Source of the DNA: Laetmonice hystrix
Lineage: Eukaryota
Assembly: GCA_965235115.1 (NCBI GenBank)
Contig: OZ249437.1
Span: 47,678,001-47,742,000, forward strand
Length of the DNA stretch: 64,000 nucleotides
Reading direction: 5' to 3'
Shown here: one piece after another, positions 1-64,000 of the stretch
Layout of the letters: each line of letters begins with the position of its first letter
Numbering within the stretch: the stretch's first letter is position 1
The notes under the pieces: model-generated
The model's input: the letters and a program-made list of their open reading frames with translations, nothing else
The model's database searches: none
Told to the model about the DNA's origin: nothing
Program-made: the position numbers and the translations under genes

Positions 1-60
1 GAAGGCAGTGCTGTGTGTAAAATGGTCAACTGCAGAGGAATTTATACTAGCCACTGGCAG
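1..60 (+). CDS. ERCC8: ERCC8/CSA (WD40 DNA excision repair protein), internal exon, 5'-truncated by the window edge
   Basis: Translates KAVLCVKWSTAEEFILATGS, a WD40 repeat end resembling ERCC8 ILAVSWSP..YILATAS. GT donor at 61; phase 2 matches the next exon. Confidence 0.85.
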
Positions 61-461
61 GTAGGGAACAGGCAATTGTGCTGATCTACTGGTACATCCG
101 GAATAACAATTCATTTCAAATAAGTTTGTGGTGTTTTTATATTGAAAGGACATCCAAATGTGATTAAAATAGTGGCAGATTTGTAATCAATCAAAACCGT
201 TTGTGGTTTTTGTGGGTCATCTGTACATTAGATGGTTACCGGTAAATGAAAAGGGAAGCTCTTTTCTAAAAGAGAAAACTTTCCATCAAAAGTCAGAGGA
301 CAATTAATTATTGATTAATATGGCCTAATGAATAACGTTAAAATGCCTTCAAACAATTTTCTGGGTTTTTTTTATTTTGTTTTTCAGTTTTTAATTTTTG
401 AGATTGGTGAGCATAAATAATGTGATAGAAAAGTGAAGGGTATTGAATGTATTGTTTTCAG

Positions 462-562
462 TGAAGACAGTCGTGTTTTGATGTGGGATATCCGTAGTGC
501 CAAAGGTAATTTACGAACACTTGACCAACACAATGGTGACACAACAGCAGGACCACACTCAG
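462..562 (+). CDS. ERCC8: ERCC8/CSA internal exon (101 bp)
   Basis: Acceptor ttgttttcAG at 460-461, donor GTaatc at 563. Encodes EDSRVLMWDIRSAKGNLRTLDQHNG, matching the ERCC8 motif [24 protein letters not shown] as I recall it. Confidence 0.92.
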
Positions 563-1003
563 GTAATCTGCTATGCTCAGAGCTGTGGAGAATACATTTG
601 CACATAATTATGGGAGGATTACACAGGATCTGGTCCCCATACGTGTTTGTAAACGGTATGCCACAACACCTGGGTTTATTTATAGTGAATATGTCACCAT
701 TTTACTAATATGGGGCCCTAAACTTAAATTTACCTTTTATTCAAATACTTGAAATACTAGGTTCTTTAAAAAGTATACCAAGTGACTCTACCCAGGGAAA
801 AAAACAGTCGTATATAAGTTACCCCCTTGATGTATACGAGCAGGGCCCTAGCTATCTGTCAAATATGAATAACCAGTGAATTAGCCGAATTTATTCTGAA
901 AGTTTCTTCGCCAATTTAAGAAACAATTTGCCAACTGAGTAGGTGTCCTAGTGCTCAGTGCTTCCCATCATTGACCAAATGTAAGTTTGTATTTTGTTTT
1001 CAG

Positions 1004-1494
1004 CAAACACAGCACACAATGGCATGGTAAATGGGTTAACATTCACACCCGATGGTCTCCACCTTCTGACCCTTGGGACGGATGAACGGTTACGACTTTG
1101 GAATGCAGCAACAGGGCAAAACACAAATGTCAATTATGGAAAGATAATGAATGAAAACCGCAAGTGTGTGAAACTTACGGTTTCCCATAACTCGACCCCA
1201 GACCTGGTGTATGTACCTGAGGACAGTAATATTATAATGTACAACCTGATGACTGGGGATAAAGTGGATACTCTACGAGGACATTATAATCAAGTCAACT
1301 GCTGCCTATTCGAACCTTTATACCAAGATCTTTTAAGTGCTGGGAATGATAGGAATATTCTTGTGTGGACACCTGAAACTTCTGCAGTAGATGCTTTTGC
1401 GACCCATCTGAAAGTGGAGCGTGCAGTGCCCCAACCAAATGGTGGGTACAGAATGGGTGCCACGGCGGACACGTGGAGTAGTGATGAGGACTGA
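1004..1494 (+). CDS. ERCC8: ERCC8/CSA terminal coding exon
   Basis: Acceptor ttttgttttcAG at 1002-1003, phase consistent. Encodes ANTAHNGMVNGLTFTPDGLHLLTLGTDERLRLWN...NVNYGK...LRGHYNQVNCCLF...SAGNDRNILVW...DTWSSDED*, collinear with the ERCC8 C-terminal WD40 repeats and acidic WSS(S)DE tail. TGA at 1492-1494. Confidence 0.95.
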
Positions 1495-4400
1495 TCGGGG
1501 TTGGTGTGGGTGTGTGTGTGTGGGGGGGGGGGGGGGGGGGGGAGTATGCTAGTACGGTACTATTGTTAATTTATGAATGGCTATGATAACTGCAGATTCC
1601 AGTTTTTACTGTCTTCCGACCTCCAGCAGTGCTTATAAACGTAATTACAACTCATACATGATGCGAACCATTGGTAACGTTAAAGGTATTGTATTATGAA
1701 CAGTTGAAACTCTCACAACATGCTAAGGACTTCCACATGTAACAAACTGCCCCAGCCTGGCACCATTGCACAATCTGGAAACGTTTGTCAGTTATCTATG
1801 ACATCAACCTCAATGGAAGATTAAGGTCAAGAGAAGAAGAAATATATACGTCCAGGAGTATATCTGTTATTTTTTAAATTGTACATATGTAATAGTAAAT
1901 GTATATTTGTACTAATGTAGTCCAACTTTGTTTTGCCTTCCCACCAAATATGAGGCAACCACGACGCCACCTACTGGTGATGACTGATTATAGCCATCAA
2001 TATGTGCTGCCATCTAGCGTAGATCCTTTGAAACCCACAACCGCAGTCTAGGACCCGCGACAAATTACACGTACATGTGTACTTGTTTCTCTTGTGAGAG
2101 CTAGTTCCGTCTCCTCAGTCGTTTTTTTAACGATAAAAAAGAAATCCATAAAATCAGAGGGGTAAGCATGGATGTGAAGCACAAGTAGGCCTAATTTGCT
2201 AATTTCAACACTAATCCTGTTCGTTTGACACGTAATCTTGCAGTAGTTGCCCTTTCCCATGTCGGCAATATGTAACTACAAATATCCTAACGTATGAAAT
2301 GATGTGTTAGAACACACGGCGTGCATACATTCTCTCTGCATGGACAACTTCTAATATCGTAATGAACTTCATCACTGAAGCTGTACACGCGTCATGATTG
2401 ATGGATGTCCCGCCATTATTTGATAACATTTAAGTGGCGATGGCTTAAAGCGTGCCCCTATTAAAAAGAAGAACCTCTGGCGTTGAAAAAGATTGATTAC
2501 GCGAGCTCTGTGTAAATAAGCTAATGCATCATAGCGCCCGACAAGAGTCTGAACAGTGGCTGGACAAAAAAAACCGCAGCAGTGCAACAGCAACGTCATT
2601 GTGCAACTAAAATAACACCAAAATCTTTCCTTCTTTAATATGAACTGATCATTATGTTTGAGCAATCACCACCTGTGGGCAATGACCTACACCCAATGCC
2701 AAACTCCTCTACATGAACAAGTTTTGCTTGACAACTTTCCTTGACGGGTGATGTGCCCGTGTAGATTACCACCAAGTTTTCGTCGCTCATAGCCCAGTTT
2801 TCTCGTTCAAAGCGAGCACAACCAGCGTTTTAACGAGTGGGAATTGACGAGGGAAACTTGTTACTTTTCTTTTTTCTACATAGGCACAGTGAAGACTTGT
2901 GGGGGAAAACTTGTTCGTGTGGAAGAGGCTGTACTCGGGATGGATGTGCTCGTACAGAATAGCTACGGATAACAATGGACGGAAGCATTCGTTAAACTTT
3001 CCCACAACAAGTGGGAAACTATACTATCCAGTCTGCGTCAGAATCTATGGATCTATTAAACTTGTGCCGTTTGATCTGCCATGTTTCAGTTTTTATAACA
3101 TTAGTCGGTGACACACAGCCGCCTTCAGTCCCACACGACATCAACCTGACACTGCAGGAGTAACTGACGAAATGCTCGTCTTTACGCGCCAGACAGTTGC
3201 ACAAAGAATTTACCTAAGCTCATTGCATTGACCTTTACAAAACGTGGCATGAGGCAGCTTGCAGATAATGCCCTTCCGAGACATAGTGCGTTCCTTTTAG
3301 AAAAATGATAAGCCCCAACTTAAAATCATCGAATATTTGTAGGCCTTTTATCACGCATGTAAAGGACGTCAAAGCTACAAAATCTGGCTTGATCCATGAT
3401 GGCCTATAGGGCCTTGCTTATTTCAGTTAGTATGATTCTAATTTGCAGGATAAATTTTACATTTCTCCTGCATTTCTCGACGAATTCATTCCCAAATATC
3501 TGCCTTTTTAAAATGGAACTTTGTCTTACGATAATTCAAACACTGGAACAGTCTATGTGCAACTTCCTCATGCCTGATTTAAAATAATAGTCAAAACGGA
3601 ATTGAATAATGACTAATTGGGAATTACTCTTTGCGATTAGTTGAATATGATTCATGATTAATGTTTCTGATTAATGGACGTGTCGTTCTCAGTATACGAC
3701 AGAGCCTAGTTGTGTAGAAATAGCAACAATGCGAAAACTTACTCCTTCCCGATAATCCTACCTTGGTTAGTCATTGTAATAATGTTACAATCATAGCATT
3801 CAGTAAAACTTCTGCCTGCAGATGGTCAGGCTTATACACTCGAGTAGTACTTCAGTAGGAAAAGAGCAGTCAATGCCCTAATCCATTAAGTCTAGAAAAT
3901 TGAAAAGAAAAAAAAAACTTTCAAGATCGTTCCAGGACAAAAAGAAATCCACTACACTAAAAGGCTTCTAACGAATTGTTATCTCCAGTTCCCGCAAGGA
4001 ATAAGGTAATATTAATTTCAGTATAATCTTCTAAATGCGATTACGCGCATTGTATTGCCATTTAGGCACATGTAATTTCGAATCTTGGTAATTACTTTTG
4101 TTGGGGATGAAACAGGCAAATGGCCGTTAAAAACTTCAAGAAGCTGCATGCCAATGTAGGCCACCTAAGATGGACGCTGAAACCAAATGTGTATGAAACG
4201 TGCCCTGTCAACCATATAGGCTTTAAACGTAATGAAGATGCATTAATTGAATCCGTGTAAATATAGATATGAATGCTGAAATGGAGGTCCTTCCGGAAAA
4301 TCTGCTTTAATAATTTATGTTAGTGTGAGTATTACTCCGATCACAATACATGTACAAATGTACTGTGGTATTCTCCAAACCAAATAGCCTATAACTCATC

Positions 4401-5924
4401 TGGCCAACACACAGTGTCTTCAGTAAATCTGCCGTGTCCGCGGTGGTAATCCTACGGGAGATAATGTCAAACAGTTTCGACCAGAGTGCAGCCAGAGCGC
4501 AACCAAACGGCCATCGTTCCTGACAAATGTATCGGACATGCGTCCATTTCAAATTCTACCATTTCTGTTCTACTATCACACGAAAGGTGGCGCCACGGAA
4601 TAGAACCACCGTCTGCTTGTGGCCTCAGTGGTCAAGCGGAGGGGGCGCGTTTGGGTTTGAGGTTCACAAGAAAAAAAATCTCCAAAAAGCAAGATAAAAA
4701 AGGACTTGCAAAAGGACACGAGTTTGCACGCCTACATTCCACTGGATCCGTCAATTTATCTATTATGGAATATGTCAATCTTGTCACCAAACCAACCAGA
4801 CCCAGTAGTGTATGGAAATGGGACACCAACTCGGGTACGGAGACAGAACTATGGCAAGTCATTTCTGTGCTCAGAATTAGAACATGTGAAACGTCATGGC
4901 GCTTTTCATGGCACATTTTAATATTGGATCGTGATAATTATAGACCTACAGAAATATCGGTATATGAAATAACCATAACTAATTAACGAGTATAGGCCTA
5001 TTACCTGATGAATATATCGAAATGACTATGAGAGTAGTGCTGAAATGCAAATAGGTGTAATTTATATTTCATTCTTCAGCAAACTTACCTACATTGATGG
5101 CTTCTCTCAAACATGCATGGGACTAAATGTGACTTTTACGCACTCAAATAACCTAAAATAACTGGAAATAAACAGCAGCTCACGCACCAGTTTCTGTAAA
5201 TTCTATTTTATTACCTTGCAAATACAAAAAGGGTGGGTATAGAAAAATGACTGATGTACAATAAAACCTGACGAAAATACACTTATACATAACAAGACGA
5301 CGTTTCTTTAATGGACAAGTAAACAAGTAGACAGGACAAGGCTATTGTCGACAATATCCAGCAGTGCTGGACAGAGATTGTAAGTCTGTCATTAGTTCTA
5401 GTCCTATTGTCTTGGTCAGTCGTGTCCTTACTCTTCTTACAGTAATGTTTTGACGTATTTAAGGTTTCTAAGTGAACAAAACATGATATTTCAACATGAC
5501 ATCCTCTCCACGTACCTGATATGAATTTAACTCGACTGTCGGGACTGACACGAATACGGGATGGACCTAAACTTCACCACAAAATTGGAAAAAATGAATT
5601 CCCACATTCGCGTCTATAATGGAAACTCGATACAACGGTTGGCTGATGTATCAGTCATCCCATTGCGTGGCGCCGGCTGTAAAAGTCTGCATAGAGAGCC
5701 ACATGTACGTTTCCCTGTGGACTCTCCTTGTGCCCTCAACATCAGCTTTGTGGCGCCAGTTTAACAGCCGTCACTGGCGAGCCGGCTAGACTGGAATAAT
5801 AGAGTACTTGTTATGTTGTCATTATCACACAGGGTTCGGGCGACACGTGCTCGGTACCAACTTGTGAGGTCGGTACTAGTCTCTCGGTGTCGCTCCGTAT
5901 GGATCCGTGTCGCTCCGTGTTGCC

Positions 5925-6495
5925 CCTCCCCGGCCACCGACACCGCGGGAGGCCGCTACGTCCGACGCGCTGTCTTGCCTGGTGTCGGAGTGTCGTGTTG
6001 GGACTCCCCGTGCTGCCCTCCCCCTCCCCTCCCCGGCCACCGACACCGCGGGAGGCCGCTACGTCCGACGCGCTGTCTTGCCTGGTGTCGGAGTGTCGTG
6101 TTGGTGCTCCCCGTGCTGCCCCCTCCCCCTCCCCGGCCACCGACACCGCGGGAGGCCGCTACGTCCGACGCGCTGTCTTGCCTGGTGTCGGAGTGTCGTG
6201 TTGGTGCTCCCCGTGCTACCCCTCCCCCTCCCCGGCCACCGACACCGCGGGAGGCCGCTACGTCCGACGCGCCGTCTTGCCTGGTGTCGGAGTGTCGTGT
6301 TGGGACTCCCCGTGCTGCCCTCCCCCTCCCCGGCCACCGACACCGCGGGAGGCCGCTACGTCCGACGCGCTGTCTTGCCTGGTGTCGGAGTGTCGTGCTG
6401 GGACTCCCCGTGCTGCCCCCCCCCTCCCCGGCCACCGACGCCGCGGGAGGCCGCTACGTCCGACGCGCTCTCTTGCCTGGTGTCGGAGTGTCGCG
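5925..6495. repeat. GC-rich minisatellite, ~98-103-bp unit, ~6 copies
   Basis: CGGCCACCGAC recurs at 5931, 6034, 6134, 6233, 6331 and 6429. Unit length varies through a C-rich linker. Confidence 0.95.
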
Positions 6496-6662
6496 GTCGC
6501 CGCGTGTGTTGGGACTCTCGGCCACTGCCTGCCGGGTACGTTTGCGTTGTTCCCTCTTGGGGGAATCCTCCGCCTCCTGCGCCTTGGTCACGTGGGAGGG
6601 CGTGCTTGACGCTTCCTTCTCCCGGCCGCCTTTCCCTTTACCATGGCCGTGGCTTGGGGTTG
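6454..6662 (-). CDS. Terminal coding exon of an unidentified minus-strand gene (basic, S/T-P-rich, NLS-like tail)
   Basis: Minus-strand acceptor attattatttcAG (plus 6663-6664). 209 bp = 2 + 69 codons ending in TAG (plus cta 6454-6456). Reads TPSHGHGKGKGGREKEASSTPSHVTKAQEAEDSPKREQRKRTRQAVAESPNTRGDRDTPTPGKRARRT*. Confidence 0.6.
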
Positions 6663-7260
6663 CTGAAATAATAATGGGAGAAAAAAGATTGTTATTTCAT
6701 GACATCCTGGTTATAATGGACCCCAAATGCATCTTCGCCTAAATAGGGATAATCCTGACTAGAAAAGGCAGAGAAATAGTGTTTTTTGTTCTATAATAAA
6801 TGGATGACATTCTATGGGAACATTAACATTACCAGGTACCTAATTCTCACGTTTTAATGCCATTATTTCTACGCAAATCAGCATGAATTTGATCCGGTTT
6901 AGAAAACTGACATGAGCGTAATACCAAGGTAACACTTCCTTGCCAAGAAGATTGATCACAGCGAACGACCTACACCTAACGAATAGCGACTTGGCCGCTC
7001 CCAGGGTCTGGCATGGTAATCAGGCACTCCACCTGATTACCATCACATCGGATCAACTTGTGCATGGTGTCGTATGTCCACACTTAGGTACCATAGCGAC
7101 CATTGTCCACGTGACCCTCATAGGTTTGGTCACACACCTGAGAAAGGCGACACTATAAGAACGCGTGGCGGCCTATATTTCCCACATGGAACTGAATTAG
7201 GCCCACAGTGGATTCCATGTGGGTTATTACACCTACCCTACAATTTCTGACAATGCCATC

Positions 7261-7339
7261 CTTGACCCCTGCTCCCTGAGCTCCATTAAACCTGACCTTG
7301 ACCCCTGCTCCCTGAGCTCCATTAAACCTGACCTTGACC
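7261..7339. repeat. 36-bp tandem duplication (2.2 copies)
   Basis: CTTGACCCCTGCTCCCTGAGCTCCATTAAACCTGAC at 7261 and 7297. Confidence 0.9.
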
Positions 7340-7512
7340 ATTGGTCACACATTGAGCGGAGTGTTTTTGGACAGGAGTTTGATGTTGGGCAGTAAGGTTT
7401 TGATTCCGGGAGGTTGACCTCGTGTTATTCATGCCATGAGCACCAGCTGACGTCTCCATGCAGTGTCAGGGGTCTATGGTGGTTGGTCTGACGGTCACGT
7501 CAGGGCGTGGCC

Positions 7513-8212
7513 CTTAACCTGTCTTGTAGGTCAGTCGGTCGTTAACCTGTCTTGTAGGTCAGTCGGCCGTTAACCTGTCTTGTAGGTCAGTCGGCCCTTA
7601 ACCTGTCTTGTAGGTCAGTCGGCCGTTATCCTGTCTTGTAGGTCAGTCGGCCGTTATCCTGTCTTGTAGGTCAGTCGGCCGTTATCCTGTCTTGTAGGTC
7701 AGTCGGCCGTTAACCTGTCTTGTAGGTTAGTCGGCCGTTAACCTGTCTTGGAGGTTAGTCGGCCGTTATCCTGTCTTGTAGGTTAGTCGGCCGTTAACCT
7801 GTCTTGTAGGTTAGTCGGCCGTTAACCTGTCTTGTAGGTCAGTCGGCCGTTAACCTGTCTTGTAGGTCAGTCGGCCGTTAACCTGTCTTGTAGGTCAGTC
7901 GGCCGTTAACCTGTCTTGTAGGTCAGTCGGCCGTTATCCTGTCTTGTAGGTCAGTCGGCCGTTAACCTGTCTTGTAGGTCAGTCGGCCGTTAACCTGTCT
8001 TGTAGGTCAGTCGGCCGTTAACCTGTCTTGTAGGTCAGTCGGCCGTTAGCCTGTCTTGTAGGTTAGTCGGCCGTTAACCTGTCTTGTAGGTCAGTCGGCC
8101 CTTAACCTGTCTTGTAGGTCAGTCGGCCGTTATCCTGTCTTGTAGGTCAGTCGGTCGTTAACCTGTCTTGTAGGTCAGTCGGCCGTTAACCTGTCTTGGA
8201 GGTCAGTCGGCC
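7513..8212. repeat. 28-bp minisatellite, ~25 copies
   Basis: Unit GTTAACCTGTCTTGTAGGTCAGTCGGCC with period 28 (e.g. 7541, 7569). Confidence 0.97.
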
Positions 8213-8940
8213 CCAGACGATCCTTTTATACCTAACCTACACTATGACGTCCCGATTGCCTGAATTCGGGACGTGATTGTGCCCCAGTGGGTCATAGCGA
8301 GTCGGGACCCAGTCGGCACGAAGCACTTCCGATCGCCTCCCGATTCAATATAAAAAATGTTTGATATTAACATTTTTTATCTGTGCCGATCGCCTCAAGC
8401 CGAACAGTCGCCGACTCGATCGTCTCCCGATCGCGATGTTCGTGGTTGTGCGACATGACCTTAACCTCGTCTCGACATCATGCTGTCATGCAATATCCAC
8501 AATAATACACAGGCAAGTCAATACAGTAACTGTGTGACAGTGTGAAAACTCTGTGCCAGATGTGGTGCTGGCACACTCTAAAAACAGATTGGTTAAAACA
8601 ACCAGGATCCTGGTTAGAATCAACCAATCTTCTGCATGGATATGTGGCCAATCAATCTCATGGTCAAAATAACCAATCCAATATCGTTACCCTATTAACC
8701 ACATGTGGATTGGTCGTTTGTTGACCAATATGCACCGTCATCACAACCATTATTTTGGTTAATACCCAGCAGGCAAAACTCATGAATTTCCCGTGAAATA
8801 CACGTGCATATGACCCGTGGAATACCCCTGTATGTAATTTAAAGGAGTAATCCACGTGGATATGTTTATTTCATTTTAGCCATGATATCGCCGTCATGGT
8901 TGAGTGGTTACTGAATCCGAGAACCGTATGCCTTCTGGGC

Positions 8941-9012
8941 GCTGCTGGTGGAATTCGAACCGTGGATGTCCTGATCATATATAGGTCTGCGTCTCTGCCC
9001 ATTCGGCCACGC
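8941..9012 (-). pseudogene. tRNA-like / tRNA-derived SINE-head fragment
   Basis: Minus strand has A-box-like TGGCCGAATGG and B-box GGTTCGAATTCC at tRNA-like spacing. No convincing acceptor or anticodon stems. Confidence 0.45.
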
Positions 9013-9218
9013 TTGTAACTTGTATCTTGCACGGTTGAAATCCTGTTTTTCCTCGTGTTGCTATCAATAAACCCCCGAGCGTTAGCGAGGGGGTTTATTG
9101 ATAGCCTCCCTCGGTTGATTATTTTTTCTCGAAAGAAACCAAGGAGTTCTAGACACAAAATTAACTTCTTATGTAAATAAATTGTTGAAAGTGAACAAAG
9201 AGTCTAGAGGGGTGTTCA

Positions 9219-9258
9219 TAGCCTGGTCCCCTGCCTACCAGACCTGGGGACCAGGCTA
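9219..9258. mobile_element. 40-bp hairpin mini-element with 9-bp target-site duplication
   Basis: TAGCCTGGTCCCC...GGGGACCAGGCTA, flanked by GGGTGTTCA at 9210-9218 and 9259-9267. Confidence 0.7.
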
Positions 9259-10643
9259 GGGTGTTCAGGGAACACGAGGCCCGTCGACTGGGTGTGCGAG
9301 ATTGATCAGTGACCAAGTTTTATTGGTTGAAACTGAAACCAAACATATTGGTTAGCTGCTAATGCACTGTATTGGTCAAAATGTATCAAGGTGCTTGGTT
9401 CAAACAACCAATATACGGCTAATCAACCATATTGGTTATTTTGTTAACCAATCTGTTTTTAGAGTGCAGATTAGTAATAATCATACGTGTGTATGTTTTT
9501 GAGTGTGTGATGCAGTTACTTTAGTGGAATTGAAATTCTCAGATTACATCTAATTCTGATAAAGTTATGATATTAAAGCAGCCACAAAAGAATATAACGA
9601 CGCGGGCAACGACAAGATATAATGTGCCTTTCACGCCTAGCTATCATGATGTATAAATATGATCATGCACTGGCCCGGGAGAAAAATAAAATAGCATGAC
9701 TCCAATATAGGATTCTACGGCCTGTAGAGTTTACATTTCGAACCAGCGAGCCGATGGTAATGACGTCAGCGACTTCCCATAAAACATACTACCGGTACTA
9801 CTTCCGGGGAATCGCCACGTGTGTTTGAGTACACCCACACGCCCTATGATCATTTAACAGGTTACAGATAATGGGTAAGGCTGATTCATACTGAACGCAA
9901 TGTTGTTATATATTTTTGTCACCTTTAACGGGAAGTTTATAACAAAAGGCTCTGAAAGCGGAGTTATCAAATACTTCAGAGTAAACAAAACTATTATATT
10001 AATGAAAAATAAGAAGCGGTTTGTGATAATGGGTAATTCAGTAATTCGATAATTACTATCAACAATGCTAACGTCAGCAGTTTCACAATCACACGACTCT
10101 CGTCGGCCATTACCCGGAGCGACTTGCTTAACGTGACACTCTACGGATCCTTCATTGGATACGGCCAACACTTCTGGGCGAAAACGTAGTTTTCTCTGCT
10201 GACAGAGGGCTATAATTCAACTGTATTTCCTTTTGTCTGTACTACTGATTGTAGTAAGAATTAGGGCCTCCATGCCAGGCAAACATTAACACGATTGACA
10301 GCTGAACTTTCAGAGTCAGCTTCGTAAGCCCTACTTATTCTCGGTCAGGCTGTGAAGAAATTTTATTTGCATTTGTTCCTTAAAGGTAAAGGGTGACTCC
10401 TCTTTTGTACATCCACACAGGAAAACTAAATGCTGATGCACATTTTTACCTATGTTTTCAATTTGTAACTATTATGGATTTTACCAACGGTGTGACTTAG
10501 GATATGTGATATGTACATGTACATGTATTCTGAACTATGAATTACTCATAACTGTTTGGTTGAGTGACTGGCCCCAAAGCAGGGCACTTAAAGTGGGACG
10601 GTCACACTATACATCTGGTGGCAGAGAACGGTACTAATATTAA

Positions 10644-11113
10644 ACTGGCGTGATATTCAAAACAAAAAAGTAATACCAAAGTTCTAATTTTTTGTGCATG
10701 GCATAGGTTTCTATTCTTACTTTCGAGAAAATGATGGGTCAATTTAACATAGGATTCAATGGGGCAATACACCTTCTGGGATGATTTTACTTCCGTTGAA
10801 CTACTTCTGCCACTAACATTCTTCCAAATTTTACATATTCATCTCAGAACAATATCGATCATTGTAAACGAGAGAAAAAGTTAGGTCACCATTCTAATTT
10901 TTGATGTAGGGTGAGAGAGCTTTAATGCAAAAAACTGGTTCCATTGAGTTCAATGTGAAAATTGATCAATCTTTGCCCGTCTTTTTCCCGAAAATTAGCA
11001 TGGTGACCTATCATTTTTAATGTTTTATTTTGAAGCTTATACTGTCACTATGCCATACACACACAAAATTAGAACTTTGTAATTGTTTTTCATTTTTGGC
11101 CTATGACGCCAGT
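10644..11113. mobile_element. TTAA-flanked MITE (470 bp, long imperfect TIRs)
   Basis: TTAA|ACTGGCGTGA ... TGACGCCAGT|TTAA. Subterminal AAAGTTCTAATTTT..TGGCATAG is mirrored at the other end; internal GGTCACCA/TGGTGACC inverted pair. Confidence 0.7.
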
Positions 11114-11300
11114 TTAACTTTAATGCATTCACAAAAATGAGAACCCCTTTTTTTGCTCTGATTCACGTGATATTCCGTATAACATCTTACATAGATTCTC
11201 CCCTTCCTCACTGTCTCTGTGAGAGTACGAAAGAAAACGAATGCAGCATTGAAGAAATGACACCGAATGAGGTAAACGGTTTCCAGGAATATTAGTTTAA

Positions 11301-11779
11301 AGGAAATATGTCACGGGGGGTATCGACCGAAATCTTCAGTTTTCTGCTTACCTGCTAACCACTGACGTACTTTATGGCACTGATTGTTTTTCATATTGAT
11401 TCTGTTAACACATACTACGAGTAGACAGCTGTGAAATTTTCCCTAATATAGAAAAATGAATAAAAATAGCTGCAGTGTCAACAAAGTGACATTTTGGCCC
11501 CCTGTGATTACTCGAGATGTAAACACGGGACTATGATGGCCCATCCACCGATCATGTGAAAAGGGTGCAAAACACAGCCGGCTGCATATCCCGGGGTCTC
11601 GGAATCTAAGTGTGTCATTTTGAGTGACCGCATTAAGAATTGGCTTTTTTTCTTTTACAAAATACCGGCCAAAGCTACATAAACAGGTAGGGGACCTTTG
11701 GGGCATATCGGAGAACCGCAATGCAGACATATTTTTGCTGAAACACGACGTATTATTTGAAATACGTGACATATTACCT
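11301..11779. mobile_element. Kolobok-like non-autonomous element (479 bp)
   Basis: TTAA|AGGAAATATGTCACG ... CGTGACATATTACCT|TTAA: 15-bp TIR with 1 mismatch, RR..YY termini and TTAA TSD. Confidence 0.7.
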
Positions 11780-13154
11780 TTAACGGTCAGCCACCCGACG
11801 CCCTACCTCGTGAAATCTCAACATCTCCCTCCGAGTATGTGGAAGCACAAAACAATTGGATCGATCACGATGAAAGACAATCTGGGGTCAAACAAAAGGT
11901 CATCGAAACGCGTGATGTGTGAGGAGCAGGTCTTCGTTCTCAACGTGCCAGGAGAGTGAGATGAGTGGTTACCAGACAGGCCACGGCCAGCCGACCGACC
12001 GGCCGACAACTCGAGCGCCACCTGTTGGAGGAAGACCCCATTGACCGACCGAGCCATGGCACGTATACATTATTACTCATTCGTTGTGTGAACAAAGTAC
12101 AAGTAGGCAAGCTCCACGCCCACATTCCAATCTGTCTGCCTATTTTTCGTTGGATCAGGGATATGAATTATCCTCAGCTCAACCCCTGGCTGTTCGTAAA
12201 GGCGACACATGGGGCGAGGGCTGGTGTGGGGAAGTGGTCGAGTGTCGGATTGCAGAATCGTCTCTGTGGTACAGATGGATTTTCATCCTTCCAGTAACCT
12301 TTTATCACTGGCCTTACCCACTCTTCCGCCAATCGGTCACCAAAGACTTTGATATGTTCAGCCGTGTGTACGTAACTCGGCATAGAAGAGAACCCTTGCA
12401 ATTTTTCCAAAAAGATGGGGACTGCCTCCCGGTGGCAGGTTTCTTTCTCACTTTATCCTCACTTCATCTCCCTCCCCCGGACTCGGAGGTACAATAGATC
12501 CCTTGAATCATTATTAAACTGTTGATATCACCCTAAATAGGGCTGAAATACTGCCACTGCGCCTGCAGTAGATTGGTTCATTCTAACTTGGAGTCCCATG
12601 ACTCCCCGCAACTGTGTTGTACTGTACATCACTTTATTGTGTACACCAGCATGTACACACGCGCTTCCTTCCTATTCCTGCCTGGCCTGAATACCATGCC
12701 GCGGTTACTTTGTACCGAAATTTCTACCAAAATGCCTCTTAAATATTTTATTAACTATGAGTTAAAATGGCAAAAGAATGTAGATATATTCCTTTTTGTA
12801 TTTTGTCACAAAATGACTATAAGTTTGCCGGATAACAAATGGGAAAAACAAGAAGTGCTTCTGCTAATGGAAGAAAGAGTCTTTTCTCTGCCCAAAGGCC
12901 ATTGCCTCCATTAACGCAACACTTGTCTCCTAATGGCAAGTTAACAAATTATATTATTCTTTACACACATTCAGAAATGACGCTGCAGTAACATTAGCTC
13001 AGGTCCTCGCAAGCTGTGAAGGCACAAAGAAATAATATGAGTATGGTTAGTGTTGGGAATGCCCCAAGTTTGAGCCCAAAGTTGCGCTAAGCTCAGAGTT
13101 CACAGGTAGGTAATATATCTGGAGGAGGTGCTCAGTGTCGGTCTTAGTGTCTCG

Positions 13155-13267
13155 TTTATATAGCGACCTGCTCCTCCGGTTGTAATCACTGCCCACCTCA
13201 ACAATGGTCTCAGCACCTCGCGCCCCAACCACGTGACTCCGCCCCCTCCCACGCCTGTCACGTGACA
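13155..13267 (-). promoter_or_regulatory. Putative Pol II promoter (TATA + GC box + two CACGTG E-boxes) firing leftwards
   Basis: Minus-strand CTATATAAA (13155-13163), CACGTG (13230-13235), GGGGCGGAGT (13236-13245) and the 12-bp palindrome TGTCACGTGACA (13256-13267), all upstream of the TATA in minus orientation. Confidence 0.45.
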
Positions 13268-14698
13268 TGCCACCCCACTGACCTTCCTGAATAAACTAGA
13301 ATTGTACCATGTCCTTCTCGCAACTTTGCTGAGTCCCCTTTGTTCGGAGACACGCATTGTCACTTAGCCGAGCAGAGCACTTCGACAGTTTTGTCAATTT
13401 GTATCCCGGCAAAGCGGAGGTTGCCGACAGAGACGCCTTTAAAACCCGCTGGCACGGGCATGCGAATTTTTAAAAACGGCCAAGTCCTTAGTTATTTTCA
13501 TTTTGTCTCTTTTTTTACTCTCTTTACTTTCTGTTTGTTAATCAACTTATCCAAATTCTCGACTTGTGCTTCCTGAATGGTGAATGATACGTTAGTACTG
13601 CCCTTACCGGAAGCTCTTTCATTTTCTTTTACTTAATTATACCGAAACGTGTGAAGGCTAGGTCGTGGATTTAGTTATGTGGATCATCAGTCAAACTGTC
13701 TGACTGCTGTACGAATGTGAAACCAATCTCTCGACATCTTAACACTCGCCATCAATATAAAAATACTAACTAATTATACAATAACATTCCAGAGAGTCAT
13801 ACGTTTCAAAAGTAATTGGTGACATTGATATATGTTAACAGACGTCACAGACGTTAAAACAAAAATAACCCCTAAACACCCCTAGACACAAATCGTGAAT
13901 AAATGTAACAGATGTATAAAAAAAACATCCATTAAAATCAGATTCGACTTTATGTTAAAATATACTTTGCCGATGAAATGGAGGCAATGTTTAGTAGACA
14001 TTTCAGAAAACAAAGGCTTTTCGTTTACATTATCACAGTCCTCCAGAGTGTTAACACTGTAAATAAATTTCTTCATGGCACAACAGGCCGGGTGGTCTTC
14101 TCAGACAAAGAACCCCGGGCGTGCTGCCTTCTCTGACCTAAGGGTCCAACAAGGCGACTGGGCACAAATTGTGATCAATGTCGTCTCCTGCCTGGTCCAA
14201 TGCAACCAGCGATGGGTCGAGGTGGCCCACCGAATTTCCTGACCAAGACGGTCCTAGCTTTCAGGCCACAAGTCACGGATTCTCGACTTCCGTTATATCT
14301 CCTCCACTGAGCTACAAGGCCGTGCTCAAAATGACTTCATCACTCAGGCCAACCTTAGTAATACTCGGCAAGTCCAGCACTGACGAGCCACCAACGACCT
14401 TAACATATGGCATCCATGGCTCTCTGTTTCAGTAAACAATATGCGAGGATTTAGGGTTCTCAGCCAATCATGGCGTGATTTAGACGACTCAAAGTACCAC
14501 TTAAACTAAACAAATTCTCCTAACTCAACACGGCCCTCCTTCTTACTGTTACCCGTACTTATAACACGGACATAATGGTTGATCTAGACATACTAAACGA
14601 CATGTACTGTCAGCATAAACTTCCTCTAACGTCCATCATTATATCCCGTCGGGCTCGCAATCACAGCCTCCAGGCAGTGCTCAGCTAACTGTATTCAG

Positions 14699-14933
14699 GG
14701 CCAATCACAGGCACACGATTTTTGTCAGGATTTCGGGTTCTTCCAGAGTTCATCAGCCTGACAAATTCGTTGGGAAACTCTTCAAAATGGAGAAAGAACT
14801 CGTAAGTAGTATTATGGATGGAGTTCAGGGCAAAAATTACATCGTGTATGGACACGAACTTCGTAGATCTTGTACGAATTTCCTACGACAAAAGGGTTCG
14901 TGCGTTTAAATAGTCTAGTCAGTGTGAACGGCC
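14699..14933. mobile_element. Harbinger/PIF-like MITE
   Basis: CAG|GGGCCAATCACA ... TGTGAACGGCC|CAG: short imperfect TIR and CAG flanks, with a one-base asymmetry. Confidence 0.4.
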
Positions 14934-15299
14934 CAGTTAGTTACTGTGAAGTAGACATTCACTACGGGGGACCCAGGCCCTGTTATTGACTGCTGTATGT
15001 CACATGCCATTTATAAAGATATGTCGTAGACGATCTAAGTACCATGTTATGTGTAACCAGCCAACATGGGGACAAGCTGGTACTCAACAAACACACCACG
15101 CTAGTCCTTAGTCAAGGCCCAGACTAACGGACAACCAATATTGCTCCCGCACAATTGTGAGATCTCAGCTTTGCGTATTTCAGACTGGTCTTTTATAACA
15201 GCTTGATTCGGACCAATTGAGGAGACAGAACTCAGTGTAGCCTGTCATGTCGATGACGTTGGTACCAGGGGGTAGGCCTACATTACCACGACAAGTCAA

Positions 15300-15487
15300 G
15301 CTGTATCCTCACTGGGCGCGTGCGACGCGAGCGACGCGCGCGTTTTTTTAAAGAAGTAATGGAAATGAATGGAGCGCGTCACAAAAAATGTCGCGCGCGG
15401 CCAGTGCAGATGGCTCCATTCATTTCCATTACTTCTCAAATAAACGCGCGCGTCGCTCGCGTCGCACGCGTCCAGTGAGGATACAGC
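15300..15487. mobile_element. Fold-back MITE (~188 bp, ~76-bp arms)
   Basis: GCTGTATCCTCACTGG.CGCGTGCGACGCGAGCGACGCGCGCGTTT...GAAGTAATGGAAATGAATGGAGC is mirrored at 15413-15487. Flanks TCAA / TTAA suggest a TTAA TSD with one mismatch. Confidence 0.75.
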
Positions 15488-15993
15488 TTAACTCTTTGAT
15501 CTCTGGTAACATCATCTGTGCAATAGGAGCAACAATCAGGTAGATTTACTTCGTTATGTTAATCTCGAAGGTAAAATTGTTATCTACCTGACCTTGATAT
15601 CACTGATGTGCGACCACTTTCATCACTTCTGCCTCAGTTAATGTACCGAATGTCACATTGATGCGACAGAGCGTCATCATGCCTTGGATTAGGTGGCGGT
15701 TCCTTGGCGGTGATTTACCGGTAATGTAACAAACACATTTCCAGTGAAGGCACGAGTAGCGTTGAAATGTGCCTTGAGTTGTGAAACTTTAACCACTGGC
15801 GGTGGCCTCTCCACAAATCTTCGCCAACATCTCATGCATTTCCGGACTGCCAAGTAAAAACTGTCTGGGGCGATTTACTACGACGTAAAAAAAATGACGG
15901 GATGACGTCCTGACGCCCCCCCCCCCCCAAATACACACACACGGAAGGTAATATACTGATCATATAACGAACCTAATCATGTCGGTCAATGGG

Positions 15994-16370
15994 CAGGTGT
16001 AAAGATTTCAAGTTCCCCCTCATTCAAGTCCCCCCTCACCCGGGAACTTGAAAACGTTTGCAAATTCCCTTACAGGAATTTAAAAACGTTTTCAAATTCT
16101 CAGACAGCCTGGCAGCCTACTGGTGGCCTTAGACTAGCGAGAATAAAATGCCCACAATTTGTTTTATAAATGATCACACATGCCTGAAACTTTTAATATG
16201 GCTCTCAATGTCATGATCTCCCCGCCTGAGTATGTAAATACGTTACATTTTCTATCACTTTAAGTTCCTTGGGGAAGAAAAGTTCAATCGTGGGAGGGAA
16301 TTTGAAAACGTTTTCAAGTTTCGGTGGGGGGGGGGGTTGAATAATGGGGAACTTGAAATCGCTACACCTG
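15994..16370. mobile_element. CAG-ended MITE with ~80-bp imperfect TIRs
   Basis: CAGGTGTA..GATTTCAAGTTCCCC...AACTTGAAAACGTTT.CAAATTCCCT is mirrored at ~16290-16370. No TSD detected. Confidence 0.6.
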
Positions 16371-17036
16371 GCTGGGGGCGGAGAGGGTAGGTATAGAGTG
16401 GGAGTCGCAGACGTGCGTGCGTCGAGGTGTGGGTGGGGGTAGGTCATTAGGACTTTTTCTGAATACATGAGTCTGACCTAATCCCAGAAAAAACTTCCCT
16501 TTTACTGCATCGTTTCTTTCATAGGCTATTTGTTCTGGTGATATATGCATTGGTTTGAGGAGGCCATATCTAGAATATTTTCTCGATAAATTCCCAGGTC
16601 TCCAGAACTCGAAATGTGAAGAGAAAATAATGTCCAAGCCATTAGTCTTAAACAGATCACCACTGGGAACAATTGAATAATAGCCCCTTTATCGCGATGA
16701 CCAAACATGTCCGGGTGAAAACAGCTTCAGAATTAATCTTCCTCCATGATCTCGTCAGATAAAATTTGCAATTTATCTGAAGCACAAGAAATCTCGTTAA
16801 TGCCAGACCAAAGCCAATTAGTGTTCTGGCAGAGGTAATCACGTCAAAATAAGTCTCCTGACTGAGTTGACGCTGGCCATTACCATATTATTGTTTCATT
16901 GCTGATAGTCAGAATGATGAAATCGTTCAGTTATGCATCAGTTACAAGCCCAAGCGTTAACGCATCCACAAGGTCCGTTTACGTCCAATGTTCTTCAGAA
17001 AAAGCAAAAGCAAATCTAGGGCCTCTGTATTACGGT

Positions 17037-17610
17037 GCGTAATGTACCGGACAACCAGTCGTACTACGTATCACGGTGCGTAATGTACTGGACAACCAGG
17101 CGTACTATGTCTGTATCACGGCGCGTAATGTACTGGACAACCAGGCGTACTATGTCTGTATCACGGCGCGTAATGTACTGGACAACCAGGCGTACTATGT
17201 CTGTATCACGGCGCGTAATGTACTGGACAACCAGGCGTACTATGTCTGTATCACGGCGCGTAATGTACTGGACAACCAGGCGTACTATGTCTGTATCACG
17301 GCGCGTAATGTACCGGACAACCAGGCCTACTGTGTCTGTATCACGGCGCGTAATGTACCGGACAACCAGGCGTACAATGTCTGTATCACGGCGCGTAATG
17401 TACCGGACAACCAGGCGTACAATGTCTCTATCAAGGAGCGTAATGTACCGGACAACCAGGCGTACTATGTCTGTATCACGGCGCGTAATGTACCGGACAA
17501 CCAGGCGTACAATGTCTCTATCAAGGAGCGTAATGTACCGGACAACCAGGCGTACTATGTCTGTATCACGGCGCGTAATGTACCGGACAACCAGGCCTAC
17601 TATGTCTGTA
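17037..17610. repeat. 45-bp minisatellite, ~13 copies
   Basis: Unit GCGTAATGTAC(T/C)GGACAACCAGGCGTACTATGTCTGTATCACGGC. Confidence 0.97.
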
Positions 17611-20452
17611 CGATCTGAGCATGAGCTGTGATACTTCATACACTTGAGAACCCAAAGGGAAATTGTTGAGAATATGACTGGCTTCAGTCAGGGACATGTA
17701 CATTCACTTCGAGTAAACTACTACAGATATATATTATGTATAATAGCACAACTCGGGCGTTGGCATTTAGACGGAAACTGTCCTGAAAAGCTTCACGCTT
17801 GGGTTCTCTTTCTCTCCAGGACGAATAAGTGATAGAAACGTATTATTACAATGAATACGGAGCTGTAAATCATATCAAAATATTCCATGGTGTGTTTTTT
17901 TGTTCTTCATCAGGAAAAACAAGACCACATCCAAAAGAAATCAAACATGCCATTTATACCAGTTTCGGTTGATAGCTGAAATGACAGCTCCTCATCAAAT
18001 GACTTCAAACACGAGGCAAATGGCCGGACTTCGTTTCGAAATTCGTTTCGAAATTTTAAGAATGGTTACTTTGGCTTCAATGCATGGCGTGAACAAGTGA
18101 GCGACAAATTCATCTGTTTCTATTTATCCGTTTTCACGTGACATTATAAGACCTCGTTGAGGTGTCAACCCTCTAACAATGCCTTACACGAGATCATACC
18201 GGCCCACCGTAACTCCATTGGACATTCGATCCTTCGGGGGGGGGGGGGGCACCCCGGGGGGGGGGGCTGGGGAGGGCCCAACGCCACCTCTTATTTTGAT
18301 TACAGTTCATATCTCAACTTTATTTTGATTACAATTCATATAGCGATATTATTTTCTCACTAATGTACTCCCTCGAGGCAAGCCACGCAATTTGTAATAC
18401 TAGAGTTAACCTCCGGTTAAACGATGGGAGTAAGTACATGAGCACTAATGGATTAATATTCTAAATTCCTTTTAGCTACTCCTTGTATGTTTCCACTTAT
18501 AAAAATTAAAGAGGGTGTTGCCGTTCCTTCTAATCCATCCCACCACACAATTGAAAAACACATCAAAAGTTCAAATCTAAGTTTCCGGATAATTTATACG
18601 GAATAATTTAAATTAAGTGTACGTGTACTGCCCACACGTATGTGCAATTACGGATCTATGAAATTCTACATTTCTGTTCCGCTTTCCTTTCCGATTTCCG
18701 TGCGCTGAAACACGCGCGCGGAAAAGTCAGTGCACATCGACTATTTCCCGCGTTGTTTCCGCTAATATGGAAAAGCGGACCTTCAGCAATGGCGAGGAGG
18801 AGAAAGCTGCTGAAAATTATTACCTTTGGAAATTGTGACCAAAAAACACCAGCATGGTTTTCCTCTTGGGTCTTCTCTACTATACAAATGATAACATCCG
18901 TTTTGCATTGCTCGTTCCGGTTTGTTTGTTCGTTGTTGTTTTCTTGTTTTTTGCCCCCCCCCCCACGATTACGAATCATCATCATTGTTGTCCGTCGCAG
19001 CAGACATAAGAGCATGCCAAGATATCACACCATGTGAGCCGAGGTAAGGAGACTGCCTAATGACGCCAGTCCCACAGTAGACATCTACAGGCATCAGTCG
19101 GCAGAAATCTCCGTACAATTATCAGACTGCATGTAGCCATGCCAGCTGGCCAGCTCGATGACATGTCAGCATCCGCAGATGGAACAGGAGTTGACAATGG
19201 GCGCCATCCACGTACAGGGACCACAGTAATTTCCAATTATAAGCTTTGATAACTAGCATAGGAATGATTGAAGAATGACAAGTTATCAGAGAGTGCGCCC
19301 CTCCCTTTCACTCCTAGCGTCCAGGAGCACTTTCACAGCTGTTTACGGATATCAAGAGACCATTTTGGAAGTATAGTTACCGACACAACACCTGGAACCC
19401 TGGAGAGAGCGCACAGTCTGCCGAGCTGACGCCTTGAATATCTTTATAATGACATAATTATCTCGCTTTATTTATAGTTGGCTTATTTGTGAAGGTAGAC
19501 AATGCTCCATATGACAAGTTGTTGTGGTATGATACTCTACCGTGCTTCTCTCTCAGTAGACTTTTTAAGAGTTTGTTTTTCTTGCTTTGCTCTATCTATT
19601 GAACTGAGCACAAAGTACTGTAGGTAAGTATATCGAACATTAACATTTTCATCTACCTGAATCTGGCCCCGTACACAATAAGACTAGTGTTATATTCGAA
19701 GGTACATGTGTATTCTTTAACGAATTGCGCCTCTCATATTTCACGAAATGTTGATTACCGGAGGTTTTTGTGAACTAAAATAAGTTGTAACTGTCTATTC
19801 CCAACTCCCCCCCCCCACGCCCCAAACTTGTAAACGCTGGATTTACCCCAACATACCGTGGCACTGTATTACATCAATGTCTCTGTAAACTGACGTATGG
19901 TGATTGACCAACTAGGTTCCTGATGACCCAGTGCCTCGCGGCAAGTCCGGGGAATGGACCTCAGGTAGACTATTGTGGAATAAAGTTACTCTTGGCTGAC
20001 TTGGAAAGTATCTAACAAGTGTGTTTTCCTAGTCATACCAGTACCTGGTATTTACGTAATCCTTGTGGTACGCGTACGGGTGCTATATCATACAGGGCAT
20101 TCAAGGTCCGCCATAGGCTTACTCAGCCACGTTCTTAGACAAAATGGTGTTATTCACATAGACCATGTCCGTCTTGAGGGCTCCGTCCGTGTATTATGTC
20201 ATGGTACAAATGGAACTCTCGAACAAGTACAGATCACAACTGGGATTCGTACCAGTACGAAATCACAACTGGCATTTCTACAGGTAGAGTTTTTAAATTT
20301 TGCAAGACACATGACCCCAGACCCCAGCAGGGCGTTGGCCTTCGCGCTGGCCACCTAATGACCTAACATCTAAGAATATCCCTCTCTAGGAGACCAGCGA
20401 CTATTAATTCACGCTGGAATAATTCCAGCTCACAACCTTGTCTTCATTAGGA

Positions 20453-21147
20453 TCTCTGTATTGTCATATAATGGGCCACGTAGTAAATCTAAAGTATGAG
20501 AGAGAAAGGGATCCGATGACTATCTCTGTATTGTCATATAATGGCCCACGTAGTAAATCTAAGGTATGAGAGAGAAAGGGATCCGATGACTATCTCTGTA
20601 TTGTCATATAATGGGCCACGTAGTAAATCTAAAGTATGAGAGAGAAAGGGATCCGATGACTATCTCTGTATTGTCATATAATGGGCCACGTAGTAAATCT
20701 AAAGTATGAGAGAGAAAGGGATCCGATGACTATCTCTGTAATGTCATATATTTATAATGGCCCACGTAGTAAATCTAAAGTATGAGAGAGAAAGGGATCC
20801 GATGACTATCTCTGTATTGTCATATAATAGCCCACGTAGTAAATCTAAAGTATGAGAGAGAAAGGGATCCGATGACTATCTCTGTAATGTCATATATTTA
20901 TAATGGCCCACGTAGTAAATCTAAAGTATGAGAGAGAAAGGGATCCGATGGCTATCTCTGTATTGTCATATAATGGCCCACGTAGTAAATCTAAAGTATG
21001 AGAGAGAAAGGGATCCGATGACTATCTCTGTATTGTCATATAATGGCCCACGTAGTAAATCTAAAGTATGAGAGAGAAAGGGATCCGATGACTATCTCTG
21101 TATTGTCATATAATGGGCCACGTAGTAAATCTAAAGTATGAGAGAGA
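20453..21147. repeat. 70-bp minisatellite, ~10 copies
   Basis: Unit TATCTCTGTATTGTCATATAATGGGCCACGTAGTAAATCTAAAGTATGAGAGAGAAAGGGATCCGATGAC (20521, 20591, 20661...). Two copies carry a 6-bp insertion. Confidence 0.97.
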
Positions 21148-21165
21148 TGCCACATGTTTACAAGT

Positions 21166-21357
21166 CAGGGTTTCCTGCAGATTTTCGACTTTTTTTTTGG
21201 GGGGGGGGGGGGGGTGGTGCGAGTTTGGGGGGGGGGGGAGTAATGCGATTTTTTTTGGGGGGGGGGGGGAGTAGCTGAATAATGGGGGGTGGAGAGTCCC
21301 ACCCCCCCCCCCCCCAAAAAAAAAAAAAGAAAAGAAAAGGGCCTGCAGGAAACCCTG
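21166..21357. mobile_element. CAGGG-ended MITE with 5-bp TSD (hAT5-like)
   Basis: 15-bp perfect TIR CAGGGTTTCCTGCAG / CTGCAGGAAACCCTG. CAAGT on both flanks (21161-21165, 21358-21362). Interior is mostly G/C/T/A homopolymer runs. Confidence 0.7.
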
Positions 21358-22384
21358 CAAGTGCCCCTTTCAGAAAGCGGGGTACGCCTGCAATGACGGC
21401 CGTGCCGTTGATCAGTTCTGACGGTGAATATTTGTATTTCAATTACACCGCCACGCTCACTCAACACATTAAGAACCTAATCTATACCGCCAATTACAGA
21501 AACAACAGATTAATAGGAAAAGATCAAATAACTCGGCACCGGCACTATTTGTCAACAAAAACCTCAATCCTTTCAAGCATTTTGCTTGGGTGCAAGTTAA
21601 TGAGCCCTGTTGGCTGATAATATAAAGTGAATTTTCTGTCCGATTACAAAGGCCATTGGAATGGTTAAAACCTAGAATTATCAAATTGACTGATATTCCT
21701 GATTGATGGAAGCATATAAAATATTTCGATAAACAGGAGAATTGATCACCACTGGTAAATTTTAAAGTGCTATTACGGTTTTCGATTCATTTTAGTCTCT
21801 ATGGCCATTACACATTTACTTTACAAAAGTCAAATTGTGATCCAAAGTTCTTGGCGGAACACAATTAGAAATCATTGCTACTGATATGTTCAATGAAACT
21901 AAGCCAACCATTAATATCTAGAGAAATGCCTTTTGATGTTTCTACCGTAGATTTAAAAAAAAATCTATTGTTCCTAAAAATGGAGCAAAGTAAAACCTTA
22001 GCTTAGGTCTAAGACAACGCTTGAAAAACAATTTTCACGGTTGCTGAATGTCTTTCAAATGGTACGTTCAAAATAAATATGGTTTATCCTTATGGCTTAA
22101 ACGGTGCATGTATCACACACACTCCTAAAATAAACATGATTGCATATTTCAGTGAAAGAATAATGACCTTAGATTAGGTTCACAGCATCCATGCATGACA
22201 TGTTGAAAACGTCGATTTGTAGCCAAAGTTGGGTTGTTCAGCCTGCTGGCCACTGAACGCGTGCAAAGACGGTTCTGGTCATGATGACAACACATGACAC
22301 TGTGAAGTCGTCAGCGTGATCGGTGTAAACCGTTCGACAAGTTGGCCAGGTGACAGACACCATTGGTCTGATTACGTGACTTAC

Positions 22385-22520
22385 CATAGTCCTCGCTGCC
22401 ACCAGTACGCTCATACTTGGGAGCTCGAGGATAGTCCCTGCCCATCAGCTCCGAGTAATCACCATTAGGAAGACCAAAGTCCGCCTCCTTGTTTGGGAAT
22501 GGCTGTATTTCGGATTCATT
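22385..22520 (-). CDS. Probable internal coding exon of an unidentified minus-strand gene
   Basis: Acceptor ctctgtttcAG, donor G|GTAAGT, 136 bp (phase 0 to 1). Reads NESEIQPFPNKEADFGLPNGDYSELMGRDYPRAPKYERTGGSEDY. Phase compatible with the 6454-6662 terminal exon. Confidence 0.55.
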
Positions 22521-25500
22521 CTGAAACAGAGCCAAAACATTCACGTTAGGAGAGTGGACAAATATTGACATGGAAAGTGGCACCAATGTACGGATTTATG
22601 ACGTCAATAGACTGACTTTGACACAATCTTTTATCAGAAATAGGATTGACTTTGAACACAGAACTTGGCATTAATCACAAGAATCGGTATTGATACGTAA
22701 TCACGTCACGAACGCCTCCTCAGTTAAATGTAACTGAGAAAATCTGCCACCATCCTGGGAATATGTCTCATGCTGACCGTGAAGTCTCATGTTTGTCACT
22801 GAAGAATGAATGAGGTGTGATTCATGACAGCGAGGTCTGACAGATGACAGGTTAGGCCACATAAAAATAGTACTTGTTTAGCGCCCCACCCGACCTGAGA
22901 AATGTCCCCAACCTTGATTTCTTTTACCTTTTTTATTTTTCAAAGCACCCTTAAAATAAAATGTAAAAACTGTCCAAACAACGTGTTCAAACCTATTAAG
23001 ACCACTTGACCACTCGAGGAAAGAATTAATCCAAAATTTTCCAATGTTTTCTTCTTCAATTTCCAGCTTGAAAGTTTCTATGGTCTTCTGTACTTTACTA
23101 ACTTGCCTTCTGACCATGAATACCATTGACCATTCCATTCATAGAATAAAAAATAAAAATAAAAACTTCCCTCCCGACCAGGAAAAAATGGAAGAGGTGG
23201 ACGGTATTACTAGAAATATTTATGTGGCCTTATAGACAGGTTGTAACACTTCATAATAATATCCTTGTTGGCCTCGAGTCCCGCGTGGTGTCACATATGA
23301 GGATGTCAGATTGAAGATGAACATTCATCGATTTATTACAGAAATGTAACGGTAATTCTAACCATATCACTCAAAACACTGAACCTGACCTGTCCGATTG
23401 CTTGATACTCGATCCTACAATGCTGACTGCACACACGGAACCTGTCGTCCTCTTTCTATTATACTGTACGGGCCCTAGCAAGAGCTAAGTATAGACCTCA
23501 GAAAAACAGGCATACTGAACAACTTCACCCCGCGGTGTTCGTCCGGCATGGAACCATTAAGGCCGCTTCGCATTCACCAAACACTGCCCCAACTATTGTC
23601 ACTGCTCAAATCACCCCAAGACGGAGCTTGGAGTTACAGGAACCTGAACCTCGTGTAGAGACAGCTATTGAATAAAACATGTCGACATATCTACTCCTCT
23701 TATTGTGATAGTTGTAAAAATATCACAAATCCAACAGTCGAGCATCGCAAACTATTAATATTATAGGTACATGTTTTAATTCGATTACAGAATCTTCCAC
23801 ATAGAGAAAGGCAGACTGTTCGCTTCCATTACTGAAGATAATTTTAAAAGTCTAAAAATAGCTTAGAATATTAAAACGAGTACTAATGGCACTTAGTAAA
23901 TCATAATCCCTATTATCTGTTTAAATTGAGCCAAAAACATCCATTTCTATAGAGCTTCACTTCTGTATAGAAGATCTGTTATCGATACCGACATAAAGAA
24001 CACTAGCTACTAACGCATACTCATACTAATGTACATACAAAAACAACATCAAACAAGAATATTTTTCGAACTCTATTACGAAAAGCGCTTAATTGTTATT
24101 CTATGTGTGGCTCATCCCAGACATATGATAGAAAGCATAAGTGAGTTTCACGGTTATCCCAATCCAACTTATGGCCATTATAACCGTCATTCGTTCACAC
24201 TGTTTACATTAGATTATTTCATTGCTACTATACGATTTCCTCGTCAACAAACACCTTCTCAATACACGGGCCAAAGTAATTCGTCATTCTTCTTTTTTTA
24301 AGTGACTTATTTTTTTCAGCAAAGCCTATTGAAGTCATCTGAAAACCACCTGTCTATACCCTAAGTTGACGGTAGTAAAATATATCTCAAAATAAAGAGC
24401 ATGTCTAAAATAGAGTCTTAATTTCCTGTACTCCAGATGGCGAAGAACTCGGGAGTGTTTCAAGCTGCCGGCCTTTCCTATATTACCCCCCCCCCCCCAC
24501 ACACACACACACACCCAAACTACCACCCATTCAAAATGGCCTGCTCACTATACATGGTAAAAACATACTTCGTGAAGTGGGCGGTTCGCTATCACACCCC
24601 CGCATCCATATTACCAGTTATAAATCACAAGTCAAGAGACCATGGGAGTTATGAACCTGGACCCTAATCCCTTTCCTTGCCCTAAATTTATTTTCCATCC
24701 AGAACTACTCAGTTTCTTTCTCTGGGGGTAGTGTCTTTTTCTCATATTTCAAAAAGTATTCTTTAGAAGTGGTTTTGAAACCTAACCTTCTGATGCAGAG
24801 TTATGACGGATGAAAATGCAATGTAATCCCCCGATAGTCGGGTTACTAATGATCCCATCTGATACCGACAGGGTCGTTTGGTTATGGCGGAAATTACGAA
24901 ACACGTTTGAAATGTTGGGACTTTCTTCTACAGGTCATGCCCTCCTGTACCTCTAAATGCGGATCTGGTATTGGTTGCTGCGTACAGCGCCACCATTCGG
25001 CTCGGGGACGACGCCAACAATATGGCGTTTGAGGAAGTGGGATCCTATTAAAGGCAGTGTAGAGAATACCAGTCGAGCGGGCAGGTGGTGATGGGTCATG
25101 ACAGTAAACCAATCCACCGTCTCAACCAACCGTATACTGACATTTCATCTCTTCCTACCTTCATTTCCGGCAGAAGGCGATTATTCTGTCAGGTTCTCGC
25201 TTCAGTTAGACCCGGATATCTCGGGTCAGTTTCAAGGGACGAGTGGGCACGGAGGTTATTTGTTTGGGGTCGAAAGGTTAGAAATATATGTCTTTAATTT
25301 CCTGTTGGCGATCAGAAGGGTAGTTCGATAGGTGGCCGTGGCTCTGCCTGAGGTGGCAATAAAAAGTCAGGTAGTGTCTTGCTACACCTATCAAGCAGTC
25401 AGATTCTGGCAGCCAGCGAGTTCCTTCTCAGGCAGACAATATCAGGTCCTACTCAAATCTCTCTGGCTCACTCTGTTCGTGACGGGAAAGGTTAACTTGT

Positions 25501-28206
25501 CTGCGGGTGAACTAATTAAGTTAAAAACGTTTGAAAGGGATATTTTTAACGCTTCAGTGACTAACATGGGCAATGTCTGGCGCAGCTCTGGTCAAACAAC
25601 GCTCACTAACGGACGCTGTGGGCATCTACGGTTACTCACCAAAGGTCCGTTAAGATACCTCAGGTAAAACTAAAGTTGACGGATGAGGCCCCGGCATCGT
25701 ACATGGCCACAAGGCATGTTCCGTCCTTTGTAGCTTCCTCCTCCAAAGGTTTCTTTAGGATCTAATGAAGTTATGTTCCACTGAGCCAATTTAAACTTTC
25801 GAAAGTATCTCAGAACTAAAAATGAAGCAACTCGTTTTCGAAACTTGCAAATAAAAGAGAAATGTTTTTGATGTCTCACTTCTCAAAGTGTAGGCCTACC
25901 TATTTTTTCAAGAGAAATAACATCTGCAAATCTTGAGGTCTGAGAACAGTACATGGACCTATCTCAACTTGGCTGCTTCCAGCTGTGTTATGCTTGCAAT
26001 TGCTGTTATTTAGTTCTTTCATCATTTCTCATGTTTCATCTTCCAGTTTGTGTGCTGGTTATTCGTGAAGAAATCGCGCTACCACATCGATATGGTATAG
26101 GGTTGATGGACAAGAATAAAAGGAACCGGCTAAAGGTCCAACGGCGTATAAGAGTGGTGTTGAACCTTATCCACCCAACCGTTTGGCGTATAAGGATCAA
26201 CATGGACCTTATATGCGCAACGGTTGGGCGTATTAGGTTAATGTTGATCCTTATAGGCCGAAATGTTCGCCGTATAGGCCTACACATGTCTGAGAGAAAT
26301 GTATTGTGCAAGGGCCTCTAGATGATCATACATCGACTTTGAACAAGAGCCAGTTTGGGTGCCTTCTTTAGAGGAAATGACGTAATAAAAATGGCTTTCC
26401 ATTGGTCAATAGTGGTTGGACGTAGAAGAGACATGTCATCGCCAATACACGCCCAACGGTTGGGAGTATAGCCACCCCGAACATAAAACCCCCACCCCGC
26501 GTTTCAGTGTTAATCGTCCAGTGGTAACAACGACCCTCGCAATGACGAACGAGAATCACTTGCACGGGATCCTTGTTCTAATTGAACTGAAACATGAAAA
26601 CTCGGGACGTGTCACTTCGATCAATTTTAGATTTACATGGATGACTTCCTTAATTACTGACCTCTAACGGTCCCAAATCTCATTATACAGTTCAGCTCAC
26701 ATCACGAGGGTTTCAGCGTGGTGATCAACGGTGCAGTTCGTTGTCGCGCCAGTAGTGGAAGGCGTGGGAGGCCCAAGGTTCCGTTACCAACCGTTACTGG
26801 CCACCCAGATGGCCACTCTGAAGTCTGTGCGCTTGGTGTCCGCTGGTAGGACCCGGCAGACACAGCCTCACTTTAGGTCGGAGGGCCTACTTCCGGTAGT
26901 GGCCCAGTCCCGCCCTCGCCAGCTGCCACCACAGGCCTCAGATGTATTCAGCGGACGCTTCAAGCAACCCGCACCAACGTACGGGAATACAAAAGATGTT
27001 TTTGCAAATTCCAGCTATCACCTCCGGCTAATTACAGAGCTCGGTATTGATTATTCGCTCATGGCGGGAGTTTTGGTGGCCTGATCAGCCATCTTCTAGT
27101 GGGTAGGCGCCAGCCTCTTTTGTTGAGTCTTGATCTTAAGATAGCTACAGATGCATAGTGTGCTGGGCTCCCTTAGAAACCTGGGTATCCTTGGAAGAGC
27201 CATTACATAGAGAACCATTTCCTCGGACAAAATCCTTTATCCACGCTCTGAAAGGCCAAAAACCTAAGTCTCCCTTGACACTAGAAGCCGTCTTAGAATA
27301 ATTGATTGGGTCATTTCACTTACCCGGCGCATTTGGTATTGCCGACAGCTACTGCCCGTTTCAAAATGTGAGTCTGACTGTGGCCAGTGTGGGAGCAATC
27401 CATGCTGTTCGGCCTAAAGACACTGTCAATCTAGTTTTCAATGGAACAGGGCGCCGCTGGAACTTCATTAGAATGTCTATCTGAGGCTCTTATAAAATTT
27501 CAACGTCAACGCTCGGTAATCTGAGCCATTTCCGAAACCTCGAACCAAGTGGAATGACGTCTGATGGGATCTCCGATGGATTTCAATAAGAATGTTGTAA
27601 TCGGTAAAGCTACACACAAAAATAAGTTGAAAATTATCCGATTACTACTGAATTAAGAAAAGAAGGCGATACCACCTAATTGGCTCACAACGGTGCAAGG
27701 TGACTCAACGCCTGTCAACGTCGTGATCCCGGCATGTAAGGTTTTACACAGGGATCAAGCTGAATAAATGAAAGAAATATAATGAACCGCCGGATTCAGA
27801 CTGCACGAACCGTTTTCAACCAATCCTATAGAAGTCATTCCCCCTTGTCTAGAGTCACGTGACAGGTTTCCGCCATTTCCAACCGTTTGTGCTCAAGGAA
27901 AACGGAATAGGAGACTAATTCTGCCGTGGACAGATTCGAAAACCTAGAAACATTGAAAGGTTCCCTAAGAAACATATGGGAGTCGAAATGATACCGTTTA
28001 GTTGCAAGAGTCTTCTTGTTTATGGTCCAAGAAGTGTTGGGCAATTCTCAGGTTTACAATCTCGGCTTCCGTTTTGACCATAAAACTGGTTGATACCGTA
28101 CAAATCTTCGCTAGTTTGATTAAAACCCTTCATGGCACATGATTCGGCACAAGTCGGTCTGATGTGGCCGAACAGTCCGCGCGGTCTTCCAGAGCCGACC
28201 CGACTC

Positions 28207-28410
28207 CCTTGTCGACCAGCCGACCCATCCACCTTGTCGACCAGCCGACCCATCCACCTTGTCGACCAGCCGACCCATCCACCTTGTCGACCAGCCGACC
28301 CATCCACCTTGGCGACCAGCCGACCCATCCACCTTGGCGACCAGCCGACCCATCCACCTTGTCGACCAGCCGACCCATCCACCTTATCGGCCAGCCGACC
28401 CATCTACCTT
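28207..28410. repeat. 25-bp minisatellite, ~8 copies
   Basis: Unit CCTTGTCGACCAGCCGACCCATCCA. Confidence 0.95.
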
Positions 28411-30195
28411 GCCCCCCCCCCCCGCCTCCTTAACATAATATTAACACACATATTTAATTATATATTTAATTATTATTTAAATTATATTCAAATTGATGGG
28501 ACTACATTCTATTCTAGCCGCCATTTTGTATTGTTTCCGTTTCCCCTGTGACGACACGGCTGGTTAATCACTTGAGCCCACGATTCCATTTTTTTCTTTG
28601 TTTCCTGCTTATAGGGTTCAAGTTTAGAAACTGAAACTTGCCCGACGTCTTCTGCCCAACAGGAAACCCTGGACGTGACTCCAGTTTCAATCCTGTCACT
28701 TCCTATTTTCGCTGAAAACGTGGTTGCATAAAAGGAGTCGTTTGATGAACTGATAATGAGACTATTACTATTAGTCTGATAACCTAATTATCCCCTCTTA
28801 TAACAAGGACCTGGACCCGGGCATGCAACTCAGCAACTATATAACTTCAATCCAAAACAATCAGTCAGCAACTCCTTGACATTTAAAGTAAGGCAGATGT
28901 TGAAGTACTGTAATTTTGTAGAAAGTCTGCGTCTAAACGCACAAAGAAGTGTTCAAGTTGTTGAGAAATGAAGTTAATTATCAGAGGTATCTCTCTGGGA
29001 CTACCAGGACGTTCTCATTTGTAATCGTTTGTATGTTAGCCTCAGGAGTACGGCTGGTCGTCTGTAGTCTTCACGGTTTGCCTGATTGCTTACAATCAGG
29101 GGACATCCACAACGGTATCGCCAAGTTTCTGCAAACCGTTTATTTTTAAGTGATTTACAGGTTTCAATGCCTTTAGAGTAACTTCTTGATTTATCTTATT
29201 ATCTGGTGAGTTAAAACTTTCAAGTCGGTTTAGATGTATGTGTGAAATAAATCCCAGGGGTTCACGCCTTACTTAGAGCAGATAATATCTTTTATATAAA
29301 GTACCCATAAATTTGTAAGGAAATCCGGCTGGCACCTAAACGCTGGTGATTAGGCGGTGATTAAAACTTTGTTCCATAAAAATTCAAAACAGGTCTTCTG
29401 GCAATCTTGCCAGATAAAACAGCATGAGGATGTTGGTAAGACTTCCGGCATGAGAGCCACCATGATTTCTTACCGCTGGGATCACGAAAGCTTTGAGAGC
29501 TGTGAGCTTGCTCTTGTCGGAACCTGTCTAGCGGGAAGGAGACAATAGAGGAGTCCGACAATTGTTACTTGGTTCTAATCAATCGATACATCAGCCATGT
29601 TTGACGGTGCTGAGGATGGCATTAAGCACCTCCTCAGTGGTCAGATTGATACATTAAAAAGCCTGGTGCCAGAGACCTGCTGTGTCTGTGAATCGATGCC
29701 CGAGTGTGGTCGGGTTGCCTTGGACCGAGTGTGAGGCTCCGCCACCAGACGAGGGATAGGTGAAGTCGACCAAGCCACTCAATCTCTGAACACAGCCATT
29801 CCATCGGAGGACAATCTGTCAACGTCGGCCACCGCTACCTCCCTGAACAATGCGATTTCTACGATCTCTGTTCTGTGGGTGAATAATGTGTGAACTCCAA
29901 CTGTGACCCCATTCATTGTGTGACCTGCATGCCCCGCTGACAGCTTGTGTGTGAACCTCTGGGGTCACTTCAAGTCGAGAGCATAAACGCCTTACATTAC
30001 AATGGATTCAGTCCAGCATAAATGTCGAGAAATTCACTCTCTGAGTGGCAAGGGAGTTTGGCAAACCGTCGAGCTTCACGCTCCCACCCATCCGTTATAA
30101 AAAGGTGAACTACACAACTACCCCAGTCATCTGTGAAGGAATGGTGAACTCCACCAAGCTACTCCATCATTGAACAAGATCATGGGTCCACCAAC

Positions 30196-30982
30196 TCACT
30201 TCATCTGTGAACTAATGGTGAACTTCACCAATTATAAACCACTTCGTCTGTGAGCTAATGATGAACTTCACTAATCATAAACCACTTTGTCTGTGAGCTA
30301 ATGGTGAACTTCACTAATCATACACCACTTTGTCTGTGAGCTAATGGTGAACTTCACCAATTATAAACCACTTCGTCTGTGAGCTAATGATGAACTTCAC
30401 TAATCATAAACCACTTTGTCTGTGAGCTAATGGTGAACTTCACTAATCATACACCACTTTGTCTGTGAGCTAATGGTGAACTTCACCAATTATAAACCAC
30501 TTCGTCTGTGAGCTAATGATGAACTTCACTAATCATAAACCACTTTGTCTGTGAGCTAATGGTGAACTTCACTAATCATACACCACTTTGTCTGTGAGCT
30601 AATGGTGAACTTCACCAATTATAAACCACTTTGTCTGTGAACTAATGGTGAACTTCACCAATTATAAACCACTTCGTCTGTTAACTAATGGTGAACTTCA
30701 CTAATCATAAACCACTTTGTCTGTGAGCTAATGGTGAACTTCACTAATCATAAACCACTTTGTCTGTGAGCTAATGGTGAACTTCACCAATTATAAACCA
30801 CTTCGTCTGTGAACTAATGATGAACTTCACTAATCATAAACCACTTTGTCTGTGAGCTAATGGTGAACTTCACTAATCATACACCACTTTGTCTGTGAGC
30901 TAATGGTGAACTTCACCAATTATAAACCACTTTGTCTGTGAACTAATGGTGAACTTCACCAATTATAAACCACTTCGTCTAT
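30196..30982. repeat. 43-bp minisatellite, ~18 copies, with 129-bp higher-order trimer
   Basis: Unit CCACTTTGTCTGTGAGCTAATGGTGAACTTCACTAATCATAAA. The variant CCACTTCG..GATGAAC recurs at 30239, 30368 and 30497. Confidence 0.97.
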
Positions 30983-31696
30983 GAACAAAGGGGATCTCGC
31001 CAAAAATCTCGACGAATGCCCACCTGAGTATAGTTGGTGACGGGAAAATGTTGTAAAAAAATAAGTGTTATATGCTCGATTTCTTGGAAAGTGAGAGAAA
31101 AAATCTTTAACCCCGGCAACCCCCTCATCTAACCCACTCATCTGCACCCCCCACCCCCACCCCAACCCGCTCATCGGTAACTCCACCATATGTAAATCCA
31201 CTAACCCATTCCTCTGTAACTCCAACAAATGAAAGTGACAGGGTTGGGTGGGCTGGCGACGACCACCCTGTGGTACTAAAGGACTTCTAAGCGTTTGGCC
31301 TCTCAGGGAATGGGCCGAGGGTGACCTTTAACTTGAATCCTTTTAGGTACGGCTTACAGTTCGGGCTCGGCCACTGCAGCTGCTGCTGTCTTCAGTCCCG
31401 GCTTGATCCTAATTTAAATGGTCCGAGGCGTTGTTATCCCCATTACGAGCCGGGAACTGCGCTAAGCCTCGAAAATGTGACAGGACCGCAGCCAGGAATA
31501 GTACAAACCGTCAGTATGGTGGTGAGAATAAAAGTGAGTGATAAATTGGCTGGTTTATGTCCTGTTGTAAACGGTTGGCCTTCTCAAGCGAGAAAAAATT
31601 GTATCTGAATCGACTAAAAATTGCAGGACCTACAACCAAGCGACGGACTGTCCGTCGCCAGTCGGACGGTTCGACACGCTTATTGAAACACCCCAG

Positions 31697-31767
31697 GGCC
31701 CGGTTTTTAGTTCGTCAGTCTTAAGATTTGAATCTTAATACTGAGTTTGCAAACTAAAAACCGGGTC
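31697..31767. mobile_element. 71-bp Harbinger-like mini-element
   Basis: CAG|GGCCCGGTTTTTAGTT ... AACTAAAAACCGGGTC|CAG: 16-bp TIR with 1 mismatch and 3-bp CAG TSD. Confidence 0.65.
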
Positions 31768-32127
31768 CAGGTGTGATGCCCTATTCATTTCTACACTGCA
31801 TGGGCATAATGTTACACGCCCAGCTCTTATACGTACCCATGCTCGGCCAACTCCCCTCCCCCTTCCAAGACAGGACACGCGGAGCGTTTGGCCACCTGAC
31901 TTTGTCCCTGAGGACATCTTACCCCATGGTATTTGGATAAAAAAAACCATCAGCTTACTGGGTCCAGTTCAGTCGGCTTAAGTCTCGAAGTCCCGGACTA
32001 AAAAATGCCATTTTCATGAAAAAAAACCCACTAACATTTCTTAGTGAAATCAAGGCACTTAAGCAACTTGGTAGTGAAATAATAATTCTTTACAAGCTGC
32101 TGAATTTTTCAATTTTTCAATATTAAT

Positions 32128-32219
32128 GTCAGTTTTCTGACATGTCAGATAAATATAAGTGGACTGTCCGCGACAGTCCCCTTATATTTATCTGACATGT
32201 GATTTGTCAGAAAACTGAC
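32128..32219. repeat. Near-perfect inverted repeat / hairpin
   Basis: 29-bp arms 32140-32168 and 32172-32200 (1 mismatch, 3-nt loop), inside an outer GTCAGTTTTCTGAC / GTCAGAAAACTGAC pair. Confidence 0.85.
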
Positions 32220-33092
32220 GACAAGTACGAACTGTTCCGGAATACTCCGGACTTCAGTCGCAAGGGTGTATACACAGAACGACAGTGCCGGACAAGACTC
32301 GAAGGGACTTTAGGGGATAAAGACTAGTCCGTTGTTGTCTTGATACGCTGTGTATACCGGGCTTTAGGACACGAGAAGCTAACCACAGAGTGTGCAGCAC
32401 AGCCCAGGTTCCGCACACTATTGAAAAAATGGAGGGTAGTTTTGCCGTTAAGACGATGGACTAATCCCAGGGAAAGTGTATTAAACTACTGCCTAGGTTT
32501 GTCACTGTTAATGCCAGTCAGGATATAGATGGCTAGGTAATCTCATGATCCCTAGTCACTCTTCTGGATTTCCCTTTTAGGACCAACGGGTTGGCCGTGC
32601 AAACACGATTTACCTTAACAGTTCCTGCGCACGGCTTAATACTGATCAACTCTTAGAGATTACATGCATCATGAATGAGCAAAACTTTCGGGAAACAAAA
32701 GTGGAACATCAGACCATTTGTTCACTATACAATCTGTGGCATTTCCACCAGTCATATTGTTCCATAGACACAGGCCTCATGGCTCACAACCACGTCTCTA
32801 ATTGGCATGTAATGAGACATTTCCCCCGATTTGCAGCGTCGACATGGATATATAAAAATAACACCGCTCGAGGGAGATTTGCATGACACCCATACAAAGG
32901 CTTGTAATGCCTATCCGACTTACTAGTTATACGACACTCGATCCTGCTTCCCACTTTTATTATTATACCGAGTCTACCTCTTTTCTTGGTTGTGGGGGGG
33001 GGGGGGCGGTGGATTTCGATGTCGCTTTATTAAATCATAGAACGTATAGCAGAAGCAAGGAGAGGGTGAGACGCAGTTAATTTTGAAACTGC

Positions 33093-33338
33093 AACGACCG
33101 TCGCTACGACCGTCGCTACGACCGTCGCTACGACCGTCGCTACGACCGTCGCTACGACCGTCGCTACGACCGTCGCGACGACCGTCGCTACGACCGTCGC
33201 TACGACCGTCGCTACGACCGTCGCTACGACCGTCGCTACGACCGTCGCTACGACCGTCGCGACGACCGTCGCTACGACCGTCGCTACGACCGTCGCTACG
33301 ACCGTCGCTACGACCGTCGCTACGACCGTCGCTACGAC
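33093..33338. repeat. 12-bp minisatellite (ACGACCGTCGCT)n, ~20 copies
   Basis: Directly visible. The variant GCGA occurs twice, 84 bp apart. Confidence 0.97.
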
Positions 33339-36300
33339 CAGGCCTTGTGCTCCCCAGCCAAACCCCCACAGTATTGAACACCCCAGGCCCCCTTACGATC
33401 GTGCTCCTCATCCACGTGTAATATCGGGTGCGAATCTCAAGATGAAGACACGCGACACGAGACACGATTCTAAATGGTACACTATTGTACCTACTCCGCA
33501 TACACACAATGTATACGTCAGCTTTATGCGATGCCTTCCCTAATGATGTGTTAGTGGCACGCAAATTCCAAAACAAAAATGAAGAGATGGGAACCTGTCA
33601 TGCAATGCCTGAAAGGTTCCCAGCTAACATTTCTGAACAGCATATATCTGACCTTTAAAAATTACGTGTAAATAGAATCAACTCGACTCCGTTGAACGAC
33701 GGCACGAGCTGAAGGTGAGTGATGAAGAGGTCTCCGACTGTTCCAACGGAATGCCAAACTCTGCCATATGGATGTGTCTCTGGCCTTCCACCAGGTTGCA
33801 TGACATCGCATGAACGGAAACTCGCTCCCTCTGCGTGTTTCAATAACTCAATCAATAAAGCACTTGGGCAATTCATCCCAAGGAGGAACACAAACGACCA
33901 TAATCGTGACGGAAACATGTATTTCTGACCTAGTTCAGTTACAGTCATGTAATCCCCTTTGCTCCCGAAATGCAGTTTTACCCGTCTTGATATCCACTGA
34001 CTTTGATCAGAAATGAGATTTCCGCAGAGTTAACCCACATACGACGTCATTGAAACACAACTCATGATTGGTTCAGAACGTTACAACTCCACAAAATCTA
34101 TGGTGGGTCTCGGGTAGGTCCCCAACCTATCACGGGTAACCGAACCTCGGCCGGGATTCGGCCTCAATGGGAGAAATACGATTATTCTACGCGATCACGT
34201 CACGGGGAATCAAACAATAGCTAGAGACAGAGTGCAGCCAGAACAGAATCAGGCATGATATCGATGGCACAACCAGATCGAGGTCCCTTAACCGCGTATA
34301 TTGTATGTAGATATGAATTAAGATCGGAGCAGAGACATTCATCATGACCATAATGTGAGTGTTTAATGTGGTTAACAGCTGAAGCTGCCAGTAGAAAACG
34401 TATGCTTTGCCACATTTCATGACTATACTCTTCCATTGTTACAAAGATAAAAAATGAGCCACTTTAAGAATGTTCCCGCCGCCTGAGTGCCGCGGTATGG
34501 TCAGGAGGTGAACATATCAGAAGTACTGTGGCCGAAAAGTACAAACATTCTCGGCTCACAGATTTCGATCCTCGGCTCACAGATTTCTGTACTCGCGTTT
34601 AATGTTTCTACTGGGCTCGCAGATTTCGCTACTCGAACCTGACTCAATATCACTATGAGACAGAAAGATGTGCCAAATACCTCAAATCATAGACATATTG
34701 CGGAAATAAACAAATAAAAGCAGCTTAAAGCTGATCTTCATGCAGAAAGACTTCACAAATTTACGAAGATCATACCTGAAACAATGTGGACGACTAAATA
34801 TCCATTATTTATTTCATAAATAAATAAAAAAAAAATTACATACATCAACTGTTTACCATTATAGGGACATTACCATTATAGAATGACCACAGTTTAAATG
34901 GATGTTACTCGGTGAATAAAAATCCAGGATGATTTTCTCTCCAAGTGAACTGTCGGTGGTGTGAAGGCAGCGTTTTCTACCCTCGAGACGTCTATTTGTG
35001 AAGCCACCATTGAATGTTTCCCTTCCCTTGCCCTGACGGTACACAGGGGAACCATGACTCCCGTTGTCTCAGACCTTCCCCTTCACACCTCGGCTGATGA
35101 CTACTGACGAATCTCCACGGCCACACACCCATAGTGTGTCTAGCTGCTGCCTGCCATGTTTGCTGGAATCTCCCTACAGTGCCCTGGACCAACTAAATTG
35201 ACAATATCTGTTAGGTTCTCTAAACAGGAAGGAACCGTCTTGTTGACAAGAGCCAGACAACGCTACCGTCTAGACTCCACCTCGCCGACACACATACCCA
35301 CTGGTAGAGGTATCGTCTGGTAGCTTTCCAAAAACACAACGGCAGGGTTTCCGCCAGAAAATCAGTTAGGGGGGATAACCCCCCCCCCCCCCTGTATGAA
35401 ATCCTACTGGGTGCTGTTCCCAGCCAAAACTGCTGCATAAATAGCTGTTAGTCACGTCTACAAGACAGTAAATCTTTGCCCGTCTGGTAGAGTCCAGGGG
35501 TACGCTCTGCCGGAAGATATCCCAAGGGTTCTACGAAGTAGTTGCATTTTGTTAGCTTGCTTGTAAAACTAGACTGACGTTAACACAGACGGTGAACAGA
35601 TTGTTGATTGTGTTTATCCGTGACAAATGTACGAGCTGGCCTAGGATGGACACCCAATATCCCAGCTGCCAGCTACATCTGCCCAGAGCCTCCTTCATTC
35701 AGTAACTCGTGCACTTACTCAGTCCTTACTCGTCCCAGTATCTAATAAGCAGCATCTTAATTCGTTCTCCTGCTAGTGACGCACGATGCAGTATCTCATT
35801 GGTTGACCTCCAGAGCGTTGTCAGACATTGGTAATATAGTTAGGTCATGGCCTTGCCCGCTCGTACATCGGGTTACGTACATCTTCCCCCAATCCTCCAT
35901 TGATCTCCACAACTCCCGACACCAAACTAACCCGCCAACTTTCAAGGTAGGCCCTAGCTCGTGGCGACTGGACTGGTTTAAACGTGATCATCAAGTCTGC
36001 CTCCTGGCTCCATGATTACTCTTTGATCACAAGTTCTAGCTATTTACCACGATGGTGCTTGGATTATATTTCTAAGTTTGTGCTATTTGGGGAGCCAATC
36101 ATCGATCTACTGTTGTTTTCTTTTCGCTAAGGTTGTTAAAACAATCCGAGGGGTACTGTGTGGAGATCTAGCTGAAGGATACATACTGATTACATTACAC
36201 CATTTCAGTTCGAATTATCCTTTAAATAAAGCTGTTTGAACCGCTATGATTAATGTTTGATGTGGCATTGATTCAAACGTAGCATACTGCCTTTACAAGT

Positions 36301-37566
36301 TGTTGTAGTTGGTATATGAATCATCCGGTGCATTCCTGAAAAAGTAAACGCCAGCCTCACCCGATCAGTAAACTAACCTGCGTTTCCCTCCGAAATGCGA
36401 TGGATGTTGCCATCGACATGGAATCCTAGTCAATGCTCAATCTGGCCTGTGCTTCAAAAGCCCGAGAGCGTGCTGTAAGGTCGACTTTCAAAGCTAGGTT
36501 TTTAAACCCACCAACCGTATACAATCGTGTCGACTGGCCACTATATAGATCAAAGGTTGCGTTTTTTGATGAACTATCAAAGGCTAAAATACCACCGCGC
36601 TGAATTTAAACAAAGAATTCAAAGATCGCATGGACAGATGCTCCTCCCGCAGTTGGCAATGGACTGTACAGGCACTTTGCGGTAAAACAGTTAAACTAGT
36701 CCGTGTTGAATATAATCACATTCGGAATAGCGAGGACACGATCTGTCTCTAACAAAAACTTTATATACGGCAGCCTAACGTTCACTAAACGGTATCGAGT
36801 CTAGTGTCGAGGGTAGTCTCATAGTTCAGGTCTATACCCAAACCAGCCTCTATAGCAATCCTCATGCACTTTGCAGGAGACCACAAGAGACCACTCCCCC
36901 ACTTCCTATACACCTTCTACATTTTGGCGATTAGTATCTGAGTGCGGGAAGAACCCCTGACTAAAATGGTTGCCTTGCGAAGATTAGCCGTGCTCGGTGG
37001 GTAAATGTTGTAAGTAGAGTCCACCTAGAGGTGAGTGCGGGGCGGCGTAGCGAGTGGTGAGTTTGATGACTGTCCGTGATAGAGCGGGGATTTAGGCCGT
37101 CCGTGGCAGAGATAGGCACACACCTGGGCACGGTCTGGCGTGGCATGTGTAATGACATCCTTGTGTGGATCAGGATAGGGCAGTCCTCCAAGTCATTCCC
37201 CTCGCCGCCTTGATCCACGGACGCTGAGAGAGGGCCATTGTCCACGGCTGAACCTGCCACTTCCTTTAATACCAATACTTCAATGCTTCATGTCAAACCT
37301 ACCGACCTGACACCAAATTGAATCGTATGAATCAAGGCTGGTGTCAGTGACCAACAACCCCGATTATTCCTTGCTCTAAATCCGGCAGGAGATTATATTG
37401 GCAGCTAAATCCCAGTCCTGTCTCCACGCCGGCATCTCGTGGGCCTTACGTGAGATACTGACCCCTAGGGACATCTCTTCTTGTGTACAACTGACCTCAG
37501 GGTCATCTCACTCATTCACTGATTCAGTGACACAAACCTATCAAACTATCTTTTATTCTCACACAG

Positions 37567-37652
37567 TTCTTTGATGTCTACCGGAACTGGATGACTCTGT
37601 CTATGATCAATATCTCCAATGAACAAATAATAGAAATTAAGACATCAGACAC
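37567..37652 (+). CDS. Candidate isolated exon
   Basis: Acceptor atcttttattctcacacAG, donor AC|GTAAGT. Open frame FFDVYRNWMTLSMINISNEQIIEIKTSD. No partner exons identified. Confidence 0.3.
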
Positions 37653-39077
37653 GTAAGTTTGAATTCCCCTTGATTTCTTTCAATGTCGTTACTATTGTGA
37701 GGCAATATTTCATTAAAAGTTTGATGAATGGGGGGGGGGGCTCCTTTTCTGAAAGCCTAGTCCTCACCAACCCAACCTGTTTGTACGGCTCTTTAAAAAT
37801 TCATGCATTGCCACAAATTCATCAATTCTAGTCATGCTCTCCTAAAAAGATGCCGTATTCGAATATCTATTTCAGAAGGCGCATTGAAGCGCATTCTAGA
37901 ATTCGTCCTGTTCAGAATAAAGTTAAACGTGCACTGGAAGTGAACTAGATTAAATTAGATTTACTTGTATTATGTGAGGAAGCCCATTCTATCCTCTTTG
38001 GTGTGAACAGAATCGAATTCTACGATACGCATTGTGTGGGCACTGTATGGTTGACAATGGTTAGATAGCATTATTTATCCACTGTTGAGTGGTTGAGCCA
38101 ATATCAACTTTCCCATCTGAACCTGCACAGTGCTAGAAGAACTCCAATAAATACGTTTTCGATGGAAGGGATATTTTAATCTGTTTAAAAATTACTTTTC
38201 CACACGAAAGACAAGGCCATCTGAAATAGGAAGGACTTGAGATATTGTTTCTCTTTAGATCGTTCAGATCAAATTTTACCGTGAACCCAACTGTACATGT
38301 CTGCTTTGCCGTCAATAAAATTGTTCGTGCAAAGAGTTCACCATAGCATATTGGTTCGAACCGTCCTTGTTTAAAAGGAGACGTGATATAAGTACAGACT
38401 ACACGCTAGGTCCAGCCATTGTTACTCTGTAAGGTGAGCCACGACCACTGCATAAAAAATCAACCAAACGGCTTCATATTCTCAGCACACTATTCAAGAC
38501 CCTTGAGAACATGAATAACAACCGTTGTACGTGAAGCGAAGAACCATAAAAGGTCTCGATTGTAAATGATAAAAAACCTCACATAGAGAAAGTGATATAG
38601 ATCCTCTACCTTTTATTACTGTCCTCTTATGGATTATCTTTAAATTGAATGATGCAAACAAAAGAAGACATCCATTCCGTTTGTGGAGGAGCGAGTTAAT
38701 ATGAGATAAACCATTTCGTGTCCATGACCTTATATTCATGATGACGGCAAGATATTCGTTTATTCTTTCGATGGGTTGAAAGAAAAACAAAATCGCCTTT
38801 TTTGCCAGAGTCATTCATCATCGGGACTCTGCCACTGTGACAATCACTTTTTACACTGCAAGAGATGAGGTAAAAGACGGCATGTCTTCATATTCACGGA
38901 ACACGGGAAAGCACACATTCTTTTTCTCACCTGAATGTGTAGACGATTCATAGAAAGGTGTACATAAAGCTAATAAGGAAAAGCATCGGGCAGCTTCTTC
39001 TCAAGACGAATTCTTGTCTTGTAATTCCTCTCTTTGTTCAAACTCAGATTTTATCTCTGACGTCTAACAAGCTGTCA

Positions 39078-40791
39078 GTGATATAACAAAGTGATTGGAT
39101 TATGCTGATATCTACTTGTTTCATTGTGATATAACAAAGTGATCGGATTCTGCTGATATCTACTTGTTTCATTGTGATATAACAAAGTGATTGGATTCTG
39201 CTGATATCTACTTGTTTCATTGTGATATAACAAAGTGATCGGATTCTGCTGATATCTACTTGTTTCATTGTGATATAACAAAGTGATTGGATTCTGCTGA
39301 TATCTACTTGTTTCATTGTGATATAACAAAGTGATCGGATTCTGCTGATATCTACTTGTTTCATTGTGATATAACAAAGTGATTGGATTCTGCTGATATC
39401 TACTTGTTTCATTGTGATATAACAAAGTGATTGGATTCTGCTGATATATACTTGTTTCATTGTGATATAACAAAGTGATTGGATTATGCTGATATCTACT
39501 TGTTTCATTGTGATATTACAAAGTGATCGGATTCTGCTGATATCTACTTGTTTCATTGTGATATAACAAAGTGATCGGATTCTGCTGATATCTACTTGTT
39601 TCATTGTGATATAACAAAGTGATTGGATTATGCTGATATCTACTTGTTTCATTGTGATATAACAAAGTGATTGGATTCTGCTGATATCTGCTTGTTTCAT
39701 TGTGATATAACAAAGTTATTGGATTCTGCTGATATCTACTTGTTTCATTGTGATATAACAAAGTGATTGGACTCTGCAGATATCTGCTTGTTTCATTGTG
39801 ATATAACAAAGTTATTGGATTCTGCTGATATCTACTTGTTTCATTGTGAGAGTGATTGGATTCTGCTGATATCTACTTGTTTCATTGTGATATAACAAAG
39901 GGATCGGATTCTGCTTATATCTACTTGTTTCATTGTGATATAACAAAGTGATTGGATTATGCTGATATCTACTTGTTTCATTGTGATATAACAAAGTGAT
40001 CGGATTCTGCTGATATCTACTTGTTTCATTGTGATATAACAAAGTGATTGGATTATGCTGATATCTACTTGTTTCATTGTGATATAACAAAGTGATTGGA
40101 TTCTGCTGATATCTGCTTGTTTCATTGTGATATAACAAAGTGATCGGATTCTGCTGATATCTACTTGTTTCATTGTGAGAGTGATTGGATTCTGCTGATA
40201 TCTACTTGTTTCATTGTGATATAACAAAGTGATTGGATTCTGCTGATATCTACTTGTTTCATTGTGATATAACAAAGGGATCGGATTCTGCTTATATCTA
40301 CTTGTTTCATTGTGATATAACAAAGTGATTGGATTATGCTGATATCTACTTGTTTCATTGTGATATAACAAAGTGATCGGATTCTGCTGATATCTACTTG
40401 TTTCATTGTGATATAACAAAGTGATTGGATTATGCTGATATCTACTTGTTTCATTGTGATATAACAAAGTGATTGGATTCTGCTGATATCTACTTGTTTC
40501 ATTGTGATATAACAAAGTGATTGGATTCTGCTGATATCTGCTTGTTTCATTGTGATATAACAAAGTGATTGCATTCTGCTGATATCTACTTGTTTCATTG
40601 TGATATAACAAAGTGATTGGATTCTGCTGATATCTACTTGTTTCATTGTGATATAACAAAGTGATTGGATTCTGCTGATATCTACTTGTTTCATTGTGAT
40701 ATAACAAATTGATTGGATTCTGCTGATATCTACTTGTTTCATTGTGATATAACAAATTGATTGAACTCTGCTGATATCTACTTGTTTCATT
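39078..40791. repeat. 48-bp minisatellite, ~36 copies
   Basis: Unit GTGATATAACAAAGTGATTGGATTCTGCTGATATCTACTTGTTTCATT. Two 41-bp deletion units at ~39842 and ~40171. Confidence 0.97.
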
Positions 40792-43700
40792 TGGTTTTAA
40801 ACTGTGCATAGACGGGAATGTTCTCAGGCCAAAATCTGCTGTCAGACCTCCTTCCATACCCGCCATTTGCTTCTTTCGGCGCTGGCCTGTTGCTGACGGA
40901 TTCTGTAACACCGACTACATTGGAGTCTCTACAGTCAAGAGGGCGACTGTGAGTCACAATCTGCCCGCAGGTGTTGTGTATGAACTGAGAGGAAAGAATC
41001 GTCGCCTGACAGCAGAAGCCACCCTGGTGCCAAAACACAGTGTTGTCAATGCTGAGCGGAAGCCACCGAGGCACCACGGCTTCCGCGCCCGCAGCCAACA
41101 TCTGGGATCGAACCACGTCCTTTCTTGTGGCAAGCACAGTGCCTTTGTCTCCCTCGTTTCGTCAATGTTTGACCAGTCTCTGACATATATGAAGAATAAT
41201 CCTTACGGTGACCATTTCCTCAGTATATGTTTAATTAGAAAGGGTGTTTTCATTAAGCCAAGGTAAGGACTGGCCATCTCTTTAACTGTTTACACAGACA
41301 GAATTAAATGGGACATTGTAACCATAAACGACAGCAAACAATACAATATTATGACGTTTCACATGCACTGATTCCCAAGTAAAATCCAAACCAGCTGGAT
41401 TTTTTTAAATGAGATCGTTCAGTCTGTCATGTGCCTGGCTTCGCCTGGACTGATGTTCGTTCTGAGACCCATGTCCGTAAACGAGCAGCAGAATGAAACC
41501 ATTTCTTTTATCCTTAACAAGATAACTTTCGTTAAATACGCCAATGGTACGAAAAGTTGACTATCCGCCCTCCTATCCTCCATTCTAAATACATCAAACA
41601 ACTATTCGCAATATTCAGATGAGATGAACTTTACAAAGTTATCTGACAACAGTACTGAAAAGCTGCAACACGCATGCAGCTCAGCAACATACATAAATAC
41701 GAAAGTCAATGTGACGGGAAAGACATCAAAGAATATTCCTATGTGCTCAGTATTTGATTAGGCAAGGTACAATTAGCTTCACTACTGGAATTTTACCAAA
41801 ATAGCTTAATAGTTCGGAATATCAAATCCTTCCATTGGAAATTATTTTAATGCGCAATAACACGACTACAACTATGTTCCCACTCGACTGTCCTCACACC
41901 ACCGTCGCGCGCCATTCACATAAAACTTCGCAAGGGGACATTGTGACAAGGTCATTATCGTACTTTCAGGGTCTCCGTATTCTTACCATTACATGTTACA
42001 TATTTCGCTTATCACTCACAAAAAATCATGATAAAAATAAATCCTCGCGTGTGTATCGCACCTATCTGACTTTGATATCCTACAGAAAATCTCCTTGGTG
42101 AAGGTCTACAAGAAAAAGGCAAATAATCACATTTAGAAAAAAAACGTTCAGACAAGAGATATACCTCGCCACACTTATATCCAAGGAAAGATTCCTAGAT
42201 GTTATTCCCTACCTCTAAGCCACGTGTTATATCTTTATGTCTCAGTCTGACAAGCCAAGCACAAATTTGACAACAGGTTTTTGAACGTGTGTTCTTCAAC
42301 TCTGTCACAATGTTCCTGAAAATTTCTGGGGGAAAAAACAAACTGAAAAGGCTTTGAAAATGAGCCGGTTCATTTGTAATGGACATCTACACGACATGTA
42401 CACTTCAGCATTGGCTGTCATTACCCCTAGCTTTTATAATCGTAGTTCACTTTCTTTCTCACACTGATCTTTCAAGATATTTAGAAAAATAAACTTTTAC
42501 TGAAAGGCTTACATTATCTCGTAATGTGAAGTAAATATTCTATACTTATAAATATCACCCTAGAATATCACCCTGAAATATGAAAACCAAGATATTGATT
42601 GTTTCCAGACATTGTAATCTATTATATTATTTAAACATATAATTTAAAAGTGTTTTGCTTATTTCAAATTGCGTATAAAATATCCATTATCTCCCCTTTT
42701 CTGCATTTCTCACTTGCCACATTATCCATCACACTAGTCCTCTTTATGAATATTGGAGAGAAACTACAGAAACAGTATTTCAAGTTCTTTTTTCAACTTT
42801 GGTGCTCTTGTTGGCAGTCTGTAGCAACTGCAGCGGAAGATGACGGAAGATATTCGTGTAAAGAAGCGGGTACATGTTGGGAGACAAATGGCTGGTTTAC
42901 CACAGACTGGCATCAAAGCATTCTGCCACCGCAACTTTGAAGTACCTTTCGCAGCAAACGAAACAACTCTCCAAACATGCAATCGGCATGTGCCAGTGTA
43001 CCTGCCAAAAGAATCCTGCACTGCTTGGGTAGATACAGGCACCATCAATAAAGCCCGGACCTGACAGTGGGTGCTATTAAAGAAAACAATGCACCGCTTG
43101 AAACGAGAGGACTTGATTGACTTCCTGACACCATCACGGCCGGCCCGTCTGAGGAAGTGTTGCCAACGATGATGAATGACTGACCGGTGTCAAGTCGAGT
43201 GGATACAATCTGCTTAATGCTGTGCATGATTTCAAAAAACTATCCTTCATATAACACCCGCAATATAAACGTCACGCTTCATCGGAGAGTGCATGAGTGA
43301 TGTTAATAAAGTGGCGACCAGTTAGGACAAATTTCTATTTCCTAGACTCTGAACTACAAGGGATAAATGTGGTCTTTACGGCCCTATCCACTCGCAGGCC
43401 GACCCGGCCGGTGCCAACATGTTCACACGGTATCAGTTTTATGGTAGGCCACAGTAAAGGCTTCAGAACTCTTATTTATGTCGACACTCATTGTAATGGA
43501 CACAACCACGCCCATGCATTTGGCAATGGGCGGGTCCGCCCTTCCCAGTGGGTCGTATATATTGGGTGGGAATAAAATATACTTTGGTGGACTCTATAAA
43601 TATTGTAGAACAGAGTTCATGTTCTTAGAGAATCCGTAAGAACTATTTTTGTAAGCTATTTAAAGTATTAAAGTGTATCCAGCCATATCAAACAATGGCC

Positions 43701-45437
43701 AACCCTGCAGACGTCGTCTATCGGTACATTACAACAAGGTGCTCAAAAACCATCTACATGTTTCTGTAGACTATGCCCAGAGCACTCTTTGAAGTCTCTG
43801 GAATGTCTTAAATTACCACATGTAGTTTATAACTACCTCAGGTTTTATTTAAGTGCAGAATTGCCACTTTTCTGTAACTTTAAACTACAAGAAAACAAAC
43901 AACATGGTTTTTTTTACCAAAGTGTAGCTCTTTGTGCAGAGCATTTTTCTAGGTTAGTAATTTCGTCCGATGTATTTTACGACTTGGAAACTTTTGTATC
44001 TTCTATTCCCGTTAATGCTCTTATCTACAAACTCCGCATCCAAACATACTTGGATTTTACGAGGACTGCCTCATGCACACTAACGTGTGATACTCAGTTC
44101 ACAGACAAAGTACTTTAGTAAGCCTGAGTTTAACCGTTCTCTCCACAAACTCCAAGCGGTAAGTCCTTTTGGTTTTCTGACAGCTCGTGCCGATCGTTGT
44201 ATTGTTTCTGGTTTGGTTCTGTGACATTTTTAGTAATCTTGTAACTGGTAAGGGGGCGTCCAGCCACGCCGTCCACCATTTTGTAAAGTGGTCGGCATCC
44301 GCTGATACCCAAGCCGCACGTGCGCACCATTGTTTAACTTTTACTCCCCAAATTAAACTTTTTCATTTTATATCAAACTTATGGACTTTTCTTTTTCATT
44401 TGATCAGTGTTAGTTCGTGGCGGACCGCTCCACAGCAATTGGCGGTCAAACCCGCTCCACGATAATTGGTGGTCAAACCCGCTCTACGACATAAGGACTA
44501 TTTGAGATAGCAGATGGTTACACTGATACTGAAAGAATCTTGTAGTTGTAAAACTCTCTTGAAAACTTCCTGTTCTAAACTTCTCTCGAAAGCAATTAAG
44601 TCACTTTATCAGAGAGGTGCGGTACATCTGCACGTGGAATTAAGAATATCCACATTTTGATCACACAGATTTTGTCTCGAAATCCTTCAGCGTTTCGACA
44701 TACCCATTTAAACCACGAAGTACTTACTAAAAGAAAACTCAACTAATGAGGTAACTGCAGCTGGCATTGTGCTTGGGGCATTAAAAGCGCCTTTCAAAAA
44801 ACGACTTTTAAAATTCCTCCTAATCCTTGGCTTGTGTCACAGTGGTGTTCTGCCTGAATTAGCTCTGGTTCTCGGACCTGGGTTGGGGGACTGGCAATCC
44901 TCGACACCACAACGTACTTCCCACGTGTGAATCTGAAGGCTCAGCCACGGTAGAAGGTCCATGGATAGGAGTGCCGTCGGGACACGACCTTCCTGTCACG
45001 GGAAGTGCAATTAGTGGACACCTTCATTAGTGCCGTGTACTCTGGCTAGCATAGTTATTAGCTGACAACGCAAGGAGTATGTGCACTACGACTGGCTGGT
45101 ACAAGTCTCGGGAAACCATAAGGTCTACATTGATCGAGGATGCCGTGCTGATAGCAACGTCCTATACTAACTAGTCCTATATCGAGCAGTCACGTAAATG
45201 CCCCCTTTCTGTGCAAGTAAATGCTAGAAAATATTTCCGTTTAGTGAAATAAAAAGTAGCTACTAATGAACCATTGAAATGCAATTCTATGAATAACACT
45301 TTTCGTTGCAGAGAAGCTTCCAACGGCAAAAGAATCCACACAAACGTGTGTTTATAAATACATTCACTCCAACTGCTGTCAGAGTTAGCTAAATCTAAAC
45401 TTTGAACAAACTCATATAAATCTAATAACAACACCAG

Positions 45438-45504
45438 GGCCCGGTGGCTTAGACCCACCAATCAGAAGCGTTAAGCCTAAACTTAAGATTTTAGGAACCG
45501 GGCC
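45438..45504. mobile_element. 67-bp Harbinger-like mini-element
   Basis: CAG|GGCCCGGT ... ACCGGGCC|CAG. Shares termini, TSD and an internal CTTAAGATTT motif with 31697-31767. Confidence 0.6.
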
Positions 45505-48500
45505 CAGGTCGAGTCGCATGCGTAATATTCGTCATCAAACAGTGTTACAATATTTCCTTGCATGGCAACATTAATTTTGCTACCCGATCAAAAAGATACA
45601 GAAAAACACTGCAATAACACTTTCATTTGGAACTGATTGATACTGTAGAGACTTTATATTATTGTTGTTAAATTGTTACAGATCATTATGACCACGATCG
45701 GTTTAACCCTGCATGATTTGCATTCAGACTGTAGTTAACCCGGGTGTGGAGTTGACCCGGGACAGTTAATCCCTCCTTCTGACCGAGCTAAGTTAGTCAA
45801 ATTAACCCGGGCTAAGCGCGTTCACACAGAGCTCACCACCACTGACCCGGGTATTACCCGGGGGAAATCTTCAGTGAGAACCTGCACCAGGACCTGACTA
45901 AGCACTGGTTGCGGTGAGAGTTGTGGTTGACTGACTCCACTGATGAAGGCTAGTGTTGTGTGTCGGTATTAGATGACACCGGTGGAGCCTATCTTATTTC
46001 AGTAGAGCAGTCGGACTGAGGGGTTGCGGACTGGCCATAACTCACGTCAACTTGTCCAGGCACACGACCACCAAACACTCGTGTACATTCTCTAGATGTC
46101 CCATGCTATCCGTTCACATGGAGTGACCCGGGTTTTGCACTTCTCATGATCTTTCAGTACTTTGCACTTTCTAGAGACTTCCATGTTTGTTTGTTTTGTT
46201 TTTCTCTCTTTCATATACATGTACATACTTATTATTTTTAGTTAAACGAATAATTTTTTCCAGTCTATTACACGGAATAAACTCGTTCTTCCCAGTGGCC
46301 AATCTTGATCAATGACTTCACCACAGTTATTAACAGTTTCTCTCTGAAAAAAAACCCTAAACATATAAATGCTACTGCAACTACTGAAACTTCCCCCTTG
46401 CTCTCCAGTGATAACGTAGTTCTTCCTATCCACTGGATGTTGACATTGCATAATCAGCTAGCTTCAATCAATTCTGCTTTTGCCCGAGCGTACAACGGTC
46501 AGACTCAGTTCCTGATGTGGATATCGAATATCTCCAGACCAGTAAACGAAACTATATCTTTTTCGCTAGAGCGCAACATAAAACGTACTAGGCCTTTCTT
46601 GATTGTATTGAAAACCGCTAAACATCTGCGGTGGACCTTGTTATTAGATTTTCGTCCCCGACAACTTTTAATGATGTCCTGATTGTCGACATATTCCACC
46701 GACAGTTCTCATTATGAAGCTAGAATCAGAGTCGCATTACATCATTGCTATGCCTGGAGGAACGCCAACCTCCGACCATGGTTGTTGTTTTGTGGTAATG
46801 AGTAGACCTCGTCAAACAGGTTCATTTCGATATCAGGCAATCCGACTATTAGCAATAAACACATACCCGTCTCCGGACTCGCCTGGCCTGCTCCACGTAC
46901 GTCCTAATGTCATCGTCTGCTTCAGTTAACAATAACGAACACTGGGCGCGCGTCAGGCAATGAAACCTCAGTATGCCGCTTGATGAGGCCCAGGAATCGG
47001 ATTTCTCCGACCTGCAGGTATGGTTACCGTGGCCAAAGTAATGATGAACCACTACTTCATCCCCAGGGAAGGGGCTGCTTACTCTCGGGTCGCAACGGAT
47101 AGAGAAAAGTCGAGGATATTCGTCTTGTTATATGAGATAAGTAAATTACCTCAGACTGAGGCTTAATCCTGCAGTTCATACTCTCTCTATACTGCTGCCA
47201 GCACGACACACCAGTATATCCGTATAAAGCTACAGGTCTATTAGGTCATTACTGAATCATTATTTAAACAATAATCTTGAATGAGGCACGCATAAACAAA
47301 TCAATACGTGTATTGGCGTAATTCTGAATGACAAGACTCTCATTTATAAGGCTCTCAATCAGAAGTACTGCGTGGTGGCAATTTGTACAAATCAACATCT
47401 TCCTCTCTAGGTGGTCTTCATATTGCTGCCATCAGGGCTAGATTGTCTACTGCTTCCAGCTCCGACTGCCATGTGGCAACCTAAACACACTCATTCTACC
47501 ATCCCAGAGCGACAGCTGCAACACTAGCATGCTGAGTCCACTAACAGCACTGGACCCACTCCCTGACAGCTGGCTAAAACAAAACCAGTTCACACCGCCA
47601 CCCCTAACGTCAGACAGACTGCACTGACAGTGATTGACAGACACGTTAGTAACACTGACAGTTGGTACACGTTTGTAAAACCGACTATACACGAGTCAAC
47701 CTTCGTCTCCGGAACCTTCCGTTTATGTGTTACACTTAAATTTTCAAAAATTTGAAAACAAAACAATATTGAATACCTTGTCAATCCGATACCATGACTT
47801 TGTATAAAATCAAAGCACACACTCTTTACACTACAACAATATCTATATACCCGCTACCATTCTTCATAATCGATACGTTTCTCCATAGTTTAAACATGCG
47901 CCACATCACTGCCTTACAACGGGCAAAGTATTGGAGGATATGTCATACCTCAATCTGCATGTACTACCTCCTACTGAAAGTGTAATATGCATGACTGGTC
48001 GTCTAACGCACTATAGTTCAATCAAACAGGAATCAAACAAATAATGATAATTAAACTACTTTTTTAGAAGAATCTTTCGAGAATCCAACTACTATTTCCG
48101 TATTTTATATGCTGCACAGTTGTTCTTTCGTGTAAATCTACTTGTTTGCATTTGCATTTTAATCATCACTCTTTTTAAATAGTTATTAGACTTGAGTTTT
48201 TATGACATGAATATATGATGATCATACAATGAAATGACTTTACTTTTCGTGTTGAAATTACACGACCGAAGTTAAAGTGACTTATAAATGAGGCTGCAGG
48301 CTACTCCACCATGAAGTACTGAGGGCATGTAGGAATGATGTCTATTTCATGAACAAAGGCAGCACCTCATTTATAAACATGATCTATGTCTGACTGTAAG
48401 GGCTCCGTCAGAGTTTGCTGTTGACGGTAAACTCATTCCGTGAATATTTATAGACGGAGTGTATGACAAATGCAGTCAGGTATCTGGTAGACGTCATCCC

Positions 48501-49673
48501 GTGGGATTACGGCACATGGAGGCGGCTGGAATATCCATTGATTATCCCTGTCCGGTGTATGGCGTGGCCAATGGCCAGCCGTCAGCAGCGGTCGGCATCT
48601 TTATCACCATTACTTGCCATTGTAGCTGCAATAAACGTGATAAATATACCTGCGAGAAGAGTCCCTCACCGCTTAATATTACACTAAACTCAATTTTATT
48701 TCGTCTCCATCTGAAATAAACTGTTAAATTATATTTTATGGACTATTACTTTTTTTGTTACCGCGTTCATTAACTACTTGATAGGGGATGGACTGTAGAA
48801 CTTTGGTCTTCATTAAGATCACACCGCTACTGCTGAATAACATGCTTCAGAAACTGAAGTCTAGACACGGCAGCCGTCCTAGACAATCCTGACGTCAAGC
48901 AGACACACTCTAGATTTAATACAATTGTGATACTTTAGTCCTGGCCAGTTGCTAATTGTGGAACTGATCTAAAACGATATAAAATGTTGATATAAGATGC
49001 TGATATATCGGCTACACGTTTTTAAAATTGCATTATCTGAACGATGATTCAGATAAATTTATAAATTTAATAATAAAACACGACGGGCAATTTGCGGCTA
49101 GCTAGCAGGACGAATAACTAACTCGATTTATCTACTGTGAGACTGGGCTGTGAGTGTGCATATATCTCTCTCCGTGCTGTCGCCCCCTATATCCCTCTCG
49201 GAACTCTAAACAATCTTTCCCCGATCTCGATTTCTTCAATCTTACACAGACCTGGTGCTAGTTTACGATAAGAAGCCTACACTTAATGCTGAACACTGGC
49301 CATCTACGATTCCCTTGATAGCCAAGTCAGCTCGTACCATTTGTACACGGCAGCACGGCACGGAACTGTCAAGTACAGGCCCGAGTAAACCATCATCATA
49401 AATGCTACCTTGCTCACTGGCATAGGTACCTGTCAATACCACATTATTTTGTCTACAATCTAATCAACAACTTCCTGTGTGCAAACACGGGGTTACGCGA
49501 ATTTAAATCTGGAACTCTTACGAAAAAACAAAAATCAAAACAAAAAACAAAGTTCTTGGAATAAATGTCTATGGCAGCATCACTCTGGTTTGTAAGATTT
49601 TTCTCCAGAGGATTCCGAGAATGGTTATTGCCCATGGTAGCATTCTCATGTAATTCGTTGTACGGATTAGAGA

Positions 49674-50171
49674 CAGGGCAGGGTTAGGGGCAGGGTATAG
49701 GGTTAGGGGCAGGGTATGGGGTTAGGGGCAGGAGAGGGTTAGTGACAGGGCAGGGTTAGGGACAGGGCAGGGTATGTGGTTAGGGGCAGGGTATAGGGTT
49801 AGGGGCAGGGTTAGGGGCAGGGTATGTGGTTAGGGGCAGGGTTAGGGGGCAGGGTTAGGGGGCAGGGTATGGGGTTAGGGGCAGGGTTAGGGCAGGGTAT
49901 GGGGTTATGGGCAGGGTTAGGGCAGGGTATAGGGTTAGGGGCAGGGCATGGGGTTAGGGGCAGGAGAGGGCTAGTGACAGGGCAGGGTTAGGGACAGGGC
50001 AGGGTATGTGGTTTAAGGGCAGGGTATAGGGTTAGGGGCAGGGTTAGGGGCAGGGTTAGGGGCAGGGTTAGGGGTTAGGGGCAGGGTTAGGGGCAGGGTT
50101 AGGGCAGGGTTAGGGCAGGGTATGGGGTTTTGGGCAGGGTTAGGGCAGGGTTAGGGCAGGGTAGGGTTAGG
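49674..50171. repeat. G-rich, telomere-like degenerate array (GGGTTAGGGGCA-based)
   Basis: Many TTAGGG-containing units interleaved with GGGCA/GGGTAT. A ~130-bp block is duplicated at period ~232 (markers at 49731 and 49963). Confidence 0.9.
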
Positions 50172-52819
50172 AGCAGCAGGGGTAGAGACATGGTTTTCAG
50201 GGAGGTCTAGGGACCAAGGTTACGGGGGTTGTTACCACTGGATTTCGTGGCGATAATACGACGGAGAGATCTACATCGACGTTGAGGGTGGAACTGTCAG
50301 GAATAACAAAGAATCAAAACGAGTGCGCATGATAACTATCAAATATCTAACATTAAACGTTATCATGATGACCACACTGACCACCTGACTCATTCCTATC
50401 TCCCAACTGAGAGAAATGTGCATGGAGAGAACAAGTAGGAGCCATATCCACACCGACTCTCATTTATATTCTCACTAACCGTTTCCTTTAACTCACACAA
50501 GAAAAGAATGGCTCCGAACGATGCTGCGATAATTGCTAAATGGATCTGAAGTAACAGCTCATCACCGATGTACGATAACTAGCTTATATTGCACATCCTT
50601 GGAAAAGCAGCCTTCTGTATAGATGGAAGGGTGATGGTGATTTCCCTGAGGGAAACGCCTTCACGTAACCTTCCTCAGTAGAAGGCTGGGAGTATGTGAC
50701 CTGCTAGACCGACGAATTGGCCCAAGATGAAACCAAATACAAAGCAGGCGGAAGTTATTGGCCGAGCTCGTAAAGCAGCAGTCGGCTGCACTGTCGTGAT
50801 AACTTCTTTATACTGACAGCCACAAGATGAGATAAGAGTACTTTAACTTGATTCATTGGCAGCATCATACTCTTTCAACTCAGCCGACCAATACGTAATT
50901 GGTATATTACTTTCTTTCTGCCATGCCCCTTTGAAGAACCTAACAGATACAGCAGGTTCGACTTTCTCGTTCAACTGTTAATGTCTCCGATCTATTCAGA
51001 CATGAAGTTCTCCGAGTGTTTTTACTAATTGTGTTTATCGAATTAGTTACGGTAACTTTACACTCTTGCTGTGGCTATACATTATTATAGACAGAGATTC
51101 GGAGATTATCGGCGATTTATAGATAAAGTGAGCACCTAATGATCTCACTCGCTCACACAACTTTACAATACAGTCAATATGTCAATTGGTCAGTACGAAT
51201 TCCGGTGACCCAATTTTCGCTACCTTCATGCTGAGAACATTTCTACTTCAAACTAATTCAGTCTATTTGAGATGATGAAGACGATAGGATTTACACTTGG
51301 ACACGATTCCTCACTGGTTTCGAATAGGAGGCAAGGATTTGTTTACATTCGACATACTACACAAAGTGCTACCCGATCAGCCTTTGATAAACCAGACGGG
51401 AACACTGGCCGCAACAATGTTGTATAGTGTCTCCAAAAATGAATTCACGGGGATATAATACATTGGTTAAACCTTGCACCATGAAATTATGAATATCTGC
51501 AAAAGACCAGTATGGAAAAATATGGAAAATACCCATTCCTCGATTATCACTGGGCTCCCGAGTCCCAAATCCCAAAAGTCGACACCCACAGGACTTCATC
51601 GGATCAAAACAGAACCCCTTCAGGTATAGAACATGGAACATGGACAAGTCTGAAAGGAGAGGTGGCCCCTGTACCGTGAGTTCAATCTCCATTAGTTGGT
51701 TCACTCTATGTCCGCTTCCGCCGTGCTTGGTGTGATGTAGACACAGACAGGTGCGACAGCGGCGACTGCCTGTGGCAGTTACAGGTAAATTGAAATTCGA
51801 GATGTCCAAGGACGGCACATCCATCGCATTATGGGACGGCCAATTTAAGGATGTGAAATTGGAATCATGCAGCGGCGAAACAACTTTGTGAAGTGAAAAT
51901 TTGATTTTTTTTTCTGTACTCCTATACGTTCTGAACTTTGCCGAAGTTACATTGCACAACAATCCTTTGTAAAAGAGTGGTTTAGAATTAACTCACTGTA
52001 TGAGTGAATAATAAATAACAAGTTGCTGTATGAACCAATAAAGTCCCGAGCAAAAAGCTCTTTCATGAAATCGACCAAATGGACAGATTGGAAACTAATA
52101 TTGGTAATGATAGTGTTTTTTTGTTTTGGGGGGATAAAATGTCCAATAATTATTCCAAACGCACGTAATTCTTAACAACATCCGGCGACCCTCATTAAAG
52201 CATAATGTACTCCTAGAGACCGGGTCCAATCTTGCTTCATTTTTTTCGAGTGACATCAGTCTCAACCTCGTGCGCTCAGGTAATATCCACTAACAAGATC
52301 ATATTTTATGCTAAAACGCGTTTGTGGCACTCGTTCAGTTTCCATGATGTCACGAAGCATAGTCTGTTAGACCTATATCTGCATGGAAAATTTGAAAGGA
52401 ATTGAACGGTCTACGCCTTATGCCACAGAAGCTTGGACAGCAAGACAGCGTGAGGTGCTGTCGGTATGTGTGAATGATAGATAAGGCAAGGCCACCCTCA
52501 CCAAGTGCTGCCTAGAACAATAGATCTATGACAAGAACATTCTGCCAGCTTGGGTTAGACGTCTGGGTGGTGGAGCTGTGACTGTGACCGAACCTGAGGG
52601 AGCCAGATACCGTCACAGGGCCCTCCCGTCACAGGGCATGTCACAGGGCCCTCCCGTCACAGGGCATGTCACAGGGCCCTCCCGCCACACAGCCCGCCAC
52701 AGAGCCGCCGCCTGGGAAAACCTGCACGTAAATCATCGACCACCACACTCAATTACCGCTACTCACCATAACCTGCGGAACACCTTCAAGCTAGTGTGGC
52801 AACCTTCCTGACGGGAAAA

Positions 52820-53222
52820 AGCTCTTCGTGCTGCGCAGGAACTTTTTACCTTGACCTGTTTAAGATATTATTTCTGACGTCTTAGGATTGGCTCCAGCAA
52901 GCTCTTCGTGCTGCACAGAAACTTTTTAACTTTATCTTTATAAGATATTATTTCTGACGTCTTAGGATTGGCTCCAGCAAGCTCTTCGTGCTGCACAGAA
53001 ACTTTTTAACTCTATCTTTTTAAGATATTATTTCTGACGTCTTAGGATTGGCTCCAGCAAGCTCTTCGTGCTGCACAGAAACTTTTTACCTTGACCTGTT
53101 TAAGATATTATTTCTATTATTTCTGACGTCTTAGGATTGGCTCCAGCAAGCTCTTCGTGCTGCACAGAAACTTTTTAACTTTATCTTTTTAAGATATTAT
53201 TTCTGACGTCTTAGGATTGGCT
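52820..53222. repeat. 80-bp minisatellite, ~5 copies
   Basis: GCTCTTCGTGCTGC at 52821, 52901, 52981, 53061 and 53150 (the preceding unit has a 9-bp duplication). Confidence 0.95.
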
Positions 53223-54896
53223 ATAGCTAAGCTAGTAAGCTATCATTCAAGACTTTCCTTCTTTGAAGTCATGTGTGAGTGCGTCTGTGTCTATATTTGC
53301 AATCTTAAGTTCATGTTGCCGAGCTGATTGATTGCCCGTATGACAAGCTTACAATGATAGAATATTCTCAGCGTGTCACTATGATGAAGACTGACTAAAC
53401 ATTTGAACGTACGTGTGCACCGTCCGTCCGCAGCCAGCGAGCTGCTGACCAGAACACTGGTCAATCTGTGCGGCAGATGGCTGCCACAAACACCCTCCCT
53501 CACTGCCTAATGCACCTCCTTCAACACTTGACCCCCATACAGGATAGAAACAATTCATTTCTCATGAGACCTAGCGATGAAGACATCGCAATATGAGCCG
53601 TTATCTGCCACACATCGGCCTCCCTGTGATGATTGATCACCCAGTATTTCCTCTAAATACATTAGGCATGCGATAAGGTTATATGTTGATTTGGGAGACC
53701 TTAAAGCTCTTTCATCTATTTTATCATCCTCTGGGATTAAATTTCACATCTGTGACGTTCATTCACCGCCTACAAAAAGAGATGGATGGGGAAAACGTTG
53801 TCACCAACTGCAACCATTGGTCTTCAAGTGGGATTTTCTTTCAAAATGCGCCATACCTCAGTGATGGCACTGTACGATTAGCAGACTTGTTAGATAGAAT
53901 TACTTCTGATTCGAATCCTAACATTGGTCATCAAGTTTGCTGGAATAAAATGAGAGAAGTGGTCCTTATTAGCCTATTTGACATGGTTTCTAACCTGGGA
54001 CTGTGTAGAGGGGAGGTTCTGTTCCGGAATGATCAGTAAGATGACGGTAGTGGCTCCTTCATCCACCACCGACCGTCCGTCTCAATGATTGCCTTCCTAT
54101 CTCACTCACAACCAGGCCTTCTCCGCCACTAACTGTCAGAACTGGATAACTCCACTAAAGTCATTCCCCCGCTAACCACAACGATGGAAACAGTTTATTC
54201 TGATCTTAATGACGGAACCCAAGGGTTTGCTTGACCTCCAGATTAATTCCGTTACGGTATGGTCTCAGAGCACATCACGAACTTAATCAAAACAGTGCAT
54301 GCACGGTACACTTTATGCCAAGGTCAATTGCTGGTTCTATTGGTCGTACTTTTATATATCGTACAACTGACACATGTAGACCGCTTAGATTGTGATATAT
54401 CTTTATTTCATTACACCTAGAACCAAACAACGTTCCTTCACATCAATTGTAATTTCATGGCAGCAATCCTTAAAGGGCCTCGACATAAGCCACCTTTAGA
54501 CTCTATGCGCCTTTCTGCCACCCAAAAATTACCAATGATCTAGTAAGGCATTCGCTTCTTGAAGACCTGTTAATTGCGCAAAAGTTTGAAACACTGTGCT
54601 AAATTAATGTGCTTAAACACACTCACAATACGTTTTTCATACCCGACCCCCCGTAAATGATATACTTTTTCCAAACGTCGACTTGAAGAGGATACATTTA
54701 AGTTAGGACATGAAGGCGTACCTGTAAGCGGACGGGTCAAGGTGTTAATCAACGACATAAGCCAGGTAGACAGAATGGTTCTCACCATTAGGACACACTC
54801 TCCAGCCAACCATAATCTCGTATAGCGACGAGCATGACTATCTATCGTACTCGTCAACACCTGCCACGCCTGTACATCATCATAAGGCGGGGGTAA

Positions 54897-55945
54897 GTCA
54901 CCTTGCTGCACGTTATTATGACCATAGCTGTGTGACTTAAGATTGGTTCCTTAGATACGGGTGTCACCCTGCTGCACGTTATTATGACCATAGCTGTGTG
55001 ACTTACGATTAGTTCTTTAGATACGGGTGTCACCCTGCTGCACGTTTTTATGACCATAGCTGTGTGACTTACGATTGGTTCTTCAGATACGGGTGTCACC
55101 CTGCTGCACGTCATTATGACCATAGCTGTGTGACTTAAGATTGGTTCCTTAGATACGGGTGTCACCCTGCTGCACGTTATTATGACCATAGCTGTGTGAC
55201 TTACGATTAGTTCTTTAGATACGGGTGTCACCCTGCTGCACGTTTTTATGACCATAGCTGTGTGACTTACGATTGGTTCTTTAGATACGGGTGTCACCCT
55301 GCTGCACGTCATTATGACCATAGCTGTGTGACTTAAGATTGGTTCCTTAGATACGGGTGTCACCCTGCTGCACGTTATTATGACCATAGCTGTGTGACTT
55401 AAGATTGGTTCTTTAGATACGGGTGTCACCCTGCTGCACGTTATTATGACCATAGCTGTGTGACTTACGATTGGTTCTTTAGATACGGGTGTCACCCTGC
55501 TGCACGTTATTATGACCATAGCTGTGTGACTTACGATTGGTTCTTTAGATACTGGTGTCACCCTGCTGCACGTTATTATGACCATAGCTGTGTGACTTAA
55601 GATTGGTTCCTTAGATACGGGTGTCACCCTGCTGCACGTTATTATAACCATAGCTGTGTGACTTAAGATTGGTTCCTTAGATACGGGTGTCACCCTGCTG
55701 CACGTTATTATGACCATAGCTGTGTAACTTAAGATTGGTTCCTTAGATACGGGTGTGTCACCCAGCTGCACGTTATTATGACCATAGCTGTGTGACTTAA
55801 GATTGGTTCCTTAGATACGGGTGTCACCCTGCTGCACGTTATTATGACCATAGCTGTGTGACTTAAGATTGGTTCCTTAGATACGGGGTCACCATACTGC
55901 ACGTTATTATGACCATAGCTGTGTGACTTACGATTAGTTCTTATA
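54897..55945. repeat. 66-bp minisatellite, ~16 copies
   Basis: Unit GTGTCACCCTGCTGCACGTTATTATGACCATAGCTGTGTGACTTAAGATTGGTTCCTTAGATACGG (54961, 55027...). Variants repeat at 198 bp. Confidence 0.97.
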
Positions 55946-56000
55946 CTAACTCAGACATGCCACCCTGCTGCAGCAGTTACAACCATAGCTATGTGAGCCA

Positions 56001-56396
56001 TGTATATGTCGTGGCCCAGATCCCAATCTGGCCCAGTTGCCAATTGGTCCGGACCAGATGTCAATTGGGATCTGGTCCGGCCCAGATACCAATTGGGATC
56101 TGGTCCGGACCAGTTGCCAACTGGACCGGACCAGATCACAATTGACATCTGGGCTGGCCTGGATGCCAATTGGGATCTGGGCCGGACCAATTGGAAACTG
56201 GACCGGACCAGATCACAATTGGCATCTGGGCTGGCCTGGATGCCAATCGAGGTTTTCAGTCATAAGATTGGAATCTGGTCCGGACCAGTTGGCAACTGGT
56301 CCAGACGAAATAATAATTTCAATCTGGTCCAGCCCAGATCCCAATCCAATGACTCTTGGTCCAGATCCAAATCCTGGTTCCTCATCATGGATTTAA
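56001..56396 (+). repeat. Left terminal inverted repeat
   Basis: Reverse complement of 60938-61333 with only a few mismatches seen. Contains repeated CTGGTCCGGACCAG and CCAATTGG palindromes. Confidence 0.95.
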
Positions 56397-57243
56397 AAAC
56401 GTCGGAAGGTAGGGGCCCTCCCACAAAAAAATTTTGAATTTAAAAGGCAAAGAAACGCAATCCCAGCCTCTGGAGATAGAACTTGTAAAGCTTCTCAAAG
56501 CACTAAAGGCCTAGCCTATGTACCAATAACATGCGCTGGGGTCCTCCCCAGAATATTTTTGAATTTAGAAGGCCAAAAACGCCATTTCTTGACCAAAATA
56601 AGGGGGGTCCAGGGGGTCTGGACACGCCCCTAAGGGGGGAACATGGGTCGGAGGGGTCGGTCTGAAGGTGGACACCCTGCAGACACGAGCTGGACCCACT
56701 ATCCCCTATCTGATCGCTGTCAGGGGGGACCGGATCCCCCTGTCAGGGGGGATATGGGTCCAGGGGGTGGTTCATTCCAACACCCCCTGGCTACGGGCCA
56801 TTTTTTGTCAATGTGAAATAAAATAAATCTAAAAAGAAATATGATTGTGAGAATGTTTTTCTTCTGTATGGAAAGGAGTCTGGACATTAATTAATCGCTC
56901 TGTTGTCTTCAGTAGTCAGAAGTGTTGTGCTGACCTTGCACACACCCAGACTTCTGCCGAGCCGTTAGTAACACTTTCCCATTGTTTCCAAGATCTAAGA
57001 GACTACCCTACTTTGTAGTGACTATTGTTCCTTCCAAGCTGCCAGAATCGGGGCCTTTGCTGAAGGCCGGGTGTGAGAATCTTGGGCTGGGTTGCGGCTG
57101 ACACTCAGTGACGAGTGAATTTGACTGGGAGGTGTAAAGAGGCTGTGAAAAACAGGTACGGCCAGAGAGTCGCAGCTTGAGGACATCAAATAAACATTAA
57201 AGAGGAAGGTGTGACACACTAGGGCCTAAATTAGAGTACATGT

Positions 57244-57300
57244 GATTGGCTACTAGGCCTGGTAGGGTATATAAGGGGTGCAGTTTCATAAGCAGTTCAT
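57244..57300 (+). promoter_or_regulatory. Putative transposase promoter
   Basis: Reverse CCAAT (ATTGG ~57245), TATATAAG at 57268-57275 and Inr-like CAGTT at 57293, just upstream of the ATG at 57315. Confidence 0.55.
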
Positions 57301-57314
57301 TACACATTGTCGCA

Positions 57315-57516
57315 ATGGAGCAGAAGGAGCAGTTTTACGAGTTGCTGGATACCCACATGGCCACACTCTGTGACCAGAAGAGAGACAAGTACGTCATCAC
57401 CCAAGCGACGTATGCTAAGGCCATCTCAGCATTGAATTTGGCTAAGGGTACCAAGTGCCCTGATGGTTCATATTTTAAGTTTTGGTGCAACAACAGTTTC
57501 CAGACCCAGGACATAG
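57315..57516 (+). CDS. Transposase exon 1
   Basis: ATG 57315; MEQKEQFYELLDTH...FKFWCNNSFQTQDI; donor G|GTGAGT. Confidence 0.8.
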
Positions 57517-60378
57517 GTGAGTATTGGACAGGTATAATCATTTAAATGCTATTAGATCTAAAAGGTTTCTGGCTGGTAAATTTGAGACGCCGTTGGCATA
57601 TTGAACGTCTTGGTATTGCAATTTCAAACTTTACTACAAGAAAGTGAACTTATTTTAAACCAGCAACAGTTTCTGAACCATTCATAATTTCACGGATATA
57701 AGACATTATGCCATCAGTGTGTACCACATGTCTTCCCGCGTCCTTGTTCATTATTTACTGTGTGCTTGACATGATCTTTCTTTTCGTGCAGGTACCGAAA
57801 CCATTCTTTACTGTAAGAAGACGAACTTGCCTGTCACCACCAAAGAAGATCTGTACAGTGTGATCCATCAGAGTCACCAACGTGTGGGCCACTGCGGCCG
57901 TACAAAAACATTTGATGAAGTCAAGAACAACTACAGCTGGGTCCCCCGAAATGCAGTGGCGTTCTACCTGCAGACATGCCAGACCTGCAAGATTCGCGCG
58001 CCACTAAAGCAGCCCATATCCGCCAAGCCCATCATCTCCCTTGGTTTTCTCACCAGAGTCCAAGTTGACCTAATAGACATGACAAGCCGTCCAGATGGTG
58101 AGAATAAATGGATTTTACATGCTAGAGACCATTTCTCGAAATACTCATGGACCTTCGCCCTGACGTCCAAAAGAGCCACTGAGGTACAGTTCATCTCTTT
58201 ACATATTCTATAGTTCTTGCTTTCTGTGTGTATTTTTTTGCCTGCCAGATTTCCGCATTCTGTATTTTCCGTACAAATGGCTAATAATATTTATTATTTA
58301 CCTTTATCATCATGTTCTTAATTTGTTTTAGGTTGCTGAGAAACTTGTGACCCTCTTTACAATGTTTGGCCCTCCAAGAATACTGCAGTCAGACAACGGG
58401 AGAGAATTTGTTGCAGCAGTTATCTCAGAGCTGACCGACCTGTGGCCGGGACTACTAATAGTCCATGGGCGACCCAGACACCCTCAGAGCCAAGGCTGCG
58501 TAGAGCGTGGTATGAATTATTTTAGTAAGACATAAAGTAATACGAATGAAATTCATGATGACAACGAACAGTAATTTGTGCATAGTTCAATATACTCTCC
58601 ACTGTCATTATTTCATTCCAATGTGTCGTTTTTTATATTTCCAGGTAATGGAGACTTGCAACTAAGACTAGGAAAGTGGCTTGAGGAACAGGGTGGTACC
58701 TGGTCAACAGCTCTGCAGTTTGTTACCCATGCTATGAATACCTCAACAGCATCAGCCACCAAGAAGACACCATATGAAGTGGTCTTTGGGCAGAAGCCAC
58801 GTGCGGACTTTTTCTTGCTGCAGCAGCTCTCACAACAGGTGAGTTGGTACTATTGACTATTTGGTTCTATTGTAAGTATATTACTTTTTTTGATGTTCAT
58901 AATATATTTTGATGTATTAGGCACTCAATACTGATTTGTCATTTGAGCAGGGACCATTGCTGGAAGAGACCATAGACCCTGCACTATTTGAAACTGAGGC
59001 CGATCAACAAGAAGGACCCCACAGAATTGTAAGTAATTATGTCCAATTAAAGAGAATAACTGATCTTTTCTATACAGAAAATATATTATTCAGTAGTTGT
59101 ATATATGTATATTATCGAGACAGAGAGCGACAGAGTCAAATAATGCAAATGCATTTTTTACCTGTCACAATGTACTCGAACTACTCAAGTTAACACTGCT
59201 TCATAACCATATTTCAGGAAGAGCCCCATGCATCTGCAGCGACTAATCTACCCCAGATGTCCACAGCCTCAGTCTCTGGCAGCGACTGTTCCAGCACCAG
59301 CAGCAGACTGGCAGACTTCCTGACAGAGGAGGCACCATCCACTTCACAACCAAAATCTGTCAAGCGCAGCCGTAGCTACCACATGCTACACCAAGGAAAC
59401 GCCATAGCAGAGGGTGTCAAGATCACAAATCGCAGCACTCTCCATGGTTCATCTTTTGACCAGACCACACACACTGTTATGCAGGTCATCAGCGTCATCG
59501 ACGAGTCGTTTATTCCAAGAGAACACAACCCTCAAGAAGAGCCAATCCAAGAAGACCAGTATGTCCTGTGGCCAATCGACTCCCTCCTAGACATCGACAC
59601 AGACCCTCACTCAAAACATGCCAAAGTCAGACAGCAGGCAACTGTATCCTATTTGAAAACAGGTACGTTTATATAATAGGATAATAATATTAATGTACAC
59701 TGCCGTTACAATAATTCTTCTTTGTTTAAATGTTATAATATACGATTGCTCAGGTGTTGTTTTTAATTCAAGTATAATAATATATGTCTTCATTTACAGC
59801 TAGGCGTCAGAACCAACAGCACAAGCAACTGAGCCAAGAGAAGGAGTTTTCCATTGGGGATACTGTTGGTATCCGTATCAACAATGCTGATCGTACCAAC
59901 ACTGGTAAGTTTTTGTACTGTGAGATAAAACGTTGTACGAGTCATGGTACGTCAGAAATACGTAAATGCGATTGAGCCCGGGACTTGGTATCACTAAGTC
60001 TAATAAAACATATTGTTACTTTTGCATGTATTTGCAGATGCCCGAATACTGCCGTGTCGAATACTGCACAAGGAGCCAAGTTCCCGTACCCCCTTCAAAG
60101 TGTATTCGGCCACCGGAGTCATCACAACTTCATTTTCGGCAGCAGACCTGACGGACATGAAGTCTGTTCATTTTCCTTCCCTGGCGAAGGCGGTCCCCAG
60201 CGATCTTCCAGAGGTGTCCCTCATCCAGGCCAGCAGGGACCAAACCCGATACCGAAAGGCATCCAAGTGCGCCTGCCGTGGGGGCTGCACTACAAACAAG
60301 TGTTGCTGCAGAAAAGGTGGATTTACATGTGCCACCAAGTGCCACCCAACCAACCAGGCGTGCCAAAACAGGTGCTAA
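57315..60378 (+). CDS. Ginger-type transposase/integrase, 8 exons, 644 aa: join(57315-57516,57792-58183,58332-58509,58645-58838,58951-59028,59218-59662,59800-59904,60038-60378)
   Basis: All 7 introns are GT-AG and phases close to 1935 nt with no internal stop. HHCC finger (H..VGH...CQTC), D (QVDLID), D (SDNGREF), E (SQGCVERGN), TPYEVVFG, GDTVGIRI..ADRTN, and C-terminal CACRGGCTTNKCCCRKGGFTCATKCH. Confidence 0.9.
57792..58183 (+). CDS. Transposase exon 2 (HHCC zinc finger, first catalytic D)
   Basis: HQSHQRVGHCGRTKT...CQTC; RVQVDLIDM...RDHFSKYSW. Confidence 0.92.
58332..58509 (+). CDS. Transposase exon 3 (second D and catalytic E)
   Basis: FGPPRILQSDNGREF...HGRPRHPQSQGCVER. Confidence 0.93.
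58645..58838 (+). CDS. Transposase exon 4
   Basis: NGDLQLRLGKW...AMNTS...TKKTPYEVVFGQKP. Confidence 0.92.
58951..59028 (+). CDS. Transposase exon 5 (acidic linker)
   Basis: 78 bp, phase 0-0, AG/GTAAGT sites; GPLLEETIDPALFETEADQQEGPHRI. Confidence 0.75.
59218..59662 (+). CDS. Transposase exon 6 (Ser-rich linker plus inserted globular module)
   Basis: 445-bp open frame between atttcAG and G|GTACG. Confidence 0.8.
59800..59904 (+). CDS. Transposase exon 7
   Basis: RRQNQQHKQLSQEKEFSIGDTVGIRINNADRTNT; catttacAG and G|GTAAGT sites. Confidence 0.85.
60038..60378 (+). CDS. Transposase exon 8 (C-terminal CXC domain)
   Basis: ARILPCRIL...KCACRGGCTTNKCCCRKGGFTCATKCHPTNQACQNRC*. Confidence 0.88.
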
Positions 60379-60668
60379 GAATGTATAATTCTAGATTGTA
60401 ATAACCTTTTTGAGATGGTCTTTCTTATGTAATTTTATTTGTGTCATTAGTTCACTTTAATTTGTACAGTGTATTTTGAATAATATATGCATTCACTATT
60501 TCATAAAACCTCTTGTTCATTTAAAACAACTGGCAGTAGGGAGAGGTCAGTAGTTATTCGATGAATTATTACTTTTGTAATTTGTATCTATTCGAATGTA
60601 ACTATTTGCCATTACTAAGATATTACTACCCGGTATATGTCTATAGTATAAAGTGAACATGTATTTTT

Positions 60669-60674
60669 AATAAA
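60669..60674 (+). terminator. Candidate polyadenylation signal of the transposase transcript
   Basis: AATAAA ~290 bp after the stop and inside the right TIR boundary. The region is AT-rich, so this is not unique. Confidence 0.4.
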
Positions 60675-60937
60675 CATTTGTATTGACCTGAGGTGGTTTT
60701 GGTTAAAATGTGATGGAGTAATGTGACAATGTGCTGTGTAGGAAATAAAATAGTCCATGGAATGTCCTTGGTATAAAACGAGCATGTATTTTTCAAAAAC
60801 CTTTGAGGAGGGGGTTGCAATGCGATGGAGTGTTATTTAATTAGGTATTTTCTATTTATTTATTTTAACTAGGCCTATTTTCGTTTACAATGCCATGTGT
60901 ATCTGAAATAAAATACATAAAAAGAAACTCGATTTTA

Positions 60938-61333
60938 TTAAATCCATGATGAGGAACCAGGATTTGGATCTGGACCAAGAGTCATTGGATTGGGATCTGG
61001 GCTGGACCAGATTGAAATTATTATTTCGTCTGGACCAGTTGCCAACTGGTCCGGACCAGATTCCAATCTTATGACTGAAAACCTCGATTGGCATCCAGGC
61101 CAGCCCAGATGCCAATTGTGATCTGGTCCGGTCCAGTTTCCAATTGGTCCGGCCCAGATCCCAATTGGCATCCAGGCCAGCCCAGATGTCAATTGTGATC
61201 TGGTCCGGTCCAGTTGGCAACTGGTCCGGACTAGATCCCAATTGGTATCTGGGCCGGACCAGATCCCAATTGGGATCTGGTCCGGACCAATTGGCAACTG
61301 GGCCAGATTGGGATCTGGGCCACGACACATACA
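60938..61333 (-). repeat. Right terminal inverted repeat
   Basis: Mirror of 56001-56396, same length. Confidence 0.95.
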
Positions 61334-64000
61334 CTTCCCCAGCCATTGCTGCCGTGAAGGCTGTTGCCTAGTCCTCCTAGGCCTGCACCCATGTACACAT
61401 TATTTCACGGCAGTGATGAAACCATTTACTGACTGATGGAAATACTTTCCAAATGTTACTTGTCGATTTTTCGCATTACAGGAAACTTTCTCGTCATGCA
61501 GGACGGGCCGATCAAAGGTTTACATTCGGTCTGTAGTGCATATTTTACAGGCCCTTGAGGGTAGCATTTTTTGGGGCGATCATGCAGAATAATTCCACTC
61601 GAACAATCCACCCGCCTACGTTGCTCGATTTTCAAAGATATATACATCGTGAAACAATTTGTCAATGCTGTTGATTGTGTTGACGCCTCCACCGGCCGAG
61701 TAGTGTTAAATATAATCACTGTCCCGTGCTGCGTTAGGTCTGGCACACTCGGGGGGGGGGGGGGGGTCAGGGATACTGGATAATCCCTGAGGTAGGGGGT
61801 GGGAGCGGGCGGCCTGCCTCCACCTCACATAAAACACACACACGGCTACCATTGCTGACTAGCTGGCTTTGATCTTCTGCCTGACTGCCTCCCGTCCAAA
61901 CTGCTAGAACAGATCTCTCGCCGCGACCGCCAACACTATTGTTTCTCGCTCAAATGCTCGCTCAGTTTTCCTTCCCCTTGGATCTCCTCTTCATACTGGT
62001 AATCATATCTGATATAGGAGCCATCAAACGTCAAGGGGACGGAAAACTAAAGACAGGTTGAAGCCCGAAAAACACATTTGTCTTCAGATAACCATGGTCG
62101 ACTGTTCACTAATGGAGGCCCATGGCAAGGCTGGTCAAATATTATGTCTGACTGCGGTAGCAAACAGAATTTTACCCCTTCCAATTCACCCCGACTTTAC
62201 GAATTGTCCTGTTCTATGCATTCAACTTGGAAACAAAGTTGGTCTTAAAATTCAAGCCAATCTACAAGACACGTACCTGTACCTTGACACGTAACTGTAC
62301 CTTGTGTACTAAACAGCTTTAACTCTTATCTCCCTTCAGTAGTGTATTAATTTGATAAGGCCTCAACAATTGCCATTGCCATCTTGAAATAGCTAGTTTG
62401 AGTCCTCAAGATAATTACCGCGCCATTAATATATAACGTAGTAGCCTTTACTTTTTCTTCTAATGAACAGGATGATGTTAAAGGCACACTGCGTGGAGCA
62501 AGGATTAGCTTTTCCCCTCTCCGCCAGTGTAAACTTGTAAAGTGACCCGAATTATAAATTCGTACCGGTGACATGGGGCTGACAGATGTCTTTTCACATA
62601 TGCAGTAAAAGAAGATTGGTTCGGTGCTCACCGTTTCATTCTAACTTGGCGCCATATTCTGATCATTCTAACTTGGCGCCATATTCTGATCAGCCGGCCA
62701 TGTGGCCGGCTGATCCCCGCAACTATGTTGTATTACGTCTGCTATACTTGACTAAGTTTGAAATGACTATTTAATTAGTACTGGTGAAATGGTATTTTCT
62801 TTGGAGTCGATACATTATTAACAATGTCTACGAGAAAACGCAGCAATTTCAAATCATCTTTAAAATAATCCACTAATATCACGAGTACAAAATGATAGAG
62901 ATTGATAAAACTTCCTATCCTATATCATTATTGTAAGCTGAAGTTTGACATCCAACACGCGGCTCGTGTAGATATGGCCATATCGTTTTCACTAATGGTT
63001 CCTTCCCACTGAGTATAATCGAATGTTTTCTCACAGACAGGTAATCAGTTATCCGAGCCGTCTGCGGGAACCATATCAATCATCCTTGGCGTTGAAAATA
63101 TTTTTTAAAAGTTATCCACAATACCATGTAAAGCGGTGTATAGAGTCACACTAACAGACGTGTAGTTTACAGAAAGTTTACGGACAGGTTTACGTACGGG
63201 CGTTTGGGTGGATATCAGAGTTCAATCCCAGGCTTCTTTTAAAGCGAAGGTAAAAATATTGAACAAGTTCTAAAATAGACATTCTAAAAATATACGTGTG
63301 ACGCCTAGAGTGCATATCTAGTCAAGGACACCACCTTTATGTGTTGATACTGAAAACTGCAGACAAAATCACCTCCTATTGAAAAAAGAGAATGTCGCGC
63401 TGGGAAGATGATCGGAGCATGAGAAGAAACACACAAACACGTTCGCTAATATTACGAATTCAAACCTTTCAACAGGATTTTATCTGCAGCACGTTTGCTA
63501 GCAGTCAGGTGGTCATTATTATTCTGCTACGTATTTCAGCTCCGCTTTAATCGAGAGCTAACAGACGAAGTCATGGATGTACTGGAGTGAGAAATGATGA
63601 TTCTATGTGTGTACTAGAGACCAAAACGACATTATTCTGAATCTACAGTATAATGATCGGCACCTGTATAAATACAGTGGAGGTCATTACATGTGTCAAC
63701 CAATGTGACGATTGTGTCAACCCTGCTAGGATCGTTTGGAATTCATACTCGTACTTAGATATAATGTAACACATCATCATGAACAGATGTTGCTTTATCT
63801 GTAATCAGCAGTTTGTACTTGTTGTTTTGAATACTACTGGGATGTCTCATTTAATGCACAACACGTTTCATGCTGATTAGCTTCAAACATAGCTTGTCAT
63901 CTGATAGATGAGAATAACAGTACTCGCCCCACATTAGTAATATTCACCTCGTTGTCAATCAAACCAATATATGCACAATGTAATTACAATGTTATATTGG

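What the first reader, a model, noticed from the sequence alone, without database searches (positions are those of the whole stretch)
59377..59590. En/Spm TNP1-like module inserted inside the Ginger transposase
Seen: between the DDE core and the GDTVGIRI segment, exon 6 encodes GNAIAEGVKITNRSTLHGSSFDQTTHTVMQVISVIDESF...QYVLWPIDSL, bounded by low-complexity linkers. From memory this fits the pattern VA.G...T(I/L)HG...V.V..V.D...F(V/I).WP of the small TNP1/EN/SPM domain of CACTA accessory proteins. Inference: a domain swapped between two unrelated transposon superfamilies, added as a near-whole-exon cassette. I do not know this architecture for Ginger elements.
Basis: inference. Interest (0 to 1): 0.75.

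Follow-up and report, generated by a model that had tools for sequence, protein, structure and literature searches.

The report
Extra beta-barrel domain in Ginger2 transposase
The flagged stretch is a real, conserved, folded domain of about 80 residues that one branch of Ginger2 "integrase-type" DNA transposons carries between the catalytic core and the C-terminal block. No test available here links it to the plant TNP1/En-Spm domain, so it is a modest new variant of a known transposase rather than a domain swap between superfamilies.

Summary
Exon 6 (59218-59664, +) of an intact eight-exon Ginger2-type transposase gene encodes the quoted peptide. The gene lies in a 5.3-kb element with 98%-identical terminal inverted repeats of about 400 nt.

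- **Conserved and constrained.** The segment recurs in Ginger2/KRBA2-like proteins of fish, amphioxus and gastropods (E down to 1e-52). Against a Stegastes copy its dN/dS is 0.11, versus 0.42 for the adjacent linker.
- **Folded.** With a 31-sequence alignment it models as a small SH3-like beta-barrel followed by a helix (core pLDDT 85-92).
- **A lineage-specific gain.** Seventy rotifer, fungal and bivalve relatives share every other block but lack it. On a DDE-core tree all carriers fall in one clade.
- **TNP1 reading not supported.** None of 31 members matches PF03017, or any other recurrent Pfam family, at E<=10. A scan of 1.84 billion proteins finds the module only inside Ginger2 proteins. 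Foldseek returns only generic small barrels.
- **Exon-cassette reading not supported.** Exon 6 also encodes linker and a helix shared with module-less relatives, and in Littorina the module sits inside a 417-codon exon.

Function is inferred: an acidic protein-binding accessory domain.

The parts
56007..56404 (.). Left terminal inverted repeat. It starts TGTCG (the TGTNR pattern) and is built of roughly 28-nt and 77-nt units containing the palindromes CCAATTGG and GGTCCGGACC.
   Evidence: The inverted arms 56001-56404 and 60930-61333 are 404 nt and 98% complementary. Unit structure is and the terminus.
60930..61327 (.). Right terminal inverted repeat, ending ...CGACA. The flanks are TATA (56003-56006) and CATA (61328-61331), a putative 4-bp target-site duplication with one mismatch.
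   Evidence: The 4-bp duplication and the RTATAY target preference of Ginger2 are from PMC2836005.
57315..57518 (+). Exon 1: start codon and the N-terminal region shared with Ginger2/KRBA2-like proteins.
   Evidence: Frame translation and tblastn of P0001, P0043 and P0038. Boundaries are inferred.
57791..58186 (+). Exon 2: H2C2 zinc-binding domain and the first part of the DDE core (the DLID aspartate).
   Evidence: PF17921 at E 2.2e-9; 72% identity to P0001 and P0043.
58332..58509 (+). Exon 3: DDE core containing the SDNGREF aspartate and the VERG glutamate.
   Evidence: rve PF00665 at E 0.0027, below the gathering score for this exon alone. Alignment to rve-annotated homologues supports it.
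58645..58838 (+). Exon 4: the end of the catalytic core (NGDLQ...KTPYEVVFGQ).
58951..59028 (+). Exon 5: acidic low-complexity linker.
   Evidence: unalignable linker columns. Boundaries are inferred from GT-AG sites and from P0001.
59218..59664 (+). Exon 6: S/T/A-rich linker, then the module, then the conserved helix.
59356..59598 (+). The module: a K-R-x-R lead followed by an acidic small beta-barrel of about 75 residues. Modelled strands lie at about 59374-59592.
   Evidence: Alignments A2 and A5. The AlphaFold2 model has mean pLDDT 78.7 and 85-92 in the core. dN/dS is 0.107. Net charge is about -6.5.
59614..59661 (+). Conserved helix (H..(V)R..A...YLK) that module-less Ginger2 relatives also have.
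   Evidence: Modelled as a helix, residues 96-111 of the model. Rotifer and other module-less relatives match only this part of the module HMM.
59800..59904 (+). Exon 7: start of the conserved C-terminal block (GDTVGIRI..DRTNT). The 3' end is ambiguous: a GC donor after 59904 or a GT donor near 59944.
   Evidence: inference.
60038..60378 (+). Exon 8: the rest of the C-terminal block (LPCRIL...), the Cys-rich CxCxGxC...CxC...C...KCH tail (60268-60375) and the stop codon.
   Evidence: No Pfam hit at E<=10.

Best explanation
Window 56007-61327 is an intact, probably recently active Ginger2-type cut-and-paste transposon. Its spliced transposase has, in order:
- an N-terminal region;
- an H2C2 zinc-binding domain;
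- the DDE integrase core;
- a disordered linker;
- the flagged module;
- a helix;
- a conserved C-terminal block;
- a Cys-rich tail.

The module is an independently folding, acidic small beta-barrel of about 80 residues with an SH3-like topology, preceded by a K-R-x-R basic lead. One Ginger2 sublineage gained it once, within the variable linker between core and C-terminal block. That sublineage is now found in teleosts, amphioxus and gastropods, and the module has since been kept under purifying selection.

It has no detectable relative outside these transposases, so its source is unknown. It may have arisen de novo from the linker or been captured and diverged beyond recognition.

Shown here: its existence, conservation, fold class, position, restriction to one lineage, and selective constraint.

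Inferred only: because the barrel is acidic and not nucleic-acid-like, it most likely works as a protein-binding accessory domain. It would contact either another transposase subunit or domain during synaptic-complex assembly, or a basic host or chromatin partner that tethers or targets integration, by analogy with chromodomains of chromoviral integrases. The basic lead may act as a nuclear localisation signal.
For: **Element.** The inverted repeats are 404 nt and 98% complementary, with TGTCG termini and TATA/CATA flanks. These match the Ginger2 traits given in PMC2836005.

**Gene.** H2C2 and rve hits. All exons are open, the boundaries have GT-AG sites except an ambiguous exon 7 donor, and they align to full-length homologues.

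**Module conservation.** 32 clusters at E<=1e-3, of which 2 are spurious; the best is Stegastes partitus at 65% identity.

**Fold.** With the 31-sequence alignment the model has mean pLDDT 78.7 and a five-strand barrel at 85-92, followed by a helix. The best Foldseek neighbours are SH3-like barrels: KapB, KOW domains of ribosomal proteins, Mtr4 and Spt5, CAP-Gly and PWWP.

**Lineage restriction.**
- Rotifer and Rhizophagus proteins align over the N-terminus, H2C2, DDE core, helix, C-terminal block and Cys tail, with only linker where the module would be.
- The module HMM hits 47 of the 147 fetched proteins. The others match only the helix.
- Core-to-C-terminal-block spacing has a median of 214 residues in 13 carriers and 124 in 70 non-carriers.
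- On the DDE-core tree all 16 scorable carriers sit in one clade (SH-aLRT 89). The only non-carrier inside that clade, P0105, is a truncated model that lacks the C-terminal block as well.

**Constraint.** dN/dS between the window and the Stegastes copy is 0.107 for the module and 0.416 for the linker.

**Charge.** The barrel has a median net charge of -6.5 and a pI of about 5.1. K and R of the lead are present in 17 and 16 of 20 sequences.
Against: - The function is not tested. No ligand, partner or phenotype is known.
- Foldseek gives no match at E<=1e-3 and TM-scores of only 0.3-0.4, so even the fold class rests on topology and on weak neighbours.
- The direction of change (gain, not loss) depends on a midpoint root and on an SH-aLRT 89 branch from a quick tree.
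- The tree was built from the best 120 of 507 hits to a module-bearing query plus the hits of the big search, so sampling is biased towards carriers and their near kin.
Its nearest relatives P0001 and P0043 stand in for it.
- dS is near saturation (about 1.4), so the dN/dS values are rough.
Confidence: 0.6

Rival explanations
1. One reading: the module is a TNP1/En-Spm (Pfam PF03017, Transposase_23) domain of CACTA accessory proteins that a Ginger2 transposase acquired, so a domain is shared between two unrelated transposon superfamilies.
For: Only the motif resemblance recalled from memory: VA.G, then HG, then V.V..V.D, then FV.W(P), in that order. The family consensus does keep VA.G, HG, V..V.D and QFV.W. 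The module is also a lineage-specific addition, which a capture would produce.
Against: - hmmscan against Pfam-A at E<=10 gives no PF03017 hit for the window segment or for any of 31 family members. No family is hit by more than one member.
- phmmer over 1.84 billion proteins of all lengths returns only Ginger2 proteins and fragments, plus two spurious bacterial repeat proteins that fail the module HMM.
- There is no second copy of the module and no CACTA-type gene near it in the window.
- The element has TGTCG ends and a 4-bp TATA-type duplication rather than CACTA ends.
- In the text I read, PF03017 is listed only as a marker of the CMC (CACTA) superfamily (PMC5751038).
Confidence: 0.1
2. 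The module is ancestral to this Ginger2 group and was lost several times, in the rotifer, fungal and bivalve lineages, rather than inserted once.
For: The tree is rooted only at its midpoint, and the key branch has SH-aLRT 89 without bootstrap. Linkers are deletion-prone. The helix just after the module is shared by all.
Against: This needs at least three independent clean losses against one gain on the tree. All 70 non-carriers that have the C-terminal block show only short, unalignable low-complexity linker at the site, with no relic of the module even with filters off at E<=10.
Confidence: 0.12
3. The module binds DNA and recognises the short palindromic repeat units that fill the long terminal inverted repeats. 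This would be analogous to TNPA binding the subterminal repeats of En/Spm.
For: The terminal inverted repeats of the window element and of the Littorina relative are arrays of short palindromic units. Some SH3-like and KOW barrels bind nucleic acids (established knowledge).
Against: Module-less relatives have the same repeat design: about 250 nt of 30-nt palindromic units in a rotifer and 132 nt in Rhizophagus. The module is therefore not needed for it. The barrel is acidic (net charge about -6.5).
Confidence: 0.1
4. The segment is not a domain, only a chance-conserved or disordered linker stretch, or an artefact of gene prediction.
For: A single-sequence AlphaFold2 run gave a mean pLDDT of 38. 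There is no Pfam family.
Against: With the alignment, core pLDDT is 85-92. There are 15 clusters at E<=1e-10 across three animal phyla. dN/dS is 0.107 against 0.416 in the true linker. The module is encoded within one open exon here, in Stegastes and in Littorina.
Confidence: 0.03

Closest known systems
Ginger2/TDD DNA transposons (Bao, Kapitonov & Jurka 2010, PMC2836005)
   Same: Terminal inverted repeats with TGTNR termini, a 4-bp AT-rich TATA-type duplication, a transposase with an H2C2 finger and an integrase-type DDE core, and introns in the transposase gene.
   Different: The inverted repeats are longer (about 400 nt versus the 45-297 nt tabulated). The transposase carries an extra beta-barrel module of about 80 residues between the core and the C-terminal block. 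That paper does not describe the module, and most Ginger2 relatives sampled here lack it.
KRBA2- and SCAND3-type domesticated Ginger2 integrases (Llorens et al. 2012, PMC3575427) and database proteins named 'KRAB-A domain-containing protein 2-like'
   Same: The same integrase core. The nearest database homologues of the window protein carry these names.
   Different: The window copy lies inside an element with near-identical inverted repeats, so it is a transposon gene and not a domesticated host gene. No KRAB or SCAN domain is found. I did not search mammalian KRBA2 for the module.
TNP1/En-Spm domain (Pfam PF03017, Transposase_23) of CACTA/CMC elements
   Same: A small domain in a transposon-encoded protein. 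The motif order (VA.G ... HG ... V.V..V ...
   Different: No HMM match at E<=10 for any of 31 members. The host superfamily, element ends and taxa all differ. No shared relatives turn up in a scan of 1.84 billion proteins.
Chromodomain of chromoviral (Ty3/Gypsy) integrases
   Same: An extra small beta-barrel added C-terminal to an integrase-type DDE core. There it tethers integration to chromatin, so it is a functional analogy for a lineage-specific accessory barrel.
   Different: No chromodomain match was found. The position is before, not after, the C-terminal block. No binding data exist for the Ginger2 module.
SH3-like small beta-barrels (KOW, Tudor/PWWP, CAP-Gly, KapB)
   Same: Predicted five-strand barrel topology. 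These are the top structural neighbours.
   Different: All matches have E>=0.08 against the PDB and TM 0.3-0.4. There is a conserved 21-residue insert (D..F.P...NPF.EP) between strands 4 and 5, and no family signature motifs.

Membership tests
Ginger2/TDD transposon | Transposase with an integrase-type H2C2 zinc-binding domain | tested here: met
   PF17921 at E 2.2e-9, 37.8 bits against a cut-off of 25.5, in exon 2.
Ginger2/TDD transposon | Integrase-type (rve) DDE catalytic core | tested here: met
   The rve tail scores E 0.0027 on exon 3 alone, below the gathering score because the core is split over exons. Exons 2-4 are 60-72% identical to proteins annotated PF00665. The D, D and E positions are present (and reading).
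Ginger2/TDD transposon | Terminal inverted repeats with TGTNR termini | tested here: met
   404-nt arms at 98% complementarity; the ends are TGTCG and CGACA.
Ginger2/TDD transposon | 4-bp target-site duplication in an RTATAY target | tested here: inconclusive
   The flanks are G-TATA and CATA-C, which match the target pattern with one mismatch between the two copies. Only one insertion was examined.
Ginger2/TDD transposon | Clusters with Ginger2 rather than Ginger1 or Gypsy integrases | tested here: inconclusive
   The nearest homologues are KRBA2-like and Ginger2-type proteins, including Littorina saxatilis, a species with a described Ginger2. No tree with Ginger1 or Gypsy outgroups was built.
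TNP1/En-Spm domain (PF03017) | Significant match to the Pfam PF03017 profile | tested here: not met
   No hit at E<=10 for the window segment or any of 31 homologues. HMMER's filters may drop hits above about E 0.1.
TNP1/En-Spm domain (PF03017) | Remote homology (profile-profile) or shared fold with TNP1 proteins | not testable with these tools
   No Pfam HMM library for hhsearch, no AlphaFold DB, and no tool-supplied TNP1 sequence were available. The PDB and BFVD searches gave only generic barrels.
TNP1/En-Spm domain (PF03017) | Encoded by a CACTA/CMC element (CACTA termini, Transposase_21-type transposase) | tested here: not met
   The element termini are TGTCG. The only transposase domains found are H2C2 and rve.
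SH3-like small beta-barrel fold | Five-stranded, highly bent antiparallel barrel with significant structural neighbours | tested here: inconclusive
   The model has five main strands at pLDDT 85-92. Top neighbours are SH3-like barrels with probability up to 0.98, but E>=0.08 against the PDB and TM 0.3-0.4.
Tandem duplicate of the transposase's own C-terminal block | Profile-profile similarity between the module and the GDxVG...LPCKV block | tested here: not met
   hhalign of A5 against A4 gives probability 0.2% with 1 aligned column.

The most novel reading that the evidence does not exclude
The module is a very diverged relative of the plant CACTA TNP1-type accessory domain, or of another transposon or host reader domain, that an animal Ginger2 lineage captured. 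In that case a small barrel domain would have moved between unrelated transposon superfamilies and kingdoms and would now steer Ginger2 integration through a host chromatin partner.
Probability: 0.1. Interest if true: 0.6.

Novelty: new variant of a known kind. Interest (0 to 1): 0.3.

Why it matters
Ginger2 transposases are the closest cut-and-paste kin of retroviral and retrotransposon integrases, and they gave rise to the host genes KRBA2 and SCAND3. How they choose targets and assemble on their long, repeat-filled ends is unknown.

A lineage-specific, strongly constrained accessory barrel in the linker between core and C-terminal block is a concrete handle on that question. It can be deleted, swapped or used as bait. 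It also marks a sublineage with a patchy distribution (teleosts, amphioxus, gastropods) that may be useful for tracing horizontal transfer.

It also defines a protein family that Pfam does not yet cover. It does not change the picture of transposon superfamilies unless the remote TNP1 link is later shown.

Tried and rejected
- **Pfam scan of each exon at E<=10.** Exons 1, 4, 5, 6, 7 and 8 gave nothing.
- **Word-index search with exon 6.** No hit, because only proteins of 82-260 residues were eligible.
- **Single-sequence AlphaFold2 of exon 6.** Unusable, pLDDT 38.
- **PDB sequence-profile search with A2.** Only E 0.66-1.6 noise.
- **Foldseek against BFVD.** Nothing at E<=1e-3.
- **Module as a duplicate of the C-terminal block.** Rejected by hhalign.
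- **Module linked to repeat-filled terminal inverted repeats.** Rejected, because module-less rotifer and Rhizophagus elements have the same design.
- **The 2,029- and 2,083-residue hits P0023 and P0030 as non-Ginger carriers.** Rejected. They are bacterial repeat proteins that match through a short TLHG-type repeat and score at most 2.8 bits on the module HMM.
- **P0105 as a natural module-deletion copy.** Rejected. It is a truncated model without the C-terminal block.
- **Rfam scan of the window.** No match.
- **Literature search for PF03017.** It gave only its assignment to the CMC/CACTA superfamily.
Full report
**1. Observation**

Window 59218-59664 (+) is an open exon with an AG acceptor and a GT donor.

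The exon is the sixth of an eight-exon gene. Exon 2 carries an integrase H2C2 domain (PF17921, E 2e-9). Exon 3 carries the end of the rve core (E 0.003). Exon 7 holds the GDTVGIRI block, and exon 8 ends in a Cys-rich tail. The window has no N runs, and a tblastn of exon 6 against the window finds only itself.

I searched each exon separately by reference. Full-length comparisons use database homologues instead.

**2. Context**

The gene sits between inverted arms 56001-56404 and 60930-61333, which are 404 nt long and 98% complementary. The element proper runs from TGTCG at 56007 to CGACA at 61327 (5,321 bp). It is flanked by TATA and CATA in a G-TATA / CATA-C context.

TGTNR termini, a 4-bp duplication and an RTATAY target are the traits Bao et al. 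give for metazoan Ginger2 elements (PMC2836005). Near-identical arms and open exons point to a young, possibly active copy.

The arms are arrays of roughly 28-nt and 77-nt units with short palindromes.

**3. The module is real and conserved**

Pfam gave nothing for exon 6 at E<=10, and the word-index search was blank within its length limits. I therefore ran the exhaustive phmmer search over 1.84 billion representative proteins. It returned 32 clusters at E<=1e-3 and 15 at E<=1e-10, the best at 1.5e-52.

Apart from two spurious hits, every hit is a Ginger2/KRBA2-like integrase protein or a fragment of one. Named sources are Stegastes partitus, Sphaeramia orbicularis, Branchiostoma lanceolatum, Littorina saxatilis and Haliotis rubra. 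The two large outliers are bacterial repeat proteins that fail the module HMM.

The 31-sequence alignment gives this consensus:

KR.R.Y.LLH....VA.G........HG...N..T..V..V..V.D..F.P...NPF.EPL..GQFV.W, followed by TPH.K.R..A...YLK.

Between the window and the Stegastes copy, dN/dS is 0.107 for the module and 0.416 for the linker in the same exon. dS is near saturation, so these figures are rough.

**4. Fold**

A single-sequence AlphaFold2 run failed (pLDDT 38). With the alignment the model reaches mean pLDDT 78.7 and 85-92 across the core. It shows five main strands forming a small barrel, a well-packed conserved 21-residue insert between the last two strands, and a C-terminal helix.

Foldseek against the PDB and BFVD finds nothing at E<=1e-3. 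The best neighbours are SH3-like barrels: KapB, KOW domains of ribosomal proteins, Mtr4 and Spt5, CAP-Gly and PWWP, with TM-scores of 0.3-0.4. A profile search of PDB sequences is blank.

The barrel is acidic, with a median net charge of -6.5 and a pI of about 5.1. It is preceded by a conserved K-R-x-R lead.

**5. It is a lineage-specific addition**

A search with the 513-residue homologue P0006 gave 507 relatives, of which the best 120 were fetched.

- In a full-length alignment, rotifer and Rhizophagus proteins share the N-terminal region, H2C2, DDE core, helix, GDxVG...DRTNTD...LPCKV block and Cys-rich tail. Where the module would be they have only short, unalignable linker.
- With filters off, the module HMM hits 47 of 147 proteins. 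The rest match only its helix part.
- Among proteins that have both the core and the C-terminal block, the spacing between them has a median of 214 residues in 13 carriers and 124 in 70 non-carriers.
- On a tree built from DDE-core columns only, all 16 scorable carriers fall in one clade (SH-aLRT 89), sister to a module-less rotifer clade. Fungal and bivalve module-less lineages lie outside.
- The one non-carrier inside the clade, P0105, also lacks the C-terminal block, so it is a truncated model.

One gain is the most parsimonious reading. It depends on a midpoint root and on a sample biased towards relatives of a carrier.

**6. The TNP1 claim**

- None of the 31 members matches PF03017 at E<=10, and no Pfam family is hit by more than one member.
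- No protein outside Ginger2 carries the module.
- The element is not a CACTA element. In the text I read, PF03017 is listed only as a marker of the CMC superfamily.

By Pfam's own criterion the module is therefore not a member. I could not run HHpred against Pfam or Foldseek against AlphaFold models of TNP1 proteins, and no tool supplied a TNP1 sequence. A very remote relationship remains untested, and I put it at about 0.1.

**7. The exon-cassette claim**

Exon 6 encodes about 46 residues of linker before the module. After it, the exon encodes the helix that module-less relatives also have.

The Stegastes copy shares the fish exon layout. In Littorina, the linker, module, helix, C-terminal block and tail are all encoded in one 417-codon exon. 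The module boundaries therefore do not coincide with exon boundaries, and the introns vary between lineages.

**8. Other origins and functions tested**

- The module is not a duplicate of the C-terminal block (hhalign probability 0.2%).
- It does not go with the repeat-filled inverted repeats. The Littorina carrier has 244-nt arms made of palindromic units, but so do a module-less rotifer element (about 250 nt) and a Rhizophagus element (132 nt).
- Together with the negative charge, this argues against a role in binding the terminal repeats.

My working model is inference only: a protein-binding accessory barrel, used either for self-association in the synaptic complex or to bind a basic host or chromatin partner, with the basic lead as a possible nuclear localisation signal.

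**9. Comparison and verdict**

The element is a member of Ginger2. The transposase is a new variant of that kind, with an extra domain that has no Pfam family and is not described in the Ginger papers I read.

Its proposed origin and mode of acquisition are not supported. Interest is modest: 0.3.

Noticed in passing
window 56007-56404 and 60930-61327; L002 3307-3550 / 6790-7033; L003 3663-3909 / 6239-6683; L004 3703-3834 / 6386-6517: In all four Ginger2 elements examined (fish, gastropod, rotifer, Glomeromycota fungus) the long terminal inverted repeats are arrays of short palindromic units. The unit sequence differs in each. These look like multiple transposase-binding sites and occur whether or not the module is present.
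   Followed up: partly
window 60268-60375 (+): The Cys-rich tail CxCxGxC....CxC......C...KCH at the transposase C-terminus is conserved from fish to rotifers and Rhizophagus, yet has no Pfam hit at E<=10. It is probably a zinc-binding module of unknown role.
   Followed up: partly
window 59904-59944 (+): The exon 7 donor is ambiguous. A GC donor after 59904 would give DRTNT-D-ARILPC, as in all relatives. The GT donor near 59944 would add about 14 residues. This is inference only.
   Followed up: no
window 54897-55940: A 66-bp minisatellite (15.8 copies, 95% matches) ends about 65 bp from the left end of the transposon. Degenerate units seem to continue up to the insertion point.
   Followed up: no
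window 50013-50176: An interstitial tract of degenerate telomere-like repeats (TTAGGG and variants).
   Followed up: no
window 994-1494 (+): An open exon encoding WD40 repeats (PF00400, E 6e-12). From memory it resembles the last exon of an ERCC8-type gene, which I did not verify. It is the only clear host-gene exon I noticed.
   Followed up: partly
window 5811-6742, 17035-17639, 33083-33576, 39044-40911, 52819-53222: Several further minisatellite or tandem-repeat arrays produce long spurious ORFs on both strands. The window is repeat-rich.
   Followed up: no
L001 6001-6399 (Stegastes partitus gene model P0001): The annotated N-terminus of the Stegastes homologue appears to be translated from inverted-repeat DNA. 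Its residues 10-65 match the window's terminal inverted repeats in both orientations, and its C-terminus reads into the intron after the exon 6 equivalent. The database model is therefore partly wrong. That element lies inside an intron of a receptor tyrosine kinase gene on the opposite strand.
   Followed up: partly
proteins P0033/P0034 (Branchiostoma), P0035/P0040 (Littorina), P0039 (Haliotis), P0001 (Stegastes), P0043 (Sphaeramia): Module-bearing Ginger2 copies occur in teleosts, amphioxus and gastropods at 45-70% protein identity. This patchy distribution would fit horizontal transfer. Llorens et al. 2012 reported no Ginger2 transposons in vertebrates, so these fish copies extend that picture.
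   Followed up: no
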